This document shows positions 1-64,000 of a stretch of 64,000 nucleotides of DNA, in pieces. The position numbers were made by a program, and so were the translations under genes. The number at the start of each line of letters is the position of its first letter. Position 1 is the stretch's first letter. The notes under the pieces are model-generated. The model did not search any database. It worked only from the letters and a program-made list of their open reading frames with translations, and was not told the origin of the DNA. Source of the stretch: Candidatus Moraniibacteriota bacterium. Its GTDB lineage: Bacteria; Patescibacteriota; Minisyncoccia; Moranbacterales; UBA1568. The stretch is taken from the NCBI GenBank assembly GCA_023261645.1, contig JAHFOO010000003.1, positions 31,951-95,950 of the forward strand, in the 5' to 3' direction.

Positions 1-463
1 AGAAATCTTCTCGGTAAGCCAAAACGATCAATGCCCGATACAACTCCGGGACTTTTTCCAATGCTCGATCCAAATCTTCAGTTTTTTCAGCCTTTTCCAA
101 AATCTCATCCGGCAACGGTACGTTCTCATCGATTACTTCCAGTGTCATCTTCCCCTCTCCATCTTCGAAAGAAGAGAATGGGATACTCTGCTTCTTCTTG
201 AAAGAATCAAATGTCGTATTTTTGGCAATGGTGAAAATCCAAGTTTTGAAACTCCTCTTCTGATCAAAACGAGCGATATGCCTCCATACTTTGATGAATG
301 TATCCTGCACCAAGTCCTCTGCTATATTTCGATCGTGAGTAAACAGAAAAATGAAATTATAGAGTGGCGATAGATACTTCTTTACAAGTTGTTCGAAGGC
401 TCTGTCATCGCCGGAGAGAAAATCTTGCACCAATTGTTGATCATCTTGCAACATACCATTCAT
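1..463 (-). CDS. RNA polymerase ECF-type sigma-70 factor (C-terminus lies outside the window)
   Basis: Reverse-strand translation starts at the ATG at 463-461: MNGMLQDDQQLVQDFLSGDDRAFEQLVKKYLSPLYNFIFLFTHDRNIAEDLVQDTFIKVWRHIARFDQKRSFKTWIFTIAKNTTFDSFKK... This is a typical sigma-70 region 2 of ECF factors. The ORF runs off the window start and is therefore missing from the ORF track. Confidence 0.7.
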   Translation of the reverse strand, partial: MNGMLQDDQQLVQDFLSGDDRAFEQLVKKYLSPLYNFIFLFTHDRNIAEDLVQDTFIKVWRHIARFDQKRSFKTWIFTIAKNTTFDSFKKKQSIPFSSFEDGEGKMTLEVIDENVPLPDEILEKAEKTEDLDRALEKVPELYRALIVLAYREDF

Positions 464-492
464 AATTACAGAAAGAATCCACTTCAAAAATT

Positions 493-1602
493 CTATTCAA
501 TAGTAATAGCGACTATTTCAGACTGTGTGCCGATACGCATCGCGGGTCCCCACGTACCGACGCCACTCGTCGTGTACAAAGCGAAATCCCCAAAAGTATA
601 TAGTCCGTAATCGAAGCCTTTATGTATTATGTGTGTAATAAACTGAAAAGGAAACTGCTGACCCTGATGTGTGTGCCCGGCCAAAAAGAGATTTACTCCA
701 CTTTGCCTCACCTCATCGATATTCTTGGGGGCATGATAGAGGAGCACACTCGGTTTTCCGGAAAACTGATCCTTCAAAGATGCGAGAGTCGTGATGATAT
801 CTTTCTCCTCCCCTCGGTTCGGATAATTCACTCCGATTAATTTGAGACCATCGACATCCAAAACCTCATCTTGCATCAGGATCACCTTTGTCTTCCGTAA
901 AACAGCTAAAGATTTTTCGACTCCCAAGTAGGTTTCGTGATTGCCACTCACGAAAAATATTCCGTTTTCTGTTTCGATACTATCCAATGGTTGTACGAGA
1001 GAATCCAAGTGGCCATCCATTCCATCGAAGAGATCTCCGGTAATCACCACTATCTTCGGATGAAGCGTGTTTACCTTTTCGACAACGTCTTTGAGAAAAC
1101 CTGCCTGATATATGTGTCCCAAATGCACGTCAGAAAGCTGAACGATCGTTTTTCCTTTCCATACATCCGGAATACCGGGAATACGGACAGAAATATGTTT
1201 CACAACCGGATGAAAAGCATTCCAGACCCCGTACAAAGAGACAAATAAAGCCAATCCGAAGAAAAATAATCCCAATAATCCCTTGTCTACACCAAGATTT
1301 GCATACCTATTGATCCACAAAATAAGCCATACGGCGATAAGGGCCAGCATACTATTCACCAATAGTCCCAGCCAGAATCCGGAAAGGAAATAGAGTGCTC
1401 GTGTGAAAATATTCTCATATAGATGAGCGAGTACGGAGGAAAGAAAGAAACTCATCGAAAGAAAGATCAGGATACAAGCAAGAATATATTTCTGGGTAAT
1501 GTCCGTTATCGAGAAAAAATGTATGAAAGAAACATACACAATACTATGAGCTCCAAGCAAAATTGTAAGAAATGAAAGAAGAAAAAAAACGACTTGCATC
1601 AT
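493..1602 (-). CDS. Membrane-anchored calcineurin-like metallophosphoesterase
   Basis: The N-terminus has several hydrophobic helices. The C-terminal domain carries metallophosphoesterase motifs: VQLSDVHLG, ITGDLFDG, GNHE, GHTHQ. Confidence 0.8.
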   Translation of the reverse strand: MMQVVFFLLSFLTILLGAHSIVYVSFIHFFSITDITQKYILACILIFLSMSFFLSSVLAHLYENIFTRALYFLSGFWLGLLVNSMLALIAVWLILWINRYANLGVDKGLLGLFFFGLALFVSLYGVWNAFHPVVKHISVRIPGIPDVWKGKTIVQLSDVHLGHIYQAGFLKDVVEKVNTLHPKIVVITGDLFDGMDGHLDSLVQPLDSIETENGIFFVSGNHETYLGVEKSLAVLRKTKVILMQDEVLDVDGLKLIGVNYPNRGEEKDIITTLASLKDQFSGKPSVLLYHAPKNIDEVRQSGVNLFLAGHTHQGQQFPFQFITHIIHKGFDYGLYTFGDFALYTTSGVGTWGPAMRIGTQSEIVAITIE

Positions 1603-1632
1603 ATGCTTATGTATTACTTTTGGATATATCTT

Positions 1633-2259
1633 TTATGTTCGTGGATTTCCTTTCTTCCACTCGGCAATGCTCCCCATTTTTCTTTCAAGTGGGCTCGCTT
1701 TCCGTATAAGTCTTTTATTTTTTTTCGGCACGATCGGAAAGTGCCTCACATCATCGAGTGCGTGTGCAATATACCAGACATCTTCCGAGGAAGTGATCCA
1801 CTCCATACCGAAACGCTTGAGGGAAATCGGTACTGAATAACTCTGAAGCGTCTTCCGTCCTGTGGTGATCATAAAGTATTCGTGAAAGTAAGACAATGCC
1901 AATTCGCGAATCGTCCGATATATCGGATCACGAAACCTCAGCACTGAGTGATTCGTCTTGCTTATTGCGCCCCAGTAGCCATTCCGCTTATATAAAGCCA
2001 CTACATGGTCGTCATCATACCGAAGCGTCGTCAGATCAAGAAGGAGCGGTTCTTCGCCGTGAAGCCACAGTGCCGTAGCAGCCAGCATCGCCCCTTCGAT
2101 ACAGTGCGCCTTTTTCTCACGAAGTACCTGGCGTGGCGACAAACAAGTATCACCATTTTTCTCGTGATTGATGGGCAACCTATCGAGAAAATCCTGGATT
2201 TTTTCCGGTGTAGAAAGCTTCTTCAGAACGGTCAACTCTTTTTTTGATAATCCGAACAT
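1633..2259 (-). CDS. Transglutaminase-like superfamily putative cysteine peptidase
   Basis: A Cys motif (KKAHCIEGAMLAATALWLHG) is followed by DDDHVVALYKRNGYWGAISKTN, arranged like a transglutaminase-core Cys-His-Asp triad. The assignment is by pattern only. Confidence 0.35.
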   Translation of the reverse strand: MFGLSKKELTVLKKLSTPEKIQDFLDRLPINHEKNGDTCLSPRQVLREKKAHCIEGAMLAATALWLHGEEPLLLDLTTLRYDDDHVVALYKRNGYWGAISKTNHSVLRFRDPIYRTIRELALSYFHEYFMITTGRKTLQSYSVPISLKRFGMEWITSSEDVWYIAHALDDVRHFPIVPKKNKRLIRKASPLERKMGSIAEWKKGNPRT

Positions 2260-2358
2260 ACGTCTATTATAGCATCACCTCTTAAGCACATTCTCACCAC
2301 ATAAAAACGCCATCAAAGAAAGATGGCGTTCCAAATGTCATTATTAAAATCAAAAATA

Positions 2359-2901
2359 TTATTTAGACCAGTCAGCCGGTGCTTGCACCACATTCCCTCC
2401 TGCATCTACGACAACGCCTGTGTCATCCTTGATATTGGCTTCTGAACCATTTTGATCATCCTGCAGAAATCTATCGATGAAATACAGTTGTTCACCTGTC
2501 TTCAATATATATTGCTGATCATGATACTCTGCTTTCTGTGCCTTGAGTGATATTTCTGTCGTTCCGTCGGTCAAAGCTTTTTTGGTCATTACAAAACCGG
2601 ACAAAGCTGTCTTTGCATCAGCACTAAGCGGTGCATCTCCAGAAATGAGATACGCATTCTTTGCATATTCCTGTTCAGAGAATTTTGTTGCTGTTACGAC
2701 AGGCACTTTCGCTTTTTTTTCTTTACTTGTCTGTTCAGTGCCATTTTTCAGCAGTCCCAGATTGGAAAGCTTGTTCTTCTCATATTTCGCTCCGATATAA
2801 AAGATTCCTCCTGCGACTACAACCAGTATCAAACCGATAGTAAGCGTCTTCTTGTTATATCCCCAGATTTTTCCATCTTCTTCCATAATATTTATTCTCA
2901 C
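2359..2901 (-). CDS. Hypothetical membrane-anchored exported protein
   Basis: A 180-aa ORF with one N-terminal transmembrane helix (LTIGLILVVVAGGIFYIGA) and a hydrophilic remainder. No recognisable domain. Confidence 0.4.
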   Translation of the reverse strand: MRINIMEEDGKIWGYNKKTLTIGLILVVVAGGIFYIGAKYEKNKLSNLGLLKNGTEQTSKEKKAKVPVVTATKFSEQEYAKNAYLISGDAPLSADAKTALSGFVMTKKALTDGTTEISLKAQKAEYHDQQYILKTGEQLYFIDRFLQDDQNGSEANIKDDTGVVVDAGGNVVQAPADWSK

Positions 2902-2999
2902 TGATTAAGCACTCGCTATTGTATCATAGAAATATATCCTTTGCATATCTATATCCGATTGTATTTTCCGTAAAAAAAGTGTATCTTAAGAGGAGATAT

Positions 3000-3908
3000 A
3001 TGCTTCATTCAACAATAAAAGGAGCCGATTTCGGAGAAGAAGAGACTGCTTTCTATGCAGAGGCTTTCATGCGGAATATCGGACTACTGAAAGAGGAAGA
3101 ACAAGAAAAATTACACAACGCCCATATTGCGATAGCTGGTCTCGGTGGTGTCGGGGGCATTCACGCACTGAGTTTCGCACGCTTGGGAGTGGGAAGATTC
3201 AGTATTTCTGATAAGGATACTTTCGAAACTGCCAATATCAACCGTCAAGCCGGTGCCACGCAGGATACTTTCGGACAAGATAAAGCAGAGGTACTGGAAA
3301 AAATGATTCATGCTATCAACCCCTTTGCAGAAGTACGCCGATTCTCTCATGGTATTTCAGAAGAGACAGTGGACGCCTTCTTGGCCGATGCTTCTCTCGT
3401 CATCGATGGTTTGGATTTTTTTGAAATCGGTGTACGGCGGCTTCTCTTTCGCAAGGCCCAAGAAAAAAATCTCTCCGCCATCACCGCCGGTCCGGTCGGT
3501 TTCGGAGGAGCGATGCTTGTCTTCGATCCGCAAGGAATGAGTTTCGATGCTTATTTCGATCTCCACGATGGGATGAGCGAAGAAGAGATGGTGCTCCTCT
3601 TCGGTATCGGTCTCGCTCCGGCCCTCCTGCAGAGGAAATATTTCAAACCGGACACCATCGATCTCAAAAAAAGATCGGCGCCTTCCCTCGTCACAGGGAC
3701 GCTTTTTGCTTCCGGTCTTGTCACTTGTGAGGCGGTAAAAATTCTCCTTGGAGAAAAAGTCTACCCTGCACCGCACTTCTCCCAATTTGATCCGTACGTC
3801 CGTCGATATAAAAAAGGGTATCTCTGGGGAGGAAATCGCCATCCTCTTCAACGCTTCAAGAAATGGTATATCCTACGGAAATTGAAGCAACAACAAAAAA
3901 TTTCTTAA
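3000..3908 (+). CDS. ThiF/MoeB/HesA-family E1-like adenylyltransferase
   Basis: Rossmann nucleotide-binding motif IAIAGLGGVGGIHALSFARLGVGRFSISDKDTFETANINRQ. The track ORF starts at a TTG at 2919. The in-frame ATG at 3000 is preceded by AAGAGGAGA and is taken as the likely start. Confidence 0.8.
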   Translation: MLHSTIKGADFGEEETAFYAEAFMRNIGLLKEEEQEKLHNAHIAIAGLGGVGGIHALSFARLGVGRFSISDKDTFETANINRQAGATQDTFGQDKAEVLEKMIHAINPFAEVRRFSHGISEETVDAFLADASLVIDGLDFFEIGVRRLLFRKAQEKNLSAITAGPVGFGGAMLVFDPQGMSFDAYFDLHDGMSEEEMVLLFGIGLAPALLQRKYFKPDTIDLKKRSAPSLVTGTLFASGLVTCEAVKILLGEKVYPAPHFSQFDPYVRRYKKGYLWGGNRHPLQRFKKWYILRKLKQQQKIS

Positions 3909-5035
3909 AAACGCTTATGCCATCCCTTTCTCCAGAACTTCTGAAACAGATTCTTGAAGAAGCGCGTTTCGCTCCTTCCGGAGATAATATCCAGCCCTGG
4001 CTTTTCAAGATGTATCCTGATCATTCCCTCGTTCTCCATAGGAACGAGCCGGAAAATCTCCTTGCTTCCGATTATTTTCTGAATGCATCGTTTGTCGCAC
4101 TCGGTTGCATATTGGAGAATGTCGCCATCGCTTCGGAACATTATGGCTTTTCCAGTACTGTCGTTATCCACGAAGATTGTGTTTCTGATGAAACCCCTCA
4201 AGCTACCATCCATTTCATACCAACCACGCTTTCCGCTGAACAACAGGAATCGAATGAGAGACTTTTCCAGGTGATGTGCAAACGACATACTGATCGACGC
4301 CCCTACAAGAAGCAACCGCTCGATGATACGACGAAACGGCTTTTCGAAAAGACAGCCTTGGAGGGAGGCGGGAAACTCCACTTGATAGAAGGCGAAGAAA
4401 TGCTCGATGCTTTTGGAAAAACTCTCGGTAGTCACGATACGTATCTCTGGAATGATGCCACTCTGCGTGATAACCTGATCAGGTTCATTCATTTCTCCCA
4501 ATCAAATCATAGTGCCACAAGCGGAATGCCTCTCGATACGCTCGGTCTCGGAACGCTCAGCATTTTCTTCAAAACCGCCATTCTACTCGCGTACCGCATT
4601 CCTCTCCTGTGGAAAGTCATCTGTTTTGCTTCCCGATTCGGTACGCAAAAAACGCTTTCTGCTTCGAGCGCCTTGGTTTTTCTCACGCTCCCGAAACAGA
4701 AAATTCAGACGAGTCCGTTATCAGACACACCTACCAAAGACCTGGTACGCGGAGGAAGGATAGCGGAACGTCTCTGGTTACTGGCAGAAACGCTCGGATT
4801 GTCGCTCCAACCGCAATACGCCTTTGTCGCTATGGCTCATAATGCCGGGAATGAAAAATTGGGACAGTCTTTCCTTTCTGCCAACAAAAAAATCATCGCT
4901 TTTCTCAGATCTCACTGTCCGTGGTTCGAAAAAGAATCTCTCGTCTTCGCCTATCGCATCGGTTTCGTGGTGTCGAAGAAGAGAGCCTCTACGACAGAAC
5001 GCAAGAGCGTTGAAGAAATCCTGTGGCACACATAA
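3863..5035 (+). CDS. Tandem nitroreductase-fold (SagB/McbC-like FMN dehydrogenase) protein
   Basis: N-terminal domain shows RFAPSGDNIQPW (nitroreductase APSxxNxQPW signature). A second nitroreductase-like half ends ...GGRIAERLWLLAETLGLSLQP. It overlaps the 3' end of the ThiF-like gene by 46 nt. An alternative start is the ATG at 3917. Confidence 0.6.
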   Translation: MVYPTEIEATTKNFLKTLMPSLSPELLKQILEEARFAPSGDNIQPWLFKMYPDHSLVLHRNEPENLLASDYFLNASFVALGCILENVAIASEHYGFSSTVVIHEDCVSDETPQATIHFIPTTLSAEQQESNERLFQVMCKRHTDRRPYKKQPLDDTTKRLFEKTALEGGGKLHLIEGEEMLDAFGKTLGSHDTYLWNDATLRDNLIRFIHFSQSNHSATSGMPLDTLGLGTLSIFFKTAILLAYRIPLLWKVICFASRFGTQKTLSASSALVFLTLPKQKIQTSPLSDTPTKDLVRGGRIAERLWLLAETLGLSLQPQYAFVAMAHNAGNEKLGQSFLSANKKIIAFLRSHCPWFEKESLVFAYRIGFVVSKKRASTTERKSVEEILWHT

Positions 5036-5051
5036 ACTCAAATGTCTTTTC

Positions 5052-5819
5052 TTACTCGGATTTTTTCGGTGGAATGGCCCACGGACAGGTGTTATCGACA
5101 GCCAATTGAGCCCATATCTCACGATACCAGAGGCGATACCCTGCACTGCTCGGATGAAGCATATCGGGTGCGAAGTATTTCTTCGGTTCTTTTTCGAAAA
5201 AATAAAATTGACTGAAAAGATCCACGCAGGCGATGTCTCTCTCTTTGGCGACACGCGTGAAGATATTTTGAACACAAAGGGCGCGCGTACCGAGAAAACG
5301 TCGTAGCATCTTCGGAAAAAACGGGGCGAAACCAATATTGCTGTACACGAGCAGGATAGTCTTCCGACCGGAAAGAATATTCGCTAGATCGAGTACCCGT
5401 ACGATATCTTTTTCCAGACGGGCATACGCGCTCAAATGCCAGACATCGTTACCGCCGATACTGATGATGACAAGATCATACCGCTTCTCTTTTTTCTTCT
5501 CAAAAATGGCAATCAAGTCACGTGTCCGAAAGCCGTTTTCTGAAAGATTCTCAATCTCTACTCTCGGCAGATCGTGAGCAAGAAGACCACTTAGAGATTC
5601 TTCCGGTCTTGTTGCTCCGGTACCATAGCTCGTGCTGTCTCCGACGATGAGGATTCTTTTCTGTGCTCCTTTTGGATGCACGGAATATGAATGACTCATC
5701 AAAGAAAGACTCTTGTTGAGAGCTATACGCCACAGCATCCTCAGTGCCGTTACAACGATGAAACTATCCAAAAGGATGAAAAATATCGAAAAAAAATCGA
5801 GTCCGTTGAAAAAATCCAT
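5052..5819 (-). CDS. SGNH/GDSL-family hydrolase, membrane anchored
   Basis: N-terminal transmembrane helix, then the GDS block ILIVGDSTSYGTGA, the IGGNDV block and DMLHPSSAGY (the DxxH catalytic block). Confidence 0.75.
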   Translation of the reverse strand: MDFFNGLDFFSIFFILLDSFIVVTALRMLWRIALNKSLSLMSHSYSVHPKGAQKRILIVGDSTSYGTGATRPEESLSGLLAHDLPRVEIENLSENGFRTRDLIAIFEKKKEKRYDLVIISIGGNDVWHLSAYARLEKDIVRVLDLANILSGRKTILLVYSNIGFAPFFPKMLRRFLGTRALCVQNIFTRVAKERDIACVDLFSQFYFFEKEPKKYFAPDMLHPSSAGYRLWYREIWAQLAVDNTCPWAIPPKKSE

Positions 5820-5824
5820 ATTTT

Positions 5825-6628
5825 TTATTGATGCTTCAGCAATTCATCATAGCGCTCTGTAGAGAGTACTTCACGAAGTTTAGTATACCACAAGCCATAA
5901 CCCTCTCCGTTCGGATGAATCCCATCGGAAGCGAAAAGAAGATGTGGGGATTGCCTGAATGGGTCCGCTGCTTTCTCTTCAAAAAGATCGACGTAACTGA
6001 CTTCTGCAGATTCTGTCGCTTCCAGGAATAGTGCACGAATCTTTCTTGTCCTTTCTTCGAAATAACAGCTCAAAGGAAAACGAAAAAAAGGAATCGTGCC
6101 AAGATTGGCAGATGAAGATACCACAACCCTCCCAGCGCTTATTTTTTTTGCACTGGCGAAAATATAATCGAGTCTCCTCGAAAAATGCGTCAATGGTCTG
6201 AGTGTAAGCGTGTCTATCCCACCGATCTGGATGATGACAAGATCAGCCTTCATATCCGGATGATCTCTCAGAAAAACGGCTAGTTCTCTCGTCCCCATAC
6301 CTACCTTGGCATAGTTCCTGATGGAAATGAGAGGAAATTCCGCTCCCAATCGCCCAGCCAAAGAGAATTCCGGACGTTCCGATCCCGTGCCGGCTACCGT
6401 GCTGTCACCAAGAATAATGACTGTTTTTCCACTGCGCTCTCTCCTATACGGATGAGTCGTATAGCCTAAATACTTGGCAATACTGCCAAAAAGAATCAAA
6501 GAAAAAATCTCAAAAAGAGCATAACAAAAGATGATAAGTCCCAACCATTGAAGAAAAAGGAGAATGAGCATAAACAAGTGTTCCCCACATTGTAAAGAAT
6601 ATCGCTCCAAAAAGCAACTTACTCCCAA
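5825..6628 (-). CDS. SGNH/GDSL-family hydrolase, membrane anchored (tandem paralogue)
   Basis: VIILGDSTVAGTGS, IQIGGIDT and DGIHPNGEGY. Same architecture as the adjacent gene. Confidence 0.75.
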   Translation of the reverse strand: MGVSCFLERYSLQCGEHLFMLILLFLQWLGLIIFCYALFEIFSLILFGSIAKYLGYTTHPYRRERSGKTVIILGDSTVAGTGSERPEFSLAGRLGAEFPLISIRNYAKVGMGTRELAVFLRDHPDMKADLVIIQIGGIDTLTLRPLTHFSRRLDYIFASAKKISAGRVVVSSSANLGTIPFFRFPLSCYFEERTRKIRALFLEATESAEVSYVDLFEEKAADPFRQSPHLLFASDGIHPNGEGYGLWYTKLREVLSTERYDELLKHQ

Positions 6629-6702
6629 GGAACGCCCGACTTTCCCTGCAATAAAGAACTCTATTCTTGAGGAAATATGATATACTGGACAGAAATGCCT
6701 CT

Positions 6703-7320
6703 ATGGAAAATAGCTTTCTGCTGTTCCTCGGTCCGTGGTTACAATCGCACATCATTTTGTGGGGTCCTATCGCTATCTGGGTCACGGTCTTTCTCTTCGG
6801 TGAAAATGGAGCCTTGATCGCTTTTGCCTTCTCAGCACAAGGATTTATTTCACCAGCGGATGCTCTCATTTTTTCCTTCCTTGGATCCTTTTCTGCAGAT
6901 CTTTTCTGGTATTTCATCATAGTCAGCACCTTCCGTTCCTGGTATGAACGACATTTCAAGAAAACTCTCCGGGCATCAGACACCAAACGATCTTTCCTAA
7001 GTCTTGCAGACAATCACCCTTATGCCCTCTTGATTCTCCTGAAGTTCTTGGTCGGAGTGAGACTTATCTTGACTTTTTATATTCTTACCAAGAAAAAACT
7101 CCCCTTTCAGGCGTATTTTTTCTGTATCCTTCTCGGAAATATTCTCTTTGTAGCGGTACTATTCCCCATCGGATGGCTTCTTGGCACGGGTGCCAAAGAG
7201 GCTCTGCTCATAGGACAAGGCTTATCGAGCATCCTGACCACTCTCGTCATTGTCGGTATCACCAGTCAAGCTCTCCTGTATCTCATCCGTCGCGCCCTGC
7301 TTCGTTTTTCCAAAAAATAA
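6703..7320 (+). CDS. DedA/VTT-domain-like integral membrane protein
   Basis: Polytopic membrane protein. KFLVGVRLILTF resembles the DedA R-[FL]-[IV]-P-x-x-R region. The track ORF starts at a TTG at 6667. The ATG at 6703 (MENSF...) is the likelier start. Confidence 0.45.
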   Translation: MENSFLLFLGPWLQSHIILWGPIAIWVTVFLFGENGALIAFAFSAQGFISPADALIFSFLGSFSADLFWYFIIVSTFRSWYERHFKKTLRASDTKRSFLSLADNHPYALLILLKFLVGVRLILTFYILTKKKLPFQAYFFCILLGNILFVAVLFPIGWLLGTGAKEALLIGQGLSSILTTLVIVGITSQALLYLIRRALLRFSKK

Positions 7321-7496
7321 ATCCGGTGCAACCCGATTCGATTCAAATCAAGGCGAGTAAAATCGGATGTTCTAATTCATTATCCGGACATTCCTCCACG
7401 ATCGACTTCCATTTTTGTGCTATACTGAAAACAAAAGAATCACTATTATAAGGGCTTATTTCTCGAAGAAAATAAGAAAAAAATCACTCTAAAAAA

Positions 7497-8684
7497 ATGC
7501 CTTCTTTCTCTCTTCTTTGGATGTACGTAGCACGTGATATCGGTCGGAGCAAGGCGCTCTTCGCACTCATCATTTTCAGTCTGGCCGTTGCTTCAACGGC
7601 GCTCCTTCTTACCGTAGGAATCTTGGACGGTTTCCGAGTAATGCTGACCGATGGTGAACGTGGTTGGCTCGGCGACATCGTCATCACACCGCAAGACGAC
7701 GACCGTTCCATCGAACAAGTACGTTTCATAGAGGAACAACTCCAATCATTGCCGGAAGTAGAAGCTTTCAGCCTAAGAAGTCGAAGTCAGTCTGTACTCC
7801 GTTATGAAAACAGAAAAACGACTCCTTTTCAAATCTTGGGTATCGACCCAGCTTCGGATAGCAGAGTAACATGGCTCCAATCGAAAATAATCGAGGGAAC
7901 CTATTTCGAAAATTCCACCGCCGATGAAGTGATTCTGGGGAAAAACCTGAGTGACAGTCTCATCGGATCTTTGGATGACAACAAAAGTATTCATCCTGGT
8001 GAAGATATCTATGTTCTTTCGTCTTCCGGTGAATACAAACCCTACAGAGTGCGTGGCATCGTCGATGCAAAGACATTCTTCCCGAACTGGAGCCTCTTCT
8101 TCACGAAAGATCGTCTGGAGAAGATCGACGCGAGCAGCCGTAATTCACAACTGATCGTGAAAATCTCTGATGAAAAACAGGTGCTCGGTGTACGCGATTC
8201 ATTACGTGCACAATTTCCCGGGGCGACTGTAAAAACATGGGAAGAAGAGTCAAGCTACACTCGGGATATTCTCCAAACAGTGACATTTATCACACGCTCC
8301 ATCCATGATCTGCTCGTCCTGACGGTATTTATGGTCATCAGCATCGTCATCTTCATCAATGTCAACCAAAAGAAAAAACAGATCGGTATACTGAAGGCGA
8401 TGGGTACGAACAATTCTTTCATCGTCACCGCCTATATAACGCAGGCATCGATTTACGCAATCTTTGGTTTCATCATCGGCCTTGGTCTGTTCTTCATCTT
8501 CTTTTGGTGGTCCATCAATCATCCTATCCCCCTCCTTATCGGTGATTTCCGTTTACAAGTTTCTCTTATGACAGGTCTGAGTTCTTTCATCACTCTTGCT
8601 GTAGCGTCTATCGGCGGAGCCCTTATTCCATCCTTCTTGGCAGCCCGGATGCGTATTATCGATGTTATCCGCAACAATAATTGA
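7497..8684 (+). CDS. ABC transporter permease, FtsX/MacB-type
   Basis: N-terminal transmembrane helix, a periplasmic domain, and a C-terminal FtsX domain (ILKAMGTNNSFIVTAYITQASIYAIFGFIIGLGLF). Confidence 0.8.
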   Translation: MPSFSLLWMYVARDIGRSKALFALIIFSLAVASTALLLTVGILDGFRVMLTDGERGWLGDIVITPQDDDRSIEQVRFIEEQLQSLPEVEAFSLRSRSQSVLRYENRKTTPFQILGIDPASDSRVTWLQSKIIEGTYFENSTADEVILGKNLSDSLIGSLDDNKSIHPGEDIYVLSSSGEYKPYRVRGIVDAKTFFPNWSLFFTKDRLEKIDASSRNSQLIVKISDEKQVLGVRDSLRAQFPGATVKTWEEESSYTRDILQTVTFITRSIHDLLVLTVFMVISIVIFINVNQKKKQIGILKAMGTNNSFIVTAYITQASIYAIFGFIIGLGLFFIFFWWSINHPIPLLIGDFRLQVSLMTGLSSFITLAVASIGGALIPSFLAARMRIIDVIRNNN

Positions 8685-8690
8685 ACATCT

Positions 8691-9500
8691 ATGTTTCCCG
8701 CACATCTGCACCAACAAAGCTCGCAAATGACTCCCTACGCTTCAGGAAGAGATCATTCTTCTTCATCTCTGCCAGCACTTGTCAGTATCCGAAACATTGT
8801 GAGACGCTATGAACCTCCAGAAGGAGTTCCTATCACAGCCTTAAACGGTGTCAGTCTGGAAATTTACAAAGGTGAGTTCCTCGCAGTGACAGGTCATTCC
8901 GGTTCAGGCAAAAGTACTTTTTTGAACCTCATCGGACTCATTGATGAACCGAGCAGTGGCGATATCATCATAAACGGTCGCAATACCTCCCTTTTCAACG
9001 AAAAAGAACGTACCGAATTTCGATTGAATGCCTTGAGTTTCGTCTTCCAATCCTTCAATCTCATAGAAAATTTCACGGCACTCGAAAATATCGCCTTTCA
9101 ACTCCGTTTGCAAGGATATAGTAAAAGAGACGCTCACAAACAAGCTCAGGAAACACTGAACTATCTCGGCCTTCAAGACCGGGCCCGTCTCTACCCACGA
9201 GAATTGTCCGGAGGAGAACAACAGCGTATCGCCATCGGACGAGCGCTCGTCAAAGATTCCTTCCTTCTGTTGGCCGATGAACCAACGGCTCATCTCGATT
9301 CCAAGAATTCTCAAAATGTTATGGAACTTCTCTCCCAAGTCAATCGTGAATTCGGACGGACCATCGTTCTGGTCACTCACGAAACGGAAGAAACAGCATT
9401 CGCCAACCACACAGTCACGTTCCGCGATGGCCGGATAACCAGTGATGAGAGAGCAGAAACGGAAAATTCTGCTATAATACGGAAAACATCCTATGTTTAA
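8691..9500 (+). CDS. ABC transporter ATP-binding protein (MacB/LolD-type)
   Basis: Walker A GHSGSGKST, ABC signature LSGGEQQRIAIGRAL, Walker B LLADEPTAHLD. Its stop overlaps the next gene's start (ATGTTTAA). Confidence 0.9.
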   Translation: MFPAHLHQQSSQMTPYASGRDHSSSSLPALVSIRNIVRRYEPPEGVPITALNGVSLEIYKGEFLAVTGHSGSGKSTFLNLIGLIDEPSSGDIIINGRNTSLFNEKERTEFRLNALSFVFQSFNLIENFTALENIAFQLRLQGYSKRDAHKQAQETLNYLGLQDRARLYPRELSGGEQQRIAIGRALVKDSFLLLADEPTAHLDSKNSQNVMELLSQVNREFGRTIVLVTHETEETAFANHTVTFRDGRITSDERAETENSAIIRKTSYV

Positions 9501-11049
9501 ATTCATTCTTTCTTTCCTTATTATCGGAATATGCATCGCTTCGGGAATACTTTTTTGGTATCGGCCGGATTTTCTTCTCTGGCTGTCACCGGGAAACACC
9601 TCTGAACTCTCTGTACCCGTGGAATACAAATCAGGAGCGCTCGCACTCGAAGTGAACAATGCACAGATTGTCTCCAAAGATGAGTACAACCTTACCTTTC
9701 CGCTCTCTGGTACCGTGGATGAAGTATTTGCACAGGAAGGGACCGTAACGGATGTAGGTACCAAACTCGTGAAATTAGAAACACGCGAATTGGAATTGGA
9801 ACTCAAAAAGAACGAGGCTCTCTTGGCAGAAGCGGAAGCAAATCTCGCCAAACTCCGAAAGGGAACGCGTCTCGAAGAAATAGCCGTGTACGTCGATAAG
9901 AAGAACAGCTCCGAAACTACCCTGAAAAATCAGAAACAAGCAGCCATCGATACTGCCTACGATGCTTTCATTCAATCAGACGACGCTATACACAACAAAA
10001 CAGACCCTCTCTTCACGAATCCGAATACCGCTCCCCAACTCACGTTCACGCCGAGCGACAGTGGTCTTGAAAACGATATTGAATCCGAACGCTTGTCGCT
10101 CGAAAGCAAGCTCAACGACTGGAAGAATAGTGCCAAAGATATGAAAACATCCGGTGATATACAGAAGTATATCAATACTGCGAGAAATAACCTTGGAGAT
10201 GTTACCTCGTATTTGGACAAGATAGCTCTCGCTGTAAATGCTCTTGTGGCTGGCAGTATTACCCAAAACACGATTGACTCATGGAAAGTTTCCACTATCG
10301 CGGCACGTACCGCTGTCAGTACGGCGACATCGAATGTAGGCACTGCGGAAGCTTCTTTCAATGGTGCTCGTAAAGATCTCTCTGTAGCCGAAAGTGAGCT
10401 CGATTTGAAAGTAGCAGGAACACAATCCGATGACGTCATAGCAGCAGTGAATGCCGCCGAAGTTGCAAAAAATCAAATGGAGGTAGTCAAAGAACATATG
10501 CGACAATCGATCCTCACGGCTCCTGAGACGGGACTGACCATCGAGAAAATCTATCCGAAAAAAGGTGAGTACGTACAAAGCGGTATGCCTGTCGCCATCG
10601 TTTCACAATCGACCCTCGAAATACAGGTTGATGTCCCAGAAGAAGACATCAGCTCTGTTTCCATCGGGAATACGGCAACCCTCACGCTTTCCGCTCTTCC
10701 TCGTGAGAAAATTTCAGGTACCGTTTCCTCCATCGAACGGAAAGAAATAGAAAAGGAAGGGAGTATTTATTTTCGTTTCCATATTTCTCTTCAGTCAGAA
10801 TGGGAAAAGAACGAACGCTTACGTCCAGGAATGACAGGAAATATTCTCATCTTCGGAACGAATATCGGCAAGGCGCTCCGCATACCACAGTCCGCTCTCT
10901 ATACTCGGGACGGAGTGATCTATGTGAAAGTCATCCGTCCATCCAAAAAAATTGAGGAGGTGGGAGTGAAAGTAGGTGCCGAAGGAGAAGGCTACGCGCA
11001 GATTATGGCCGGTCTCGGTGCAGGAGACAAAGTAATACTCAAACCCTGA
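9493..11049 (+). CDS. HlyD/MacA-family periplasmic adaptor with a long coiled coil
   Basis: N-terminal transmembrane helix, an extended coiled-coil region, and a C-terminal beta-barrel/lipoyl-like segment (LRPGMTGNILIFGTNIGKALRIPQSALYTRDGVIYVKV). Translationally coupled to the ABC ATPase. Confidence 0.7.
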   Translation: MFKFILSFLIIGICIASGILFWYRPDFLLWLSPGNTSELSVPVEYKSGALALEVNNAQIVSKDEYNLTFPLSGTVDEVFAQEGTVTDVGTKLVKLETRELELELKKNEALLAEAEANLAKLRKGTRLEEIAVYVDKKNSSETTLKNQKQAAIDTAYDAFIQSDDAIHNKTDPLFTNPNTAPQLTFTPSDSGLENDIESERLSLESKLNDWKNSAKDMKTSGDIQKYINTARNNLGDVTSYLDKIALAVNALVAGSITQNTIDSWKVSTIAARTAVSTATSNVGTAEASFNGARKDLSVAESELDLKVAGTQSDDVIAAVNAAEVAKNQMEVVKEHMRQSILTAPETGLTIEKIYPKKGEYVQSGMPVAIVSQSTLEIQVDVPEEDISSVSIGNTATLTLSALPREKISGTVSSIERKEIEKEGSIYFRFHISLQSEWEKNERLRPGMTGNILIFGTNIGKALRIPQSALYTRDGVIYVKVIRPSKKIEEVGVKVGAEGEGYAQIMAGLGAGDKVILKP

Positions 11050-11053
11050 AGTT

Positions 11054-11671
11054 ATGTCTCTTGTTTGTAAAAAAGCAACTACCATCGGAGAAAAAAATCG
11101 GGCTCGCTCCATCGTAGAACACGAATATCTCAAGATGGGTTATCTCATACACAAAGAGGCAACACCTCCACAGATACCCAGTACTCCCTATCTCAGGGAA
11201 GCAACATCCGAAACATATGCTCTCTATTTAGACAAGAAAATCATCGGCACCATTTCGATAATTATGGACTCGGTACACGGACTGCCGATGGACGCGCTTT
11301 TCAAAAGCGAACTTGATACCTTTCGGAAGAAAGACGAGCACCTCGCAGAAGTGGTACAGCTCGCCATCGATGAAGAGATACTCGCTCAATCAGGAATGCT
11401 CAAGAAAAACATTGAGCGTCTCCGTTTCCTTACTTCATTGTTTCAAGCAGTACTCCGATCTGCTCATCGGGCACATATCAGCACATTATGCATTATGGTA
11501 AACCCAAAGCACGATACTTTTTATGAACACATCGGTTTCCGGACCATTGGAGAGGAGAAATCCTATCCCCCTCTCCAGAATGCACCGGCTGTACCGAAAG
11601 TGCTCACACTCAAAAACAAGCTAAATAGTATCGTAAAAAGCCACATCCTAAGCCAAATATTATATATTTAG
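11054..11671 (+). CDS. N-acyl amino acid synthase-like GNAT-fold N-acyltransferase (OlsB/FeeM family)
   Basis: A 205-aa protein. Its size and pattern (RSIVEHEYLKMGYL...) fit the acyl-ACP-dependent N-acyltransferase (Acetyltransf_5, autoinducer-synthase-like) family. It sits directly upstream of the PlsC-like, PPTase and ACP genes. Confidence 0.45.
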   Translation: MSLVCKKATTIGEKNRARSIVEHEYLKMGYLIHKEATPPQIPSTPYLREATSETYALYLDKKIIGTISIIMDSVHGLPMDALFKSELDTFRKKDEHLAEVVQLAIDEEILAQSGMLKKNIERLRFLTSLFQAVLRSAHRAHISTLCIMVNPKHDTFYEHIGFRTIGEEKSYPPLQNAPAVPKVLTLKNKLNSIVKSHILSQILYI

Positions 11672-11737
11672 AAAGACATTCTGAGTAAGGACAAAGGTGC
11701 TATAATAGAAGTACGCTTTGATGATCATAGAGCTCTT

Positions 11738-12421
11738 ATGGCTGATGACGATAAACAGACAATGTCTCTTTTCAGAAAGATGAAGGATGGTACCATCGTC
11801 TTTTTCCAATTACTTTCGTATTTTTTCTTTCTTTTTTTCTTCCGCCCGTTTCTTCATATTAAACGCACATTACCGGATAATATCTCACGATTGAATCGCG
11901 GATCGCTCCTGGTAGCGAACCATCAGGCAAAAACCGACCCATTCATCGTTATGGGATATCTGCCGTTGCTTTCGTTTCTGAAACTTATTCCTGTACGTTT
12001 CCCAGCAGACAATCATTATATGAAAATTCCTCTCGTCGGTTCCGTTCTCCGGCTTTTCGGATGTTATGATGTCGGAGGGAACACACGTGAACGAATGCTT
12101 GTGCTTCTCCGTACATGTGAGCTCATCCGGTCCGGAAAAACAGTCTTTCTTTTCCCTGAAGGAGAGATTGCTCAATCGGAGAGAGTTCCATTTCAGAAGG
12201 GCATCAACTTTTTCATACGCGAAGCGAAAGCAGTCATTTTCGTAAGAATAGATGGCTTCAACCCTCAGAATATTGCGTCACTGGAAGAAAAGGAACGTCG
12301 ACTCTCCTATGGAGAAGTATGCGATACCGAGCTCACCAGCCTCGATGTCGTCAAACTGCAGGATTATTTCGACCTCCTGACAGAAAGCCGTTCCCCATTC
12401 ATTATCCGCAATGATAAATAG
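11738..12421 (+). CDS. Lysophospholipid/1-acylglycerol-3-phosphate O-acyltransferase family (PlsC/OlsA-like)
   Basis: HX4D motif NHQAKTDPF and FPEGE motif (LFPEGEIAQSERV). Confidence 0.75.
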   Translation: MADDDKQTMSLFRKMKDGTIVFFQLLSYFFFLFFFRPFLHIKRTLPDNISRLNRGSLLVANHQAKTDPFIVMGYLPLLSFLKLIPVRFPADNHYMKIPLVGSVLRLFGCYDVGGNTRERMLVLLRTCELIRSGKTVFLFPEGEIAQSERVPFQKGINFFIREAKAVIFVRIDGFNPQNIASLEEKERRLSYGEVCDTELTSLDVVKLQDYFDLLTESRSPFIIRNDK

Positions 12422-12431
12422 ATAGTGCCTT

Positions 12432-13103
12432 ATGCAGATTTCCTTCTGCGAATATTCCTCAGTAGCCACCGTATCACCGGAACAGTTCCTCAATAAGGAA
12501 GAATACCTTCGGTGGTCGAAGCTTCCTCAAAAGAAAAAAATGAGTTCCCTCATCGGCAAGGTGACTGCGAAACGAGCGACGCAAGCTCTCTGGGAAAAAC
12601 ATTGCGGAGCAATACTTCCATATCATACTATCAATATACGACATACCTCTGCCGGTATGCCACGCATACATACATATCCGATTCTCCTCAGCATCAGCCA
12701 TACCGATGACTGTGGCATCGCTCTGGTCGCTTTGGATAAGCCTCATCTTAGGATAGGAATAGATATCGAACGCATCCGCACCTTCAATCAGAAATTCATC
12801 GATGGCTTCCTCACAAAAAATGAACAATCCTGGTGCGAAGAGAAGTCTGCCGATGAAAAAAAGAGACGACAGACGCTCTCTTGGTCTTACAAAGAAGCCT
12901 TCCTCAAAGCTCTCGGCACAGGATTACGAGAACATCCGAAAACTGTTGAGATTTCTCCCATAACTTCTGCAAAGGTTTTCCTCTCTTGCAACGGCTATCG
13001 AGGAGAAGGCAGGGAGATAACACTCCCAGGAAAATGGGGGAACTATGTCGCTACTGTAGTAGAAATATATCCATTCACAAAAAAAGAATCCCTGTATCAA
13101 TAA
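12432..13103 (+). CDS. 4'-phosphopantetheinyl transferase
   Basis: GIDIERI and WSYKEAFLKALGTG motifs. Confidence 0.75.
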   Translation: MQISFCEYSSVATVSPEQFLNKEEYLRWSKLPQKKKMSSLIGKVTAKRATQALWEKHCGAILPYHTINIRHTSAGMPRIHTYPILLSISHTDDCGIALVALDKPHLRIGIDIERIRTFNQKFIDGFLTKNEQSWCEEKSADEKKRRQTLSWSYKEAFLKALGTGLREHPKTVEISPITSAKVFLSCNGYRGEGREITLPGKWGNYVATVVEIYPFTKKESLYQ

Positions 13104-13116
13104 TATCTCTGCGACT

Positions 13117-13362
13117 ATGCCACACACTGACACTCTCACAACCAAGGTATATGAAATCATACACCAAGCGACACGAGTCCCCCTCGAAAAGATTTCACTA
13201 AATGCCGAACTTGAAGACCTTGTTGATGATTCCATACAACTGTTCCAGCTCATCCTTTCTTTCGAAGAGGCTTTCGGAATGCGCGCGAAGTATCAAGATC
13301 TTATGAAAATCATCACGGTCGGCGATATTGTCGATTATCTGAAAAAAATACAGTCTCTTTGA
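13117..13362 (+). CDS. Acyl carrier protein
   Basis: An 81-aa protein with the DLVDDSIQLFQLI motif (DS serine attachment site) in an ACP-like helical context. Confidence 0.8.
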   Translation: MPHTDTLTTKVYEIIHQATRVPLEKISLNAELEDLVDDSIQLFQLILSFEEAFGMRAKYQDLMKIITVGDIVDYLKKIQSL

Positions 13363-13406
13363 AGCGAATATATATATATATCCTCTATGAAGCAGTCCGG
13401 TGGATA

Positions 13407-14750
13407 TCACTCATACCTCAAGGCTTCCAAAGCATGAATTTTTGAGGCGCGCATAGCAGGAAATATCCCCGTCACCAATCCGAGGAAAAAGATGAAGACA
13501 ATGATAGAAATAATGAATATGGAAGGGACTTCCACAAATGACAATGGGGTAACATTATATTTCTCCCCCAAAAAATTGATAACATAATTTACACCTCTGG
13601 CCACTCCATAACCACCGAGCAACCCGATGCTTCCGCCAAAAAAACTGATCAGAAACGCTTCAAAAATAAACATTTTAAATATATCAGCTCGCTTGGTTCC
13701 GAGCGCTTTGAGGATACCAACCTCCTTGGTACGTTGCAAAAGAGAGATACTCAAAGTATTCAACATTCCCATTGCAGAAATAGACATTATGATGGTACCG
13801 AAAATCACCAGAATAATCCGAACTATCAGAAAAAATGAATTGATTTCGGTAATAGTATCGATAATACTCTCTGTAGTGAAGGCTGTCTGCTCTATCTGAA
13901 GACGTACCGACTCAATGACACTGTCATCCTTGACACGTACTTTTGCAAACTGTCCTGCGACATTGCCATATCGTTTCTGAAACTCTTCAAAAGAAAGAAA
14001 TGCGTACACAGCATCATCCTTGGTTTGGTCTTTCACAATACCCACTATCGTAAGCGTATCATCAGTATCTCTCTTGGACGTTTCTTCCGGTGTTGATTCT
14101 GTATCATTAGCAAACATATCAGCTGTCACAGTACTCGTGTATGTTATCTGTTTTCCGATGCTCTCTTCCGGTTTCTCAAAACCGAGGAGATTGGCAAGTT
14201 TTGGTGTGATAAGGACGCCATTCGATTCAGTAAAAATCTTGCTCCCTATTTCTTGATTGATGTCAGAACGAGCCAAATCAAGATAGTGTCGACTGATCAC
14301 ATTGATAACAACATCCGTCTGTGTATCACCATTTGAAAATTTTCCTCCGACACTTGTTCGTGTTTCCACTTGCTCAACTCCTCCGATATTTCTCATTCTC
14401 TCAAGTGCGACATTGTCCATCAAAATAAAATTATCGAGACTCTTATTGCTCACATCGATGATATTGCTCGGATTATTCTTGGTCACCTCTCGAATGACCA
14501 TATCCTGGATTCCGAATCCAAGCGAGATGAGTAAAGTAATGATGCCGATGCCGATGCCAACACCTCCAATCGTCAGGATAGAACGGAGTTTGTTTGAAAT
14601 CATATTCCGATATCCGATCAATAATACCGATGAAAATTTCATATGAGCAAAAGGTTCTCTCTTTGTCGAGCGCGTGCGAACGAAAAGATTCCTCTTCCTA
14701 TCCGGAGGAGATGCTGGTTGTTGGTTGCTGTTTCGTAATGAAGAATGCAT
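13407..14750 (-). CDS. ABC transporter permease, MacB/FtsX-type with large periplasmic domain
   Basis: N-terminal transmembrane helix, a roughly 220-aa periplasmic domain, and a C-terminal FtsX four-helix region (ILKALGTKRADIFKMFIFEAFLISFFGGSIGLLGG). Confidence 0.8.
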   Translation of the reverse strand: MHSSLRNSNQQPASPPDRKRNLFVRTRSTKREPFAHMKFSSVLLIGYRNMISNKLRSILTIGGVGIGIGIITLLISLGFGIQDMVIREVTKNNPSNIIDVSNKSLDNFILMDNVALERMRNIGGVEQVETRTSVGGKFSNGDTQTDVVINVISRHYLDLARSDINQEIGSKIFTESNGVLITPKLANLLGFEKPEESIGKQITYTSTVTADMFANDTESTPEETSKRDTDDTLTIVGIVKDQTKDDAVYAFLSFEEFQKRYGNVAGQFAKVRVKDDSVIESVRLQIEQTAFTTESIIDTITEINSFFLIVRIILVIFGTIIMSISAMGMLNTLSISLLQRTKEVGILKALGTKRADIFKMFIFEAFLISFFGGSIGLLGGYGVARGVNYVINFLGEKYNVTPLSFVEVPSIFIISIIVFIFFLGLVTGIFPAMRASKIHALEALRYE

Positions 14751-14756
14751 ATTTTT

Positions 14757-15497
14757 TTAACTTTTTTTCATATCTTCCTCGATCATATCAAACGAATTCT
14801 GATTAATGACATCAGAAACGATTTTCCCATCCACCATACTGACAATTCTCGAACTGAACTTATACTGATCCGTGTTGTGCGTCACCATCAGAATGGTGAT
14901 GCCAAACTGCTTTGAAATATTTCTCACAAGTGTCATCAGTACCTCTCCTGCTTTCATATCGAGGTTGCCAGTCGGCTCATCAGCAATGATGAACTTCGGA
15001 TTAAGCAGGAGCGAACGAGCAAGAGCGATCCGTTGTTGCTGACCTCCGGAAAGATCGAATGGACGATGATTTGCCCACTCTCCCATCCCCACAAGTTCAA
15101 TCAGTTTGGCAGCAATAGTGACGCTTTCGTGAAATGTCTTGCCAGCGATAACTCCTGGAATGGCGATATTTTCGATTACTGTCAATGATTTGATCCAAAA
15201 TGGCTGTTGCGGAATAAAACCAATATTTTTATTCCTGAAATTTGCTCTCCAGTCCTTGCTCTGGGTCCAAATATCGTCGAGCTCGATAGTAACCGTTCCT
15301 TCTGTGGGGCTTTCGAGACCATAAATGGTATGAAGAAGCGTCGATTTTCCACAACCGGAAGGACCAACTAACAATATGAACTCACCTTTACGAACTTCAA
15401 GGTTGATACCGTGTAACACCTGAATGTCTTGAGTTCCTACGCGAAAAGACTTCTTCAGATTCATCACTTTGATAACAATTTCTTTTTCTTCGACCAT
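14757..15497 (-). CDS. ABC transporter ATP-binding protein (MacB/LolD-type)
   Basis: Walker A GPSGCGKST, signature LSGGQQQRIALARSL, Walker B IIADEPTGNLD. Confidence 0.9.
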   Translation of the reverse strand: MVEEKEIVIKVMNLKKSFRVGTQDIQVLHGINLEVRKGEFILLVGPSGCGKSTLLHTIYGLESPTEGTVTIELDDIWTQSKDWRANFRNKNIGFIPQQPFWIKSLTVIENIAIPGVIAGKTFHESVTIAAKLIELVGMGEWANHRPFDLSGGQQQRIALARSLLLNPKFIIADEPTGNLDMKAGEVLMTLVRNISKQFGITILMVTHNTDQYKFSSRIVSMVDGKIVSDVINQNSFDMIEEDMKKS

Positions 15498-15515
15498 ATG
15501 TATTTCTTAGAAAGT

Positions 15516-18500
15516 CTAATTGCCACGAAGTCTCGACATCCATCCGAAATTATTGAGAAAGGTTCTCGTCACCACTTCAGCCGCGCTGGATGTAGCTTGT
15601 TCTACCGGAACAGTAACTGCATCAGAGACCGTTACATTTTCTGCCTCATCATACGCTTCTATCTGATAACTATACACATCCCCCGCCTCCGCCGGAATAG
15701 TAATGAGATGGTAGGTATTGTAAGTATCGTCGCTCGTCGACTGCTCAAATGATTTTGTTACGATTCCCTTCGCATATGCCACGTGTATACGTGATGCTTC
15801 GTCGGTTTCGATTCTGATATACACATTGGCCTGAGCATTTGTGCCTCGTCCAGACACTCGTCCCATTGCCTTGTTTGAAATAATTCTTGGTGGGCGAGAA
15901 TCAGTACGTGTCGTAACCTTTTGTTCGAAGGGTCTCGCCTGAATATGATACTGGTCATTTCCGGTCACGGTAACCATATATTCTACCGCAGGATCAAGAC
16001 TGGAAATCTCCGCCGTATGTTCTGTCGTCAAATCTTCTGTCAAATATGTGTGGTTGTCTCCCGATCCTGATTTATAGTATATCAGAGTCGATGTTGGTAC
16101 ATTGGTCTTGTACGTGATAGTCACTGTCGGTAAATCGACATTTTCTTTGTTTTCTATAATCACCTCAGACACTACCGGTTCTTCCGGCGTACTGAATGAA
16201 TACTGGTCCGAAGAGAACGTGTTCAAATCACCATCGATACAGTCTATCTGTGCCGAATAATCAGAAGTAGGCTGAAGATTGTCTATCTTCTGGATATGAC
16301 TCGATCCCCCCGATGTTTCCTCGATACTATACGAACCATATTTCAGAGTACAGGTAGCGCTCACGTTTGTCTTCCAATTGACATAGGCTGTGTACAATTG
16401 AATGTCAGTAATCGTCAAATCAGAAATGACCGGCGGTGGCAACGTCGTGAATGTATCCACTGTTGACGTACCGATATTGCCATCCGGATCGATATACTTC
16501 ACGCTATAAAAATATTTCGTCCCAGCATCCAGCCCTTTCACCAAGACTCCGTGTGTCGTCACTGAATCCACCTGTCCAGTTGTCTCACCAAGCGAGATGG
16601 ACTTTCCATATTCGATAAATGAACTCGCCACTCTATCGGTCGCCCACTCGAAAGTCGCTTGAAAAGATTGTGTCGTATAGCTCGGCGTACCGACTAATTT
16701 TGGCGCGGTCGTGTATTTTCCTGTCGGAATAATCGAGACTGTCGAAGAAGCGGCGGAATAATTATTCGTCTTGTCTTTGGACTTCACATAATAATAATAC
16801 AGCTTACTTTCCAAAGTAGTATCACCGGATGCAAGGAGGATCTCGCCGGAATCGACATAAGCACTTCCTGTCGTCTTGGCAATTTCGGTGAATGTAACGT
16901 TATCTTCGGAACGATAAATGACAAACCCATCAAAGTTGGCAACATTGATGCTATCCGGACGAGCCCACTTCACTGCGACACCATATTTGGCGTTTTCTCT
17001 GTCTGAAGTATCAAAAACCTGTACATTACCCGGAATAGGCGGGTTACTAGTATCAGCCGTAAATGTTACTGTAGCATAGTTCCCCCATTCGATATTTCCC
17101 GATTCGTCCCCAGCCACCACGAAGAAGAGGTTGTCACCCTTCTGAGTCGCAAAGGCGCTCGGGCCAGCCGCTTTGGCCGTCGTCGCCACTGAGTTGTTTG
17201 CCGTTGGCAACATATTGATCGAATAATGATAAATAATTTTCGTCGGATCCCCTGCGTACGAAGCTGGTGTATCCCAGGAAAAAGTAAATGAGTTATTCGT
17301 AGAAGAAGATGGTGTCGCAGTCAAACTCTGTGGTGGTGTCGGCGCGCTGGCGCTGTAATAGTATTCCTGCGGAAGTGGCGGAGAAACATTACCAGCACCA
17401 TCCACCACTCGAATATAAAATTTATTCTTACCAGATTGATAGGCACCAACGATATGATTCACATTCGGAATAGTCAGTGCCACTTGGTTGACATCAGGGA
17501 TATCTACCCAGACATTTGGAACATCACCATCAGTACGATACTGTAGTTTCGCCACACCGGAAAACAGATCAGCTGAATCAGCTGACCAGGTGAAAGCAAA
17601 ATTATCCGTCGCCGTATAGCCGGTCGGGAGAACAGAAACAACAGACGGGTTGGTCGGAGCGATATTATCAAACTTGTAGATGAACGCACTGTACGAAGTA
17701 GATGTGATCATTCCCGCATTATCTTTTGTCATTATCTTCAAATAGTATGTCTGTCCTGCTGACAAACTGCTCGCCGTATAATTATTCGCTGTTTGAAAAT
17801 TCACCGGGTCGGCATTTATGTCTATACCGAAGTACACATAGTAGCCAGCAACTCCTGATCCGCCTACACCATCAGTCGCGCCATCGGCGACATCGACAGC
17901 TGGCCACTCAAAGTACGGCGCCGTATGATTGTACCAGGTATCCGTCGTCATACTCGTTACCTTTGTTCCGTCAGTATACGCACTGATGGCACTTGGATTG
18001 GTCGGTTCCGTGATGTCCTGATAGTAACTCACTGCATAATCAGTGATGAGTGGTGAGAAAATCTGATCCGATGATGAAAGATTCGCTCGTACTTGAAAAA
18101 AACCATTCGGTAGAGAGTTTATTTTGAATGTATGTGTTGTCCCCAATACCTGTTCATTGGAAACATTTGTCCAATTCTCCCACGTCGCTCCATCAGCAGA
18201 AGTTCTCGTTTCAAATGTGACAAAAGTATTGTTTGGTAACGTGTAGTTGACTGAAAAATTCGCCCACTTGTACACAGAAACGAGATTGATAGTCTCCGAA
18301 GTATAAACCCCCGTCTTCTGAAAACCAGTGCCGTTATCACTCGAACTCACCACGTAACTATAAAGTCCGTCTGGATAGGAGTTGGTGCCGTTTCCGGCGA
18401 TGACCCAGTTCCGATTGCTTGCGTGCTTCTGAAAACCACCAGTATTCACTTGCGCAGGAATATCCGTCACAGCACTCCAAGTACCTGAAAGACCATCGGC

Positions 18501-21500
18501 GATCCGATACCGATAATAATTCGAGGTGTTGAAACCACGAGTCATATAGATATATCCGTCTCCTCCATCGGCAATACTGCCACCGGTACTGATGGTGGCC
18601 GGTAGTATCGGCATCGCCGCCCAAGTACCCGCCCCGATATCATAGCGGTAATCCGTATTGTTTCCTCCACGAACCGAATAGATATACCCTCCATTATATA
18701 TCATCTCTCCACCGGTCGTAACAGTGGGTGCTCCGACTGTAGAAAGTGCCGACCATCGAGAGCCATCACTCCCATTCAGATCATAGCGCCACCAAGTCGC
18801 CTGACCCACTCCACGTGTGAGGTAGATATATCGTAACCCATCATAGGTCATACTCGATCCGGTGCCGACCTGAATCGGAGGGCGATCTGTCGTCACCTCG
18901 CTCCAGGTATTGGTCGGGATATCGTATTTATAGAAATAATTACTGGCCCCGCTCCGTGAAGTGCGAATTGTTCCGGGAGAATAGTAGATCTCACTATGAT
19001 TCCCGACATACACAAGACTTGATCCATCATACGCTCCTACTGGCAATCGAGCCATTTCCGTTGTTGTTCCTGTTCTTATATTGTACCGGACAAAAACATT
19101 ATCATAACTGCCACGAATCATATACATATTTTCATTGTCATCAGTGACCGCAAATGTTCCGGCACCGAATGGGAAGTATGTCGTCGCATTGATTACTGCC
19201 GGCCCGAACAGTCCGCGGGTTGGTACCTGCCAGGAACTCTCAGCGATACTGTAACGATAAAAATTCGTCGTGTTCGCACCACGCAAGGCATAAATATAAC
19301 CGTGATACACCACCTGGGAAGCGCCGTGATCAAATGTTCCTGGAGTATCTGGCAATTGAGACCATTCATTGATGGCGACATTGTAACGGTAATAATTGTT
19401 TTTCCAATTACCACGAGTCATATAGACGCTGTTCGATGTCGCATCAAAGGCCAGGCTTCCTCCCGTATACACACCCGTCGGCGCCGAAGCCAGTACCGTC
19501 CAGGTATTGGCGACTTCGCCATGCGCTACATCCGTCGCGATGGAATATTTTGCAAAGTACGGGTAATAATTTCCTTGAACGACATAAACATTATTGCGCC
19601 CATCATATACGCTGTCAGAGCCATAATTGACCGTCTGCCCATCCGTGGCATTCGGATTGCCGAATTGCGCATTGACTTTGGCACTCCAAGAATCATTGAT
19701 CGTATCATACCGATAAAAGGCGTCATCACTCCCCGGCAAACCATAGATATACTGCGATCCATCATAGGAGATCGACCCGCCAGCGTAGAAATTCTTCGGC
19801 GCACTCGAAACAGTGGACCAAATATCAAGTGCGATATCATACTTCCAAAATGTCGGCAAATTCCCTCCTTGTGTGGCATAGAGAAACCCATTCGGACCCC
19901 TCTCGATCGATCCTCCATATCCGACCACCCCCGGTGTCACGGCTAGAGCAGTCCAGGTGTCTGTCGCCAGAGCATAGCGATAAAATCCAGTGGTATTACC
20001 ACCCCGAAGTGCAAAAATATAGTCACTTCCATCATAGGTCACTTGAACACTGTCACTACCATAATACATCAAAGCAGGAGCATTGGTTATACGCGACTGA
20101 TTCCAGAATCCGGTACCATCACTGGCACTGAGCCTAAGAGCATCGGTAACATCAGTCGCTGAAACATCTGAGAGTGTCCCCGCCGAAAAATCGGCCTGGC
20201 TCGTTTTCGTTGCAACCAATGCCGGCGCCACTCCGTTATACACATAGGTAAAAGCCGAATAAGTTGTGGCACTCACATTACCATTATTGTCTTTGGTCTT
20301 GATCCGGAGATAATAGGAAGTGGCAGTAAGAGCAGTATTTGCTTCATACGCAGTACTCGTTTGATACGATCCATCCACTGCCGGATCAGCACCGGCATTG
20401 GTACCAAAATAGACGTAGTACCCTTCTACTCCCGCCTCCGGACTACTCGCGCCAGAAAAGGAAAAGTACGGGTGTTCATATGAGTAGGATGATCCGGAAG
20501 TAAGCGTCACACCTCCGGTGTTTTTCGAGTAAGCGTTGACCGCAGTCGGATTGATGGGCAGTGTATCGGAGTTATTATAGGTTATGGTGTAATCAGAAGC
20601 CGTCGGTGTATTCGCGCCATCCGTCGTAGAAAGGGTGATCCGCACCTGGATATAGCGTTCTGGAGGCGAAGCAATGGCTGTACCACTCACTGCCTCCCAA
20701 TCCGACCACGTCTCGGCATCAGTACTCGTCCGAGTCTCATAGACGATGCTCGTACCGGCAGGTGTCGTACTGTTTGCGACAAACGACACCCAGTTCGATG
20801 CTTGTGATACATCAAGAGGTTCGCTCACATAACTCCCTGTACTCACGAAATTATTTGTTCCAGCCGTGAAGCTCCACATATCTGTCGTTGCCTGACCGGT
20901 CAGAGCATAGAAAGAATTGCCTCCAGCGTATTCGATGTTCGCACCATTGTACGGTCCACGTCCATAGAGGTATTTTTGATTTGATGGCAACATCCGCCAC
21001 GTATCAGTCGTAATGGTATACTCCCAGGTTTCGTCCTTATAGTACCCGGCGAGCGCATAAATCTTACCATTCGCAAATGTCAGACTAGTACCATAGTACT
21101 GGGCGAAAGGTGTTGAGGAAAGAGTTGACCACGTATTACTCCCCGTATTGAAACGAAGAAATGCCGTTTCGCCATCACCAAAGGTCGCGTACAGATTCGT
21201 ACCATCGGAAACCATTTTGGCACCGATATTCGCATTGTAAGTAACACCGCTCACCACCGAAGTAGCCAGCGTCGTCCAAGCCAACGTTGTGGAATTCAAA
21301 CTGCTGTACAAATTAGGAGTCCCATTCCCTCTCAAAACATACACTTTGTTATCCGAAGCATTATACACAGCACTTCCACCGTTTGATACTGTTCCCGGCA
21401 ATACCGTCATTACTGCCCAGGTATTCGTGGAAATTGTATATCGGTAGAAAGTTGTTGTTCCATTGCCGAGAGGATAATAAATGTAATTACCCACCAATGT

Positions 21501-23213
21501 CCCTGTCGTATCGGTCGGCGGAACTGTCGGCAGATTCGCCAGAGCCGTCCAGGTATTGGTGGCGGTCTCATATCGATAGAATCCCGCCGTACCGCCCCGT
21601 ATCGCATAAACATATGCTCCAGCCCCGGTTACTCCGTTCCAGAGAAGATCACTTCCTGTCCCCATAGTGATGGTGTTGTTCATCACCTGTTGTGGTCCCA
21701 CCCAATCCCCCGTCGTCCCAAGAGCTGGATTAAATTTCCACAGATCATAAGTGCCATTGCCACGAAGCATATAGATCAGATTGTCATTGGCATTGAACGC
21801 GAGAGAGGCATAGTTGGCCGCGGCTGGTGTCGTCGCCAGTACTGTCCAGCTATTGCCAGTGATATCATAGCGCAAGAATCCAGTCTGACCCGCAGACCGC
21901 GCATAATAGATATATCCATTGGCATAGGCTCCCTTCTCATCACCGTTGAAATTCTGACCGGTCGTGATGTCGGTGCGGGCACTCCACGTGTTGCTGGCGA
22001 TATTATAGCGATAGAATGTCAAAGTATTCGCACCACGTGGCGTATAGAAATTCCCATCATACCCATAGACCAGATTGGCACCGGCCGATACCGTGGCCGA
22101 TACCGGTGCGAGACTCTGCCACTCGCCAAGTGAAACATTGTAACGCCAGAAATCCGTACTGCTATTCCCTCGCATTACATAGGGGTTGGTCCCGTCAAAT
22201 CCGATACTCCCACCCGTATAGATGGTGTCGAGAAGATCAGGGAGGGCCGTCCAGGTATCGGTCGCCACGTCATAAGAATAAAACTTTTTCGAATACCCTC
22301 CAAAAATCACATAAATGAGGCCATTGGCGCTATCACTGACCATGTCTGCCCCGTAATACACCGGGAATGGCAGATCAGACAGCTCCGTCCATTCATTGAG
22401 CACCGAATCATACTTCCAAAATGCCTTATCCGACAATCCGCGCATGACATAGAGATTATTGCCCACGAAGATCGAGCTTGATCCCGCGCTCACCGTATCG
22501 GGAGGTACCGCCCAGGTGCGTGCCGACCAACTCCCATCCGATGCCAATTGTAACGCGTCAGTAGCACTATCGAGAGAAATATCTGCCGTCGTTCCCATTC
22601 CCCATTCTGTTTCAGTGGTGATAGTACGTGCAAATGGAGCCCCTGATACACTGACTCCACCTATATATACCGCCACAACGACCACTCCCACCACAATAGC
22701 ACTTCGCCACGTTATAGAATGAGCTATTTGCATGCACCGACGAATTTTCTTGTACCACCACCCGAAAAAGAGTGCTCCATAATAACGCCTGAAGTATGCT
22801 TTGCCATAACTTCTCTTCTGGGCAGGAGTATATTTATTCAAGAATTCACTCAGGCTCTCTTCTTCAACTATCAGACGTTTTTTCGGCATTTCCTCTGAGA
22901 GAAATCTTTTTTTGAAATTGATTTGGTATTTTTGTGCAAAAAGAGAAAAGCGACACCGTAATAGAGTAAAGAGACCAGATGGTTTTTTTACCTTTATTTC
23001 TGTCATTTTTTTCGAAATATCTTTTGTCACTGACTTTTCCGCCCAACAGTGCAAACGAGAAGATGGCTCTTTTTGTATGTCAACCTTCTTCCGTAACACC
23101 TTTCTTACAGACGTTGCCTTCCGTGATGCTTTTACCTCCCGGCCAGTAGCAGAAAACAGGTTCTCTGATAACGAGAGTCTTCTGATGTTTGTTTTTCTTT
23201 TTACGATAGCCAT
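15516..23213 (-). CDS. Giant (2565 aa) membrane-anchored surface protein with about 45-50 tandem Kelch-like beta-propeller repeats and C-terminal Fn3/Ig-like modules
   Basis: A basic N-terminal tail and one transmembrane helix (SAIVVGVVVVAVYIGGVSV) precede many roughly 50-aa repeats of the form Y[VI]Y..RG......F.RY[DN]...N.W. The C-terminal third is made of beta-sandwich-like T/S-rich modules. Start codon is the ATG at 23213. An in-frame ATG at 22889 is an alternative. Confidence 0.8.
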   Translation of the reverse strand: MAIVKRKTNIRRLSLSENLFSATGREVKASRKATSVRKVLRKKVDIQKEPSSRLHCWAEKSVTKDISKKMTEIKVKKPSGLFTLLRCRFSLFAQKYQINFKKRFLSEEMPKKRLIVEEESLSEFLNKYTPAQKRSYGKAYFRRYYGALFFGWWYKKIRRCMQIAHSITWRSAIVVGVVVVAVYIGGVSVSGAPFARTITTETEWGMGTTADISLDSATDALQLASDGSWSARTWAVPPDTVSAGSSSIFVGNNLYVMRGLSDKAFWKYDSVLNEWTELSDLPFPVYYGADMVSDSANGLIYVIFGGYSKKFYSYDVATDTWTALPDLLDTIYTGGSIGFDGTNPYVMRGNSSTDFWRYNVSLGEWQSLAPVSATVSAGANLVYGYDGNFYTPRGANTLTFYRYNIASNTWSARTDITTGQNFNGDEKGAYANGYIYYARSAGQTGFLRYDITGNSWTVLATTPAAANYASLAFNANDNLIYMLRGNGTYDLWKFNPALGTTGDWVGPQQVMNNTITMGTGSDLLWNGVTGAGAYVYAIRGGTAGFYRYETATNTWTALANLPTVPPTDTTGTLVGNYIYYPLGNGTTTFYRYTISTNTWAVMTVLPGTVSNGGSAVYNASDNKVYVLRGNGTPNLYSSLNSTTLAWTTLATSVVSGVTYNANIGAKMVSDGTNLYATFGDGETAFLRFNTGSNTWSTLSSTPFAQYYGTSLTFANGKIYALAGYYKDETWEYTITTDTWRMLPSNQKYLYGRGPYNGANIEYAGGNSFYALTGQATTDMWSFTAGTNNFVSTGSYVSEPLDVSQASNWVSFVANSTTPAGTSIVYETRTSTDAETWSDWEAVSGTAIASPPERYIQVRITLSTTDGANTPTASDYTITYNNSDTLPINPTAVNAYSKNTGGVTLTSGSSYSYEHPYFSFSGASSPEAGVEGYYVYFGTNAGADPAVDGSYQTSTAYEANTALTATSYYLRIKTKDNNGNVSATTYSAFTYVYNGVAPALVATKTSQADFSAGTLSDVSATDVTDALRLSASDGTGFWNQSRITNAPALMYYGSDSVQVTYDGSDYIFALRGGNTTGFYRYALATDTWTALAVTPGVVGYGGSIERGPNGFLYATQGGNLPTFWKYDIALDIWSTVSSAPKNFYAGGSISYDGSQYIYGLPGSDDAFYRYDTINDSWSAKVNAQFGNPNATDGQTVNYGSDSVYDGRNNVYVVQGNYYPYFAKYSIATDVAHGEVANTWTVLASAPTGVYTGGSLAFDATSNSVYMTRGNWKNNYYRYNVAINEWSQLPDTPGTFDHGASQVVYHGYIYALRGANTTNFYRYSIAESSWQVPTRGLFGPAVINATTYFPFGAGTFAVTDDNENMYMIRGSYDNVFVRYNIRTGTTTEMARLPVGAYDGSSLVYVGNHSEIYYSPGTIRTSRSGASNYFYKYDIPTNTWSEVTTDRPPIQVGTGSSMTYDGLRYIYLTRGVGQATWWRYDLNGSDGSRWSALSTVGAPTVTTGGEMIYNGGYIYSVRGGNNTDYRYDIGAGTWAAMPILPATISTGGSIADGGDGYIYMTRGFNTSNYYRYRIADGLSGTWSAVTDIPAQVNTGGFQKHASNRNWVIAGNGTNSYPDGLYSYVVSSSDNGTGFQKTGVYTSETINLVSVYKWANFSVNYTLPNNTFVTFETRTSADGATWENWTNVSNEQVLGTTHTFKINSLPNGFFQVRANLSSSDQIFSPLITDYAVSYYQDITEPTNPSAISAYTDGTKVTSMTTDTWYNHTAPYFEWPAVDVADGATDGVGGSGVAGYYVYFGIDINADPVNFQTANNYTASSLSAGQTYYLKIMTKDNAGMITSTSYSAFIYKFDNIAPTNPSVVSVLPTGYTATDNFAFTWSADSADLFSGVAKLQYRTDGDVPNVWVDIPDVNQVALTIPNVNHIVGAYQSGKNKFYIRVVDGAGNVSPPLPQEYYYSASAPTPPQSLTATPSSSTNNSFTFSWDTPASYAGDPTKIIYHYSINMLPTANNSVATTAKAAGPSAFATQKGDNLFFVVAGDESGNIEWGNYATVTFTADTSNPPIPGNVQVFDTSDRENAKYGVAVKWARPDSINVANFDGFVIYRSEDNVTFTEIAKTTGSAYVDSGEILLASGDTTLESKLYYYYVKSKDKTNNYSAASSTVSIIPTGKYTTAPKLVGTPSYTTQSFQATFEWATDRVASSFIEYGKSISLGETTGQVDSVTTHGVLVKGLDAGTKYFYSVKYIDPDGNIGTSTVDTFTTLPPPVISDLTITDIQLYTAYVNWKTNVSATCTLKYGSYSIEETSGGSSHIQKIDNLQPTSDYSAQIDCIDGDLNTFSSDQYSFSTPEEPVVSEVIIENKENVDLPTVTITYKTNVPTSTLIYYKSGSGDNHTYLTEDLTTEHTAEISSLDPAVEYMVTVTGNDQYHIQARPFEQKVTTRTDSRPPRIISNKAMGRVSGRGTNAQANVYIRIETDEASRIHVAYAKGIVTKSFEQSTSDDTYNTYHLITIPAEAGDVYSYQIEAYDEAENVTVSDAVTVPVEQATSSAAEVVTRTFLNNFGWMSRLRGN

Positions 23214-23481
23214 GAGATTTCTATACTCGTTTTTCCTCGAGAAAGGTCTTTTTCAAAAAGCGAATTCCACACACAAAACAAAGAGTTTCCAAGAACCTTC
23301 TGGTTATAGTATACCACACAATGAAAAGAAAAAAAGTAAGAAATCCCCTTACAAATGCAAAAAAGAGCCATTCTCCAATAATGATACCTCACAACTATTT
23401 CCTCTCTCTTTCCTCTTGACAGATAATTGGTTTACTGATAAACTAGGAAACTGTTTTGTTGATAATTTTAAGAAATTTTTT

Positions 23482-23949
23482 ATGTATACAAATGACTCTC
23501 TCTCCCCTATTCTTCCTATCATTCATATTGCCCATCGATTCGAGGCGATCGCCCAAAGATATATCTTCCAACCGACAGGCTTCTCCCCTATGAGTATGAA
23601 TATCTTGCGATTGTTGCGTGACAATGGACCTCTGATTGCGAGTGATCTGATACGAATGACGGCCACAACCAAGTCGAATATGAGCCAACGACTGAGTTTC
23701 CTCGAAAAAGAACACCTCGTTTCAAGGATGCCTGCAAAAGAAAATGGCGACAAACGAAAAACAATGATTTCTCTCACAACATCAGGAAAGAAGAAAATCG
23801 CCACTCTTGAAGAAAGAATCAAAAAGGCTGAGATATCATTCGAAAAAAAATTCACCCCAAAAGAATTAGCCGACCATAAAGCCTTCTTTGAAAAACTCAG
23901 CATAATCCTCGACAATGGTGAATGTGAATTAACCAAAATATTTAAATAA
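23482..23949 (+). CDS. MarR-family transcriptional regulator
   Basis: Winged-helix region MNILRLLRDNGPLIASDLIRMTATTKSNMSQRLSFLEKEHLVSRMPAKENGDKRKTMISLT. The track ORF from 22912 extends over the divergent promoter region. The in-frame ATG at 23482 gives a typical 155-aa MarR. Confidence 0.7.
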   Translation: MYTNDSLSPILPIIHIAHRFEAIAQRYIFQPTGFSPMSMNILRLLRDNGPLIASDLIRMTATTKSNMSQRLSFLEKEHLVSRMPAKENGDKRKTMISLTTSGKKKIATLEERIKKAEISFEKKFTPKELADHKAFFEKLSIILDNGECELTKIFK

Positions 23950-23954
23950 CCGGC

Positions 23955-25067
23955 ATGAAATCTATGCACAAGAAAAAAATCATCGTCACTCTTCTTTCAA
24001 TTCTGATACTCTTTATTCTCGCTTCGAATTTTTCTCGCAAGAAAACAGTTTCTGTCGAAGAAATACCCAAAAAACCTCTCACGGTCTCTGTTCAAAGTGT
24101 TTCTGAGAGCAAAACTATCACGCAAAAAAGAAGTTTCCCGGCCAGCATCGTCTCCGACCAAGAAGTAAAAATTACCGCGAAAATTGCCGGAACAGTTACC
24201 ATAGCTCCTGGCGCTCTCGGAGAAAAGATATCCAAAGGATCACTTCTCGCACGCATAGACGATCTGGGAGCACAGGCTATCGGAGATCAAGGACTGAGAA
24301 ATCTTCAAGTCCAACAATCCTCTCTCAGCGTCGAACAAGCCAAAAAATCGTACAATCTCACAAAACAAACCTACGATGATCTGAAGAAATCTTCGAGTGC
24401 TACCAGCGCACAAAAGGATACTGCCAAAACACAGAGAGATATCGCCAAATTACAGTATGAAAGCGCCATACTGGGATTAAATGGCACTATCGACAATCAT
24501 TCCGTCCTCTCTCCTCTCTCGGGCACCATCACAAGCAGAGCCGTTTCAGTCGGAGATTCCGTTTCGGTCGGACAGCTGATAGCCACAGTCAGTCAGTCTT
24601 CCACAGTGAAGGTTCAATTTTTTGTCGATGCCGAAGAAAGGAGTACACTCACGCGGGGACAGGAAATTTCTGCAATTGATACTGCTGGCACTTCTTTCCC
24701 ACTCGTAATAAAAAATATCGCTATCACAGCTGACCCTGTCACCAGACACTTTCTCATTGAAGCCTATCCGAAGAAACAAGATGCTTCTCTCCTCGCCGGT
24801 ACGATCATGACTGTCTCTTTTGAGACAATTATCAGACCAAAGACGGAAGATGCCCTTCTTCTACCATTGTCTGCTCTCAGTATCAGCCAAAATGAAAGCT
24901 CTCTTTTTATCGTAGAAAATAATACCGCGAAAAAAGAAGTGATTACCATACAAAACATCAGCGGAGAGAATGCTGAAGTCCTCTCTCATATTCCATCCGA
25001 ATCACTCATCATCATAGAAGGAAGCAAGCTCGTCACCGATGGACAACCAGTCGTCGTGGAAAACTAA
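23955..25067 (+). CDS. Efflux RND periplasmic adaptor subunit (HlyD/MFP family)
   Basis: N-terminal transmembrane/lipobox-like segment, a coiled coil, a lipoyl-like VSPLSGTITSRAVSVGDSVSVGQLIATV, and a beta-barrel C-terminus. Confidence 0.75.
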   Translation: MKSMHKKKIIVTLLSILILFILASNFSRKKTVSVEEIPKKPLTVSVQSVSESKTITQKRSFPASIVSDQEVKITAKIAGTVTIAPGALGEKISKGSLLARIDDLGAQAIGDQGLRNLQVQQSSLSVEQAKKSYNLTKQTYDDLKKSSSATSAQKDTAKTQRDIAKLQYESAILGLNGTIDNHSVLSPLSGTITSRAVSVGDSVSVGQLIATVSQSSTVKVQFFVDAEERSTLTRGQEISAIDTAGTSFPLVIKNIAITADPVTRHFLIEAYPKKQDASLLAGTIMTVSFETIIRPKTEDALLLPLSALSISQNESSLFIVENNTAKKEVITIQNISGENAEVLSHIPSESLIIIEGSKLVTDGQPVVVEN

Positions 25068-25094
25068 TCTCCCTCTAAAAATATCTCTCATCGT

Positions 25095-28000
25095 ATGGAA
25101 CATCCGAAAGAACCTCTCTCAACCGACAGCGTATATCTGAGTACACTCGAATTCACCCCCGAAAAACGCCATACCTGGCTCAATTTTTTCGTTTCAAATT
25201 TCCGTGTCGTCATCCTTCTTATTATGCTTATCTCGGGCTGGGGCATTTATTCCTTCCTCAACCTCCCTCGGGAATCCAACCCGGAAGTGAAAATCGCCAC
25301 AGCGATAGTCAGCGTCACTTATCCGGGGGTTTCCCCTTCTGATATGGAGGAACTCATCACCAAGAAAATCGAAACGGACATCTCCAGTGTCACTGGCGTG
25401 AACAAAATCACTTCTACTTCTGCCAACTCATCTGCCACGGTGGTCGTGGAATTCGATGCTGATCAGAATGTCGATGATGCCGTAAGAAGGTTGCGTGACA
25501 CGCTTCCGACCATCAGAAGAGATATCCCGACAGACGCCAATGATCCTGTGGTCAAAGAAATTTCCTTCGATGATACTCCTATCGTCACTTTTGCACTCAG
25601 TGGGCCTTACGATGGTTTCATACTGAGGACATACGCCGAAAAGATTCAAGACGAACTCGAGAAGATTCCAGGCGTCCGTGAGGTGGATATTTCTGGTGGC
25701 GATCAAAGTGAATTTGAAGTGGCCTATGATCCGAAGAAGCTTGTTCTCTTCGGCATCACGGCAGACCAAGCCAATCAAGCCATAACCACCGCCAACAAAG
25801 CCATTCCTGCTGGAAACTTTGAAGGCTCGACATTCAGTTATTCTCTCCGCTCTGACGGCCGTTTCTATGATAGAGAGACACTGCGTACGATTCCTCTCAT
25901 TCATACCTCTTTAGGCGCTATCGTGTATTTGAAAGACATCGCGGATGTGAAAGAAAAAGCCAGAGAGAAAACAACCTACTCGCGTTTTTCCCTAAGTGGT
26001 GAAATGCCGGAAAACGCCGTCACACTTCAAATCATCAAGAGAACAGGAGGATCGATCATTGATACTGTGGGCAGTGCCCGCATCAAAATCGATGAACTCC
26101 TCAAGACTTTCCCATCTGATATCACTATTTCAGACACGGTCAATCAGTCCGATCGTATCAAAAAAGATTTTGATCAACTTACTCATGATTTCCTCCTCAC
26201 ACTTATTCTCGTCGTCGGTCTCCTCTTTCTTATCGTTGGACTGAAAGAAGCGTTTGTCGCTGGTATCGCTATTCCTCTCGTTTTTTTCGTCACCTTCGGA
26301 GTGATGCAAGCGACAGGAACATCACTCAATTTCCTTTCCATTTTCGCTCTGCTTCTCTCGCTCGGACTCTTGGTAGACGATGCTATCGTGGTAGTTTCCG
26401 CTACCAAACAATATATGAAAACAGGCAAATATACGCCTGAGGAAGCCGTTTTGCTCGTTCTTTCTGATTTCAAAGTTGTCCTTGTTTCGACGACGCTTGC
26501 CACCGTTTGGGCCTTCCTTCCGCTCCTTCTCGCATCCGGAATGATCGGAAAATTTATCAAATCAATTCCCATCACAGTTTCAACAACACTCATCGCCTCT
26601 CTCCTCATCGCTCTTATGATCAACCATCCGTTGGCGGCTGTCCTCGAGAGGATCCGACTCACAAAAAAATTCTTCTGGATTATCTTCATTTCCATACTCG
26701 CTCTTGGAGCATTCTCCACGATACAGCATTCTTCTCTCGGATTCATTTTCACATTTTTTTCTTTCATACTTCTCGCATGGATGCTTTTCTGGTATTTCGG
26801 AAAAGGAACAAACATTCTTGAAAAGAATACGCTCCTCACGGAAGAAGAATGGGAGAGTGATGATAGTATCAAAGAAAAACTTCGCTCCCAAGGAGATCGA
26901 GAAAATTCCAGCTTCGGAAGCAAACTCATCCACGGCATCTTTCATTTCGACCGTATTCTTCCTGTATACGAGAAATACCTCCGCATTGCCACCAATACCC
27001 GAAAACACCGCATCATCACGCTTCTTTCTACGCTTGCATTGTTCATCTTTGCAGTAACCCTTCCGATTATCGGTGTTGTCAAATCAGAATTTTTCCCGCC
27101 TGCCGATGGCGATGCTTTGTATATAAGCCTGCGTGCTCCTATCGGCCTCAATCTTGATCAGACGGATATTCTGACACGAGAAGTTGAGAAAAGACTTTCA
27201 ACCACTCCAAACATAGTGAACTTCTCTACGATTATTGGAAACCCAGGATCAGGTGGTGGCTTCGGAGGAGGGAGTTCCAGCACATCGAATACCTCTTCTA
27301 TCACTATCAAACTCGTTCCAGAAGAAGAGCGCACTATCAAGGCGTATGATATCGCACAGCAGATACGCACGGAGCTTTCCGATATCGAAGGAGCTACCAT
27401 CACTGTTTCCACTCCTAGCGGTGGACCGCCATCCGGCAGTGCCTTCCAGGCTCAGATCGCCGGAGAAGATTTACAGACATTGGATAAAATTGCCACTGAT
27501 CTGAAACCGATCGTCGCTTCTCTTCCCGGTATTGTCAATGCAGATATTTCCCTCAAAGACGCTCCGGCTGAATATACATTTGCTCTTGATAACGCCAAAA
27601 TGGAGCTGTATGATATCAACGCGGTAGTTGTCGGTGGAACACTGCGAACAGCTCTTTCCGGCACGACCGTGACGACCATCATCCGTGACAATAAAAATAT
27701 CGATGTCGTCGCTCGTTTCGACAAAGATTCTCTTCCTACACTGGAAACTATCCAGAATTTACAGATTCTCAACCTCAAAAAACAACCGGTATTCATCAAA
27801 GATGTCGCCACGGTACAACTCACTCCGACAGTCGATGCCATCACGCGTATCGATCAAAAAAGAACCGTTCTTCTGACCGCTGACGTCAGCGGTACGACCA
27901 ATGCTACTCAAGTCGTCAAAGAGTTTCAGGACAAAATCGCCAAAGAGTATGTCCTTCCCGAAGGGTATGCCATCACTTACGGCGGAGAGAATGAACAGAA

Positions 28001-28496
28001 TGCCGAATCGGTATTTTCCATCATCCGTGCAATGGCGATTGCAGCCGTACTCATCATCTCTACTCTCGTCATCCAATTCAATTCTTTCCGTAAAGCATTG
28101 ATCGTTCTTGTCACCCTTCCTCTCGCTCTTATCGGGGTGTTCATCGGTATGGCGATTCTCAATGTCAGCTTGAGCTTCCCAGGACTGATCGGTATTTTGG
28201 CACTCTTCGGTATTGTCGTGAAAAATGCCATCATTTTGATCGATAAGATAAATCTCAACGTGAAAACCGGTATTCCTTTCGATGATGCCATCATCGATGC
28301 TGGAAAATCTCGTCTCGAAGCTATCATCATCACGTCCATCGTCACTATCGCCGGCATCATACCGATTACCCTTTCGAATGCCACGTGGACAGCTCTCGGC
28401 TCAGTCATCATTTTCGGATTGTCTATCTCCTCTTTCTTCACTCTCTTCATCATTCCGACTCTCTATATGACATTCATCAATAAAAAAGAAAGATAA
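25095..28496 (+). CDS. RND-superfamily efflux transporter permease (AcrB/HAE family)
   Basis: A 1133-aa protein with 12 transmembrane segments, two large periplasmic loops, and the typical duplicated halves. Confidence 0.9.
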   Translation: MEHPKEPLSTDSVYLSTLEFTPEKRHTWLNFFVSNFRVVILLIMLISGWGIYSFLNLPRESNPEVKIATAIVSVTYPGVSPSDMEELITKKIETDISSVTGVNKITSTSANSSATVVVEFDADQNVDDAVRRLRDTLPTIRRDIPTDANDPVVKEISFDDTPIVTFALSGPYDGFILRTYAEKIQDELEKIPGVREVDISGGDQSEFEVAYDPKKLVLFGITADQANQAITTANKAIPAGNFEGSTFSYSLRSDGRFYDRETLRTIPLIHTSLGAIVYLKDIADVKEKAREKTTYSRFSLSGEMPENAVTLQIIKRTGGSIIDTVGSARIKIDELLKTFPSDITISDTVNQSDRIKKDFDQLTHDFLLTLILVVGLLFLIVGLKEAFVAGIAIPLVFFVTFGVMQATGTSLNFLSIFALLLSLGLLVDDAIVVVSATKQYMKTGKYTPEEAVLLVLSDFKVVLVSTTLATVWAFLPLLLASGMIGKFIKSIPITVSTTLIASLLIALMINHPLAAVLERIRLTKKFFWIIFISILALGAFSTIQHSSLGFIFTFFSFILLAWMLFWYFGKGTNILEKNTLLTEEEWESDDSIKEKLRSQGDRENSSFGSKLIHGIFHFDRILPVYEKYLRIATNTRKHRIITLLSTLALFIFAVTLPIIGVVKSEFFPPADGDALYISLRAPIGLNLDQTDILTREVEKRLSTTPNIVNFSTIIGNPGSGGGFGGGSSSTSNTSSITIKLVPEEERTIKAYDIAQQIRTELSDIEGATITVSTPSGGPPSGSAFQAQIAGEDLQTLDKIATDLKPIVASLPGIVNADISLKDAPAEYTFALDNAKMELYDINAVVVGGTLRTALSGTTVTTIIRDNKNIDVVARFDKDSLPTLETIQNLQILNLKKQPVFIKDVATVQLTPTVDAITRIDQKRTVLLTADVSGTTNATQVVKEFQDKIAKEYVLPEGYAITYGGENEQNAESVFSIIRAMAIAAVLIISTLVIQFNSFRKALIVLVTLPLALIGVFIGMAILNVSLSFPGLIGILALFGIVVKNAIILIDKINLNVKTGIPFDDAIIDAGKSRLEAIIITSIVTIAGIIPITLSNATWTALGSVIIFGLSISSFFTLFIIPTLYMTFINKKER

Positions 28497-28630
28497 GAAA
28501 GCTTCATTCATAAGGATAGGGAGCAATTGGTATGATCCATCCGTTATCGCGAGCATCCTCTTCGAGAGAAAAATTGAAGCAACCGATTACAATCGAAACA
28601 GTAATTCGTATCTCGACAAAAAAATCAAAA

Positions 28631-28657
28631 AGAGCCCCGGGTGAGGCTCTTTTTTTG
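28631..28657. terminator. Rho-independent terminator (bidirectional hairpin)
   Basis: AGAGCC...GGCTCT stem followed by a T7 run. Preceded by an A-run, so it can also terminate the convergent minus-strand gene. Confidence 0.5.
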
Positions 28658-28672
28658 AGAAAGATAATCTCT

Positions 28673-29467
28673 TTATCTTCCTATCTGGTTTTTATAGCGC
28701 TTATAGAGCTTGTATCCGCGATAATTCTTGTAGAGGCTGTAATCACGCTGAATACTCAAACTCAATCCTTCCCGTTCCTTGTTTTTTAAACTCTTATATT
28801 TCGCATACATTGCTTTCAATCTCTCGAATTCAGCTCTATTCGTATTTTTTAGATTTTTTACTTTTGCATAATCGTCTTTATCTTTATCGCTCGTATATAT
28901 GCTCTTATAGTGTCTATACAATACCCATCTTCTTCCGTGGTGGTCATTATCTGTCGGAGTGGTGACAGATATCACTTCAGCTATGACTGGTACAATCGTA
29001 TCGATACTGAAAGCATCAATCTCAAGAAAATCTTCCTGTACGCTTCCTGTCAGGTTCTGAGCCCCCGTCACTCGTATATCTATATCATCCACTTTCTCCC
29101 CAGGGTAATCTGTTCCGCCCAAGGCACAAGGGAACAGATACTGCGTCTCCGATATCCAGCTACCACCGCAATCACCGGCCTGGAGTCCTGATGGGTATGA
29201 ATTTACCAAAGATGGGCTTTCATACGAAATGACCGGCTTTATCGTCTGATCCATCGCTTCACTGTAATTCACATACACTTCAAGCGCAGGCATTCTCCCT
29301 CCTATATCACTTCTCGTCAATAGTGTTTTGGTAAGAGTGATGCCCGTGACAGTGACAGCAGAAGGACCTACCCCAATTGCCTTAGACGTTTCCGGTATAA
29401 TCAAGACTCCCAATATAGCCACGAGGCCAAAAGTAACCAATTTTATTTTTATCATTATTTTTATCAT
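28673..29467 (-). CDS. Secreted hypothetical protein with Lys/Tyr-rich C-terminal tail
   Basis: Signal peptide (KLVTFGLVAILGVLIIPETSKA) and a C-terminal segment rich in YK/KY dipeptides (KNYRGYKLYKRYKN). The MIKIMIKIK N-terminus is encoded by a 12-bp tandem duplication. Confidence 0.5.
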   Translation of the reverse strand: MIKIMIKIKLVTFGLVAILGVLIIPETSKAIGVGPSAVTVTGITLTKTLLTRSDIGGRMPALEVYVNYSEAMDQTIKPVISYESPSLVNSYPSGLQAGDCGGSWISETQYLFPCALGGTDYPGEKVDDIDIRVTGAQNLTGSVQEDFLEIDAFSIDTIVPVIAEVISVTTPTDNDHHGRRWVLYRHYKSIYTSDKDKDDYAKVKNLKNTNRAEFERLKAMYAKYKSLKNKEREGLSLSIQRDYSLYKNYRGYKLYKRYKNQIGR

Positions 29468-29496
29468 TATTTTTTTAAAAAAGCGTTAGAGACTTG

Positions 29497-30756
29497 TCAT
29501 CCTGAGAGGACTCTTTCTTCGATCAGCATCAAGCGGTTGTATTTGCAGATTCTTTCGGTTCTAGAAAGCGATCCTGATTTGATGAGAGGACAAGCCAGTC
29601 CCACTGAGAGATCGGCAATGAACGTATCCTCTGTCTCTCCCGAACGATGCGAGACAAATGGTTTCCAGCCCTGTGCTTTCGTCATCCTCACCGCATCGAT
29701 GGTCTCGGTCACCGTACCGATTTGATTCAATTTGATAAGGACGGAGTTCACTGCATTTTTTTCGATAGCTTGCTCGATTCTCTTGATATTGGTTACGAGC
29801 AAATCATCACCAACATTCGTTATCGTATCACCCAGTACCTTGTTGAACTTTTGGAAGCCTTCCCAGTCATCTTCGGCGAAAGCATCCTCGATGAGAATGA
29901 TAGGAAACATATCAACAATTTCCTGATACCATACCAAGAGCTGATCGCTCTTCAAATTCTTCTTCTCTCCAGCAATTTTCAAATCATACAGCTTTGTCTC
30001 GGTATTAAAAAAACTGCTTGCTGCACAATCCAAACCGATTTTCACATCAGCTATCGTGTAACCAGCCTTTTCGATAGCTTCAACGATGAGCTGAAGCGCT
30101 TCCTCATTGGATTGCAATTCTGGGGCAAAACCGCCCTCATCTCCCACACTCGTCTTGTAACCACGCTCTTTCAAAATATCGGCCAAAGTATGAAAAATTT
30201 CAGAGCCTACTCGTAGTTTCTCATGAAAATCCGGAAAACCGATAGGAGCGAGCATAAATTCCTGAATATCGAGTCCGCTATCAGCGTGCTTGCCACCGTT
30301 TATGACGTTGAACATCGGCTGAGGAAGTTTCATTTCCGTATCCCCTATCAAGCTATTGAGATATTCATACAATTCCTGATGTTCTGCATCAGCTGAAGCT
30401 CTAGCAAAAGCCATCGAGACACCGAGAATGGCATTGGCTCCTAAATTGGCTTTATTTTCCGTCCCGTCCAGATCAATGAGAAATTTATCAAGAGATGTTT
30501 GGTCAAACTCCTTGTTCATTATCGTTTCTCTGATTTTTCCTTCTACGTTATGAACCGCCTTCAAAACTCCCTTACCTCGATAACGACTCGGGTCCTCATC
30601 CCGGAGTTCCACTGCTTCATATTTTCCGGTGCTCGCGCCACTCGGTACGGCAGCTATCCCAATGGATCCATTTTCCAGATGGAGCTCTACTGATATGGTA
30701 GGATTGCCTCGTGAATCGAGGATTTCGCGAGCTGAAAGAAAAGCTATCTTTTGCAT
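29497..30756 (-). CDS. eno: Enolase (phosphopyruvate hydratase)
   Basis: MQKIAFLSAREILDSRGNPTISVELHLENGSIGIAAVPSGASTGKYEAVELRD... matches canonical enolase over its full length. Start taken at the internal ATG (30756), not the track's upstream extension. Confidence 0.95.
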   Translation of the reverse strand: MQKIAFLSAREILDSRGNPTISVELHLENGSIGIAAVPSGASTGKYEAVELRDEDPSRYRGKGVLKAVHNVEGKIRETIMNKEFDQTSLDKFLIDLDGTENKANLGANAILGVSMAFARASADAEHQELYEYLNSLIGDTEMKLPQPMFNVINGGKHADSGLDIQEFMLAPIGFPDFHEKLRVGSEIFHTLADILKERGYKTSVGDEGGFAPELQSNEEALQLIVEAIEKAGYTIADVKIGLDCAASSFFNTETKLYDLKIAGEKKNLKSDQLLVWYQEIVDMFPIILIEDAFAEDDWEGFQKFNKVLGDTITNVGDDLLVTNIKRIEQAIEKNAVNSVLIKLNQIGTVTETIDAVRMTKAQGWKPFVSHRSGETEDTFIADLSVGLACPLIKSGSLSRTERICKYNRLMLIEERVLSG

Positions 30757-30780
30757 ATTTGTTTTTCTTCTGTAAATAAA

Positions 30781-30817
30781 AAGAAAAAAGACGGGTTCTG
30801 TCACCACCCGTCTTTAT
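30781..30817 (-). terminator. Rho-independent terminator downstream of the ABC exporter pair
   Basis: GACGGGT...ACCCGTC hairpin. On the minus strand it is followed by a T-rich run (rc of AAGAAAAAAG). Confidence 0.45.
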
Positions 30818-30918
30818 TACTTATCCATTCTAGCATATTTTTTCACTCTTGTCCAATAGAACTGATGGAGAAAGAAATGAATGGAGGAGTCTGGTGGATT
30901 TAGATTCTCAAAATAATA

Positions 30919-32715
30919 TCAGCTCTGTCTTTCCCCGTGCAAAAGCATATCCATCGCATGTTGCATAGATCCGGCACGGATAACTTCTCCTGCGTTTACA
31001 AAAAATATGTCATCAGCATTCTCAATGGTATTGAGCCGATGTGCAATAATGACTTTTGTCGTTTTTTCCGGCAACTTATCAATGATTTCTTGGAGTAACT
31101 GTTCTGTAACAGTATCTATATTTGCCGTAGCTTCATCCAAAATCAATATGTCGGGACTGCGTAGGACTGCCCGAATGAACGCAATCAGCTGTTTCTGTCC
31201 CAAACTGATAGCATCCCCGCTTGAAACTACTTTGGTATCCAGCCCCTCAGAAAATCTCGCGAGTAGCTTCGTCAGTTGCGCCTCCTCCAAAACATTCGAT
31301 AACTCAGCATCGGTATATCTGCTATATTCCTCATTTCCATAGAGGATATTTTCACGTACCGTGCCATTAAACAAAAATGGTTCTTGCAAAATAAAGCCGA
31401 TTTTTGCTACCCGCTCGGAAGATTCATAACGACGGATATCCTTCCCTTCAAGATAAATCGTACCCTTACTTGGATCATAAAGTCTCGCCATCAGAGATGC
31501 TGTTGTTGTTTTGCCACCGCCCGTCGGTCCTACCAGTGCATACGTTTTCCCTTTTTCGAGCGTAAAGTTGATATTTTTCAAAACATCCTTTCCTTCCGTA
31601 TATTGAAAAGACACATCCTTGAATTCCATACTAGCAGCCGGATCAGAAGGCGCTGATATTCTTTCCTCTTTATTGGATATGGTTCTCACATCTGATTCGA
31701 GACTCAATACTTCGGAAATACGATCTAAACCCGCAAGCGCCAGCTGAAGCGACGGCCATACGGCTGCAAGTTGTCTCAGTGGACTGTAAAAATTGTTGAC
31801 ATAGAGCAAGAATCCGATGAGCAAACCAACACTGAAATGACCCAAAGATATAAGATATATTCCGTAGACCAATACGGCAAGTTGTGCCAAAGACGAAGCT
31901 AACACATAAACAGGATTGAATACATTGCTTGCAATACCGGCCGAAACTGAGGCGGAGTAGTTGGTCTCATTGACCTCTTTGAATTTATTCCTGAAATAGT
32001 CGAGACGATTGAACGCCACGATCACTTTGAAATTATTGATACTTTCTTGAATTTCTCCACTCATACCACCCAGTGCACGAAGGCTTTTCAGGCTCGCACG
32101 TTTGACCCAAGGATTGAGTATCTGTGTAACAACAAGCGCGATACCTGCGGGCACCAGCGCGATAAGTCCGAGCTGGAAATTGATAAAGAGAATGAATACT
32201 CCTGTGCCTACTATAAGAATGACACCACTGATAAATTGCATCAGTGCCTGCGAAAAAAATTGATTGAGCTTGTCAGTATCATTATTTATGCGAGAGATAA
32301 GGTCACCGGCTTTGTTTTGATTAAAAAATGCTACTGGAAGCTCCTGAAGCTTACTGAATATCTTGCCACGTAAGTTGAAAAGTAGCCGTCTGCCCACACC
32401 TCCCATAGTTATGATCTGGATATAGTTTGAAACAAGATTAGCAATAAAAATACCCGCTAAAAGTCCTGAAAACAATAAGACTCCATGGAAGTTCTTCCCG
32501 ACAATATAGACATCTACAATGTGAGCGATAATAATCGGCACGACAAGTGAAGCAGCGGAGCTTACCAATATAGCAACGATTGAAATCGTCACTGAACGTT
32601 TCTCTTCGACCATCAAAGGCACCAACCTGTGCCAAGCAGTGGTGAGCACGCCCTTTTGTTTTTCTTTTTCTATGTCCGTCTTGGTAAGAGAGTAATTCAC
32701 ATTATTATTTTTCAT
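30919..32715 (-). CDS. ABC exporter, fused permease-ATPase (type I exporter half-transporter)
   Basis: Six-transmembrane domain plus an NBD with GPTGGGKTT and the LSGGQKQ signature. Overlaps the upstream paralogue by 11 nt. Confidence 0.9.
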   Translation of the reverse strand: MKNNNVNYSLTKTDIEKEKQKGVLTTAWHRLVPLMVEEKRSVTISIVAILVSSAASLVVPIIIAHIVDVYIVGKNFHGVLLFSGLLAGIFIANLVSNYIQIITMGGVGRRLLFNLRGKIFSKLQELPVAFFNQNKAGDLISRINNDTDKLNQFFSQALMQFISGVILIVGTGVFILFINFQLGLIALVPAGIALVVTQILNPWVKRASLKSLRALGGMSGEIQESINNFKVIVAFNRLDYFRNKFKEVNETNYSASVSAGIASNVFNPVYVLASSLAQLAVLVYGIYLISLGHFSVGLLIGFLLYVNNFYSPLRQLAAVWPSLQLALAGLDRISEVLSLESDVRTISNKEERISAPSDPAASMEFKDVSFQYTEGKDVLKNINFTLEKGKTYALVGPTGGGKTTTASLMARLYDPSKGTIYLEGKDIRRYESSERVAKIGFILQEPFLFNGTVRENILYGNEEYSRYTDAELSNVLEEAQLTKLLARFSEGLDTKVVSSGDAISLGQKQLIAFIRAVLRSPDILILDEATANIDTVTEQLLQEIIDKLPEKTTKVIIAHRLNTIENADDIFFVNAGEVIRAGSMQHAMDMLLHGERQS

Positions 32716-34504
32716 CAGTTAATTCATATTGACTGGTACTTCGCTGTGATTGGAAAATCTGCACATATTCCGGTGACGAATGCATCAACTGCTCATGTGT
32801 GCCCTTGGCCAGCAATTCTCCTTCCATAAGCACTATGATCTGATCATAGTGTTCAATGGATGAAATTTTTTGGGTGACAGATATGAGCGTAAGTTCAGGA
32901 TAATTCTTGGCAACATTGCTCAAAATCTTTTTTTCAGTATGCGCATCGACGCGTGCGGTGAAATCATCCAGGAGCAGTACTTTGGGATCGAGCGCCAGTG
33001 CGCGAGCAAGCATAATGCGCTGTTTTTGACCTCCTGAAAGGCTGGTCCCTCTTTCTGAAACTATTGTATCCAATTTTTTCGGCAAAGCCTCGATATAGTC
33101 TTTCAGCTCTGCGGTTTCTATCGCTTTTTCAATATATTCATCGGAAGCAGTGTTGCTGAACGCGATATTTTCTCTGAGACTCAGGTTGAATATCACACTG
33201 TCTTGAAAAACAAATCCGACTTGACTGTGCAAGCTTTCTTTATTGTATTCATTGATATTCTTACCATCAAAACACACTTCGCCTTCTGTCGGGGCAAGAA
33301 GTCCCGTAAGCAAGTACAGTAGCTGAGTCTTGCCGGCGGCTGTTGGACCAATAATAGCCGTTTTGCTTCCGGATTTCACTGAAAATGAGATGTCTTTGAG
33401 TACTCTTTTTTCTCCGAAATGTACGGACACATTCTTCACTTCGATATCACCTCGAAGAACCGCTTTGATTCCTCCGGTTTTCTTCTCGACCGGTGCATTG
33501 AGTACCTGCAAGATGCGTCCATAGGAAGCCCCAGCCTGGGCGATAAGGTTGCTTATGAATCCAAGGATGAGTATCGGGAAAATAAGGATAGCAAGATAAC
33601 TATTGAAAGCTGTAAAATTGCCGAGCGACATTGTGCCTGTTATGACAAAATGTCCTCCTAGGAGGACTATGGCCAGTGTTGCGATATTTGTAAAAAAGGT
33701 GATAACAGGAATAAGACCGGAGAATAATCTCAATATCTCAAGGCTGATATTTTTTGCTTCCATATTCGCGCCGAGGAATTTTTCACTTTCGTGATGCTGA
33801 GAGTTGAGCAAACGGATCAAGGCACTTCCCAGAATACTTTCGCTAATAACTTTGTTCAGCCAGTCTATGGCCTCTTGGGATCTGATGAAAAGCTTGCGAA
33901 CTTTTTTCAATACGAAAAAGAATGTCGCTGCAATGATAGGAGTAACCGAGAGCACTGCCAGTGCCAGCTTCCAATCAGTAATGAGGAGGAGTACCGATAC
34001 ACCGATGATCAAAAATGCAGACGAAATGATAGACGAAACAGCCGTTGAGACAAATGTTTTGACCGCATCAACATCCGAAGTCAGGTTGGTCAAGAGTTTT
34101 GCTGGTGTGGCACTTTCGATGTACGAGTACGGCTGTACTGATATCTTGGCTGCAATATCATTGCGAATATCGTGTGCTACTCGCTCTGATGCCAAGACCT
34201 GTACGATATTTTGCAGATAAGTAAATATGAAAATAAGCAGAGCAATAATGGAGAATTCAACAATGAGCGGTGCTATGAAGAAATTGCCACTCGTGTAACT
34301 ATCAATGGTGTGCGCAATGATTTTCGGCACAGCAATACTCAGTCCATTGGCACTTATAGTAAGCACCACAAGAAGAGTGATAATACCCGTGTATTTTCCA
34401 AGCAATCCAAAAAGGCTCGGGGCCAATACTCCTATATCATTGTCATTACTTTTGTATTCTTTTTTTCGTTGCATAATAAATTGATTATCATTTTTCAACA
34501 ACAA
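32705..34504 (-). CDS. ABC exporter, fused permease-ATPase (heterodimer partner)
   Basis: Six-transmembrane domain plus an NBD with GPTAAGKT and LSGGQKQRIMLARAL. Together with 30919..32715 it forms a LmrCD/MdlAB-like heterodimeric exporter. Confidence 0.9.
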   Translation of the reverse strand: MLLKNDNQFIMQRKKEYKSNDNDIGVLAPSLFGLLGKYTGIITLLVVLTISANGLSIAVPKIIAHTIDSYTSGNFFIAPLIVEFSIIALLIFIFTYLQNIVQVLASERVAHDIRNDIAAKISVQPYSYIESATPAKLLTNLTSDVDAVKTFVSTAVSSIISSAFLIIGVSVLLLITDWKLALAVLSVTPIIAATFFFVLKKVRKLFIRSQEAIDWLNKVISESILGSALIRLLNSQHHESEKFLGANMEAKNISLEILRLFSGLIPVITFFTNIATLAIVLLGGHFVITGTMSLGNFTAFNSYLAILIFPILILGFISNLIAQAGASYGRILQVLNAPVEKKTGGIKAVLRGDIEVKNVSVHFGEKRVLKDISFSVKSGSKTAIIGPTAAGKTQLLYLLTGLLAPTEGEVCFDGKNINEYNKESLHSQVGFVFQDSVIFNLSLRENIAFSNTASDEYIEKAIETAELKDYIEALPKKLDTIVSERGTSLSGGQKQRIMLARALALDPKVLLLDDFTARVDAHTEKKILSNVAKNYPELTLISVTQKISSIEHYDQIIVLMEGELLAKGTHEQLMHSSPEYVQIFQSQRSTSQYELTDEK

Positions 34505-34934
34505 TCGTATTCTCTATTATCTTATTCAGTAAGTAACAATACGATTCAAATTCATCATCAGTCAGTACATCAAAAATATGTTCCATATATTGGATACGTT
34601 TATTTCTGAGTGCCTCCATACGTTTTTTGCTCTTCTCTGAAAGAGAAAGACTGAGCGCCCGCTTATCATCACTACTCGTTTTCTTGATCACATATTTTTT
34701 CTGAACCAGAGATTCGACAAGCTGGGTTGTCGCACTCGAAGTGATACTGAGCGCCTTGGCCAATTCTTTAATTGTCACTTTTTCATTTTTTCGCAAATGT
34801 TGAAGAACGAGCCACTGAGAGGCGGTGATGTGCGTACCTTTCAAACAATGAGAAGCTACACCGATACTCATCTTGCGTTTTATGGTATGAAAATCTTCGA
34901 CCAGCTTCTCAATCTGTTTCCTCCGTTGTGTCAT
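34488..34934 (-). CDS. MarR-family transcriptional regulator
   Basis: A 148-aa protein with a winged helix (ITASQWLVLQHLRKNEKVTIKELAKALSITSSATTQLVESLVQKKYV). Sits at the head of the ABC exporter operon. Confidence 0.8.
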   Translation of the reverse strand: MTQRRKQIEKLVEDFHTIKRKMSIGVASHCLKGTHITASQWLVLQHLRKNEKVTIKELAKALSITSSATTQLVESLVQKKYVIKKTSSDDKRALSLSLSEKSKKRMEALRNKRIQYMEHIFDVLTDDEFESYCYLLNKIIENTIVVEK

Positions 34935-35081
34935 ACTATTTTTTTAAATTGTGTAAGTATATTAACTAATTTTGATACATCTGTCAATGAAATTATACTT
35001 TACAGACTCAAATATCAGCCACAAACAACAAAAAACAAGGCTTGCCACGACCTTGAATTCGACGGAGAGAGAATAGGAGGA

Positions 35082-35357
35082 TCACGGACGATGTGAGCAG
35101 CCAGCCCAACAACAAGGCCGACGCATTCCTGATTTAAGCTTCGAAAGACCAACCTCGATCCGACGCTTTCTCGTTTCTGGTTTCTTAGCATCAAGAATCC
35201 AGCAAATCCATTCGTTGCGTGCGAGCGGTGTGATATCCTCCCAGAGAATATGTGCCGAGGGTGTTATCATTAGTGCTTTCCGCCAATCAGCGGGTACTGC
35301 GTGTACGACGCCAGTTGATACCTTGTTTTGTGTCATAATTTTAACAATAGCCAACAC
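35082..35357 (-). CDS. YdeI/OmdA-domain protein (bacteriocin-protection family)
   Basis: DITPLARNEWICWILDAKKPETRKRRIEVGLSKLKSG matches the OmdA/YdeI C-terminal signature. Confidence 0.5.
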   Translation of the reverse strand: MLAIVKIMTQNKVSTGVVHAVPADWRKALMITPSAHILWEDITPLARNEWICWILDAKKPETRKRRIEVGLSKLKSGMRRPCCWAGCSHRP

Positions 35358-35556
35358 TATTTCTAATATACACTATTCTAATATCCTATCAAAGTCTCAA
35401 AGCTTTACTCCTTCAGATTGAAGAAGTTTATGGAGCAAAGTGTGTGAGATTTACCCCGCTCTGCTTTTCGCTATGTCTGTACCCAGTTATGAAATTGGTA
35501 CGGTATATTCTTCTCATCGTTATCCATACCGTATTCTAAATCTTTACTTCTTTTCG

Positions 35557-36540
35557 CTATTTCAAATATGTCTCAATATTTGCCTTGTGTTCATCGTACG
35601 TTTTGGCACAATGGATTTGCCGATTGTTATCGTGGAGATAATACAAACAATCTGTTTCCGTAGGGTGCAGAACGGCCTCGATAGCATCCGTTCCAGGATT
35701 ATCGATAGGAAACGGAGGCAATCCTTTGTATTTGTAAGTATTGTAAGAAGAATCGATATTAGTTATGTCCACTGATTCGATAGGCGCCCACCAGCCAGCC
35801 TCGGTCTTCCCTCGAGCATATTGGACAGTCGCATCAATTTCCAGATTCATTCCTTGATTCAATCGATTCCAAAGAATTCCAGCAATCAAGGGCATATCGT
35901 CTTTCCCTCCCGCTTCCCGCTGGATAATCGAAGCTAATTTCAAGCCAGTTGTCCACAAGATATTCTGTTGTGCGAATTGGCTGATATAGGGAGCGAATTT
36001 TTCATCAAAATGCCTTGTCATCCGATTGGCAATTTCGAATCCGCTTTCACCTACCGGAATAAGATATGTGTCGGGAAAATATGTTCCTTCGATATAGTCT
36101 ATCCTCATTTTTGTGTACTCCGTATTCCATTTATCGAGTTCATTATCGCTCCAGGAAAACGTTTTCGTCAAAATTTCACCTATCTGTTCTTTTCGGAGTC
36201 CCTCAGGGACAACTACCCATTTCATATCTGGAGAGGCGGTCAATTTCTTGGCGAGTTGCCAAATACTCATATTTTTTGACACATTGTAACCGCCGGATTC
36301 TATCGTATGATTATTCGTGAGAAACAGAGCTAGTTTGAAAGCTGCTTTGTTTCTAATCAATCTCTGACTTTTCAATTTATCTACTGTTTGAACCTCGGTT
36401 TGATTCCGATTAACGATGAAAACAGTATTCTCCTCCTGCGATTGAGGCGCACTGAAAAACAAGTAGTTCACTAGAAACAGACCCGTCATTATGACCAGGA
36501 CCAATCCTATTATAATTCCAAATTTCCTTTTTTTGTCCAT
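35557..36540 (-). CDS. mltG: Endolytic murein transglycosylase MltG (YceG family)
   Basis: N-terminal transmembrane helix, then a YceG-like domain (VVPEGLRKEQIGEIL...YNTYKYKGLPPFPIDNPGTDAIEAVLHP). Confidence 0.8.
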   Translation of the reverse strand: MDKKRKFGIIIGLVLVIMTGLFLVNYLFFSAPQSQEENTVFIVNRNQTEVQTVDKLKSQRLIRNKAAFKLALFLTNNHTIESGGYNVSKNMSIWQLAKKLTASPDMKWVVVPEGLRKEQIGEILTKTFSWSDNELDKWNTEYTKMRIDYIEGTYFPDTYLIPVGESGFEIANRMTRHFDEKFAPYISQFAQQNILWTTGLKLASIIQREAGGKDDMPLIAGILWNRLNQGMNLEIDATVQYARGKTEAGWWAPIESVDITNIDSSYNTYKYKGLPPFPIDNPGTDAIEAVLHPTETDCLYYLHDNNRQIHCAKTYDEHKANIETYLK

Positions 36541-36809
36541 ATCTTCTCTTCTTTATAAATTTTTTGTATATGCTTTTTGATTGCTCTTGATCCCATTTTA
36601 GCACAGGTCTCAGCATCCATCAGGGGTAACAAAAATAGAGACTCAGATAAATCTCTGTTCATATATGTTTGCTTGGAAAAATAGCTTTCGAACTTTTCAG
36701 TGAGAAATAGTATTTTTCAATGCATCGAATGAATCGATTATCAACCTTCGTTGAACGACAAACCAATAAACAATACGGTTGTGCTCATAAATCAAAAGAG
36801 ACTTTATCT

Positions 36810-38294
36810 CTATTCAACAAAAACTTTTTCCTTTGATTCATGATCGACCCTGATCCAGTATGCACCCGCCGCACCAAACATCGCCAAGGCCGCCGCCACT
36901 ACGAAAACATGATCATATGCAGCAACCTGTGCTTTCAAAATGATCAAATCAATCCCTGTCTTGATCACATTGGGATCCAAAGATCTGATAACGCTATTTT
37001 GAGCGATTTCTGTCACCTTGCTGTTTACGGCGTTTTGTAGAAATGTTCCAAATGCCGCAATACCGAAGGCGCCCGCGATATTACGTGCTAAAGCCAGAAC
37101 TGAAGAGGCGCTTCCTATCTCGTTTTGCGGTACAGCTGAAGCGATGATACTTGTCCGCTGAGCCATACCAAATCCCATACCGAACGCCATAATTATCAAA
37201 GGAATGATGATATCGATGGATGTCGAACGAGGATCGAGATAGGAAAACAAATAGAGCCCCACGCCAGCAACGAACGTGCTTGCCATAATAACAACGCGGG
37301 CTGACACTTTCCCTACCAGATTGCCACCGATCGGCGCAGCTAAAAGCAAAGCGAAGGCCATCGGCATAAAAAGATAGCCAGTCTGGGTCGCATCCAAACC
37401 GAGATATGTCTGAGCAAAAACCGGAATCAGAAACATCGATCCCATCATCGTCATAAATACGATAAAATTATTCAACAAAACATTTACAAAAACCGTATTC
37501 TTGAAAAAATTCAAATCAATGATAGCATCCTTATGCTCCTGTTCGATACGGATAAAAATATATCCGAATATGATAGTCACCAAATAAGCAGTCAGACTCG
37601 GAATAGAAAACCATCCCCAGCTCAGCCCCTTATCAAGAACGAGGACAAGTGAACTAAGCGCTATTCCCAAAACGATTGCCCCCCACCAATCAAAGCCGTG
37701 TTCTTTTTCCTTTTTTTTGCTTTCATGAATATAGGTCATAGCCATAAGCAGACCCACGATTCCTACTGGAAGGTTTACCAGAAAGACACTACGCCAACCG
37801 AAATTATCGATGAGCGGACCTCCTATAAGTGGCCCAAATACTGATGCCGCTGCAAAAGACGAAGACCAGATGCCCAAAGCCTGAGCTCTTTCTTTGCCTG
37901 GCTTGAAAGTGATGGCCAAGATTGCCATGGCTGTCGGGTAATCTGCTGATCCGGCAATGGCTTGGATCACTCGAAAGGCGATCATCGAGTTCAGATTCCA
38001 AGACAATCCGGCCAATATCGATCCGAAGATAAACAAAGAAAAACCGACGATATAGATTTTCTTTTGCCCATATATATCGCCAAGCTTTCCCCAAATAGGG
38101 ACAAAGATGGCATTGGCCAGGATATATGCTGTTGCGATCCAGCCAGCAGAAGAAACAGTGATTCCGAAATCACCGATAATTTTTGGGATGGCTAGATTCA
38201 CGATTGTCTGATCAAGACGCCCAAGAAAAGTTCCAACGATCACCGTAAACAATATCATCCAGCGCAAATTTTTTGGATCTTTGAATATTTTCAC
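36810..38294 (-). CDS. MFS transporter, DHA2/EmrB-like drug:H+ antiporter (14 TMS)
   Basis: A 494-aa protein. MFS signature GRLDQTIVNLAIPKI and 14 predicted transmembrane segments. Confidence 0.85.
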   Translation of the reverse strand: MKIFKDPKNLRWMILFTVIVGTFLGRLDQTIVNLAIPKIIGDFGITVSSAGWIATAYILANAIFVPIWGKLGDIYGQKKIYIVGFSLFIFGSILAGLSWNLNSMIAFRVIQAIAGSADYPTAMAILAITFKPGKERAQALGIWSSSFAAASVFGPLIGGPLIDNFGWRSVFLVNLPVGIVGLLMAMTYIHESKKKEKEHGFDWWGAIVLGIALSSLVLVLDKGLSWGWFSIPSLTAYLVTIIFGYIFIRIEQEHKDAIIDLNFFKNTVFVNVLLNNFIVFMTMMGSMFLIPVFAQTYLGLDATQTGYLFMPMAFALLLAAPIGGNLVGKVSARVVIMASTFVAGVGLYLFSYLDPRSTSIDIIIPLIIMAFGMGFGMAQRTSIIASAVPQNEIGSASSVLALARNIAGAFGIAAFGTFLQNAVNSKVTEIAQNSVIRSLDPNVIKTGIDLIILKAQVAAYDHVFVVAAALAMFGAAGAYWIRVDHESKEKVFVE

Positions 38295-38311
38295 AGAACC
38301 TGTTCCTTTTG

Positions 38312-38962
38312 TTAATTCGTATAAATGGTCACTTTTGCAGACATACCGTTCTTTAGTTCGGGATACTGCTTCACATCAAAACGGATTTTCACATCAAACT
38401 GGCGCACCTCCCGCTGATCAGAAATATTGAATACCACTCCAGATTGGCGCGAGGTCGAACTAACTTCCTCAACGATCCCGGAATATTTTTTTGAACCGAA
38501 AGCATCAACCGTAAATACCGCACTTTGCCCAATATGTATATCGCTTAAACCACTGTTCTCATCAATATGTGCTACCACGCGAAGTTGTGCTGGATTGATA
38601 ACCGTCACTATCGACTCACCAACACCGACTGTCTTGCCCACATTGTTCTGAGCGCTTATGACTAGACCAACATCTTTGGTCTTCAAAATCTGATCCGAAA
38701 CCTGCGCGACACTTGCATTGGATGAAACCAGATCACCCTCTTTGACAAATATTTTCTGAATAACTCCACCTTGTTCTGACGCAATTGTAATGCTTGGTGC
38801 TTCAATATCTGCTTTGTCGGTAACAATTTGATTTTTCGTGATTGCAAAGAAAAACAATCCCACTACCGCAATAACCGCAAGCAACACAAATCCTAGCAAC
38901 GCAGTGCTTCGCGCCGAACTTCTTTTCGAGACTTCTTGTGGCACGGACAGTTCTTGTTCCAT
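38312..38962 (-). CDS. HlyD-family secretion adaptor (short, lipoyl + beta-barrel)
   Basis: Transmembrane helix, a biotin-lipoyl-like segment (GGVIQKIFVKEGDLVSSNASVAQV) and HlyD_3-like beta strands. Confidence 0.6.
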   Translation of the reverse strand: MEQELSVPQEVSKRSSARSTALLGFVLLAVIAVVGLFFFAITKNQIVTDKADIEAPSITIASEQGGVIQKIFVKEGDLVSSNASVAQVSDQILKTKDVGLVISAQNNVGKTVGVGESIVTVINPAQLRVVAHIDENSGLSDIHIGQSAVFTVDAFGSKKYSGIVEEVSSTSRQSGVVFNISDQREVRQFDVKIRFDVKQYPELKNGMSAKVTIYTN

Positions 38963-38987
38963 ATGATTGATCTTGAAAAAATAATAA

Positions 38988-40043
38988 TTACTTCGCGATA
39001 TATTCTCCTTCAGAAAGCCCGCTAACGATCTCTACCATCCCGTCGACGCCGGTGATTCCGGTGATTATCTCTTTTTCCTGTCCTGTACCATTCTCTGAAA
39101 CAAGTACAAGTTGCTTGCCATCTCGACTGATAATCGACGTGGAAGGAACCCTGACGACATTTTCCTTTTTGCTCGTCTTAAACAAGATATTCACGGTCAT
39201 TCCTGATTTGATACGATCGTCATTTCCTGAAAATACGCATGTCACCTTATACGTAGGCACTCCATTTTTCGTCGTTTCACCAGGATCAATCGCCACTACC
39301 TGAGCCGAAAATATAGCTGAGTTGCCATAGGCATCAAACGTCACATCGGCCGTATCACCAACCTTTATTTTCGTAACATCCTGCTCAGAAACAAAAGACT
39401 GGATCTCAAAAATATCCTTGCCGGTAATAAACGTAGCCACCGGTACTCCAGGCGCCACCACATCTCCAACTTCAACGTTTTGTTTGGCAACAATCCCATC
39501 AAATGGCGCTCGAATGATTGTTTTTTGGAGCTGTGCCAGTGCATTTCTCAAACCAGCCTGAACACCAAGCAACGTCGCCTCTTGTACCACAACGCTTTTT
39601 TCCGTCACAGTCACCTGAGCTTTCTGTACTTTCTTGGCATTCGAGCTCAAGCCTTTGAGTTTCAACTTTTCCATTTTCACAGATGCATTAAGCTCATCGA
39701 GTAACAGTCGAGCGCTGGAAACGCTCGCTAGAACCTGGTCATATTGTGCTTGTACATCTGCATTTTCTGATTGAGCAATCATGGCACCGGCCTTCACAGA
39801 GTCTCCCGCTTTTGTGAAAAGTTTCGTTATGGTTGCCGGGAAAGCACTTCCAAAACCTAAATCAGCTTGCTTTTGAGATCTCACTGTACCAGAGAGGGAG
39901 ATTCCCTCGACAACGTCTCCCCGAGAAACCTGGATCATTCCAACACTCGGATGACCGGAATAGTTCAAATATATGAACGCTATCGCCAAAGCACCAATTG
40001 AGATAATAGCCATAAGCAATCTGTTCGCTATTTTCTTATTCAT
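38988..40043 (-). CDS. HlyD/EmrA-family membrane fusion protein
   Basis: Transmembrane helix, a coiled coil, lipoyl and beta-barrel domains. Lies in an operon with the MFS pump. Confidence 0.7.
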   Translation of the reverse strand: MNKKIANRLLMAIISIGALAIAFIYLNYSGHPSVGMIQVSRGDVVEGISLSGTVRSQKQADLGFGSAFPATITKLFTKAGDSVKAGAMIAQSENADVQAQYDQVLASVSSARLLLDELNASVKMEKLKLKGLSSNAKKVQKAQVTVTEKSVVVQEATLLGVQAGLRNALAQLQKTIIRAPFDGIVAKQNVEVGDVVAPGVPVATFITGKDIFEIQSFVSEQDVTKIKVGDTADVTFDAYGNSAIFSAQVVAIDPGETTKNGVPTYKVTCVFSGNDDRIKSGMTVNILFKTSKKENVVRVPSTSIISRDGKQLVLVSENGTGQEKEIITGITGVDGMVEIVSGLSEGEYIAK

Positions 40044-40066
40044 AGAATATATTCTCTTAAAATAAA

Positions 40067-40489
40067 TTACCTGGTGATATTCGTTACTTTTTCTAAAATG
40101 GCTGTCAACTGCTTCTGTTCATCGATTGTCAGCCTCCTTAAATTCTTTCGCAGTGTTTCGGCCGCATTCTGCTTATATATTTCCAAATACTCCTCACCTT
40201 TCTTCGTAATCACGATACGTACCGTTCTGCGATCTTTCTCATCTGCTTGCCTCTCTACCAGCCGTGCCCTAACAATCGTGTTAACGAGTGAAGTTGCTGA
40301 GGGCGGAGTAATTCCCAATAAACCGGCAATCTCTCTCATAAATGGTTTTTTCTTCTTCACATATGCGAGTGTCACCATATGCAGATAAGAACACGCTTTC
40401 TCGCTCTTTTGCTCCCGTTGCTCGTGCAAGAGTTTGTTGGTCTCAAAAATAAGTCGTATGATACGATCAATAGAATTTTCCATATTCAT
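40067..40489 (-). CDS. MarR-family transcriptional regulator
   Basis: A 140-aa protein with winged helix MREIAGLLGITPPSATSLVNTIVRARLVERQADEKDRRTVRIVITKKG. Confidence 0.8.
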   Translation of the reverse strand: MNMENSIDRIIRLIFETNKLLHEQREQKSEKACSYLHMVTLAYVKKKKPFMREIAGLLGITPPSATSLVNTIVRARLVERQADEKDRRTVRIVITKKGEEYLEIYKQNAAETLRKNLRRLTIDEQKQLTAILEKVTNITR

Positions 40490-40812
40490 TAGAATAAAAA
40501 ATTATTAGAAGCTCTAATATACCAATCTTCTCTTTTTTTGTCAATATTCCATCAAGAACCAAGGCTCAAATCCTGCCAGAATAACAAAACAAGGCTTGTT
40601 ACAGACTTTTTTTATTAGCTCTCCCTAGTAGATAAACTTAGAACTTTTGATTGGGGAAATATTAGAAAGGTAATGGAAGAAATGGAGAAAATTTTGATAT
40701 AAAAAACGCCATCCAATAACCAGGATGGCTCGGTTGGGCACTAATTCCTGACCCCTTTTCTGCTCCTAAAAATATGCGGTGACTCCAATATCGAAAGGGG
40801 TATCAAAATCAG

Positions 40813-41397
40813 TTATTGAAGATAAGCTTCTTTCAATTTGTAGGCTATGTCGTGAAGTTCTTCATGCCGTTCTTTCCCGATGACGTTTTTGTCCACGTCT
40901 TCAAAGCCTTTGTCCAGTTCTTTTAATTTGCTTTCCGAAAGTGTTTTTTCCGTCATCGGGAAAAGCACTTTATTTTCACGATCTATATGCTGGTCGAGAA
41001 GTTTGATATACGCCTTTGTGTTCTCACCGAAAGCGGAAACATCGTCGCTTTCAATGGCATCGGCCATATTTTTCACGAATCCTCTGCCGATAGTGTGTTC
41101 TTCGATAAAACCATCAACGAGAGCGATTTCTTCCGGTATATTGTTTTCCCTTACGGCTGGAAAATACAAAGCCTCTTCTTTTCCATGGTGACACTTGTCC
41201 GCGAATTCCCGGATAAATGTGATGGCGAGTTGCATATGTTCTTTATTGAGAGGCTTTCCAGATTCAAGTTGCTCGCATACTTTTTCCAGAACACGAAGCA
41301 CCATTTTGATCAATCCGTGTTCTCTTTCCATATCTTTAATGGGATCTGGAAAATCGAATTCGACAGGATTCATAGAATTTATTTGACCGTATAACAA
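40813..41397 (-). CDS. Hemerythrin-like metal-binding (HHE cation-binding) domain protein
   Basis: Repeated H/E-containing helices (EHGLIKMVL, FADKCHHGKEEALYFP, EEHTIGR, HIDRENKVLFP) typical of hemerythrin domains. Confidence 0.65.
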   Translation of the reverse strand: MLYGQINSMNPVEFDFPDPIKDMEREHGLIKMVLRVLEKVCEQLESGKPLNKEHMQLAITFIREFADKCHHGKEEALYFPAVRENNIPEEIALVDGFIEEHTIGRGFVKNMADAIESDDVSAFGENTKAYIKLLDQHIDRENKVLFPMTEKTLSESKLKELDKGFEDVDKNVIGKERHEELHDIAYKLKEAYLQ

Positions 41398-41486
41398 TTA
41401 ACAATACTCATTATAGCACAAAAAAACTCCCCCGACTCCACAACAAGATCAGATGCCCTTACAAAAAGAGTGATTTTCACTTGTTA

Positions 41487-41508
41487 CTCTGGCGGCAGGA
41501 TTCGAACC
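41487..41508. repeat. 22-bp direct repeat (distal copy) identical to the 3' end of tRNA-Asn; putative att site of a degraded integrated islet
   Basis: CTCTGGCGGCAGGATTCGAACC matches 43637..43658 exactly. Those bases are tRNA-Asn T-loop through discriminator on the minus strand. Confidence 0.6.
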
Positions 41509-41729
41509 GCCTCAAAAAGTCCGGAAACACCCCTTCCGATTGGTTTCCATCCTAGCTTACATCTCGGATCCTGCGAAGTAGCCTTTTGTTGACTTCGTGG
41601 CTTAATATTGATATATTGGCTTGATCTCAAAATACCGAGATCGTATAGCAGTTGTTTTACAATCCCATCAACCTTTGAGCCACACAACCTGCCTTTGGGC
41701 AGGCCGATGCTCAACAAAGGAGATTCATC

Positions 41730-43070
41730 ATGGAAACACCAAGCGTTTTGATTCGTGACGCACAAGCAGACGATTTCGAGTGGGTCGCCGAACTCATGCA
41801 TAACGCCCTTGAATCGTACTACGGGGGCGATCACCGCGCACATGCGAGACGTATCTTCGATGCGCATATCGCTGGCGGTCACGATCATATCGGATTTTTC
41901 TCGTTCGAACAGCACATGTCCATCCTTGAGGTGGACGGTGTCCGAGCAGGAATCATCCATGTGGTCGGTAAACGTCAGTCGACGTACAAGATCAGCCCGC
42001 TTATCCTTGCGCCAGAATATCAGAGCAAGGGCGGATTCGGAACGATCCTTCTCGACTATGCGGAAGGCTATGCGCGCAAACACGAGGCACGGCAGCTCTA
42101 CTGCACGGTCGCGGAAAAGAACGTGTCCGCCATGCAGTTCTTTCTTCGGAAAGGATTCATCCGCGCAGGGAGCTCAGACAGTCACTACAAGACCGGCGTC
42201 ACGGAAACGATGCTCTATAAGCCTCTTTACGAGACAAGCCTGATCACATCGCTGGATCAATTGCATGTGTCGGTCTTACCGCTTGATGAAGTGGACTCCG
42301 AAGTGAAAGCTGAAGTGGCACGACTTTTGCTCGAAACGCTGCCAAACTCATTCGAGGGTATCACTCCCGAATGGATTTCGGCGCTTTTCGACGGATACGC
42401 GAGAAGGAATAGCGCCGACATCAATGCCAAGTACAAGCTGATTTTTGTCGCTTTCGACAGCACTGGGCAAGTAATCGGCGTGGCGGGAGCGACTCCCAAG
42501 AAAGGGAGTCCGATAAAAATCATGCCCTTCATCGCGAAAAGTAACATCGCGTTCGAAGCACTTCTGATCGACATTCCACATCAGCTGGTTCTGTACGGCC
42601 ACAAACTGTACGTCCACATCAACCCGACCGCCGATGAGGTGGTCTCGCTCCAGCGTCTCGGATGGAGGCTTGACTCGGCCTTGCCAAACGCTTACCGTCA
42701 GAACATCGTTACCCAGCAATGGAGTCTCAACATTGGAGAAACACTCATGCGAACCATGCGAATCAAACAACGGTTTTTCGATCTCATCAAGTCTGGAAAG
42801 AAGCCGCTCGAAGTCCGTGTCGGTTACGATTCGATCAAGCGGATCAGAGCCGGCGAGCAGGTCAATCTCGAGACTCACACATCGAGACTCACCGTCAGGA
42901 TCGCCGCCGTCCGGAACTACGGTAGTTTCGAAGCGATGCTCAAGAAGGAGTCCTTCGGGAAGATTGCGCCGGACGTTTCGTCGGAAGCAGAACTCCTTGA
43001 CCTGCTCAAGCAAATCTATCCGCCAAACAAGGAGGCGCTCGGGGTCATAGTGTTTGAGCTCACAAAGTAG
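41730..43070 (+). CDS. Tandem GNAT acetyltransferase - ASCH domain fusion protein
   Basis: N-terminal GNAT motif A (ISPLILAPEYQSKGGFGTILLDYAEGYARK). A second GNAT-like domain lies mid-protein. The C-terminal 105 aa form an ASCH-type fold (MRIKQRFFDLIKSGKKPLEVRVGYDSIKRIRAGEQVNLE...). The gene is much more GC-rich (about 54%) than its neighbours. Confidence 0.6.
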   Translation: METPSVLIRDAQADDFEWVAELMHNALESYYGGDHRAHARRIFDAHIAGGHDHIGFFSFEQHMSILEVDGVRAGIIHVVGKRQSTYKISPLILAPEYQSKGGFGTILLDYAEGYARKHEARQLYCTVAEKNVSAMQFFLRKGFIRAGSSDSHYKTGVTETMLYKPLYETSLITSLDQLHVSVLPLDEVDSEVKAEVARLLLETLPNSFEGITPEWISALFDGYARRNSADINAKYKLIFVAFDSTGQVIGVAGATPKKGSPIKIMPFIAKSNIAFEALLIDIPHQLVLYGHKLYVHINPTADEVVSLQRLGWRLDSALPNAYRQNIVTQQWSLNIGETLMRTMRIKQRFFDLIKSGKKPLEVRVGYDSIKRIRAGEQVNLETHTSRLTVRIAAVRNYGSFEAMLKKESFGKIAPDVSSEAELLDLLKQIYPPNKEALGVIVFELTK

Positions 43071-43083
43071 CCACAAACCAAAA

Positions 43084-43119
43084 GCCCGGACACATAATAT
43101 GGTCCGGGCCTCTTTTTTT
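43084..43119. terminator. Rho-independent terminator
   Basis: GCCCGGAC...GTCCGGGC 8-bp stem followed by CTCTTTTTTT. A-rich on the other side, so bidirectional. Confidence 0.55.
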
Positions 43120-43459
43120 ATCTTTGAAGTTCGATTCGTATCCCGACTACCCCATACTTTTGCTGCTCTTCCTTCGGATAGAATCGGCTGATTTCTTCAA
43201 ACAAAGCTTCCTTGGAATCTCCGCCAAAATATTCCGGCGGAAAATCCGAGAAGAGATTTTCGAATGAATCATACCGATACAATGCCTTTACTTTTGTCTT
43301 TACTTTTTCCCTAAGATTGTCATTCTGTGAAAACTCGATTTCGTCACCAATATTGATCAATTGACGTTTTTCATCAAAAAGTCGAGATTCGATTATTTTC
43401 TTCCCATTTGCTATTTTCTCAAACGGCTCCTTGGCAAGTTTCATCTGATGAACATTCAT
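43118..43459 (-). CDS. ASCH-domain protein
   Basis: MKLAKEPFEKIANGKKIIESRLFDEKRQLINIGDEIEF fits the ASCH (ASC-1 homology, PUA-like) N-terminal consensus. It is paralogous in fold to the C-terminus of 41730..43070. Confidence 0.55.
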   Translation of the reverse strand: MNVHQMKLAKEPFEKIANGKKIIESRLFDEKRQLINIGDEIEFSQNDNLREKVKTKVKALYRYDSFENLFSDFPPEYFGGDSKEALFEEISRFYPKEEQQKYGVVGIRIELQR

Positions 43460-43674
43460 ACAAAGACATTTATAGGTTAATAATTGAGTCTCTCAGGTTC
43501 AAATCCGGTTGCTGGCCTGGAATGTAAAACCTATATAAGAGGAAAGAAAAATCGCCACTTTCCGTGACGATTCTCTCTTTCTCTCTGGACTTTCCCCACG
43601 GATAGGAACCGGTCACTTGAGAAATACTGATGTTGGCTCTGGCGGCAGGATTCGAACCTGCGACCAAGTGATTA

Positions 43675-44222
43675 CATTTCCCTCTTTGTTTCCAAAAAGA
43701 ATGGACTATATCATCTCCATCGCACGAAGCATTAGGAGTGAGGGGCTTCCCCTTCTATTCATCAGGGTACTCTCTCGCGAGATAGTCTCTGAACCTTCCT
43801 ACTCCTCTAGTAGGCTTGGCTGCTGATTACCATAATCGTGCTGAACAATCGTAGGCTTCCAGCAATTCACCTCATTCTTCACTTCTCGATTTCTCGAGAA
43901 GGCTGCGTAATTTGGAATGTTCTTCTCTGTGACAATTCGCACATATCAGAATACACTTATCTATTTCCTTCTGAACCCTTTCCCAGCTTCGGGTGAGTCC
44001 ATCTTGAGAGATCCCGAAATCCTTTCCGCCGAGAGCGTGATGGAATTCGAGTGCATCTTGACACTGCTTGTAACCACACAAAGAACATTCTCCGCCTTTA
44101 TACATAATCGCTTTTTGACGAATAGCCTTTCGGCGTTTCGCAACAGCGCGTTTTATGTACTCTCGGCGATCAGCATAGGATCTTTTTTCTGGCATATAGT
44201 GTCATATACCATAAATGTTTTC
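43675..44222 (-). ncRNA. Group I self-splicing intron (IC3-like) inserted between anticodon positions 35/36 of tRNA-Asn
   Basis: Minus-strand sequence after the HNH ORF stop contains the four group I core elements. P-like is AATTGCTGGAAG. Q-like is AATCAGCAGCC. R is the exact GTTCAGAGACTA. S-like is GATATAGTCC. The intron starts with G after an exon U and ends in G. Confidence 0.7.
43872..44195 (-). CDS. HNH homing endonuclease encoded within the group I intron
   Basis: CSLCGYKQCQDALEFHHALGGKD...ICANCHREEH is the classic HNH motif with two Cys pairs and HH. The ORF begins 27 nt into the intron and ends immediately before the P element. Confidence 0.8.
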   Translation of the reverse strand: MPEKRSYADRREYIKRAVAKRRKAIRQKAIMYKGGECSLCGYKQCQDALEFHHALGGKDFGISQDGLTRSWERVQKEIDKCILICANCHREEHSKLRSLLEKSRSEE

Positions 44223-44361
44223 ACAGTCACCTGCTCTACCGCTGAGCTACGCCAGAACGTGTTGCCTCTTATAGGCAATGTAACTATTCTAAAGCAAAAA
44301 AAAGAAAAAGGCAACTATACTTGATAATTGCCTCAAAAAAACATTTTATACCGCTGGTATA

Positions 44362-44868
44362 TCAACCGAAAGTGGATTCCAGTCGAGGATGGGAATAATA
44401 AGACTCTATTTTACGTATAGGTCTCCCTAAATCATCTCTTTCGAACAGCAGATGCAATTTTGGACTACCCAAAGCAGCATTATTGCTTACGACGCTATCG
44501 TCGCCGACAAAAAATCCTATATGCCGGTGACCGGGTCCACGTCTACGGAGCTTTTTCCCCCAGACAACAATACATCCGGGACGCGGAGAAGGTATTTTCT
44601 TCTAACCGGACATTTCAAGGTCACGGATTGTTTCATTTACTGTCGTATGCACCCTGCCTTTCGTCAGTCTGAAAAGTGTCAATATCGAAGACACAAAGTA
44701 AGCACAAGCGAGGTCTCCATTCTCGATGACGTCCCTTGGTCCGATGACCGTTTGCACATACAGATGTCTGTATTGATTCGAGCCGACGCTTCCCTGAATC
44801 ATCGCAAAATACGTCTTGAAAAAGGCGAGAGGGTATCCCTCTTCTTTATGAATTGTTTTCATCGTCAT
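44362..44868 (-). pseudogene. CHAP/NlpC-P60-like papain-fold peptidase gene interrupted by an in-frame TAG
   Basis: N-terminal segment MTMKTIHKEEGYPLAFF...GDLACAYFVSSIL...EMSG ends at the TAG at 44602-44604. The same frame continues KKIPSPRPGCIVVWGKK...GPGHRHIGFFVGDDSVVSNNAAL... to the TGA at 44362-44364, giving a Cys...His arrangement. RBS AGGAGAAA precedes the ATG at 44868. Confidence 0.45.
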
Positions 44869-45083
44869 TTTCTCCTGGTAAGGTACTATTGTAAGAACTG
44901 AAAAAGAAAATTTGCCACAGATACTGTCACTCGAAATGAGTGTCTGTACCCATAACGTCTTTCTTCTCTCAAACTCTCGGGAAAGCTTGAGTAAGAAAAA
45001 TATAGCAAATGAAGAGGGTTTTAGCAACACCGAAAGGAGAATTATCAAAAACCCCTCCAAGGAGGAGGGGTTCTGAAAAATCT

Positions 45084-46502
45084 CTAATAGTCTCTAAGTT
45101 TCCGAATATCCGCGTGCTCACGGATCTTTTCGAGAGCCTTGGCTTCAATCTGGCGGATACGTTCACGCGTCACACCGAATTCCTGCCCCACCTCTTCGAG
45201 AGTATGTGTCACGCCGTCTTCCAATCCGAAACGGATACGGAGAATTTTCTGTTCTCGCGGAGTGAGTTCGTCCAAAATATCAGAAATATGCGATTTCAAA
45301 AGTTTCCGTGAAGCAGATTGATTTGGCATCACTGTTTCGGTATCTTCGATGAAGTCCCCGAGCACACTATCGTCTTCATTATCACCGACGGATGTTTCGA
45401 GAGAAACAGTTTCTTGTGAAATTTTCTGGATGTGGCGAATCTTCTCGACTTCGATGTTCATCTCCGCGGCGATTTCCTCTGCCAATGGTTCGCGTCCGAG
45501 TTCCTGTACCAAACGACGGGTCACCTGGGCGTATTTGTTGATCGTTTCCACCATATGCACCGGGATACGGATCGTACGCGATTGATCAGCAAGTGCTCGC
45601 GTGATAGCCTGACGGATCCACCACGTAGCATAGGTAGAAAACTTATAGCCTTTGCGATAATCAAATTTTTCGACAGCTCGGAACAGTCCTATATTGCCTT
45701 CTTGGATGAGGTCAAGAAGCGAGAGATTGTGCGATCGACCGACATACTTCTTGGCAATCGACACGACCAATCGCAAGTTGGCTTCCGTCAGACGCTGTTT
45801 CGCAGGGATATCACCTTTTTCGATCAGTTTGGCGAGACGCACTTCTTCTTCTCCGTTGAGCAGAGCCACGCGTCCGATTTCTTTCAGATACATCTGCACC
45901 AGATCGGACGTATTCTCTTCACCAAGATCCATCATCTTGTCTTTAGCTTTCGGCGCCGCTTTACTTTTTTCTTTACCCTTGTCCTTTCCTTTGCCTTTCT
46001 CTTTTTCTTTCTTACCGAAATTCGCCCCTTCCTTCTCTATATCGAGTTTCAACATTTCTTCCGAACCGATGACACGGATTCCAGATGTCTCGAGTTTTTC
46101 ATACAGACTTTCCAGATGATCCAAATCCTGTTCCACATCGGGCAAGATATGAATGATCTCATCTTCCGTCACGAAACCGCGTTGCTTCCCGCGCGCGAGC
46201 AATTCCGTCACAGCATCTTGCTGTTCTTCGATGCGTTCCCTGCTCTGAGAAGCTCTTTTCTTCACCGGCTTCACATATTTTTTATGAGCGACTTTCGATT
46301 TTTTGGAAACGATCTTTGTTTTTTTTGATGCCGTTTTTTTCGTCTGCTTTTTCTTCACGACAACCTGTTTCTTTTTCTTGCCGATCGGATGAATCTTTTT
46401 CTGCACTTTTTTATGAAGCACCTTTTTGGCAGACTTCTTCATAGGTTTCTTTCCCTTATTCAAGGGTTTTTTTGCACCTTTCTTCATAATCTTTTTTGTC
46501 AT
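45084..46502 (-). CDS. rpoD: RNA polymerase primary sigma factor RpoD (sigma-70) with lysine-rich N-terminal extension
   Basis: Regions 2-4 are conserved ([60 protein letters not shown]). The N-terminal 90 aa or so are about 45% Lys ([21 protein letters not shown]...). Confidence 0.9.
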
Positions 46503-46590
46503 AAGATCTTATTTATTAGAAAATAGCGAAACCCCCTCTTGTGAGTCTCGGATGATTATCATTTATGAATACCGTATCCTAGCAACATTC

Positions 46591-48486
46591 TTAGGATTTG
46601 TCCAAAGAAATTTCCGTGAATTGAGCCAAAAGCTTCTTCTCCAATTCATTATCATTTTTCTCTCGTGCTTCTCTCAATGCTCGTTCCAGTGCGATGAGTT
46701 TCTCACGTTTGGTAATCTCCCTTTTCAAATCTTCGAAATAACTCTTGGCTATTTCGAGCATCTTCCCTGTCCGGTCTTCTTCCGGCACATCGATGAAATC
46801 CGGTAATTCCAAAATATGAAATATCAGTCTCGTCGCCTCATTCTTCAGCACAGAATCCTCTATGAGGGTCAGTGGATCCCTTATTCCTGCCTGAACCAGA
46901 AAGAAGTAGAGGGGGTGTTTTTCGAGAAATGATTTGGTCTCATCATCGAGAAGAAGATTGAAAAAGGTTTCACGGACGACGCTATCCGCATACATAAATC
47001 CTACCAATTCCTCCCGTAACAATTCAGAACGTTTTCCAAATGGAATCGTACCCTTGAGAGGCTCTCCTCTTCCTGTCTCAAATGGAGTATACCTCTCCCG
47101 GCGTTCCCGCGACTGGATGACTGTATTTACTACACCCAGCACGAGTTTTTCTTCCATCTGTATCGCTTCCGAGAGTTCTTTGACCCAAAAAGCCCGTTCG
47201 ATGGGATTCTTCACAAACACCAGAAGCTCGGCGTATTCTTCCGCTATTTTCCGTTTCCCATCAGGCGTATTCTGATCATATTGTTTCAAACTGGTTTGGA
47301 GGAAATACCGTAGTGCCGGAATCGAAGCCTTGACCGCCTCTCTTAGTCCTTCCGGGTTCTCTTTGCCCATATCCGAAGCGTCTTTGCCGGATGTAAGGGC
47401 GACGACTGAGACAATCATCTCTTTCGAGAGTGCCGATTCCGCGCTTTTCCTCGCCGCCTTTTGTCCTGCTCCATCCATATCGAAAAACAATTTCACTTCA
47501 CTACCATAGCGTTTCATCGTCGTCAACTGCTCATCAGTGAGAGCGGTACCGGAAACGGCCACTGTATTTTTGATACCTGCTTGATGCATCGCGATGACGT
47601 CCATATTCCCCTCCACAATCACCGTTATGCCTTCCTGCTTCATCGCCATTTTTGCCTGAAACAAGCCATACAAAGCTCGGCTTTTGTGGTAGACTGGAGT
47701 CTCGGGCGTATTGATATATTTCGCCTGTGTCTCATCGCCACCCGGTGCCACCCGTGCCGAATACCCGATCACCCGACCGAGGATATCAAAGATAGGAAAC
47801 ATAATGCGATCACGGAAACGATCATAGTGAGTAGAATCTTGAGTCTTGAATCTTGAATCTTGGTTTCCTTCGTTGGATTTTTTTATAACGAGTCCGGCGC
47901 TCTCCATTTCTTGCACAGAAAAACCTCTACTCGTGAGAAATTCCAACAAATGTCGCCAACCATCCGGCGCATAGCCGAGACGAAATGTTGCGATGCTCTC
48001 CTGTGAGAGACCGCGTTCGGAAAGATATGTCCCTATTTTTTTCTGTCCGACTTCTCCTGCCAATTGTTTTTCGAAAAATTTTGTAGCCAGCTCGAGAAGT
48101 TCATATACACGGTCTTTGGTTTCTTTGTTTTTCTCTTCTCCTTTGTACTGTGGCAATTCCACTCCGGCACGTTCTGCCAGCATCTTGAGAACTTCACGAA
48201 ATTCGAGGCCCTCCATTTCCATCACGAACGCGAATACGTCTCCGCCCTTGCCACAACCGAAGCAGTGCCACATATTCTTCTCTTCGTTCACCATAAAAGA
48301 TGGTGTCCGTTCCTGATGGAATGGGCAACACGCTTTGTAATGCACGCCGGACTTGTCCAGATGAACATACGATCCGATAAGGTCGACGATGTTCAGTCGT
48401 GCTTTGATTTCGTCAATGGTTCCGTCTGACATAGTATTTTTTATCTCACTGACTGAATAATAGCTCTCAATAGGGCTAAAAAGCAA
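46591..48486 (-). CDS. dnaG: DNA primase DnaG
   Basis: Zinc ribbon CPFHQERTPSFMVNEEKNMWHCFGCGKGGD and a TOPRIM domain. Lies immediately upstream of rpoD, the classic macromolecular-synthesis operon order. Confidence 0.9.
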   Translation of the reverse strand: MLFSPIESYYSVSEIKNTMSDGTIDEIKARLNIVDLIGSYVHLDKSGVHYKACCPFHQERTPSFMVNEEKNMWHCFGCGKGGDVFAFVMEMEGLEFREVLKMLAERAGVELPQYKGEEKNKETKDRVYELLELATKFFEKQLAGEVGQKKIGTYLSERGLSQESIATFRLGYAPDGWRHLLEFLTSRGFSVQEMESAGLVIKKSNEGNQDSRFKTQDSTHYDRFRDRIMFPIFDILGRVIGYSARVAPGGDETQAKYINTPETPVYHKSRALYGLFQAKMAMKQEGITVIVEGNMDVIAMHQAGIKNTVAVSGTALTDEQLTTMKRYGSEVKLFFDMDGAGQKAARKSAESALSKEMIVSVVALTSGKDASDMGKENPEGLREAVKASIPALRYFLQTSLKQYDQNTPDGKRKIAEEYAELLVFVKNPIERAFWVKELSEAIQMEEKLVLGVVNTVIQSRERRERYTPFETGRGEPLKGTIPFGKRSELLREELVGFMYADSVVRETFFNLLLDDETKSFLEKHPLYFFLVQAGIRDPLTLIEDSVLKNEATRLIFHILELPDFIDVPEEDRTGKMLEIAKSYFEDLKREITKREKLIALERALREAREKNDNELEKKLLAQFTEISLDKS

Positions 48487-48543
48487 ATCCTCACGAAGCG
48501 ACTTGCTCCGCGAGGAAGATGAAAATATTTATCCTTCCGTTCC

Positions 48544-49398
48544 CTACTTCTGTCCAACAATCACAAGGATATCAGTACCGGGATTTACTTCTCCATCCGG
48601 GAGTGTCGCTACGATTTTTCCGCCAATAGTTTCTGCAAGCTTGGTAACAAAATCGGCATTTTTTCCCGAGAGATCAATAACCTGTGTCTCCGTATAATCA
48701 CTTTTTACTGCTTTCTCTTTCTTTTCCACTGTTACTGCGGGAAATTTCGCTATAATACTGTCTTCGAGCGTATTAGTGGCACCAATTTTCATCGTCCCAT
48801 TATACAAGGCCAGCCTCAATGAAATAGGAGTCTCTGCCGGTGTAGTCGTTTGTTCGCCGACTACCGCCTCTTTTGGTACGTCTACGGCAGACGATACATC
48901 CGTGACAGGAGCAGTTGCCTTGATGTCAGTCACATTGATTGTCGTAACATCAATAATTTTCCCAGTTGAAGGTCTGTACAGAATGGCTTTCTTCGCATTC
49001 GTATAAAGGAGCACCTTATCGCCATTCTCGGCCCTATCGAAAAAAGATGATTTTTCAAGTTTTGATTTATCATTAATCGTAGCCAGTGTCGGTGTCTCAT
49101 CGGGTAATTCCATCAATTTTCCGATACTATTTTTTACCTGTGCCAATTCATCTTCTGCCGTCTTGGTGACAGGAACATTTTTATACTGAAAATAAAAATA
49201 TACGGCTACTCCGGAGGCAACTACAAATAGAATAAAAAGAGTGAGGAAAGACGAGATGAGAAGGGTGTTTTTTTTCTGATTACCACTTAATGGTACTGAT
49301 TTGACAGTCGCATCTCTCAACCCTTCTCCCTTCTTTTTCGAAAAAAAAGACATATGTTTATTTATTTTAAATTTATCCACCTTCAGTATAACAAACAA
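48544..49398 (-). CDS. Membrane-anchored LytR_C (LytR/CpsA/Psr C-terminal) domain protein
   Basis: Transmembrane helix, then a C-terminal ISLRLALYNGTMKIGATNTLEDSIIAKFPAVTV...DILVIVGQK matching the LytR_C domain pattern. The likely start is the internal ATG giving MSFFSKKKG (49353). Confidence 0.5.
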   Translation of the reverse strand: MFVILKVDKFKINKHMSFFSKKKGEGLRDATVKSVPLSGNQKKNTLLISSFLTLFILFVVASGVAVYFYFQYKNVPVTKTAEDELAQVKNSIGKLMELPDETPTLATINDKSKLEKSSFFDRAENGDKVLLYTNAKKAILYRPSTGKIIDVTTINVTDIKATAPVTDVSSAVDVPKEAVVGEQTTTPAETPISLRLALYNGTMKIGATNTLEDSIIAKFPAVTVEKKEKAVKSDYTETQVIDLSGKNADFVTKLAETIGGKIVATLPDGEVNPGTDILVIVGQK

Positions 49399-49422
49399 AC
49401 TCCCTTCTTTGAAGAGTCTTCA

Positions 49423-50208
49423 CTACTCCGAAACACCTGTTTCTGGTGAAGTGACAACATGAGGTGTTTCAACTGTAGTCTGCCCAGCAACTGGCAGGAC
49501 AGTTTCGTTTGTTTGTACATCTCCGCTTACCGTCCCATCCGTAGGCTGTACCACATTTGTCGAATCCTCCGGCACTACTTGGGTTGATGTATCGTCAGGA
49601 ATGACTGGCGTATTCACATCTGGAGTAACCTGGACCTCCGATGGGCGGATAATGCTTTCTTCTGACGTAAAATCACCAAAAAACTGAGCAAGAGTGTCGA
49701 GTGTCGTACGAAGAAATCCAATCAATGTACGTTTGACGGTATCTTTCACATAATCGGCTTGGGGGAGGTTTTCTTCCATCACGCCAAGAGACTTGCTCAT
49801 CTGTGCTAAATTACTACCAAAGTCATTTACGGCTTGTTCAAAGGTATTCTTTGGTGGTTGATTCTCTTTTTTAGGGGCAACTTGCACAGCAGGAACAATG
49901 ACGATTTTTTTCATTGTGATTCTTTTCTCAGCCGGATCACCATTGACCCAGAGGGTATACTGACCATCTGGAATATTCCACTGCGACAAATCATCCGAGA
50001 AAGAAAATACGCCATCTTTACACGGTGTGCCAGAAGAATAGACTGATTCCTGGTCACTGTTCACGTGAGTGAGTGTGAATTTCACATCCATCGAACAAAC
50101 ACCGGACAATGTCAAGACATTTTCGGTCGATTGCAAAGTGTATTTCTCTTTCGCAAAAATCGGTATCGGAATCGAAAGAAGAAACAAGGCAAAAATGATT
50201 TTTTTCAT
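49423..50208 (-). CDS. Secreted hypothetical protein
   Basis: Signal peptide MKKIIFALFLLSIPIPIFA and a T/P/V-rich C-terminus. No recognised domain. Confidence 0.45.
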   Translation of the reverse strand: MKKIIFALFLLSIPIPIFAKEKYTLQSTENVLTLSGVCSMDVKFTLTHVNSDQESVYSSGTPCKDGVFSFSDDLSQWNIPDGQYTLWVNGDPAEKRITMKKIVIVPAVQVAPKKENQPPKNTFEQAVNDFGSNLAQMSKSLGVMEENLPQADYVKDTVKRTLIGFLRTTLDTLAQFFGDFTSEESIIRPSEVQVTPDVNTPVIPDDTSTQVVPEDSTNVVQPTDGTVSGDVQTNETVLPVAGQTTVETPHVVTSPETGVSE

Positions 50209-50325
50209 GAGATTTCTATATCTTTTTTCTTCATTGTAGCATAAAAACCACATCTTATCCAAAGAAAACCTTTAAATAGAGAGAGAAAGGTGCTATTATA
50301 ACAATGCTCAAAATCTCCATTATTT

Positions 50326-51315
50326 ATGTATTCCATCAAAAAATATCTCTTCACTCTTTTCATACTTATTATCGGAATTGCTGTTACTGTCGCCTTTTTC
50401 AAGTTGGAAGAATCGAAGGAAAATAAAAAAAATAGCGGTTTCAAAAGCTGTCAGAATCAATACAACCTCATCAACCCAGAGATTGATTGTGAAACGATTG
50501 ATGATGACATTACCAAGACTCAAGGAATTAATAATACGATTGAAGATTTTGTTGCTCTTGAAAAAAAGACAGGCAAAGCAGACGAAATATCTGTCTTTTA
50601 TCGGAACCTCACTACCCGTCAGTGGTTCGGTATCGACGAGAACAGGCAATTCTACCCCGCCAGTGTTGCGAAACTCCCTACTGCTATGATGTTCTATAAG
50701 GTTGCCGAGGTCGATAAGGAGATTCTCGAAACACCAAACACCATCACCGAGGAAGATACCAAATTAAACGATGGCCAACACTATAAACCTCCGGAAAAGC
50801 TGGGGGCCGGAAAAGACTATTCAACGAGAGAACTTCTTCGAAGAATTCTGACATATTCTGACAATATCCCGCTTCGGATACTTATGGAATCGGCCCTTCC
50901 CTTCAGCGCTCCTGTTTTCTTGGATCTCGGTGTGACATTCCCGGCCAAGGAAGGTGATACTGTCGCACAATGGAACACAACAACAAAAACTATTTCTAAC
51001 CTTTTTCGCGTCCTTTACAATGCATCGTATATTCGTCCAGAATATTCGAATGTTATCCTTGAACAGCTCGCCGATTCAAGTTTCAAAAACGGTCTTGTTG
51101 CCGGTGTTCCTGCCGAGACAAAAGTTGCACACAAATATGGTGAGGCTTCGGAAACCGATGAAAAGACGGGTGAGGTTTATATCGTACTCAATGATTGCGG
51201 GATTGTTTACAAAGAAAGCAGCCCGTATATCATTTGTGTGATGACTCAGGGAAAAAGTTTTGATGACCTTGAAACAATCATCAAAACAATCTCTGAAAAA
51301 GTATATTCTTTCTGA
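50326..51315 (+). CDS. Serine hydrolase of the class A beta-lactamase/PBP fold
   Basis: N-terminal transmembrane helix. SxxK motif (PASVAKLP), SDN motif (YSDN) and a KxG-like motif (HKYGEAS). Confidence 0.55.
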   Translation: MYSIKKYLFTLFILIIGIAVTVAFFKLEESKENKKNSGFKSCQNQYNLINPEIDCETIDDDITKTQGINNTIEDFVALEKKTGKADEISVFYRNLTTRQWFGIDENRQFYPASVAKLPTAMMFYKVAEVDKEILETPNTITEEDTKLNDGQHYKPPEKLGAGKDYSTRELLRRILTYSDNIPLRILMESALPFSAPVFLDLGVTFPAKEGDTVAQWNTTTKTISNLFRVLYNASYIRPEYSNVILEQLADSSFKNGLVAGVPAETKVAHKYGEASETDEKTGEVYIVLNDCGIVYKESSPYIICVMTQGKSFDDLETIIKTISEKVYSF

Positions 51316-51334
51316 CCGATCTTCCAACAAAAAA

Positions 51335-51368
51335 CCCTGAGAGTGCTTTGTTCTCAGGACTTTTTATT
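51335..51368. terminator. Rho-independent terminator (bidirectional)
   Basis: CCTGAGAG...CTCAGG hairpin followed by ACTTTTTATTT. Sits between convergent genes. Confidence 0.55.
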
Positions 51369-51379
51369 TAGATTCAGGT

Positions 51380-54300
51380 TTAATAATCCGTCTCTACATA
51401 CAGCGATGCAACGTCGATTCCAACAGCAAGAGCTGTGAGATTGTTGGTTCTCCAAAATCTTGCTGCCAAAAAAGTGGTACTGGCAGGAAGCTGTGTCCCA
51501 GCCGTCGCTGCAGTAATCGTGCCCGTAGCGACATCTCCGGTATTAAGTCTTGTTACTCGATAATTTACAACATTATTAACATTAGTAGGAGCATAAAGTA
51601 TCAATTCATACATATCAACCGAGAGAGTGTTTGCTGGGAAGTTAACACCCAGATCAATTGGAGTCTGTGGTGCGGAACCACCATAACATAATTTCATATT
51701 AGTATCAGCCGCACCACTACAAAGTCCTATGCTATTCGTAAGCGTGCTCGGCTCGACATTTGTCGGCGCAGCCGTTGCAGAAGACAGCCCTACAAACTCT
51801 CGGGCACCGGTTACAGTAGCGGCATCACTCGATCCAAAACGAGAGACATAGGTAAAGCCTCCTAATCCCGCACCATCACCGATTGTATATTGCATACTAC
51901 CTTGACGCAGGCTTCCCAATGTTCCAGCTACCGCAGTTGAAACTACTCCTGCTCTTTTAAGACGCGTAAACATACGGGTAGTTGCGACACTTCTTGTTGT
52001 CATAGTGGTCCCACCATTTGAAACTACAGTCATTGCCGCCATACCAAGAACTCCAGGTGCTGTCGTCGCATTTCCAGGTGGATTCCACCATGCTACTTTG
52101 TTCATTGCCACCATTGGTTGCACAATGGAATCAAGCCCCGATGGACCAATCCATTTCGGCATCATTCTGCCTGCGACTGATTTTGAATAGAGAAGCATCT
52201 TTCCAGTAGCTGGAGCCGATGGTTCATTGGTTATTCCATTTAATAATACCTCACCATCTGTACCATTGATTCCCAAGGTTTGTGTTGTCTTGTTGAAGGT
52301 AAATCCTGCATCACCACTTTCTGTTCCGGCGTCATTGAAAGCAACCTGTGTATCACTTCCGATCGGACCGCCACCACCCGCTCCGATACAATCGGTCCAA
52401 GTTGTATTTTGATAGCAACGAAACTTGTTACTGTTCTGATTGTAATACATCGTTCCTTCGATGGCTGTAGCTGGATCACCAGCGTCACTCTTGGCATCAA
52501 GAGCGAGGAGGTCTGGCGTAGTAGATCCTGCTCCACCCGTACCGATCTGCACGTTACCTTCTGCAGTATCTTCTGGGACGAGGTTGATACCACCAGTGCC
52601 CGATTTGATGGTCGTCGTCGATGACGTCGTTGATGAACCAAAGGTAACCGTCTTGATAGCAGCCCCCGTAGCGATATTGATGGTTTCGTTTGATGCGTCA
52701 TCACCAATAGAGAGTGCTCCTGTCGTACCCGAATTGATCGTAAGAGCTGATGCTGTAGCAGAAGAGAGAGTCACGATACCCGCACCGGTATATGATTGAT
52801 TGTTCGCAATAGAAACACCGCCGGTATCCGTAGTGACTGAATCAGCATTCAAAATATCCTGGATATCGACGGTACCACCGGCATTCACTACCATCGTCGC
52901 CTGATTACTGGTGATACCGGTCGCGTTGTTGATAGCCAATGCTCCAGCCGTGATTGTCATTCCGCCAGAAGCAATAGAGATACCGGTTGTCACGCCCGTG
53001 CCGATAGCGATACCGGTACCGACATTGTTACCGATATTGATACCAGTTGCGATAGATCCGGCTGTTTCTGTAATCTGGATGCCACTCGTCATCGTACCGG
53101 CTCCGGTCTGCTCAATGAGCATCCCGTTGGTGAGAGTGCCTGAAGCAATAGAGTTAAAAATTCTTTCTGCTGAAACACCAGCCGTATCCTGATTTTCTAC
53201 CGTAAATGAAGTTGGCGTCGCCACTTCACCAAGAGTATAAGCAATGTTTCTTCCTGTTGTAGTCAGAATGGTATTACCACTGGCGGTATCATACGAAGTT
53301 TGGAGAGTGCTACTACCGCCCGCTCCAATACAATTCGTCCAAGTAGCTCCCTGATAACAACGAAATACATTATCAAACGTGTTGTAATACAGCGCACCCT
53401 CAAAACCACCGGCAGGATCTCCTGTAGTTGATTTCACATCAAGAGCGAGGTAGTCAGGCGTCGTCGAACCAGCACCGCCAGCCCCAATCTGAACCGTAGC
53501 GATCGTACCCGAACCTGCTGGCTGCAATGTGAGGTTCCCTGAAGTATTAGTAATGCTCACATTCGGTGCCAACGTCATTGTGGCAATACCAGAAGCTGTC
53601 AAAGCGGTGTCAGAAGAAGCAATCGTGAGAGTGTTTGAGCCTGAATCAAGGGTCAACCCAGTTGTCGTCGAGGCAATAGTCCCTGTTCCTGCAAAAGTGA
53701 GTGCTGTAGCACTTGTTGCAATCGTATCCAGAGAAGCCACACCAGTAAGAGCGCCTCCAGTCGTGACATTGAGGCCACCAGATGAAGTCAAAGCAAAAGT
53801 ACCGGTGGCATTGCCGATGGTCGTGGTGGCTGTACCGGTTGAGTTGATAAGGGTTGTACCTGTAATCGTCGTAGCATCATTGAGACTGATGATGCCAGCA
53901 CCATTAGCAACAAGAGTGAGATCTTCACCGGTTCCGGTGGTGATATCGGTTGTCGCACCCGTAAAAGTAAGTCCAGTCGAGCCAATAATTTTGTTGGTCA
54001 GTGTCTGACTCGTACCCAAATCAGCAAGCGTGATCGTACCCGACGGAAGCGTAGCTATTGTTGAAGCTGTGGCCGTTAATGTTAGGGGAAAAGCACCGGT
54101 CGTTGTGAATGCATCAGAAAACTGAATGGTCTTGCCATTTGGGATAGTAAGAGTACCAGTGGTATCCGTGACTGAGAGACCGTGTACTTTGTCGGCGTTC
54201 AGAGCATACGGTGCCGTGGTGAAGTGAACGAGCGGTGTCATCTGTCCGTTACTATTAAAGTTGATACCGAGGTAAATGTTATCGGTATTGAAATCGATGA

Positions 54301-54631
54301 GAGAAGCGAAAGCAGTCGTATCGCCGAGATTGGTCTGAAAAATACCATCAGCCGTGGTGATGCTTTTCGATTCTTTCCATACGGCGTCGTTATTGGAACC
54401 GGCTGTACAGGGTGTCACCGGACTGGCGGTCGTGTACACACAAAACAAGAAGTTATAACTGGCATTGGCGACGTTGGTACCATCGGTATTCGTAACTTTT
54501 CCTTGGAAGTTGATCTGTTTGTTGATACCCGTAGTCGCCTCTGCTGTTTGAACTACATAAAAAAAGAGAAGCAGGCTGGCCAAGGCCACCGCTTTACTTC
54601 TGAAGAAATTCTTTGTATTTTTGGTTTTCAC
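51380..54631 (-). CDS. Large (1083 aa) secreted Thr/Gly-rich repeat protein with an internally duplicated ~330-aa module
   Basis: Signal peptide and long G/T/A-rich beta-helix-like tracts. Two copies of a module end in GSTTPD[YL]LALD[VA]KS..GDPA...YYN....FRCYQ..TWT[ND]CIGAGG. Confidence 0.6.
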   Translation of the reverse strand: MKTKNTKNFFRSKAVALASLLLFFYVVQTAEATTGINKQINFQGKVTNTDGTNVANASYNFLFCVYTTASPVTPCTAGSNNDAVWKESKSITTADGIFQTNLGDTTAFASLIDFNTDNIYLGINFNSNGQMTPLVHFTTAPYALNADKVHGLSVTDTTGTLTIPNGKTIQFSDAFTTTGAFPLTLTATASTIATLPSGTITLADLGTSQTLTNKIIGSTGLTFTGATTDITTGTGEDLTLVANGAGIISLNDATTITGTTLINSTGTATTTIGNATGTFALTSSGGLNVTTGGALTGVASLDTIATSATALTFAGTGTIASTTTGLTLDSGSNTLTIASSDTALTASGIATMTLAPNVSITNTSGNLTLQPAGSGTIATVQIGAGGAGSTTPDYLALDVKSTTGDPAGGFEGALYYNTFDNVFRCYQGATWTNCIGAGGSSTLQTSYDTASGNTILTTTGRNIAYTLGEVATPTSFTVENQDTAGVSAERIFNSIASGTLTNGMLIEQTGAGTMTSGIQITETAGSIATGINIGNNVGTGIAIGTGVTTGISIASGGMTITAGALAINNATGITSNQATMVVNAGGTVDIQDILNADSVTTDTGGVSIANNQSYTGAGIVTLSSATASALTINSGTTGALSIGDDASNETINIATGAAIKTVTFGSSTTSSTTTIKSGTGGINLVPEDTAEGNVQIGTGGAGSTTPDLLALDAKSDAGDPATAIEGTMYYNQNSNKFRCYQNTTWTDCIGAGGGGPIGSDTQVAFNDAGTESGDAGFTFNKTTQTLGINGTDGEVLLNGITNEPSAPATGKMLLYSKSVAGRMMPKWIGPSGLDSIVQPMVAMNKVAWWNPPGNATTAPGVLGMAAMTVVSNGGTTMTTRSVATTRMFTRLKRAGVVSTAVAGTLGSLRQGSMQYTIGDGAGLGGFTYVSRFGSSDAATVTGAREFVGLSSATAAPTNVEPSTLTNSIGLCSGAADTNMKLCYGGSAPQTPIDLGVNFPANTLSVDMYELILYAPTNVNNVVNYRVTRLNTGDVATGTITAATAGTQLPASTTFLAARFWRTNNLTALAVGIDVASLYVETDY

Positions 54632-54649
54632 ACGCTTCTTTTTTTGTTT

Positions 54650-55135
54650 TTATCTCGGTAACACGACGTCTTGAGGCTGATTACTTTTTACTTCAAGTAC
54701 CGAAGAGTCAAACCCTGCCAAAGCGTCGGCCTGTGCTCGACTCACAGCGTTATTCTTCGCTTCAAGTTCAGAAATTCTATCCGACATTTGACTGAAAATG
54801 ACCGCTGTCACAATGAGAATGAGAGAAAGGACAAGTGTGATAGCTATCAACCAATACTTCCCAGAAAGCTCGTTTTTTCTTTTTTCAAAAAATTGGGTGG
54901 TTTTCCCCTGAGAGATGATAACTTCATCTGGTTTTTTGTCCGCAAGATACTCATTGAGCCATGAAATAGTGGTCAACCATTTATGCCCCTTCTTTTCCGC
55001 TTTGAGCAGTCCGCGCCGAGAAAGCAAACTTAGATACTCCTGACTATACGAGCAGAGTTTGGAAGCGTCCCACATAGAGAGATATTCGGTATTCATATAT
55101 TTTTTTGAGAGAGATACTCGTGATAGCAAGCTCAC
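54650..55135 (-). CDS. HTH (excisionase/MerR-like) domain membrane protein
   Basis: N-terminal YLSMWDASKLCSYSQEYLSLLSRRGLLKAEKKGHKWLTT resembles HTH_17/excisionase-type DNA-binding domains. It is followed by one transmembrane helix and a C-terminal coiled-coil tail. Confidence 0.4.
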   Translation of the reverse strand: MSLLSRVSLSKKYMNTEYLSMWDASKLCSYSQEYLSLLSRRGLLKAEKKGHKWLTTISWLNEYLADKKPDEVIISQGKTTQFFEKRKNELSGKYWLIAITLVLSLILIVTAVIFSQMSDRISELEAKNNAVSRAQADALAGFDSSVLEVKSNQPQDVVLPR

Positions 55136-55185
55136 GACCTGCTACTCCTTATCAGAAGTAGTGTTGTGCTTCTTTGTTCCTGCTA

Positions 55186-55212
55186 AAACAAAAAAACCGG
55201 GCATTCACCCGG
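55186..55212 (-). terminator. Rho-independent terminator for the minus-strand gene 55306..55908
   Basis: ACCGGG-CATTCA-CCCGGT hairpin. On the minus strand it is followed by TTTTTTTGTTTT. Confidence 0.5.
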
Positions 55213-55305
55213 TTTCTTGGCTGTATCGGATATATCCGATACTCAATCACCTGTCTATTATAGCAGGAAAATGCCCTCTTGTCAACGCGTACCAAATAAG
55301 GATCT

Positions 55306-55908
55306 CTATTCCTTCGTTTTCCATTCGAAATCTTTAAGAATATTTTCCAAATCTCCTCGTAATGTTTCAAGGGAAAATGGAGAAGTAGTAGAAATGCTCA
55401 GAATAGAATTATCTTTCTGGAAAAACACCGTCTGTTCGAATACTTGAGAGTTTTTCGTAAAAAGAGCTCCGTCAAGATCTTGCCATTTGAGTGACGACTG
55501 TTCGTATGTTTGGGAATCATTGCGACGCATCTGAAACGCCGGTGAAGCATTAAGTGTGTTTGTTTCGCGCTTCTCTGCAGTAATGGCTATTTTCTTTCCT
55601 TCCGTATCGATAGCGGAAAGGAGAAGACCTTCTTCAATCGGACCGGTCTCTGAAAATGTATGTGAGGTTTCTCGATATTTTCCAGGATACGAGAAACTGA
55701 AAGAGGTTCCCGAAAAGTGTTTGGTTTCCGTTTTTTGATCAAAACTCTCCTCTTGCTTGGGGAGTGTTCCAGAACGAATTACGCCGACAGCAGAAGTTCG
55801 AAGGAAAATCCATAAAAAATACAGTCCCACACAAAGAAAGGTCGCTATGAAAAAGAATATCGAAAACTTGTACTTTCGCTTCATCTTATTTCGTTTATTT
55901 TGTCTCAT
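55306..55908 (-). CDS. Hypothetical membrane-anchored protein
   Basis: N-terminal transmembrane helix (FSIFFFIATFLCVGLYFLWIFL). No domain recognised. Confidence 0.4.
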   Translation of the reverse strand: MRQNKRNKMKRKYKFSIFFFIATFLCVGLYFLWIFLRTSAVGVIRSGTLPKQEESFDQKTETKHFSGTSFSFSYPGKYRETSHTFSETGPIEEGLLLSAIDTEGKKIAITAEKRETNTLNASPAFQMRRNDSQTYEQSSLKWQDLDGALFTKNSQVFEQTVFFQKDNSILSISTTSPFSLETLRGDLENILKDFEWKTKE

Positions 55909-56842
55909 TTGAGCCTTTTCTATGATATTTTACCACGAACCACACTACCAATACGACAAGAAGAATACCCGTCCCGATAGCAGGCAGAGGGATGAAATAA
56001 AATTGAAACGATGTGGATGAAAAATCGTCTTTTCCATCATATCGGAAACTCATATCCATCGTATAGCGTCCTGGTACGAAACTGAAGAGAAGCGTTTTGA
56101 GACGGACAGGATAGATACGGAATGTCTCAGGAAGAATAATTGATGATTCCTCATTGATGATACCTTTGGCAACAATGCGTCCAAAAGGATCAGTCACAGT
56201 TGCTATGCCCCGCGGTACAAGATGGACGTTACCATTATTCTGGAAACGTAGACGAAGCATATTCTGAAATCGTATCAGGGTATGCTCATAGTCCTGTCTG
56301 TTCAATCGAAGATCAGAGATTTCACCACCGACTTTCTTGACGAAAACGAGCGTCGAGAAGAGTTGATTGACAGAAACCGTCTCTCCTCCGGCGTTTTCTT
56401 CAGTGTTTCCTTGGCCACTCTTCTCTGTCTTGAATGTCAGGGCGCCATAGTGTCCGCCAGGAGACAGACCTTCGCGATTTTCTATGGTGATGAGAATCTT
56501 CTTCGTTTCATTGGGTTCGAGCATAAACACATCTTTTTCCGGGCGTATCCACGAAGCGAGAGCGTATTTTTTCTCCAGATCGTTCGTTGCACCGAGGAAA
56601 GCCACTCCGCCGGATTCATCCAAACTGCCGAAATCAAAAACAGCGATACGGAGTGTCACCGCTTCATCCGTGGTATTGGTGACAGAAACGAAAAAATCTG
56701 TTTTTGTATCTTTCGTCTCAAGGGTAATTTCTTGAAAGGCGGGGCTCAGAGTGATACCGCTTTGAACATTTTCAGCATAAACCATCCCTCGTGGGGAGAA
56801 CATTACCACAACGATAAAAAGAGTAAACAAAAAAAGCCTCAT
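55895..56842 (-). CDS. Cell-surface protein, DUF916/DUF3324-like (signal peptide + beta-sandwich + C-terminal TM anchor)
   Basis: Signal peptide and Ig-like beta-rich domains. C-terminal transmembrane helix and basic tail (FIPLPAIGTGILLVVLVVWFVVKYHRKG). Confidence 0.4.
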   Translation of the reverse strand: MRLFLFTLFIVVVMFSPRGMVYAENVQSGITLSPAFQEITLETKDTKTDFFVSVTNTTDEAVTLRIAVFDFGSLDESGGVAFLGATNDLEKKYALASWIRPEKDVFMLEPNETKKILITIENREGLSPGGHYGALTFKTEKSGQGNTEENAGGETVSVNQLFSTLVFVKKVGGEISDLRLNRQDYEHTLIRFQNMLRLRFQNNGNVHLVPRGIATVTDPFGRIVAKGIINEESSIILPETFRIYPVRLKTLLFSFVPGRYTMDMSFRYDGKDDFSSTSFQFYFIPLPAIGTGILLVVLVVWFVVKYHRKGSNETK

Positions 56843-56865
56843 GAAATTTAAATTTGGTTTGGTTT

Positions 56866-57951
56866 CTACTTCTTTATTCGTTTGAAAAGCTTATTCCAAA
56901 CAGTACGTACCGTGGAACGGAAACCTACGAAGAAAAAAATGGCAATAACAGTAAGTGCAATAAGCATCCGCCAAGGCACCACCCAAAAGGTCACCTCTCC
57001 TTCAATAGGTACGTCCCGATGTCCATCATCATAGATGAGGAGGAGATTGGCGGTATACTTTCCAAAACGGAGTTTGGACGTATTGTTCCAATCCCATTTG
57101 AGTTCATAGACAGGATTCCCCTCTCCATCAAGAACCGTCTTGCCGTCTTGTGTTTTCTCCGTATAGACAGGAAAGCCATCGTTCCATTTGGTATCGAATA
57201 TACGGCTTGAATTCGGCAATATATTGCCCTTTTCGCTGTTCACTTCAAGAATAGCAATATTCTTTGTATTCCCTTGATTGATGAAGATGTTTCCTCTCGG
57301 AGCGATATGGACACTTCCAGTGTTTTTCAGCTTCACGCTGAATGTTGTCGGAAGAAATTCATAGAATTTCTTGTCGACAGAGAATTCTGTCACACTCACT
57401 TCTCTCTTGGCATCCGGAACTCGCGCTTCAAGGAGAACGAGAATGGCCGTACCCCCGACAAGGGCTGTCTGTCGTGTTTCAAGCTGTGCTCCATCATCCG
57501 CTCGAGAGAAAACAAAGGCATAGTAATATCCGAAAGAGGCGGTCGATGGAACGACAAACGTCGCAGTGATCGTTTTCCATTCATCGGGAGCCAAAGTGAA
57601 TGTCGGTTCTGAGAATGTTACCCAGTTCAAGAAATCATCACCCGCTTCTCTCTCCAAGAGTTGTGGCTTGCCAGACTCTTCGTACGCATTGAATTTCATC
57701 AGGTCGATCTTGAGCGTTTCTTTCTGTGTACCACCATTCTTCACCTTGAGTTCCGTTGTGATGGTCTTGCCTGGTTCGGTGACAAGGTTGATAGGCAATG
57801 GTGAAGTGATGAGACGGAGTCCTGCATCGGTAGTTTGGGCGGAGACGGAAAAAGCAAGCGAAAGAGAACAAACAAAAAGAAAAAGGAGGCTGAAAAAAGT
57901 CACTTTGAAAGAAAAATTTGTAGGAAATATATGCATAAGGATTATCATCAT
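56866..57951 (-). CDS. Cell-surface protein, paralogue of 55895..56842 (C-terminal TM anchor)
   Basis: Same architecture. C-terminal WRMLIALTVIAIFFFVGFRSTVR plus a basic tail. Confidence 0.4.
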   Translation of the reverse strand: MMIILMHIFPTNFSFKVTFFSLLFLFVCSLSLAFSVSAQTTDAGLRLITSPLPINLVTEPGKTITTELKVKNGGTQKETLKIDLMKFNAYEESGKPQLLEREAGDDFLNWVTFSEPTFTLAPDEWKTITATFVVPSTASFGYYYAFVFSRADDGAQLETRQTALVGGTAILVLLEARVPDAKREVSVTEFSVDKKFYEFLPTTFSVKLKNTGSVHIAPRGNIFINQGNTKNIAILEVNSEKGNILPNSSRIFDTKWNDGFPVYTEKTQDGKTVLDGEGNPVYELKWDWNNTSKLRFGKYTANLLLIYDDGHRDVPIEGEVTFWVVPWRMLIALTVIAIFFFVGFRSTVRTVWNKLFKRIKK

Positions 57952-58169
57952 AATACCATATTCCTCTTTTTGTACCTAGAATTCACCTTTCATCAAGAGT
58001 CTCTTATCTCTAGAAATAATGGGCATTGAACCCCGGGGCAAGCCCTAGACACAATCCCTCCGCGGCAAGCCGCGGAGTATTGACCCAATTTTACTAGCAC
58101 TCGCTCGGTAATGAAAACCCTCCTTCCATCGAAGGAAAGAGGTCTATCTTTTTTAACGAGAACGGAAAA

Positions 58170-59285
58170 CTAGAATCGTCCAGCAGCCACAACTGTCAAC
58201 GTATCCGTATAATCCGTCGCTGCAGGTTGAATAGCGGTGATTTTGGCACGTTCGATGAGGGTCAGAACATCACCATCGGTCGTACCAGAGGATGCTGCAA
58301 TCGGTTGGAATGTCGTTGCAAGCGTACCTCCGGAAGTAGTATTGGTACCGTTGTACTCTGCCCCATAGTTAGAGGCCTGAGAAACCGTACCTGTACCCGT
58401 AGCACTATCAGTCGTGATATCCACATCAAGGACATATCCTACAAGAGAGGCAAGATCGGATGGTGCATTGTCGAGAGAGCCGGCCGTAGCGATAGTGGTA
58501 CTGGCTGAAGCGGAGGAAAGGCCAGCATTGGCACTCTTGACCCAAGCGACCCAACCTAAAGCGGCATTCGTTGCGATAGTGACTGTCTTACCGGCAGTAG
58601 AAGCGGTTGTCGTAGAAAGATTACCAGAGAAAGTGTCCGTATTCCCACTCAAAGCGAAGGTGAAAGTAGCAGGCACAGTGGCTGTCACCACGATCTGATC
58701 ATTGGTCACGATAGAGAGAGCAAAATTGGAGCTATCAATAGCAGTCGGTCCGGCGAGTTGCGTGGTGATAGTCCCTACCAAATTGTTCCCGGCAGTAGGA
58801 TTGGTCAATGTGGTTGTTCCGGTAAAATTGAAACAATACAGCGTTCCGACAACCATATCACCGCTCGGAAAAGTGACATCCTGACCAGTGGCTGCCGAAG
58901 CGGTACCGATACCGATCCACGCTGTCGCATCCGTAGGGATATTGGTCGTCGTCACGGTCCAGTTCGCAGGAGTATCCACCGTAGCGAATCCTGTCGGAAA
59001 GGTCACTTTGACCGTCGTTTCTATAGAAGCCGTGACAGATTTGGCACAAACCATCCCGCCCGTGGTCGTAGAGGCAGCCAAACGATCGAGACGAACAGAA
59101 GATTGCTGGAGTCCGGCTGCTTCAGCTTTCTCAACACCCAGAAAAAATGGAAAGACAAAAATAAACAAGAAAGAAAGAACCGCTACCGACATCACGCTTC
59201 GTGTCAACTGTTTCATAGAAAAAGGTTCGCAATTTATTTTTATTATTATGTATTGAGAGAATAAAAAGATTCTTTCTGCAGTCAT
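58170..59285 (-). CDS. Secreted Thr/Gly/Ala-rich surface protein with conserved C-terminal motif (WxL/SCPU-like)
   Basis: Signal peptide and T/A/G-rich beta-rich body. C-terminus is ...PAATDYTDTLTVVAAGRF. Confidence 0.4.
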   Translation of the reverse strand: MTAERIFLFSQYIIIKINCEPFSMKQLTRSVMSVAVLSFLFIFVFPFFLGVEKAEAAGLQQSSVRLDRLAASTTTGGMVCAKSVTASIETTVKVTFPTGFATVDTPANWTVTTTNIPTDATAWIGIGTASAATGQDVTFPSGDMVVGTLYCFNFTGTTTLTNPTAGNNLVGTITTQLAGPTAIDSSNFALSIVTNDQIVVTATVPATFTFALSGNTDTFSGNLSTTTASTAGKTVTIATNAALGWVAWVKSANAGLSSASASTTIATAGSLDNAPSDLASLVGYVLDVDITTDSATGTGTVSQASNYGAEYNGTNTTSGGTLATTFQPIAASSGTTDGDVLTLIERAKITAIQPAATDYTDTLTVVAAGRF

Positions 59286-59339
59286 TGTATCACTTTTTTC
59301 ACCGGAAGTTAATCCTTTGTCAAGACTGAAAAGAAAAAA

Positions 59340-60413
59340 TCAAAAGCTGGCAGAGGCGATAACAGTCAATGTTTCTGTGTAATCACTGGCAGAAGGAGTC
59401 ACTGCAGATGATTTCGCTTTGAGGAGGAATGACCCACGGCCATTGGTTGTCGGAGCGGAGGCGGTAAATATCTCACGAATACTCGTATCGATAATACCCA
59501 CGTTGCTCCCCGTCTGATCGTAGAGCGTTGCGATGGTCAACCCATTGGTAGCTGTCGATTTCTGTGCACCAAAACCTTCATCCAAAGCAGTCAAATTGCC
59601 TGTCACGGCATCGATCGTATACCCGGCACGGGTACTCGTTAGCCCTGCACTATTGGAAACGACATAGACACGTCCCCCGCTCTCACCATTGGTGATGAAA
59701 TCCACCCAGATCTTCTCCGGACTGTCTGTCACTGTCCCCGCAAATAAATCCCCAAAGTTTGTTGCTGTAACGTTGTTGTCTGCATCAGATGCCGAAACAT
59801 CGATATCAAAGGTCATCTGAGGATTGACGGTCGCCGTGGTCGCAGTCGGGCCATAACCGGTTTCGGTGAATTTTCCTTGCCATGCATTTACTTTTACTTG
59901 ATACGTCGTACCGGCCGTGAGACCTATGATAAGAGTGCCACCTGCTCCTCCCCAGGTCGTATATGTCTGGTAGTCTTCATTGCCACGTACTGCACCTACC
60001 GTATCATCACTTTGTACATAGCGTGTATCACTCACAAAACCATCCGTACTGATAGCAATAGAAAATTTCGTATCACTTGGATTGTTTCCTGTATCGAGGA
60101 CTATTTTCAATTTATTATAATAATTGCTCGGATTGGTAAATGTCGGAGCCGGAGGAACATTGGCCTGATTGGTGAAAAGAAGTCCTGAACCGAGACCGTA
60201 ATCCGTACTGGAAAGTTTTCCATTGCTTTGTTCGCCACTTACCCCATCCAAAGCATAGTTTGTGGATGTCGCATCTCCTGCTCCGCCTGTTCCAAAACCG
60301 AAATCCTTGAGCTGATAGTTCGTGCTGGCCGGAAAAACGAATATAAGAAAAAACCCTAGAGGAAGTGAAAAAAACTTTTTGTAAAAAGAAATAGTTGTGA
60401 AGCCTTTCCTCAT
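59340..60413 (-). CDS. Secreted Thr/Gly-rich surface protein, paralogue of 58170..59285
   Basis: Signal peptide. C-terminus is ...PSASDYTETLTVIASASF, sharing the DYT[DE]TLTV motif. Confidence 0.4.
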   Translation of the reverse strand: MRKGFTTISFYKKFFSLPLGFFLIFVFPASTNYQLKDFGFGTGGAGDATSTNYALDGVSGEQSNGKLSSTDYGLGSGLLFTNQANVPPAPTFTNPSNYYNKLKIVLDTGNNPSDTKFSIAISTDGFVSDTRYVQSDDTVGAVRGNEDYQTYTTWGGAGGTLIIGLTAGTTYQVKVNAWQGKFTETGYGPTATTATVNPQMTFDIDVSASDADNNVTATNFGDLFAGTVTDSPEKIWVDFITNGESGGRVYVVSNSAGLTSTRAGYTIDAVTGNLTALDEGFGAQKSTATNGLTIATLYDQTGSNVGIIDTSIREIFTASAPTTNGRGSFLLKAKSSAVTPSASDYTETLTVIASASF

Positions 60414-60428
60414 AAGTAAAGTATATCT

Positions 60429-61118
60429 CTATTTTCCGAGAACAATCGTGACTTGAGAAACGGAGGTTTCTTTATTTTTCGTATCGGCCGGTGATGTCTT
60501 CGCTTGTGGATATTTCTTGACGAAAGTAGATTTGATCATTTCTGCTTCCTTGTCGAGACCGGAAGCGAAATAAATGACGACTCCAGCGTAATCTTTCAAG
60601 GTATTCCCGGCTGTAACACTGGTATATCCTTCTCCCTTCAAGAAAGTAACGGCTACTCCGGCACTGCCTTTGGTTCCTCCGCCATTCAGGACGCTGATCG
60701 CTATTTTCTTGACGGTTGCGCTATCGATCGTATTCATTTTCTCATCAGGTTGTTTCGTCTGTTCTCCATCCGATGTCTTCGTTTCGTCGGCAGTACCGAC
60801 ATTTTGCTGTTCGTCCGCTTGCTGTGACAAGACGGATATGGATGGTTCGGCTTTCACCAAACGATTATTCCTCCATCCTACATAGACGCCCCATCCTATG
60901 GAAGCGATGCTCACTATCACGAAAAGTAGCATACAAGCAAACAAAATCCCTCCCCACAATGACTCGTATGAACGTTGAGAGGTTCTCTTCTCAGGTTGGG
61001 AATTGACTTCATTTTCTTCTGATTTTGTACTTGATATTTCCTCCGCCTCTGTTGGTATTTCTGACATAGATATTTTTCTTTTAAGTACTCTCATTATACC
61101 ACAGGAAACAAAGAACAA
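60429..61118 (-). CDS. Membrane-anchored LytR_C domain protein
   Basis: Transmembrane helix, then ISVLNGGGTKGSAGVAVTFLKGEGYTSVTAGNT...VVIYF typical of the LytR_C domain. Confidence 0.5.
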   Translation of the reverse strand: MFFVSCGIMRVLKRKISMSEIPTEAEEISSTKSEENEVNSQPEKRTSQRSYESLWGGILFACMLLFVIVSIASIGWGVYVGWRNNRLVKAEPSISVLSQQADEQQNVGTADETKTSDGEQTKQPDEKMNTIDSATVKKIAISVLNGGGTKGSAGVAVTFLKGEGYTSVTAGNTLKDYAGVVIYFASGLDKEAEMIKSTFVKKYPQAKTSPADTKNKETSVSQVTIVLGK

Positions 61119-61194
61119 AATTCAACAATGTCCTATTGAAAAAGATTCCAAAAGTTTTGGAATCTTTTTATGAGGAACATTGACATCTCAATCT

Positions 61195-62337
61195 TTACCG
61201 GATAGCTTTGGCGACAGCTTGTACCACTCGTTTATCGAAGGCTGTCGGCAGAATCGATTCCGCTGTCGGCTTCTTCATCAGTCCGGCCAAATTCTTTGCT
61301 CCTTCCATAAGCATCGCATCCGTAATCCTGCGTACCCGATGATCAAGTGCTCCACGGAAAATACCGGGAAAACCGAGCGAATTGTTGACCTGATTGGCGA
61401 AATCTGATCGTCCAGTGGCGACGACGAGAGCACCGGCATTCTTGGCCACATCGGGCATAATTTCCGGAACAGGATTGGCCAGAGCAAACACGATGGCTCC
61501 CGGCGCCATACTTTTGATATGGAGAGTGGTGACAGTACCTCCTTTTGATACACCGATAAATGCATCCGCACCGGAAAGGGCGGCACTCAAATCTCCATGA
61601 ATATTCCGTTTATTCGTTCGCTTCAAAAGCTTCTTCTTGTATGCATCCAAATCGGTACGTTTGCTACTGATGATGCCTTTGCTATCCACCAAAATGATAT
61701 TCCCTGCTCCGAAAAGAATGAGGAGATCCGCGATGGCCTGTCCTGCCGCACCCACGCCGGAGATGACGATGTTGGCCGTCTTCATATTTTTCTTCACTAC
61801 TCTGAAAGCATTGATCATTCCTGCGAGAACGACCATCGCCGTGCCGTGTTGGTCATCGTGCATCACAGGAATATCAAGCTCCTCTTGCAATCTTCTCTCG
61901 ATTTCGAAACAACGCGGAGCCGAGATGTCTTCCAGATTGATACCTCCGAATACTGGTGCGATATTTTTCACGGTCGCTATGATTTGTTCTGTATCCTGCG
62001 TAGCAAGCACGATCGGAAAGGCATCCACTCCAGCGAGTGCTTTGAAAAGCATCGCCTTACCCTCCATCACAGGAAGCGCTCCTTCTGCTCCGATATTCCC
62101 GAGACCCAGCACTGCTGAACCATCCGATACGATAGCTACCGTATTGCCTTTCATCGTATAGTCACGTACTTTGTCTTTGTGTTCTGCCAAATAGGTCGAG
62201 ACAGCACCCACGCCAGGCGTGTAATAAATACTCAGATCATCCTTGTTCTTCACGTTTGTTTTCGGTTTTATTTCGACTTTCCCTCGTAACTTTTTATGTA
62301 CTGCGAGTGCTCTTTTCCCGAAAACATTGGATGTCAT
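61195..62337 (-). CDS. NAD(P)-dependent malic enzyme (small, MaeB N-domain type)
   Basis: LSIYYTPGVGAVS, GSAVLGLGNIGAEGALPVMEGKAMLFKALAGVDAFPIVL and ISGVGAAGQAIADLL motifs. Confidence 0.85.
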   Translation of the reverse strand: MTSNVFGKRALAVHKKLRGKVEIKPKTNVKNKDDLSIYYTPGVGAVSTYLAEHKDKVRDYTMKGNTVAIVSDGSAVLGLGNIGAEGALPVMEGKAMLFKALAGVDAFPIVLATQDTEQIIATVKNIAPVFGGINLEDISAPRCFEIERRLQEELDIPVMHDDQHGTAMVVLAGMINAFRVVKKNMKTANIVISGVGAAGQAIADLLILFGAGNIILVDSKGIISSKRTDLDAYKKKLLKRTNKRNIHGDLSAALSGADAFIGVSKGGTVTTLHIKSMAPGAIVFALANPVPEIMPDVAKNAGALVVATGRSDFANQVNNSLGFPGIFRGALDHRVRRITDAMLMEGAKNLAGLMKKPTAESILPTAFDKRVVQAVAKAIR

Positions 62338-62357
62338 AAAATTTCAATATGAAAAAA

Positions 62358-62672
62358 TTACTTCTTTTTTGTCGTGTCAATTCCCAGTAGCTTGATAGTG
62401 AAATAAACAACCAGGGCAATGATAAAGAAGTCGATGGTCGTACTAATAAAATCCCCCCACAGAATCTCCACGTTCCGAATCATAAATTTTGCGTTCTTCA
62501 GATTTTCCGCATTCACCAATACCAACCCGATGAGCGGATTGATGATATCGGTCACGAGTGCCGTCACCATCTTGGCTACCGCACCGGCCAAGACGAACCC
62601 AACCGCCACCCCCACTACTCCTTGATTACGGATAAAATCCATAAACCCAGATACGTGTTCTTTGATATGCAT
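62358..62672 (-). CDS. mscL: Large-conductance mechanosensitive channel MscL
   Basis: MHIKEHVSGFMDFIRNQGVVGVAVGFVLAGAVAKMVTALVTDIINPLIG... with a K-rich C-terminus. Start placed at the ATG giving MHIKEH (62672), not at the track's longer ORF. Confidence 0.85.
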   Translation of the reverse strand: MHIKEHVSGFMDFIRNQGVVGVAVGFVLAGAVAKMVTALVTDIINPLIGLVLVNAENLKNAKFMIRNVEILWGDFISTTIDFFIIALVVYFTIKLLGIDTTKKK

Positions 62673-62742
62673 ACGAAAATATATTAACCGTTCCTTCCTT
62701 TTACAGTATAACATGAGGCGAAAGAACCCGTTCAAAGATCAT

Positions 62743-63468
62743 TTATTCTGAAGCCTTCATCGGTACATCAAGAGCCAAGATAAAGGCACCTTTCTTCGCT
62801 TGTACGTTGATTTTTTCCGTATCCCATATGCCGATGGCATCTCTTTTTTCCAGTTGCTTGCCCTCTGCAATCATCCCTCCTTCAATCACAAAAAAGTAGA
62901 CGCCATTCCCTCTTTTTTGCAGATCATACTCGATGCTCATATCGGTATCGAATCGCCCCAAAGAAAGAAATGCATCTTGATAGATGGGGAGATTTCCATT
63001 TTTCTCGCTTCCTTCCGGACCGACTATTTGATGAAAAGTATTTCTGAAAAGATGTGGGTTGAAAAGTTTCTGTGCATATCGCGGAGTAACACCCTTCACG
63101 CGTGTCAGTATCCAGATCTGAAGCAAAGAGATGCTCTCTGTTTCACTGGCATTGAATTCCGAATGCTCTACTCCCGTACCGGCACTCATCACCTGCACTT
63201 CGCCCGTCTCGATCGTTTCGACATTGCCCATACTGTCTTCGTGAGCGAGCGTACCCGAGAGAGGAATGGTGATAATTTCCATATCATTATGCGGATGTTT
63301 GCCAAAGCCTTCTCCCGAGGCGATTACATCATCATTGATCACACGAAGCACACCAAACCCCATTTTTTCAGGATTGTAATACGAAGCAAAACTAAAAGAA
63401 TGATGGGTTTCTAACCATCCCTGTTTCGCATATCCCCGTTCACTCGCTTTGTGTAAAACAGTCTGCAT
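62743..63468 (-). CDS. Pirin-family cupin protein
   Basis: GFGKHPHNDMEIITIPLSGTLAHEDSMGN and the double-cupin layout. Confidence 0.85.
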   Translation of the reverse strand: MQTVLHKASERGYAKQGWLETHHSFSFASYYNPEKMGFGVLRVINDDVIASGEGFGKHPHNDMEIITIPLSGTLAHEDSMGNVETIETGEVQVMSAGTGVEHSEFNASETESISLLQIWILTRVKGVTPRYAQKLFNPHLFRNTFHQIVGPEGSEKNGNLPIYQDAFLSLGRFDTDMSIEYDLQKRGNGVYFFVIEGGMIAEGKQLEKRDAIGIWDTEKINVQAKKGAFILALDVPMKASE

Positions 63469-63469
63469 A

Positions 63470-64000
63470 TTACTTATTGCGCGCGACTTTCAGAGCCTCG
63501 CCCCACCAGTGGAGCTGAGTAAACAGAGCTTCAGCCTTACTCTCCGACTGTTCGTCTACAGGCTTTCCATTTTCATCAAAGGCCTGCCACACTGAAGGAA
63601 TATAGAGCGCCTCGCGAATCGGTGCCATTTGCAGTTCTATTACCACCTGACGCAACTGTTCCACTGCTCGGCCACCGCCCAATCCTCCGCCATAACCGAC
63701 AAAAGCTACCGGCTTATTCACCCACTCGTTGTAGAGAAAATCCATGGCATTCTTCAAAACAGCCGAGTAACCATGATTATATTCAGGTGCCACTATGATA
63801 TAAGCATCTGCTTCTCCGATGGTAGCCGCCCATTTTTTGACCAAATCACCTTCGTATTCTCCAATCTTGGGGGCTTTGGCACTTGTAAAAAATGGTAGAT
63901 TCCATTCTTTAAGATCCAGGAGTTCTACTTCCCAATCCTGGCGCTTCCTGGCAAGCTCATAGATAAAATGAGCCGGCTTGTCACCGAACCTCCCATCACG
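63470..64000 (-). CDS. NAD(P)H-dependent FMN reductase family protein (N-terminus lies beyond the window end)
   Basis: Flavodoxin-like sequence YIIVAPEYNHGYSAVLKNAMDFLYNEWVNKPVAFVGYGGGLGGG. The reading frame stays open upstream of 63844 through 64000, so the gene is partial. Confidence 0.7.
   Translation of the reverse strand, partial: RDGRFGDKPAHFIYELARKRQDWEVELLDLKEWNLPFFTSAKAPKIGEYEGDLVKKWAATIGEADAYIIVAPEYNHGYSAVLKNAMDFLYNEWVNKPVAFVGYGGGLGGGRAVEQLRQVVIELQMAPIREALYIPSVWQAFDENGKPVDEQSESKAEALFTQLHWWGEALKVARNK

Follow-up and report, generated by a model that had tools for sequence, protein, structure and literature searches.

Two adjacent genes in a 64,000-nucleotide stretch of Candidatus Moraniibacteriota DNA (hereafter the window) are predicted to encode an oxazolone synthetase divided between two proteins, an assignment that we regard as likely on the grounds of homology and gene context. 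The pair, an E1-like enzyme and a tandem nitroreductase-fold protein (FDO), would be of the OxzB/TyzBC type, comparable to TyzB plus TyzC or to OxzB and TrzS with their two domains each. Oxazolone synthetases, which turn N-acyl amino acids into oxazolones in OxzAB (bioRxiv 10.1101/2020.06.11.147165), TyzACB (PMC10404671) and TrzAS (PMC12856293), are the closest known system. The pair belongs to a conserved cluster of 12 genes for making and exporting a lipid:

3000..3908, + strand: ThiF/E1-like adenylating cyclase (TyzB / OxzB N-domain type), predicted; 302 aa
3917..5035, + strand: tandem nitroreductase-fold FDO; 372 aa (longest ORF from 3863, 390 aa)
5052..5819, − strand: GDSL/SGNH lipase-acylhydrolase 1 (accessory); Pfam Lipase_GDSL_2, 9.2e-21
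5825..6628, − strand: GDSL/SGNH lipase-acylhydrolase 2 (accessory); Pfam Lipase_GDSL_2, 3.1e-20
6667..7320, + strand: DedA/VTT-domain membrane protein (accessory); Pfam VTT_dom, weak, under the gathering score
7497..8684, + strand: MacB-type ABC permease, probably exporting the lipid product; Pfam MacB_PCD and FtsX
8691..9500, + strand: ABC ATPase of the MacB-type exporter; Pfam ABC_tran, 8.5e-31; kept with the permease
9493..11049, + strand: membrane-fusion (HlyD/RND-MFP) adaptor; TIGR01730, 130.8 bits; HlyD_3
11054..11671, + strand: FeeM-type N-acyl amino acid synthase (OxzA/TyzA/TrzA role, predicted); Pfam FeeM, 114 bits
11738..12421, + strand: PlsC-family acyltransferase (accessory); Pfam Acyltransferase, 3.9e-15
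12432..13103, + strand: Sfp-type 4'-phosphopantetheinyl transferase (PPTase); Pfam ACPS, 2.4e-17
13117..13362, + strand: acyl carrier protein (ACP); Pfam PP-binding, 4.6e-09, and ACP NCBIfam models

The E1 ORF is intact, has AGGAG 6 nt 5' of its ATG and matches Pfam ThiF with an E value of 5.5e-42, confirming the ATP-binding enzyme proposed in an earlier sequence-only reading, whose nitroreductase-fold call for the neighboring gene was equally correct. Aligned to ThiF, the protein shows the ATP-site residues (GxGGxGG at 45–53, D71, N79/R82/Q83, K95 and D136/D139). Throughout the family, residue 139 is either D or E; D139 is the counterpart of ThiF D127, and the ThiF D127 equivalent is the "conserved residue" underlying TrzS D217A (PMC12856293). 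E1 passes NF006077/PRK08223 with 363.7 bits against a cut-off of 266, over profile positions 6–290 of 296, with further matches to the N-terminal portions of the ThiF–FDO fusion profiles PRK14851, PRK14852 and Rv1355c/TrzS.

Homologues of E1 are publicly annotated as "molybdopterin/thiamine biosynthesis adenylyltransferase". The annotation would fit a ThiS/MoaD-type sulfur-carrier adenylyltransferase (thiamin, molybdopterin or thiocarboxylate) lying beside an unrelated NAD(P)H nitroreductase, as would the finding that ThiF and MoeB are the solved structures nearest to E1 in sequence and fold. However, the scores are far under the cut-offs of both equivalogs, 87.8 against the 275 needed for ThiF (TIGR02356) and 82.2 against the 266 needed for MoeB (PRK05690). 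The E1 family has no conserved cysteine (the sole one in our protein, C243, is not kept), and no CxxC motif, Zn CxxC pairs or rhodanese domain were found; the 64 kb contain neither a GG-ending ORF of 50–120 aa nor a ThiS/MoaD-like ORF. The strong co-conservation and fusion with FDO described below point the same way, and TyzB, likewise misannotated (as "MoeW"), is nevertheless a cyclase (PMC10404671). We thus consider a sulfur-carrier enzyme, and with it the cofactor or thiocarboxylate pathway that had been suggested for the pair, very unlikely.

The FDO gene is open over 3863–5035 (+) in a different frame from E1, giving the 390-aa ORF reported previously, and the APSxxNxQPW signature noted in it is present as APSGDNIQPW at residues 37–46. 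The reported 46-nt overlap with E1 depends on ATG 3863 being the start and is doubtful, because the gene most likely begins at ATG 3917, which would give a protein of 372 aa and leave 8 nt between the gene and the E1 stop codon (TAA 3906–3908). The second ATG at 3917, or a later position, is the start in all homologues and in the gene calls of two other assemblies; the 18-residue N-terminal extension from ATG 3863 has no counterpart in any homologue, and the E1–FDO spacing in relatives is 6–65 nt, never such an overlap. Neither ATG has a clear Shine–Dalgarno sequence before it, and a promoter and terminator scan of 2300–5400 gave nothing above chance. The junction between the two genes is identical in three independent assemblies, and a frameshifted fusion gene or an assembly error was rejected on that account and because the genes are split in most relatives.

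Of the PRK14851, PRK14852 and Rv1355c/TrzS fusion profiles, the FDO matches the C-terminal portions. Its best NCBIfam match is to that portion of the Rv1355c family (E value 5.6e-37), and it reaches the cut-off of neither the Rv1355c nor the Acg model. With the Acg family (NF047509, FDO-B) it shares the fold, its 116 bits lying below the 199 that mark membership. The protein is ~25% identical to OxzB-like FDO domains, a divergence that counts against an oxazolone synthetase. Invariant motifs are common to it and to the OxzB-like and TrzS-family FDO domains, and the conserved R123/R127, which are R141/R145 when counted from ATG 3863, and Q298–P299 are candidate counterparts of TrzS R540/Q651. 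A word-indexed search for FDO relatives gave 9, an exhaustive profile search 9362 matches (993 at ≤1e-30). Looking up the cluster members yielded no names for the window proteins.

To see how the genes co-occur, we used a sample of 80 GTDB species genomes carrying an E1 homologue. FDO lies near E1 in 56 of these (at most 500 bp away in 51) and the two are fused in one ORF in 15, separate genes being the commoner state with 41; the mapping upholds the idea of a co-conserved functional pair. A FeeM-like gene is found within 10 kb of E1 in 58/80 genomes and within 1 kb in 39/80, and among the 53 loci having full flanks, only 2 contain neither FDO nor FeeM. The 989-position profile PRK14852 spans all three, FeeM (32–204), E1 (308–581) and FDO (614–739), in that order. 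Conservation of this ThiF/FDO/FeeM module extends to Omnitrophota, Planctomycetota, Saccharibacteria and Moranbacteria-like Patescibacteria. A portion of the E1 family lacks FDO and stands beside PEP-CTERM proteins, so the family is not bound to one chemistry.

The families of the window cluster recur, in shuffled order, in the patescibacterial loci L002, L091, L092 and L094, the gene set consisting of E1, FDO, FeeM, ACP, PPTase and the MacB–ABC–MFP exporter, with or without GDSL, PlsC and DedA; L091 has the full set. The ACP and the MacB-type permease are each kept in L002, L090, L091, L092 and L094 (the permease in 19/80 genome loci overall), the PPTase in L002, L091, L092 and L094, and the membrane-fusion adaptor in L002, L091 and L094. 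DedA homologues occur in L091 and L092. In L091, a Moranbacteria locus, both GDSL genes also adjoin E1, and the PlsC-family protein, which additionally matches the acyl-ACP-dependent Aas acyltransferase domain, is retained. Two genes upstream of the pair (1633–2259 and 2359–2901) were rejected as cluster members, as they were found in the same strain only.

The pair had been read as possible maturases of a RiPP azol(in)e system (TOMM/LAP, microcin B17-like), with the YcaO and precursor genes elsewhere. The chemical part of that proposal, an ATP-dependent E1-like enzyme and a flavin dehydrogenase making an oxidised five-membered heterocycle, holds, but the peptide-antibiotic system does not. 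The reported absence of an adjacent YcaO extends to all 53 window ORFs scanned in Pfam, and none turned up in the sequence flanking the relatives' genes. In agreement with the earlier observation, the vicinity of the pair is also free of precursor ORFs rich in Cys/Ser/Thr; between 1000 and 7500, just two small ORFs have ≥30% Cys/Ser/Thr, and both are inside other genes. The proteins match neither TIGR03693 (ocin_ThiF_like) nor TIGR03605 (SagB), nor the McbC/ThcOx-type fold. With no YcaO, no precursor and no match to these profiles, a TOMM/LAP maturase is largely refuted and we regard it as extremely improbable. The small-molecule alternative that had been offered alongside is instead the one upheld, and the system does not appear "incomplete", as had been supposed, since a FeeM-type synthase to supply the substrate sits 6 kb downstream in the same cluster. 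We give hardly any credence to an E1 of ubiquitin-like conjugation or anti-phage defense (Cap2, Bil or 6A-MBL type): the scores reflect the shared Rossmann core only, E2, JAB and Ubl genes are absent nearby, and there is no catalytic cysteine.

The architecture of the pair is the same as that of TyzB (Rv2338c, "MoeW") and TyzC (Rv2337c), which with TyzA form the N-acyl tyrazolone pathway of M. tuberculosis (PMC10404671), where a stand-alone ThiF-like cyclase of ~300 aa adjoins a stand-alone FDO of ~370 aa in one operon. TyzC and the window FDO are alike as monomeric Acg-like nitroreductases with a lid, TyzB and the window E1 are both misannotated as molybdopterin/thiamin enzymes, and a FeeM-fold N-acyltransferase and a lipid transporter (MmpL9 in M. 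tuberculosis, MacB in the window) lie nearby in both cases. The systems differ in that Tyz comes from Actinobacteria rather than Patescibacteria and has a divergent, adjacent acyltransferase, whereas that of the window is short, of FeeM type and encoded 6 kb away. The window cluster further includes an ACP, a PPTase, PlsC and GDSL enzymes, additions that suggest a supply of acyl-ACP instead of acyl-CoA.

The OxzB/OxzA system of Pseudoalteromonas rubra (bioRxiv 10.1101/2020.06.11.147165) was compared via an orthologue from P. ardens, and the links to characterized proteins run through NCBIfam profiles and this uncharacterized orthologue. The ThiF domain of the P. ardens oxzAB-type fusion passes NF006077 with 385.4 bits (cut-off 266), and window E1 is 42% identical over 280 aa to this domain, which belongs to the uncharacterized orthologue and not to P. 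rubra OxzB itself. The window FDO aligns with the C-terminal domain of the Pseudoalteromonas OxzB-type fusion, and the OxzA-like and window acyltransferases alike match Pfam FeeM. In contrast to the two window genes, OxzB is one fused protein of ~670 aa, oxzA lies directly upstream in a two-gene operon, and the substrate is acyl-CoA. TrzS (Rv1355c, "MoeY"), which with TrzA forms the N-acyl tryptazolone pathway (PMC12856293), has the same two catalytic modules as the window, but they are fused and its ThiF domain belongs to a different subcluster: window E1 shows 31% identity over 141 aa to a TrzS-family member versus 42–48% to OxzB-type fusions. More distant are the Acg/Rv3131 FDO-B nitroreductases (PDB 2YMV), whose genes, unlike those of the window, are not paired with ThiF, and the tRNA ct6A synthase TcdA, which is likewise ThiF-like and forms an oxazolone ring by ATP-dependent carboxylate activation. 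TcdA differs in acting on tRNA, and the similarity is confined to the Rossmann core (60.6 bits, cut-off 304).

Homology and gene context together suggest the following reaction sequence. The FeeM-type synthase (11054–11671) would N-acylate an L-amino acid, probably an aromatic one as with every characterized system, using an acyl thioester probably carried by the cluster's own ACP (13117–13362) after activation by the cluster PPTase (12432–13103). Attack of the amide oxygen with departure of AMP would close the 5(4H)-oxazolone ring, presumably with no enzyme thioester, because the family is without a conserved cysteine. The FMN-dependent FDO (3917–5035) would then, with O2, desaturate the C-alpha/C-beta bond to give a conjugated 4-ylidene oxazolone, and the MacB–ABC–MFP transporter (7497–11049) may carry the lipid to the envelope or outside the cell. 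Three further observations count against this assignment. The FeeM gene, although on the same strand 6 kb downstream, is not adjacent to the pair, two opposite-strand genes lying between; the characterized acyltransferases use acyl-CoA, not acyl-ACP; and no gene for loading the ACP was found.

The same enzymes and substrate could also lead to another end product, if E1 activated the N-acyl amino acid carboxylate for a different nucleophile or the oxazolone were transient, the stable product then being either an N-acyl dehydro-amino acid or a larger aminolipid that the PlsC-type and GDSL enzymes complete. In L091, PlsC, both GDSL enzymes and DedA are conserved together with the pair, which agrees with this, as does the easy hydrolysis of oxazolones to N-acyl dehydro-amino acids (PMC12856293). 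A planctomycete is reported to secrete N-acyl tyrosine derivatives, and planctomycete loci contain E1, FDO and several FeeM genes; some E1 and FeeM loci without FDO have methyltransferases, a fatty-acid desaturase or PEP-CTERM proteins as neighbors. On the other hand, the PlsC/GDSL/DedA set is missing from several patescibacterial clusters (L002, L092 and L094) and from nearly all other phyla (1/80), and the oxazolone is the released product in all three characterized systems. A different end product therefore seems to us rather unlikely, and an oxazolone remains the preferred assignment.

Oxazolone lipids were discovered in 2021–2025, in Proteobacteria and mycobacteria. The oxazolone-type module described here comes from a phylum unreported for such systems and has an extended cluster; we found no literature on an oxazolone or N-acyl amino acid synthase in Patescibacteria, though a report may still exist. 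Patescibacteria of this group are not known to make fatty acids de novo, and the acyl chains channeled through the private ACP would for this reason be scavenged. More tentatively, we propose as one possibility that a patescibacterial oxazolone module, set in a lineage-specific cluster of ~12 genes with its own ACP, Sfp-type PPTase, PlsC-type acyltransferase, two GDSL acylhydrolases, DedA protein and MacB-type tripartite exporter, passes scavenged (host-derived) acyl chains via that ACP into an N-acyl oxazolone, or an aminolipid related to it, which is exported and serves as an envelope component or as a host-directed signal or effector. If true, a pathway known until now only as two to three acyl-CoA-dependent genes in Proteobacteria and Actinobacteria would here have a variant that depends on ACP and is coupled to export. 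The assignment would also correct the widespread misannotation of E1 as a molybdopterin/thiamine biosynthesis enzyme and give the NCBIfam families PRK08223, PRK14851 and PRK14852, labeled "hypothetical protein", a concrete and testable predicted function. The embedding of the module in a dedicated ACP/PPTase/exporter cluster of ultrasmall, genome-reduced Patescibacteria suggests that its products serve a basic envelope or cell–cell function worth keeping in a minimal genome.

The gene for E1, the ThiF-like adenylating enzyme, is an intact ORF of 302 aa (window 3000-3908(+)) that matches Pfam ThiF (E 5.5e-42) and has AGGAG six bases 5' of its ATG; a longer ORF from a TTG start at 2919 was not needed. 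For FDO, the tandem nitroreductase-fold protein, the longest ORF lies in a different frame (3863-5035(+), 390 aa) and contains APSGDNIQPW at residues 37-46. The sequence-only reading had the two genes overlap by 46 nt, which requires ATG 3863 as the FDO start, and the evidence points against it: in two independently assembled genomes of this organism, gene calling put the start at ATG 3917 (372 aa), 8 nt past the E1 stop, all FDO homologues begin at or after this position, and the 18-residue extension from ATG 3863 has no equivalent in any homologue. The split into two genes is genuine: three assemblies agree exactly at the junction, and separate genes are commoner among relatives.

E1 scored 363.7 bits against NCBIfam NF006077/PRK08223 (cut-off 266) and also matched the N-terminal parts of the fusion profiles PRK14851, PRK14852 and 'Rv1355c family' (679, 989 and 722 positions, respectively), and its best homologues are from Moranbacteria or Patescibacteria. 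The ATP-site residues are kept (Gly-rich loop 45-53, D71, N79/R82/Q83, K95 and D136/D139, with D139 aligning with ThiF D127). Scores were far under the cut-offs of the ThiF, MoeB, TcdA, Uba and Cap2 models, the only cysteine is not conserved, and E1 has neither a CxxC motif nor an N-terminal peptide-clamp domain. A TOMM/RiPP assignment of the pair, proposed from the sequence, fails each testable defining feature, and the sulfur-carrier role proposed alongside it is contradicted by scores, by cysteines and by the lack of a partner gene in the window. We also rejected an Ubl/anti-phage function, for which the common Rossmann core is the sole support.

FDO matched the C-terminal parts of the same three fusion profiles and, under the cut-off, the Acg family. 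Within the nitroreductase superfamily, the protein belongs to the 'FDO' subgroup of monomeric pseudo-dimers, and the earlier description of two nitroreductase-like halves was borne out. The window protein, its patescibacterial relatives, an OxzB-like fusion and a TrzS-family protein have in common PSxDNxxPW, G63, E67, R123/R127, W287-L288, P299 and R347xG349. A representative search returned further FDO-domain fusions: ThiF with two FDO domains (P0136, 1062 aa), glycosyltransferase-FDO repeats (P0145, 1593 aa) and a double FDO (P0142, 750 aa).

A literature search combining Rv1355c and nitroreductase led to three experimentally characterised oxazolone-lipid pathways: OxzAB of Pseudoalteromonas rubra (bioRxiv 10.1101/2020.06.11.147165), TyzACB of M. 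tuberculosis (PMC10404671) and TrzAS, that is Rv1356c/Rv1355c (PMC12856293). In all three, an aromatic amino acid is first N-acylated by a FeeM-fold acyltransferase; ATP-dependent cyclisation by a ThiF-like enzyme and desaturation by an O2-using FDO then lead to an N-acyl oxazolone (bioRxiv 10.1101/2020.06.11.147165, PMC10404671, PMC12856293). OxzB and TrzS are ThiF-FDO fusions, whereas the Tyz system encodes the two enzymes in neighbouring, unfused genes (318 and 372 aa), the architecture of the window; cyclisation before desaturation is obligate in the fused TrzS but not in the split TyzBC (PMC12856293). A Pseudoalteromonas ardens locus (L070) has the published oxzAB layout, in which a ThiF-FDO fusion of 670 aa has, 82 bp upstream, an acyltransferase matching TIGR03694 and Pfam FeeM. 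Identity to the corresponding window proteins is 42% for the ThiF domain of this fusion, which passes NF006077 (385 bits), and 25% for the FDO domain. Across OxzB-type fusions, E1 identity was 42-48%, against only 31%, over 141 aa, for a protein passing the Rv1355c/TrzS model, values that fit the published subcluster split of TyzB/OxzB and TrzS (PMC12856293).

The window also encodes a FeeM-type N-acyl amino acid synthase (11054-11671; Pfam, 114 bits). FeeM, E1 and FDO align to successive segments of PRK14852 (32-204, 308-581 and 614-739), so that one profile spans all three window proteins in order. Scanning GTDB species genomes with the E1 alignment gave 80 loci from Omnitrophota, Saccharibacteria, Planctomycetota, Proteobacteria, Nitrospirota and Acidobacteriota, whose six-frame ORFs we searched with HMMs from window-centred alignments.

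Co-occurrence with E1 among the 80 loci
FDO within the E1 flanks: 56
FDO within 500 bp of E1: 51
FDO directly downstream of E1, same strand: 41
FDO and E1 fused in one ORF: 15
FeeM-like gene within the E1 flanks: 58
FeeM-like gene within 1 kb of E1: 39
FDO and FeeM both near E1: 41

Of the 53 loci flanked by 5 kb or more on both sides, just 2 had neither partner. Five Planctomycetota loci (L015, L024, L025, L028, L075) carry two or three FeeM paralogues by E1 and FDO; as antimicrobial derivatives of N-acyl tyrosine are known from the secretions of a planctomycete, Stieleria (noted in PMC12856293), they are candidate producers of such compounds.

RpoD of this organism is 88% identical to that of Ca. 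Moraniibacteriota, and the organism is classed by sequence as a Moranbacteria-like patescibacterium. Patescibacterial relatives have the same families in varying gene orders (MFP, membrane-fusion protein; PPTase, 4'-phosphopantetheinyl transferase).

Gene orders at patescibacterial loci
L091: DedA, FDO, E1, two GDSL, FeeM, MFP, ABC, MacB, PlsC, PPTase, ACP
L092: DedA, FeeM, unknown, E1, FDO, ABC, MacB, ACP, PPTase
L002: E1, FDO, FeeM, DHO-dehydrogenase-like, MFP, ABC, two MacB, methyltransferase, hydrolase, ACP, PPTase
L094: FDO .. E1 .. PPTase, ACP, MacB, FtsX, ABC, MFP, DHO-dehydrogenase-like, FeeM

L091 has each family found across window 3000-13362. Since the relatives' neighbourhoods share these families and the two genes upstream of E1 showed no co-conservation with them, we treated 3000-13362 as one cluster, with E1, FDO, FeeM, ACP, PPTase and MacB-ABC-MFP as core and two GDSL, DedA and PlsC as accessory genes. 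Among the 80 other genomes, a MacB-type permease lies near E1 in 19, and ACP and PPTase in only 1. The dihydroorotate-dehydrogenase-like (PF01180) flavoenzyme gene adjoining FeeM in L002 (12638-13726) and L094 (15719-16876), of which the window has none, may provide an additional redox step.

In the proposed mechanism, FeeM would N-acylate an amino acid from an acyl thioester, the carrier probably being the ACP encoded in the cluster; E1 would adenylate the carboxylate, and attack by the amide oxygen would expel AMP and close the oxazolone ring; the FMN-dependent FDO would desaturate C-alpha/C-beta using O2; and the MacB system would export or insert the lipid. A covalent enzyme thioester in the E1 step is unlikely, as the E1 family has no conserved cysteine. 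The serious rival is a stable product other than the oxazolone itself, which might be an N-acyl dehydro-amino acid formed by ring opening or a larger aminolipid whose synthesis involves PlsC and GDSL. Some E1 and FeeM loci without FDO have PEP-CTERM proteins, SAM methyltransferases or a fatty-acid desaturase as neighbours, and patescibacterial L090 has an AOX-family gene where FDO would be. Loci with E1 (PRK08223) and FeeM-like genes and no FDO are L030, L032, L040, L047, L050, L057, L069, L023, L004 and L090, the last with an alternative-oxidase (PF01786) gene immediately upstream of E1. This suggests other oxidases or chemistry in part of the E1 family, and such loci may explain the TIGR03694 name, 'PEP-CTERM/exosortase-associated acyltransferase'.

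Elsewhere in the window, a second MacB/ABC pair (13407-15497 (-)) is followed by a 2565-aa giant ORF (15516-23213 (-)) with Kelch/galactose-oxidase-type repeats and an Ig-like domain, probably a surface protein. Efflux genes are unusually abundant in 22912-40489, where a MarR-family regulator accompanies each of three sets: an HlyD and AcrB RND pair (23955-28496), two ABC_membrane/ABC_tran half-transporters (30919-34504) and an MFS with two HlyD proteins (36810-40043). At 43600-44256 (-), a tRNA gene is interrupted in the anticodon loop by an intron of ~550 nt with a group I ribozyme core (Rfam RF00028, 72 bits, 43682-43926) and a 107-aa ORF (43872-44195) that has HNH-like motifs (CxxC...EFHH...CANCH) and no Pfam match. 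ARAGORN did not find this tRNA in the raw window; with ~43668-44217 cut in silico it gave a 73-nt tRNA-Thr(UGU), and His(GUG) at other cut points. Adjoining the tRNA is a stand-alone ASCH-domain gene (43118-43459), preceded on the opposite strand by a GNAT-ASCH fusion (41730-43070 (+)).

Among the papers searched, none connects Patescibacteria with oxazolones or with N-acyl amino acid synthases. The pair probably belongs to a known, recently characterised type of system, with its occurrence in Patescibacteria and the wider ACP/PPTase/exporter cluster as the features that look new.

Follow-up and report, generated by a model that had tools for sequence, protein, structure and literature searches.

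A conserved, exporter-linked gene cluster of Patescibacteria that probably encodes a variant of the acyl-oxazolone pathway

Introduction

What would a bacterium with a reduced genome make with an N-acyltransferase, a second acyltransferase and an acyl carrier protein (ACP) of its own? The question is raised by a locus in a 64-kb stretch of DNA (the window, to which all positions refer). The host belongs to the Moranbacteria, an ultra-small, reduced-genome lineage of the CPR (Patescibacteria), which is the type of host for which a sequence-only reading of the window had said the locus would be notable. Patescibacteria reportedly synthesise neither lipids nor amino acids nor nucleotides, and they have no known route for taking up or processing lipids (PMC11665869). 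The sequence-only reading described a self-contained module with the logic of ornithine-lipid and N-acyl amino acid synthesis, bracketed by two ABC exporters. The analysis presented here points instead to a larger cluster that is probably a Patescibacteria variant of the acyl-oxazolone/N-acyl-dehydro-amino-acid pathway and that, judged by homology and gene linkage, would make and export a modified N-acyl amino acid lipid.

Extent and composition of the cluster

The region from approximately 3000 to 13362 is most likely a single conserved biosynthetic and export cluster of 12 genes, composed of ThiF-like and oxidase genes, two SGNH hydrolases, a DedA-like protein, an exporter, a FeeM-type synthase, a PlsC-like acyltransferase, a phosphopantetheinyl transferase (PPTase) and an ACP:

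3000..3908, plus strand: ThiF-like ATP-dependent adenylating enzyme, predicted cyclase, homologue of TyzB, OxzB-N and TrzS-N (start as in the gene call of a sibling contig; the longest ORF starts at 2919)
3917..5035, plus strand: Acg-fold flavin oxidase of the nitroreductase superfamily (NTR/FDO), assigned from NCBIfam and an AF2 model
5052..5819, minus strand: SGNH/GDSL hydrolase 1, anchored in the membrane by its N-terminus (Lipase_GDSL_2, 75.6 bits)
5825..6571, minus strand: SGNH/GDSL hydrolase 2, anchored in the membrane by its N-terminus (Lipase_GDSL_2, 73.8 bits; limits as in the gene call, the longest ORF reaching 6628)
6703..7320, plus strand: DedA/VTT-like membrane protein with five TM segments (VTT_dom, 24.7 bits, below the cut-off of 33.9; the longest ORF begins at 6667)
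7497..8684, plus strand: MacB-type FtsX permease (MacB_PCD, 47 bits; FtsX, 47 bits)
8691..9500, plus strand: ABC ATPase of MacB/LolD type (ABC_tran, 108 bits)
9493..11049, plus strand: HlyD-type membrane-fusion/adaptor protein (HlyD_3, 58 bits)
11054..11671, plus strand: FeeM-family N-acyl amino acid synthase with a GNAT fold, 205 aa (PF21926, 114 bits, cut-off 27)
11738..12421, plus strand: PlsC/LPLAT-family acyltransferase, membrane-associated (PF01553, 56 bits)
12432..13103, plus strand: Sfp-type 4'-phosphopantetheinyl transferase, 223 aa (ACPS, PF01648, 63 bits)
13117..13362, plus strand: dedicated acyl carrier protein (PP-binding, PF00550, 37 bits)
13407-15497, minus strand: second FtsX/ATPase pair, beyond the end of the cluster and not one of its 12 genes

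The four ORFs between 11054 and 13362, which had been read as N-acyltransferase, PlsC, PPTase and ACP in this order, are all present, each above its Pfam gathering cut-off and with intact catalytic motifs. Both exporters that had been described as bracketing them are also seen, but the bracketing is not conserved. The second pair is outside the module, because it lies in a 14.9-kb block (window 13612-28508) that is missing from the contig of a sibling strain, 99.5% identical to the window. At the other end of the cluster the ThiF-like and NTR genes are separated by 8 bp, while the synthase gene follows 6 kb downstream, within a cluster that is conserved as a unit. This distance, and the oppositely oriented genes that lie within it, speak against the acyl-oxazolone reading.

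[quoted passage not shown] The family-invariant GLPMD, E99, NPKH and NAPA are all kept. The joint assignment to a FeeM/OlsB family holds for its FeeM part only; a match to Acetyltransf_5/OlsB (PF13444) was absent at E≤0.1, where the protein matched FeeM and, below threshold, Acetyltransf_10.

FeeM is a carrier-protein-dependent GNAT (PMC11685415, PMC10404671). Residues H153 and F156 of the window synthase are equivalent to His145 and Phe148 of FeeM, but they are not diagnostic for ACP use because they are conserved throughout the family. The ACP-linked FeeMs form a clade (clade A) that includes both the window synthase and the ACP-dependent FeeM 2G0B, with moderate support (exact bootstrap 60/100; Jaccard ≥0.8 in 94/100). 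An observation against an ACP donor is that acyl-CoA, and not acyl-ACP, was the substrate of the characterised synthases OxzA, TyzA and TrzA in vitro.

The ThiF-like enzyme and the flavin oxidase

The two genes at the upstream end of the cluster had been overlooked in the sequence-only reading. The product of 3000..3908 matches ThiF (PF00899, 144 bits) in Pfam, and PRK08223 (363 bits, cut-off 266), PRK14851 (330 bits) and positions 308-581 of PRK14852 (241 bits) in NCBIfam. Its GLGGVG74, NINRQ106 and DGLD163 align with the adenylation motif of ThiF 1ZFN. DGLD163 aligns with LDCTD of 1ZFN, placing its Asp at the equivalent of D217 of TrzS in a comparison made via 1ZFN. The cyclodehydratase TcdA is the second-best PDB relative, and the conserved adenylation motif resembles that of TcdA. 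There is just one Cys in the protein, and a CxxC is absent.

The product of 3917..5035 matches the ‘Rv1355c family’ model of NCBIfam with 127 bits over positions 371-718, which is the whole FDO domain, as well as the Acg family (116 bits) and PRK14851 (100 bits), and it contains the FMN-binding motif RFAPSGDNIQPW. An AF2 model (pLDDT 79.6, pTM 0.84) has as its best PDB match the Acg homologue 2YMV (E=1.4e-12, TM 0.70/0.79), with ordinary NTRs matching only half of it; on the model, the protein has the single-chain pseudo-dimer fold of the Acg/FDO proteins. ThiF and NTR both match the PRK14851 and Rv1355c models, and consecutive segments of PRK14852, a model in which the three are fused, are matched by three separate proteins of the cluster, namely the synthase (32-204), ThiF (308-581) and NTR (614-739).

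Carrier protein, PPTase and PlsC-like acyltransferase

The ACP is also matched by NCBIfam ACP models (50 bits), with Ser39 located within DDSI. In the PPTase, which carries the motifs GIDIE and WSYKEAFLK, AcpS structures match both halves; Sfp (1QR0) matches as well, and the size is Sfp-like. The PlsC-like protein features H62-x4-D67 and FPEG139. Its best NCBIfam matches are to the acyltransferase domain of Aas-type acyl-ACP:phospholipid acyltransferases; no OlsA-specific NCBIfam model was matched, and its membership is of the generic family only.

The proposed self-containment of the module does not stand, since nothing in the cluster is able to load the ACP. No AMP-binding ligase or other ACP-acylating enzyme was found in the cluster, in the scanned ORFs of the 64-kb window or in the scanned genes of sister CPR clusters, nor did the scanned ORFs of the window include any fab genes. 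An AMP-binding loading domain occurs only in fusion proteins outside the CPR. In six loci from other phyla, the FeeM gene adjoins a gene for a single AMP-ligase--ACP--PlsC protein, whose C-terminal domain is homologous to the PlsC of the window.

Hydrolases, DedA-like protein and exporter

The tandem SGNH hydrolases noted earlier upstream of the four genes are confirmed, and prove to be conserved partners (see below). Hydrolase 1 has GDS60, GGND122 and DxxH219 and a TM segment at 7-25; hydrolase 2 has GDS, GGID and DxxH, also with one TM segment. The DedA-like protein, with five predicted hydrophobic segments, is likewise a conserved partner, although its assignment to this family is weak (see the score above). 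The three genes that follow have the composition of a MacB-type tripartite exporter: a permease of FtsX type that carries the MacB periplasmic core domain, an ATPase encoded separately, and an HlyD adaptor. NCBIfam adds LolCE/MacB matches for the permease, LolD (206 bits) and MacB (186 bits) for the ATPase, and RND_mfp (TIGR01730, 131 bits, over the cut-off) for the adaptor. The first 8 bp of the adaptor gene are shared with the ATPase gene, and 4 bp separate its end from the synthase gene. No outer-membrane partner was found with the exporter; such a partner is not expected in CPR.

Related clusters

At least 11 other lineages possess this set of genes in a different order and at 30-50% identity, and the arrangement is therefore far from chance; all the named lineages are Patescibacteria. 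In a census of 11 related lineages, ACP and PPTase were present in all 11, ThiF in 10, PlsC in nine, SGNH hydrolases and exporter parts in eight each, and NTR and DedA in six each. The ACP and FeeM genes overlap at their start and stop in most of these clusters; most also have a contiguous ThiF-PlsC-PPT-ACP order, and ThiF usually adjoins PlsC. Clusters L150 and L152 share the order NTR-MT-SGNH-FtsX-ATPase-HlyD-FeeM-PlsC-ThiF-PPT-ACP, in which ThiF is embedded between PlsC and the PPTase, and the order FtsX-ATPase-HlyD-FeeM is common to the window, L070, L150 and L152. PlsC is absent from L007 and L087. In L008 there is no NTR within 20 kb, and an FAD-linked oxidase is found instead; this, together with the census count for NTR, suggests that some clusters may do without desaturation. 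Genes for SAM methyltransferases and FAD oxidases recur in the sister clusters and fit a tailored natural product or specialised metabolite.

The association of synthase and ThiF extends further. Among 31 FeeM loci from several phyla, taken from outside the ACP- and fusion-linked clades and each flanked by 8 kb or more on either side, this type of ThiF (E<1e-40) lies within 10 kb in 17, and NTR as well in 16. The ThiF of the window is 41-56% identical to those of such ACP-less trio clusters. The cluster is rare in CPR, with four Patescibacteria loci among 64 genome matches, and its close homologues are few. It was recovered by homology to FeeM and NTR, and FeeM is present in every case.

Comparison with characterised systems

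[quoted passage not shown] The FDO of approximately 372 aa adjoins ThiF in both, and the Tyz genes have a gene for a lipid transporter, mmpL9, as their neighbour. That transporter is of the MmpL/RND type and not MacB, however, and TyzA is longer (322 aa), used acyl-CoA in vitro and is accompanied by no private ACP, PPTase, PlsC, SGNH or DedA, in an aerobic host rich in fatty-acid metabolism. OxzAB of Pseudoalteromonas rubra (bioRxiv 10.1101/2020.06.11.147165) and TrzAS (Rv1356c/Rv1355c; PMC12856293) share the synthase, ThiF and FDO and form oxazolones from N-acyl aromatic amino acids. In these two-gene operons ThiF and FDO are fused, whereas they are separate genes in the window, and there is no carrier protein, PPTase, second acyltransferase or exporter.

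The closest characterised sequence to the window synthase is that of FeeM from soil eDNA (2G0B), for which FeeL is the dedicated ACP. The NasY clusters for stieleriacines, thalassotalic acids and kyonggic acids combine the same trio with a methyltransferase, as do L007, L073, L150 and L152; their hosts are Planctomycetota and Proteobacteria, and they are not reported to include a module of ACP, PPTase, PlsC or exporter (PMC12479983). The tri-domain AMP-ligase--ACP--PlsC proteins (Omnitrophota L069, Planctomycetales L029 and metagenomic loci) have ACP and PlsC domains homologous to the window proteins and adjoin a FeeM-family gene, with ThiF nearby in three of the four loci with a long flank. 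They possess a fatty-acid-activating domain of their own, which the window cluster lacks; no functional characterisation of them was found in literature searches.

Proposed pathway

The cluster has a FeeM-fold synthase, a ThiF with an intact motif, an FDO-type NTR and the adjacency of their genes, all of which are expected of a member of the acyl-oxazolone pathway. The biochemistry of the homologous trio is known from TyzACB (PMC10404671), from TrzAS with its D217 and R540 variants (PMC12856293) and from OxzAB (bioRxiv 10.1101/2020.06.11.147165), and NasY with ThiF and NTR yields N-acyl dehydrotyrosines (PMC12479983). Since ThiF, NTR and the FeeM-fold synthase together correspond to this characterised trio, the product is likely to be an N-acyl (aromatic) amino acid that has been cyclised or desaturated, and not the ornithine-lipid-like diacyl aminolipid of the sequence-only reading.

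By family, the Sfp-type PPTase would convert the private apo-ACP into holo-ACP. With scavenged (lyso)lipids as the source, either the PlsC-like enzyme or the SGNH hydrolases could acylate the ACP; an acyl-ACP synthetase encoded elsewhere is a further candidate. The FeeM-type synthase would then use acyl-ACP to acylate the alpha-amine of an amino acid that is probably aromatic, a step proposed because of the identity to ACP-dependent FeeM and the clade membership. By homology to TyzB, OxzB and TrzS, the ThiF-like enzyme may adenylate the carboxylate, leading to cyclodehydration to a 5(4H)-oxazolone, while the Acg-fold oxidase may, like TyzC, OxzB and TrzS, introduce a C-alpha=C-beta double bond. 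The end product would be an unsaturated acyl-oxazolone or a ring-opened N-acyl-dehydro-amino acid; a hydrolase step is plausible, given that the products of the NasY clusters are ring-opened. The PlsC-like enzyme could carry out a further acyl transfer with this ACP as donor, to O-acylate the product or to re-acylate lipids, a role that is uncertain. From their conserved linkage, the membrane-anchored SGNH hydrolases, DedA and the MacB-type pump may process the product and bring it to the cell surface. The roles given here to PlsC, SGNH and DedA are guesses.

A further observation against the oxazolone reading is that the desaturases characterised so far require O2, whereas an anaerobic life is probable for many hosts of the trio (Desulfobacterota, groundwater CPR).

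A bolder version of the acyl-oxazolone pathway, to which we give a low probability, has the ACP loaded independently of a ligase from host (lyso)lipids via the PlsC-like enzyme, SGNH or both. A reactive azlactone (oxazolone) lipid would then be exported, or a ThiF-to-ACP-to-PlsC relay would place an N-acyl-aminoacyl unit, carried by the ACP, on envelope lipids through an ester bond, and the product would modify the symbiont or host surface.

Alternative readings

The acyl groups could also be used in two steps as in OlsB/OlsA, with FeeM acylating the amine and PlsC a hydroxyl to give a diacyl membrane aminolipid that replaces phospholipid, ThiF and NTR being peripheral or unrelated. An N-acyltransferase of the GNAT super-group followed by an acyl-ACP-using PlsC/LPLAT O-acyltransferase is the established logic of OlsB/OlsA, GlsB/GlsA and OlsF (PMC11631085). 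PlsC stays beside FeeM/ACP in all but two of the 11 lineages, the six fusion loci tie ACP and PlsC into one acyl-transfer unit, and NTR is undetected in some related clusters. We nevertheless consider this reading unlikely. The synthase is not of the OlsB/PF13444 type, two clusters manage without PlsC, and the frequency of ThiF together with its embedded position in L150 and L152 means that it is not peripheral. Moreover, OlsB/OlsA systems have no ThiF or FDO and use the housekeeping ACP and FAS II 3-hydroxyacyl chains; OlsA-type O-acylation requires such chains, but the scanned ORFs of the window gave no fab genes and CPR reportedly lack lipid synthesis (PMC11665869).

Two further readings appear very improbable. 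One retains ThiF as central but makes the ACP a carrier of the product and not of a fatty acid: ThiF would adenylate the N-acyl amino acid and pass it, E1-like, to the phosphopantetheine thiol of the ACP, from which PlsC would esterify it onto a scavenged lysolipid or envelope acceptor. The contiguity of ThiF, PlsC, PPTase and ACP, the lack of a fatty-acid ligase for ACP loading and the dispensability of NTR in several clusters are consistent with such a relay, and E1-superfamily chemistry normally ends in a thioester (PMC12596934). ThiF-to-ACP transfer is without precedent, however; the identity to ThiF of the ACP-less trio suggests a shared cyclase function, most clusters have ACP and FeeM in translational coupling, and FeeM is itself ACP-dependent (PMC11685415). 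With the ACP carrying the product, the synthase would need another acyl donor. In the other reading, to which we attach just as little probability, SGNH lipases, PlsC, an ACP shuttle, a DedA flippase and the ABC pump maintain the cell's own phospholipids by scavenging and remodelling, with FeeM, ThiF and NTR only loosely associated. Such a function would suit CPR cells, which reportedly lack lipid synthesis, are lysolipid-enriched and have no known uptake or breakdown route (PMC11665869), as well as the similarity of PlsC to Aas-type lysophospholipid re-acylation enzymes and the conservation of SGNH and DedA. Against it, FeeM is always in the cluster, which was recovered via FeeM and NTR homology; the rarity of the cluster in CPR is hard to square with an essential housekeeping role, and the tailoring genes point to a specialised metabolite.

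Implications

Acyl-oxazolones were discovered only between 2020 and 2025, and the acyl-oxazolone genes of M. tuberculosis are linked to macrophage survival and oxidative-stress resistance. Our literature search found no paper tying oxazolone or N-acyl amino acid biosynthesis to Patescibacteria. The same enzymatic core is now seen in a conserved, exporter-linked cluster of several Patescibacteria lineages. The acyl-oxazolone pathway, which we favour for this cluster, would thereby reach into the most reduced bacteria and into many hosts that are probably anaerobic, calling its assumed O2 dependence into question. In this version of the pathway an ACP, a PPTase and a PlsC-type transferase come with the cluster, presumably for want of a FAS or an acyl-CoA pool, and the origin of acyl chains in CPR becomes open to direct test; with its compact 10 kb, the cluster is suited to heterologous expression. 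If the ligase-free scavenging and azlactone version were true, it would provide a ligase-independent route for ACP loading and a first specialised-lipid effector of the episymbiotic lifestyle, and would link lipid scavenging with specialised chemistry in the CPR.

Gene content of the cluster

The four open reading frames reported between 11054 and 13362 by the sequence-only reading are present exactly as described, each scoring above its own Pfam gathering threshold. They are preceded on the same strand by an FtsX-ATPase-HlyD exporter, likewise present as described; its genes and the N-acyltransferase gene that follows are separated by 6, -8 and 4 bp in turn. The tandem SGNH hydrolases placed upstream are confirmed by Pfam, and a DedA/VTT protein is also found there, although its match is weak. 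A PDB sequence search with the SGNH protein returned no match. Two genes directly upstream of the SGNH pair, encoding a ThiF-family protein and a nitroreductase-superfamily protein (NTR), had not been described.

Main genes of the cluster (window positions, strand, assignment)
3000-3908, +, ThiF-family protein (PF00899, 144 bits; NCBIfam PRK08223, 363 bits, cut-off 266)
3917-5035, +, NTR (Rv1355c-family NCBIfam model, 127 bits across the whole flavin oxidase domain, FDO)
7497-8684, +, FtsX permease of a MacB-type exporter
8691-9500, +, ATPase of the same exporter
9493-11049, +, HlyD adaptor of the same exporter
11054-11671, +, FeeM-like N-acyltransferase (PF21926, 114 bits)
11738-12421, +, PlsC-like acyltransferase (PF01553, 56 bits)
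12432-13103, +, phosphopantetheinyl transferase, PPTase (ACPS PF01648, 63 bits)
13117-13362, +, acyl carrier protein, ACP (PP-binding PF00550, 37 bits)

The N-acyltransferase had been described as OlsB-like. This identity was abandoned, as a Pfam search of 11054-11671 gave no match to Acetyltransf_5 (PF13444) at E≤0.1; the protein matches FeeM instead (PDB ID: 2G0B; E=2.8e-26), with 39% identity to the same protein in our set (P0004). Residues His145 and Phe148 of FeeM, which are implicated in binding its own ACP, FeeL, align with H153 and F156 of the window protein; being kept in nearly the whole family, they are uninformative as a marker of ACP use. The catalytic motifs in the rest of the module are intact: H62-x4-D67 and FPEG139 in the PlsC-like protein, Ser39 inside DDSI in the ACP, and GIDIE and WSYKEAFLK in the PPTase, which is Sfp-sized and consists of two AcpS-like halves. 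A PDB sequence search with the PlsC-like protein gave only a weak match, 5KYM.

ThiF, NTR and the acyl-oxazolone pathway

The NCBIfam model PRK14852 (989 aa, ‘hypothetical protein’) contains consecutive FeeM-like (32-204), ThiF (308-581) and NTR (614-739) segments, which are matched by three separate window proteins. Since the three are fused in one model, this Rosetta-stone evidence indicates that they act together. The two-domain models PRK14851 and ‘Rv1355c family’ are both matched by the window ThiF and NTR.

In the window ThiF, the GLGGVG and NINRQ motifs and the Asp of I-D-G-L-D align with the adenylation motif of ThiF (PDB ID: 1ZFN), the same motif in which the residue mutated in TrzS D217A lies (PMC12856293). 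TcdA, a cyclodehydratase, ranks second among its relatives of known structure; the window ThiF has a single cysteine and lacks a CxxC zinc site. The NTR carries RFAPSGDNIQPW. Its AlphaFold model (pLDDT 79.6, pTM 0.84) was built on a shallow alignment, because only 8 relatives were found in a word-indexed protein search. By far the best PDB match of the model is the M. smegmatis Acg homologue 2YMV (E=1.4e-12, TM 0.70/0.79), which served the TrzS authors as the closest solved FDO (PMC12856293); ordinary dimeric nitroreductases align to only half of it.

Four systems related to the trio have been characterised. OxzA/OxzB are from Pseudoalteromonas rubra (bioRxiv 10.1101/2020.06.11.147165). In M. 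tuberculosis, TyzA acylates Tyr/Phe, TyzB cyclises the product with ATP and TyzC desaturates it with O2 (PMC10404671), while TrzA/TrzS correspond to Rv1356c/Rv1355c (PMC12856293). Clusters of NasY, ThiF and NTR underlie the N-acyl dehydrotyrosines known as stieleriacines, thalassotalic acids and kyonggic acids (PMC12479983). Judged by its sequences, the enzymatic core of the window cluster belongs to this Oxz/Tyz/Trz pathway, every defining feature of which that sequence can address is found here.

ACP, PlsC and the FeeM clades

Few GNATs depend on a carrier protein; FeeM is among them and has FeeL as its partner (PMC11685415; PMC10404671). In a neighbour-joining tree of 174 homologues, one clade unites short FeeMs (185-235 aa) with ACP, PPTase and PlsC nearby, and FeeM 2G0B falls inside it; among 100 bootstrap replicates, with a Kimura correction capped at high divergence, this clade was recovered exactly in 60 and at a Jaccard index of at least 0.8 in 94. 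In most sister clusters, the ACP gene and the FeeM gene overlap, the start of one lying on the stop of the other. Members of a neighbouring clade (bootstrap 79/100) adjoin either small PlsC genes or tri-domain proteins of 877-989 aa, made up of AMP-binding, PP-binding and PlsC acyltransferase domains.

Tri-domain proteins beside FeeM homologues (locus, positions, source)
L029, 1917-4886, Planctomycetales
L069, 8435-11392, Omnitrophota
L080, 6817-9519, metagenome contig
L091, 4531-7164, metagenome contig
L103, 2497-5175, metagenome contig
L128, 6411-9260, metagenome contig

A ThiF gene lies near the tri-domain protein in L069, L080 and L128, and homology between the separate window proteins and the ACP and PlsC domains is detectable for several of the fusions. 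This second fusion argument suggests that ACP, PlsC and FeeM work as a single acyl-transfer unit. The tri-domain proteins have their own fatty-acid-activating domain, whereas the version in Patescibacteria lacks one: no AMP-binding protein that could load the ACP was found in the cluster, the scanned window ORFs or the scanned sister-cluster genes. The genes of ~530 aa in the related contig L077 proved to encode an FAD oxidase and a protein without annotation.

Conservation across lineages

Scans with the FeeM alignment yielded 64 loci from genomes and 80 more from metagenomes. With the ACP-linked and fusion-linked clades set aside, 31 FeeM loci are flanked by 8 kb or more on each side; in 17 of these a ThiF of the window type (40-56% identity, E<1e-40) lies no more than 10 kb from FeeM, and 16 also have an NTR, often directly adjoining. 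These loci belong to Desulfobacterota, Methylomirabilota, Binatia, Omnitrophota and Acidobacteriota.

The extended version, with ACP, PPTase (PPT) and PlsC, occurs among named genomes only in Patescibacteria (Paceibacterota, Zambryskiibacteriota, Saccharibacteria); the RpoD encoded in the window shares 88% identity with proteins of Candidatus Moranbacteria/Moraniibacteriota. The extended gene set is that of the closest relatives of the window, where ThiF-PlsC-PPT-ACP-FeeM forms a single block in L008, L073, L076-L078 and L081. The order is ThiF-PlsC-PPT-ACP-DedA-FeeM in L079 and, on one strand, ThiF-PlsC-PPT-ACP-FtsX-ATPase-DedA-FeeM in L072, and L070 shares the order FtsX-ATPase-HlyD-FeeM with the window. 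L150 and L152, found from NTR, read NTR-methyltransferase-SGNH-FtsX-ATPase-HlyD-FeeM-PlsC-ThiF-PPT-ACP, which is the window order but with ThiF placed within the four-gene module. The conserved neighbourhoods therefore define the unit as ~3000-13362 rather than 11054-13362. Two distant FeeM homologues (P0003, P0005) are both genes alone, and their context is uninformative. A promoter and terminator scan gave no clear signals, promoter-like counts being near shuffle expectation.

Components in 11 distinct lineages (contigs of at least 7 kb)
ACP and PPTase, 11/11
ThiF, 10/11
PlsC, 9/11
SGNH, 8/11
MacB-type exporter parts, 8/11
NTR, 6/11
DedA, 6/11

Some sister clusters contain further genes. A SAM methyltransferase is added in L007, L073, L150 and L152, and an FAD_binding_4 oxidase is found in two independent clusters of the patescibacterial type (L008, 3295-4926; L077, 2444-4042); no nitroreductase was detected in L008. 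The oxidase may offer an alternative or a further oxidising activity, and an added methyltransferase or FAD-linked oxidase is typical of tailored natural products. L007 (Zambryskiibacteriota) has two FeeM paralogues (8017-8718 and 9071-9664) on either side of the ACP. In L072, a second, divergent ThiF-like gene and then a Glu/Leu/Phe/Val-type amino-acid dehydrogenase follow right after FeeM (10830-13063).

A strain-variable block and other features of the window

The cluster had been seen as bracketed by two exporters. A second FtsX/ATPase pair does exist at 13407-15497 (-), but it is strain-variable and is not part of the cluster. In the sibling contig L001, which runs collinear with the window (99.6% and 98.4% identity), 13612-28508 is missing. 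This 14.9-kb block includes most of FtsX2, ATPase2, a 2565-aa protein (repetitive by eye), a MarR-like protein of 345 aa, an HlyD adaptor and an AcrB-type RND pump; a pump of this type would not be expected in a patescibacterium. A remnant of FtsX2, from its 3' end, survives in L001, with CATAA microhomology at the deletion junction, and all 12 cluster genes are intact there; bracketing was accordingly dropped as a functional feature. Efflux systems are unusually frequent in the window and, besides the two MacB sets, include the following:
23955-28496, RND pump and adaptor
30919-34504 and adjacent, two half-size ABC_membrane/ABC_tran exporters and a MarR gene
36810-40043, MFS transporter and two HlyD-like adaptors

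In a tRNA-Asn(GTT) at 43634-44256 (-), a group I intron of 548 nt (Rfam RF00028, 72 bits at 43682-43926) interrupts the anticodon loop and carries a 107-aa HNH-type endonuclease ORF (43872-44195); ARAGORN missed this tRNA by default and found it only with long introns allowed. A GNAT-ASCH fusion protein (41730-43070) lies nearby. After a 1083-aa ORF (51380-54631), for which a Pfam search gave no match, come four ORFs in a row (315-371 aa; 55895-60413), two with sub-threshold Pfam matches (WxL-interacting peptidoglycan-binding, Fn3-like) and two with none.

Proposed pathway and alternatives

The genes present, their intact motifs, the folds and fusions, the conserved linkage and the lineage of the host, all observed in the present analysis, lead us to favour, with reasonable though not high confidence, the view that ~3000-13362 is a conserved cluster for the biosynthesis and export of a modified N-acyl amino acid lipid, a patescibacterial variant of the acyl-oxazolone pathway. 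By homology, the PPTase would activate the ACP, FeeM would pass the acyl chain carried by the ACP to a probably aromatic amino acid, ThiF would adenylate the carboxylate and cyclise it to an oxazolone, and the FDO (NTR) would desaturate the Cα/Cβ bond. Linkage suggests that the PlsC-like enzyme may use the same ACP as donor for a second acyl transfer, that DedA and the MacB-type pump may carry the product outward, and that the membrane-anchored SGNH hydrolases may either open the labile ring or harvest acyl chains. Ring opening is plausible since the known end products of Stieleria, Thalassotalea and Massilia are ring-opened.

Some caveats apply. Several sister clusters lack NTR, and the characterised desaturases need O2, whereas many of the hosts are likely to be anaerobes. 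A hemerythrin-domain protein (40813-41397), near the intron-containing tRNA, hints that O2 is sensed or bound, a point relevant to whether the predicted desaturase depends on O2. As to the acyl donor, the characterised synthases were assayed with acyl-CoA.

The main alternative product, a diacyl aminolipid, seems to us unlikely. The earlier analogy with OlsB/OlsA holds in part, as both systems pair an N-acyltransferase with a PlsC-type (LPLAT) acyltransferase (PMC11631085), but the window synthase is not of the OlsB-type family. Very little weight is given to either of two minor alternatives, a relay from ThiF to ACP to PlsC and a lipid-scavenging housekeeping system.

A literature search of the searchable library found nothing linking oxazolones or N-acyl amino acids to Patescibacteria, which have been reported to lack lipid biosynthesis, a route of lipid uptake or processing not being known (PMC11665869). 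What appears to be new in the acyl-oxazolone variant proposed here is a ligase-less version, conserved across Patescibacteria, in which a private ACP and an Sfp-type PPTase are accompanied by a PlsC-type transferase, SGNH hydrolases, DedA and a MacB-type exporter.

Follow-up and report, generated by a model that had tools for sequence, protein, structure and literature searches.

A giant Kelch-propeller surface protein whose gene is linked to a MacB-type ABC system in Patescibacteria

Introduction

ABC systems of the type VII (MacB/FtsX-type) architecture pair an ABC ATPase with a permease whose membrane domain is of the FtsX type and whose first two helices flank a large extracytoplasmic domain, and all of these elements are encoded next to a giant Kelch protein gene in the DNA analyzed here (the window: 64,000 nucleotides of contig JAHFOO010000003.1 from a Candidatus Moraniibacteriota bacterium). 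Among described systems, FtsEX (with EnvC, PcsB, CwlO or RipC) is similar in having an ABC ATPase, a four-helix permease of the FtsX fold with a large outside domain, and tightly linked genes. FtsEX transports no substrate and relays ATP-driven motion to a protein outside the cell, and by analogy we propose that the giant-gene unit would do likewise. However, the putative partner here is about 2400 aa of propellers and FN3 domains rather than a coiled-coil hydrolase regulator, the permease carries MacB_PCD and not the FtsX ECD (the FtsX and FtsE models score far under their cut-offs), and the unit encodes no cell-wall hydrolase. MacAB-TolC, LolCDE and YtrEF share the combination of MacB_PCD and FtsX in the permease, for which the best solved relative is Bacillus subtilis YtrF (9o9x; E 9e-25, full length), followed by MacB and LolC/E/F, and the ATPase is closest to LolD. 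The conserved unit nonetheless has neither the HlyD-type adaptor nor the outer-membrane channel of MacAB-TolC, and the giant protein, unlike what LolCDE would lead one to expect, has no lipoprotein signal, with all NCBIfam scores far under family cut-offs; YtrEF itself is without established function.

The ectodomain also has partial counterparts. Six-bladed Kelch domains are known from Keap1, KLHL12, KLHL17 and NanM/YjhT, whereas here four propellers lie in one extracellular chain that has neither a BTB/BACK domain nor the conserved NanM catalytic signature (NANM falls under its cut-off). The top Foldseek matches were the BT4663 glycan sensor, LRP6 and ROS1/Sevenless, membrane-anchored ectodomains whose propellers come in pairs with beta-sandwich or FN3 domains after them; because TM-scores are only about 0.3, nothing beyond this general layout is held in common. 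The blade families of these ectodomains (Reg_prop and YWTD) differ from Kelch, as does the blade number of BT4663, and the giant protein has no kinase or signaling domain. BT4663-type ectodomains, which are attached to kinase and regulator domains, comprise two seven-bladed Reg_prop propellers and a Y_Y_Y domain. We rejected a hybrid two-component sensor of this type (identity 10%; no Reg_prop, Y_Y_Y or kinase in Pfam). The glycan binding of BT4663 fits a lectin-like role of the propellers. Bap, SasG and LapA-type adhesins are likewise very large surface proteins of repeated beta domains, but they have near-identical DNA repeats that differ in copy number between strains, and the giant gene has neither.

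Results

The giant gene (15516..23213, minus strand) is the first of a three-gene unit and, in agreement with an earlier note made from the sequence of this DNA, is a single uninterrupted reading frame of 2565 codons plus stop, as seen in the ORF list and its translation. The note had named frameshifts as a possible sign of an assembly artefact. The frame is unbroken, and artefact is unlikely because the identical product (P0001; 2496 aa, called from M70) has NCBI, Logan and ENA as its listed sources. Translation may begin at M1 (23213), M70 (23006) or M109 (22889), none of which is preceded by a well-placed Shine-Dalgarno sequence. The promoter presumably lies within the intergenic region of about 270 bp (23214..23481) that is 5' of the giant gene and common to a divergent MarR-like gene. 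Promoter and terminator scanning was near background and carries no weight in what follows; in this region it gave a promoter-like site for the plus strand (23416-23444) and no convincing minus-strand site. The divergent arrangement with a MarR-RND operon noted earlier is not supported as a functional link: MarR and RND homologues were present at 0 of 82 related loci, so that the operon was discarded as regulator or partner and its position beside the giant gene is incidental.

The N-terminal part agrees with the basic tail and one transmembrane helix described in the earlier note. The cytoplasmic tail (aa 1-165; 22719..23213, minus strand) carries a net charge of +29, and an alignment of N-termini showed that its conservation among relatives is limited to aa ~110-165 (22719..22886), where the motif KKR..IE.ESL.EFL..Y....S.G.AY.RR is found; occupancy over aa 1-100 was 0.16-0.21. 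The hydropathy scan and alignment placed the single hydrophobic helix at aa ~166-192 (22638..22718, minus strand), ending in ...VSGA-P. Since a proline directly follows the alanine, the sequence suggests an uncleaved signal anchor; many orthologues have an N-terminus resembling a cleavable signal peptide, all such calls being heuristic.

The ectodomain that follows is Kelch-based, with Pfam Kelch_1 at 71.8 bits (cut-off 20.1; E 3e-20) and Kelch_6 at 58.7 bits (cut-off 25.3), both above curated thresholds, and with four-stranded blades that close into propellers. An HMM derived by iteration from the repeats of the protein itself detected 24 blades, with aa 240-797 and aa 1049-1630 holding 12 each; its sole match elsewhere (14 residues, aa 2377-2390; E 0.0066, 3.1 bits) was discarded as chance. 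In an AlphaFold model of aa 195-1045 (pLDDT 89.5, pTM 0.74; alignment of 31 sequences), DSSP likewise assigned 12 four-stranded blades to the first block. The 45 to 50 blades proposed earlier therefore reduce to 24, forming four propellers. Repeats of about 45 aa account for about 1140 of 2565 residues, and the higher figure appears to have been obtained by dividing the full length of the protein by that of one repeat. The broader picture of a membrane-anchored giant protein with several beta-propellers and beta-sandwich modules was supported.

These blades are arranged in two super-modules, all on the minus strand. Super-module 1 opens with beta strands (aa 193-239; 22497..22637; AlphaFold model residues 1-45, pLDDT 78-90) whose motif reappears where super-module 2 begins, and continues with Kelch block 1 (aa 240-797; 20823..22496), modeled as two six-bladed propellers, and with a beta-sandwich and an FN3-like domain (aa 798-995; 20229..20822; DSSP of model residues 585-798), in which Pfam Ig_Rha78A_N matched weakly at aa 945-985. 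A linker and N-terminal strands (aa 996-1048; 20070..20228), placed by the low pLDDT of residues 802-809 and 838-851 in the model and by alignment of the two modules, lead into Kelch block 2 (aa 1049-1630; 18324..20069), delimited by the own-repeat HMM and the collinearity of the super-modules, which by homology to block 1 would form two more six-bladed propellers. The second beta-sandwich and FN3-like domain (aa 1631-1870; 17604..18323) was placed by BLASTP against module 1 and by a model of aa 1630-2565 (residues 1-220, pLDDT ~90). Super-modules 1 and 2 are collinear with 29% identity over 808 aa (E 1e-74) and are probably ancient tandem copies, each of 12 Kelch blades, a beta-sandwich and an FN3-like domain. 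Although the beta-sandwich modules had been described as T/S-rich, and are indeed present, their enrichment is slight (22%–28% Ser+Thr, versus 19%–21% in the propeller blocks and 21% in the whole protein). In the propeller module, invariant positions are confined to G, W, Y, F, P, D, S, V and A, and none is occupied by His, Cys, Glu or Lys. Searching the PDB by sequence with the whole protein gave no match at E <= 0.001, and NCBIfam returned no meaningful family for it.

The stalk (aa 1871-2540; 15594..17603, minus strand) comprises about seven FN3/PhoD_N-like beta-sandwich domains. Its AlphaFold model is all-beta and resembles beads on a string (pLDDT 87, pTM 0.39), Foldseek matched it to FN3/Ig chains, and Pfam gave weak matches only (fn3, PhoD_N). 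It is followed by a conserved C-terminal amphipathic helix region (aa 2541-2565; 15519..15593, minus strand; helix at model residues 915-933), the helix proper being aa 2544-2562, AAEVVTRTFLNNFGWMSRL, with the family-wide motif ..(F/I/V)G(W/F)(L/I/M)... and a hydrophobic moment of 0.45, compared with 0.24 +/- 0.11 in shuffled sequences, at a mean hydrophobicity of 0.12. LPXTG, PEP-CTERM, GlyGly-CTERM and similar C-terminal sorting signals gave no NCBIfam match at E <= 1, and membership of a known sorting-signal class was rejected, the C-terminus being an amphipathic and not a hydrophobic helix. The representatives search showed that the region from aa ~1730 onward is common to relatives with different heads: those with LamG/DUF2341/PKD heads have the same 830-aa stalk and C-terminal helix, and the helix is kept in both Kelch-headed and non-Kelch-headed relatives.

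Two ABC genes complete the unit. An ABC ATPase of 246 aa (14757..15497, minus strand; Pfam ABC_tran 5e-35) starts 18 nt past the giant-gene stop; its nearest NCBIfam models are LolD, DevA and FtsE, all under cut-offs. It is followed by a MacB/FtsX-type permease of 447 aa with a MacB_PCD extracytoplasmic domain (13407..14750, minus strand; Pfam FtsX 1.3e-19, MacB_PCD 1.8e-16). An ATPase homologue was directly downstream of the giant gene in 77 of the 82 related loci, which is every locus with enough downstream sequence, and a permease homologue was present in 75. Wherever the sequence reached far enough downstream to show both genes, in 75/75 loci from many CPR lineages, the ATPase-permease pair was there. 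The ATPase starts between -30 and +540 nt from the giant-gene stop, with the permease next; the exception is one locus (L015; +1895 nt) in which the giant ORF is interrupted. By comparison, none of the 14 other window genes tested (5052-30807) recurs beside the giant gene in related loci, and an HlyD match was limited to 2/82 loci (L006 and L038, two copies of one contig), where it was an unrelated upstream gene in a separate MacB system. In both head-swapped relatives whose contigs extend past the gene, an ATPase and a permease of the same subfamily come next; two more, P0252 and P0240, fall outside this count as their contigs end at the gene. The linked permeases form a subfamily of their own, apart from the other MacB paralogues that these genomes encode. 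In the window there are also a second MacB system and an RND pump. This conserved three-gene unit had been missed in the earlier note.

Permease size co-varies with the N-terminus of the giant protein: a long tail and probably uncleaved anchor go with permeases of 398-462 aa, and a cleavable-looking signal peptide with permeases of 557-854 aa. Lineages with the largest permeases have an extra ORF of 138 aa with a transmembrane helix and one FN3-like domain. As this co-variation follows phylogeny, it may reflect one or two evolutionary events only.

Relatives of the giant protein are encoded by 328 GTDB species representatives, and the family as defined by the conserved C-terminal region comprises no fewer than about 800 protein clusters when grouped at 50% identity. 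Record titles of relatives span Moran-, Berkel-, Levy-, Woese-, Shapiro-, Collier-, Pace-, Roizman- and Dojkabacteria and WWE3, these names being MAG labels of which some are clearly unreliable ("uncultured Gammaproteobacteria"). The named homologues all belong to Candidatus Moranbacteria, Parcubacteria or other Patescibacteria, in support of the episymbiont-type lineage that the earlier note had suspected. No Saccharibacteria-named homologue appeared in the second homologue search, and such labels were otherwise seen only on bulk-binned MAGs with unreliable names.

The earlier note had considered the array a likely site of recombinational length variation and recommended comparing repeat number among relatives. 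That comparison, run on 120 sequences (119 orthologues and the window's own P0001; 37%–100% identity, 118 covering >=90% of the query), gave no length variation: the HMM found two blocks of 10-12 blades in 119/120, with the first block of P0067 partly detected, and the two-block layout extends to more distant representatives. Identity is about 50% along aa 200-2565, with no variable region. No tandem DNA array was found in the giant gene, where the longest repeat reference is 22 nt (best copy 91% identical) and full identity between copies extends over 17 nt at most. Within the protein, one blade shares about 30% identity with another, compared with 39%–53% with the same blade in distant orthologues. 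Judged on sequence, the giant gene is not a length-variable repeat locus, and the class of copy-number-variable repeat adhesins was rejected for its lack of near-identical tandem repeats and its stable blade number in orthologues.

Discussion

Our best explanation, in which we place moderate confidence and for which part of the function is inferred, is that a conserved stalk bears a ligand-binding head and is coupled to its own ABC mechanotransducer of the MacB type, with the giant protein itself probably an N-in, single-pass surface protein. Its architecture, fixed blade number (about 12 per block), phylum-wide orthology and gene linkage are direct observations; contact with the permease, binding of a ligand and action of the ATPase would be the steps that join them. 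On fold analogy, the propellers may act as a non-enzymatic, lectin-like binding head, the Kelch version of which would have been interchangeable in evolution with LamG/DUF2341 heads, and the conserved stalk and C-terminal helix could be the part that works with the ABC system. ATP hydrolysis in the cytoplasm would then hold, assemble or mechanically actuate the surface protein, in the manner of FtsEX and its partners EnvC, PcsB and CwlO. Coupling of the permease's outside domain to the giant protein is suggested indirectly by the gene linkage in about 75 loci, by its persistence in head-swapped relatives, and by the way in which anchor type varies together with permease size. Taken together, the data suggest that the three genes constitute an undescribed, widely conserved surface machine and not a variable adhesin, although the conserved gene order could reflect co-regulation only.

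The nature of the ABC pair is where other readings diverge most. It could be a LolCDE-like biogenesis or release system that extracts from the outer leaflet whichever element of the giant protein is embedded there (N-terminal anchor or C-terminal helix), so that the protein is released or built into an envelope layer or coat. We regard this as unlikely but worth keeping in mind, given that LolC/E, LolD, MacB and YtrF are the families nearest to the permease and ATPase, that the amphipathic helix is universal in the family, head-swapped relatives included, and that many orthologues have cleavable-looking signal peptides, so that some element beyond the N-terminus must keep them in place. An adhesin specific to a host would also be less in line with uniform conservation across the phylum than a structural component of the envelope. 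However, NCBIfam detected no lipobox or known C-terminal sorting signal, and the long conserved cytoplasmic segment of the Moranbacteria type and the proline after the helix favor permanent anchoring. That the transporter is an ordinary efflux or peptide-resistance pump merely sharing an operon with the giant gene seems quite improbable to us. MacB-type pumps often export small molecules, and a second MacB system and an RND pump do lie in the window, but adjacency survives in about 75 loci while all other neighbor genes differ between lineages, it survives replacement of the head domain, the linked permeases are separate from same-genome MacB paralogues, and the conserved unit has no membrane-fusion adaptor. 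A tripartite pump of the MacAB-TolC type was rejected on this last ground, no HlyD-family adaptor belonging to the unit in the 82 loci.

Two readings concern the ectodomain, and we give very little credence to either. The host-attachment adhesin of the earlier note, its array varying by recombination as a source of surface variation, draws on the occurrence of a giant surface protein in an episymbiont-type lineage and on the frequency of propellers and FN3 stalks in adhesins. Against it, no copies are identical over more than 17 nt and tandem DNA repeats are lacking, blades resemble their orthologous counterparts (39%–53%) more than one another (30%), two blocks of about 12 blades persist in orthologues (119/120, P0067 in part) and distant representatives, and the whole ectodomain is evenly conserved. 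This evidence bears on the variable-repeat part of the proposal only and not on attachment. An extracellular enzyme, such as the NanM-like sugar mutarotase or galactose oxidase-like oxidase of some automatic annotations, is hardly more plausible: Pfam NANM (PF24996) reaches 32 bits where its cut-off is 45, no His, Cys, Glu or Lys of the propeller module is invariant, better matches are the Kelch domains of Keap1 and KLHL proteins, which only bind ligands, and LamG lectin-like domains replace the heads of relatives. Identity with NanM (N-acetylneuraminate mutarotase) was rejected on the sub-threshold score and on the presence of four propellers in 2565 aa rather than a single periplasmic six-bladed domain.

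The ultra-small CPR/Patescibacteria account for a large share of bacterial diversity and live attached to other cells, and to our knowledge very little has been established about their surface machinery beyond type IV pili. The literature searched (Kelch, beta-propeller and MacB in CPR lineages; YtrF/YtrE) held no description of the giant protein or the three-gene unit, and one candidate paper proved to deal with a host protein. The present analysis corrects automatic annotations such as "N-acetylneuraminic acid mutarotase" and indicates that a long repeat array need not mean a variable locus. More speculatively, and with considerable doubt on our part, the unit may be an ATP-powered surface machine ancestral to much of the CPR, in which a MacB-type motor grips the stalk or C-terminal helix and drives deployment or movement of interchangeable lectin-like heads; the G-W helix would then be a new recognition signal for type VII ABC systems, and the machine would be core to host engagement or envelope building. 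What is now defined is a giant surface protein of fixed architecture together with its dedicated MacB-type ABC system, and, since heads vary while stalk, C-terminal helix and ABC pair stay the same, a testable hypothesis follows as to which part of the protein would bind targets and which would contact the motor.

Architecture of the giant protein

The giant gene (15516..23213, minus strand) is a single uninterrupted ORF of 2565 codons. A frameshift or mis-assembly, the artefact that could have undone the earlier note's reading, is unlikely because an identical product (2496 aa, called from Met70) has NCBI, Logan, and ENA as its listed sources. The choice of start codon among M1, M70, and M109 is uncertain, with no well-placed ribosome-binding site at any of the three. 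As that note had proposed, a strongly basic tail (net charge +29 over aa 1–165) leads directly into a single hydrophobic helix (aa ~166–192), and conservation of the tail among relatives is confined to aa ~110–165.

The repeats are of Kelch type, as claimed (Pfam Kelch_1, 71.8 bits; cut-off 20.1), and the propellers genuinely belong to the Kelch fold family. The proposed 45–50 blades were an overestimate: an HMM trained on the repeats of the protein itself counted 24, 12 in aa 240–797 and 12 in aa 1049–1630, and detected no convincing blade outside these blocks. An AlphaFold2 model of aa 195–1045, based on an alignment with 30 orthologues, was confident and compact (pLDDT 89.5, pTM 0.74), with 12 four-stranded blades followed by a beta-sandwich and an FN3-like domain. 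The best Foldseek matches to the whole model were tandem-propeller ectodomains, those of the Bacteroides BT4663 glycan sensor and LRP6, and designed six-bladed Kelch proteins aligned to one propeller (TM 0.72–0.74). Based on the 12 modelled blades and these matches, each block is best read as two six-bladed propellers, four per protein, whose ring closure we infer. Residues 1046–1880 are collinear with aa 195–1045 (29% identity over 808 residues, E 1e-74), and the two segments are an old tandem duplication of a super-module of double propeller, sandwich, and FN3-like domain. Identity of the giant protein with NanM was ruled out.

The suggestion that the array varies in length by recombination was contradicted. 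We found no tandem DNA array within the gene; its longest repeat reference was 22 nt (best copy 91% identical), and identical copies reached at most 17 nt. Among the 120 closest database relatives (37–100% identity, 2215–2672 aa), 119 had two blocks of 10–12 blades by HMM, with fewer blades detected as divergence increased; in the exception, P0067, block 1 was only partly detected. Blades within the giant protein are 30% identical on average, and same-numbered blades across orthologues 39%–53%, including orthologues only 37%–38% identical overall. Identity to the giant protein is even, at ~50%, between aa 200 and the C-terminus, and alignment occupancy is at least 94% over the same stretch in all but one 50-residue window. 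Because orthologous blades are closer than paralogous ones, the block layout is constant, and identity is even, the blades must have diverged before these lineages split and have been kept one-for-one since.

Beta-sandwich modules had been expected downstream of the propellers, and both predicted models contain them. The model of aa 1630–2565 (pLDDT 87, pTM 0.39) is a string of such domains, ~7 of them past the second super-module, closed by an alpha-helix (aa 2544–2562) that is amphipathic (hydrophobic moment 0.45 versus 0.24 ± 0.11 in shuffles). Foldseek returned only FN3/Ig chains for this region, among them titin/MyBP-C, cytokine receptors, ROS1/Sevenless, and the Aureispira grappling-hook protein. 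The protein carries no known C-terminal sorting signal.

Linkage to an ABC ATPase–permease pair

On the same strand as the giant gene, an ABC ATPase (14757..15497) starts 18 nt past the giant stop codon and is followed by a permease with MacB_PCD and FtsX domains (13407..14750). Homologues of the ATPase were found in 77 of 82 related loci and of the permease in 75, the remaining loci being truncated. Wherever the downstream sequence is long enough, the ATPase starts between −30 and +540 nt from the giant stop and the permease comes next, except in L015, where the giant ORF is interrupted and the ATPase lies at +1895 nt. None of 14 other window genes tested (5052–30807) recurs beside the giant gene in the 82 loci, the only match being that of an HlyD-type adaptor to an unrelated upstream gene in two of them. 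The best solved relative of the permease is Bacillus subtilis YtrF (full length, E 9e-25), then MacB and LolC/E/F, while the closest families to the ATPase are LolD, DevA, and FtsE, with scores under every curated cut-off. Both are true type VII ABC components without reaching any curated subfamily threshold. The conserved three-gene unit contains no membrane-fusion adaptor and does not qualify as a tripartite MacAB-TolC pump.

The earlier note also placed the giant gene in a divergent arrangement with a MarR–RND operon. This layout exists in the window, where a MarR-like regulator, an HlyD-type adaptor, and an AcrB-type RND pump occupy 23482..28496 on the plus strand, but homologues of the three occur in none of the 82 related loci, including those 74%–79% identical to the window, and the arrangement is incidental. 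The MarR-like gene probably starts near 23482, not at the TTG at 22912; the adaptor spans 23955–25067 and the pump (1133 aa) 25095–28496, an RND system with adaptor in a CPR genome.

The type of N-terminus varies with permease size. In Moranbacteria-type proteins the cytoplasmic tail is long, the juxtamembrane motif is conserved, and the helix ends in SAP or GAP, in which proline after a small residue should block signal peptidase; their permeases have 398–462 aa. Microgenomates-type proteins have short N-termini resembling signal peptides with AXA-type sites, and permeases of 557–854 aa. Lineages with the largest permeases (802–854 aa) have an extra 138-aa ORF between the giant gene and the ATPase (in L001 at 15136..15552, plus strand; same position in L051, L059, L060, L064, L074, L078, and L082). 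Its product has no Pfam or NCBIfam match and comprises a single transmembrane helix plus one FN3/PhoD_N-like domain similar to those in the stalk of the giant protein. The co-variation fits a physical partnership with anchoring supplied in different ways; it follows phylogeny, and few evolutionary events may lie behind it.

Distribution and interchangeable heads

All named homologues are from Candidatus Moranbacteria, Parcubacteria, or Patescibacteria, and relatives are encoded in 328 species according to a pattern scan that took one genome for each GTDB species. Record titles name Moran-, Berkel-, Levy-, Woese-, Shapiro-, Collier-, Pace-, Roizman-, and Dojkabacteria and WWE3, these being MAG labels of which some are evidently unreliable (e.g., "uncultured Gammaproteobacteria").

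A search with the C-terminal 936 aa against 1.84 billion cluster representatives gave 798 clusters at E ≤ 1e-30. Among the best 150, 53 were at least 2300 aa long, 28 with two Kelch blocks and 25 essentially without such blades (no more than two isolated HMM matches). In the non-Kelch relatives examined, the match spans the last ~830 residues up to the C-terminus, and all 12 whose tails were inspected retain the terminal helix and its (F/I/V)G(W/F)(L/I) motif. Three heads examined all contained Laminin_G_3, two of them also DUF2341, PKD/Big, or glycine-rich domains. The two non-Kelch relatives on contigs reaching downstream both have an ABC ATPase and MacB permease immediately after them. These permeases match the Moranbacteria-type giant-linked permeases at E 1e-52 to 1e-72, the longer ones of L001 and L005 at 1e-38 to 1e-54, and other MacB paralogues at 1e-4 to 1e-20, and so belong to the giant-linked subfamily. 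Since non-Kelch-headed relatives keep stalk, helix, and giant-linked ATPase and permease, the ABC pair tracks the conserved stalk and C-terminal helix rather than the Kelch head. The same stalk and helix also occur in far larger proteins, P0125 (3315 aa), P0133 (4418 aa), and P0240 (6321 aa; L086 120..19085, nearly all FN3/Pur_ac_phosph_N-like domains), whose contigs end at the gene.

Other genes in the window

A second MacB-type system lies on the plus strand (permease 7497..8684, ATPase 8691–9500, HlyD-type adaptor 9493–11049), its permease having no detectable closeness to the giant-linked subfamily. Directly after it come a FeeM-like N-acyl amino acid synthase (11054–11671), an acyltransferase (11738–12421), a phosphopantetheinyl transferase (12432–13103), and an acyl carrier protein (13117–13362); from gene content, the cluster (7497..13362) looks like one for making and exporting a lipo-amino acid or similar lipid. 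Two MacB systems also lie side by side on the Parcubacteria contig L006, where a separate system just upstream of the giant gene (2714..7459, plus strand) comprises a YknX-type adaptor, an ATPase, and two MacB permeases, and only the downstream system is in the giant-linked subfamily. Tandem GDSL-family lipase/acylhydrolase genes (5052..6628, minus strand; 255 and 267 aa) might relate to lipid scavenging. On the same strand are a third HlyD-type adaptor gene (38988..40043), three in 64 kb being many for a small genome, and a GTG-started ORF of 1083 aa (51380..54631) with no Pfam match at E ≤ 1e-5.

Possible function

Orthologues across the phylum share a fixed architecture and an invariant linkage to a MacB-type ABC pair, and the family carries interchangeable heads on a conserved stalk. 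Functional coupling of the giant protein to the ABC pair is highly probable, and an unrelated efflux pump that merely shares the operon is improbable. The type VII ABC systems FtsEX, LolCDE, and MacB work by mechanotransmission; by analogy, the ABC system would act on the giant protein itself, holding, assembling, or actuating it through the stalk, C-terminal helix, or anchor. Actuation, as opposed to biogenesis or release, is suggested only tentatively, and a LolCDE-like role in extraction or release, building an envelope layer, is rather unlikely.

The heads may bind a ligand, most likely a glycan or some other envelope component, given their lectin-like folds, their replacement by LamG, and a propeller module with no invariant His, Cys, Glu, or Lys, and we regard a binding role for the giant protein as an evenly balanced call. 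The lack of these invariant residues also makes an enzyme very improbable. A variable adhesin is scarcely credible given the repeat and orthologue-blade data, and the copy-number-variable class was ruled out for this protein.

We found no description of the giant protein or the three-gene unit in the literature searched. The component kinds are known; the unit joins a giant surface protein of propellers and FN3 domains to a MacB-type ABC system that is probably coupled to it, in what appears to be a new combination. Present in many CPR lineages, the unit offers a testable handle on their surface biology.
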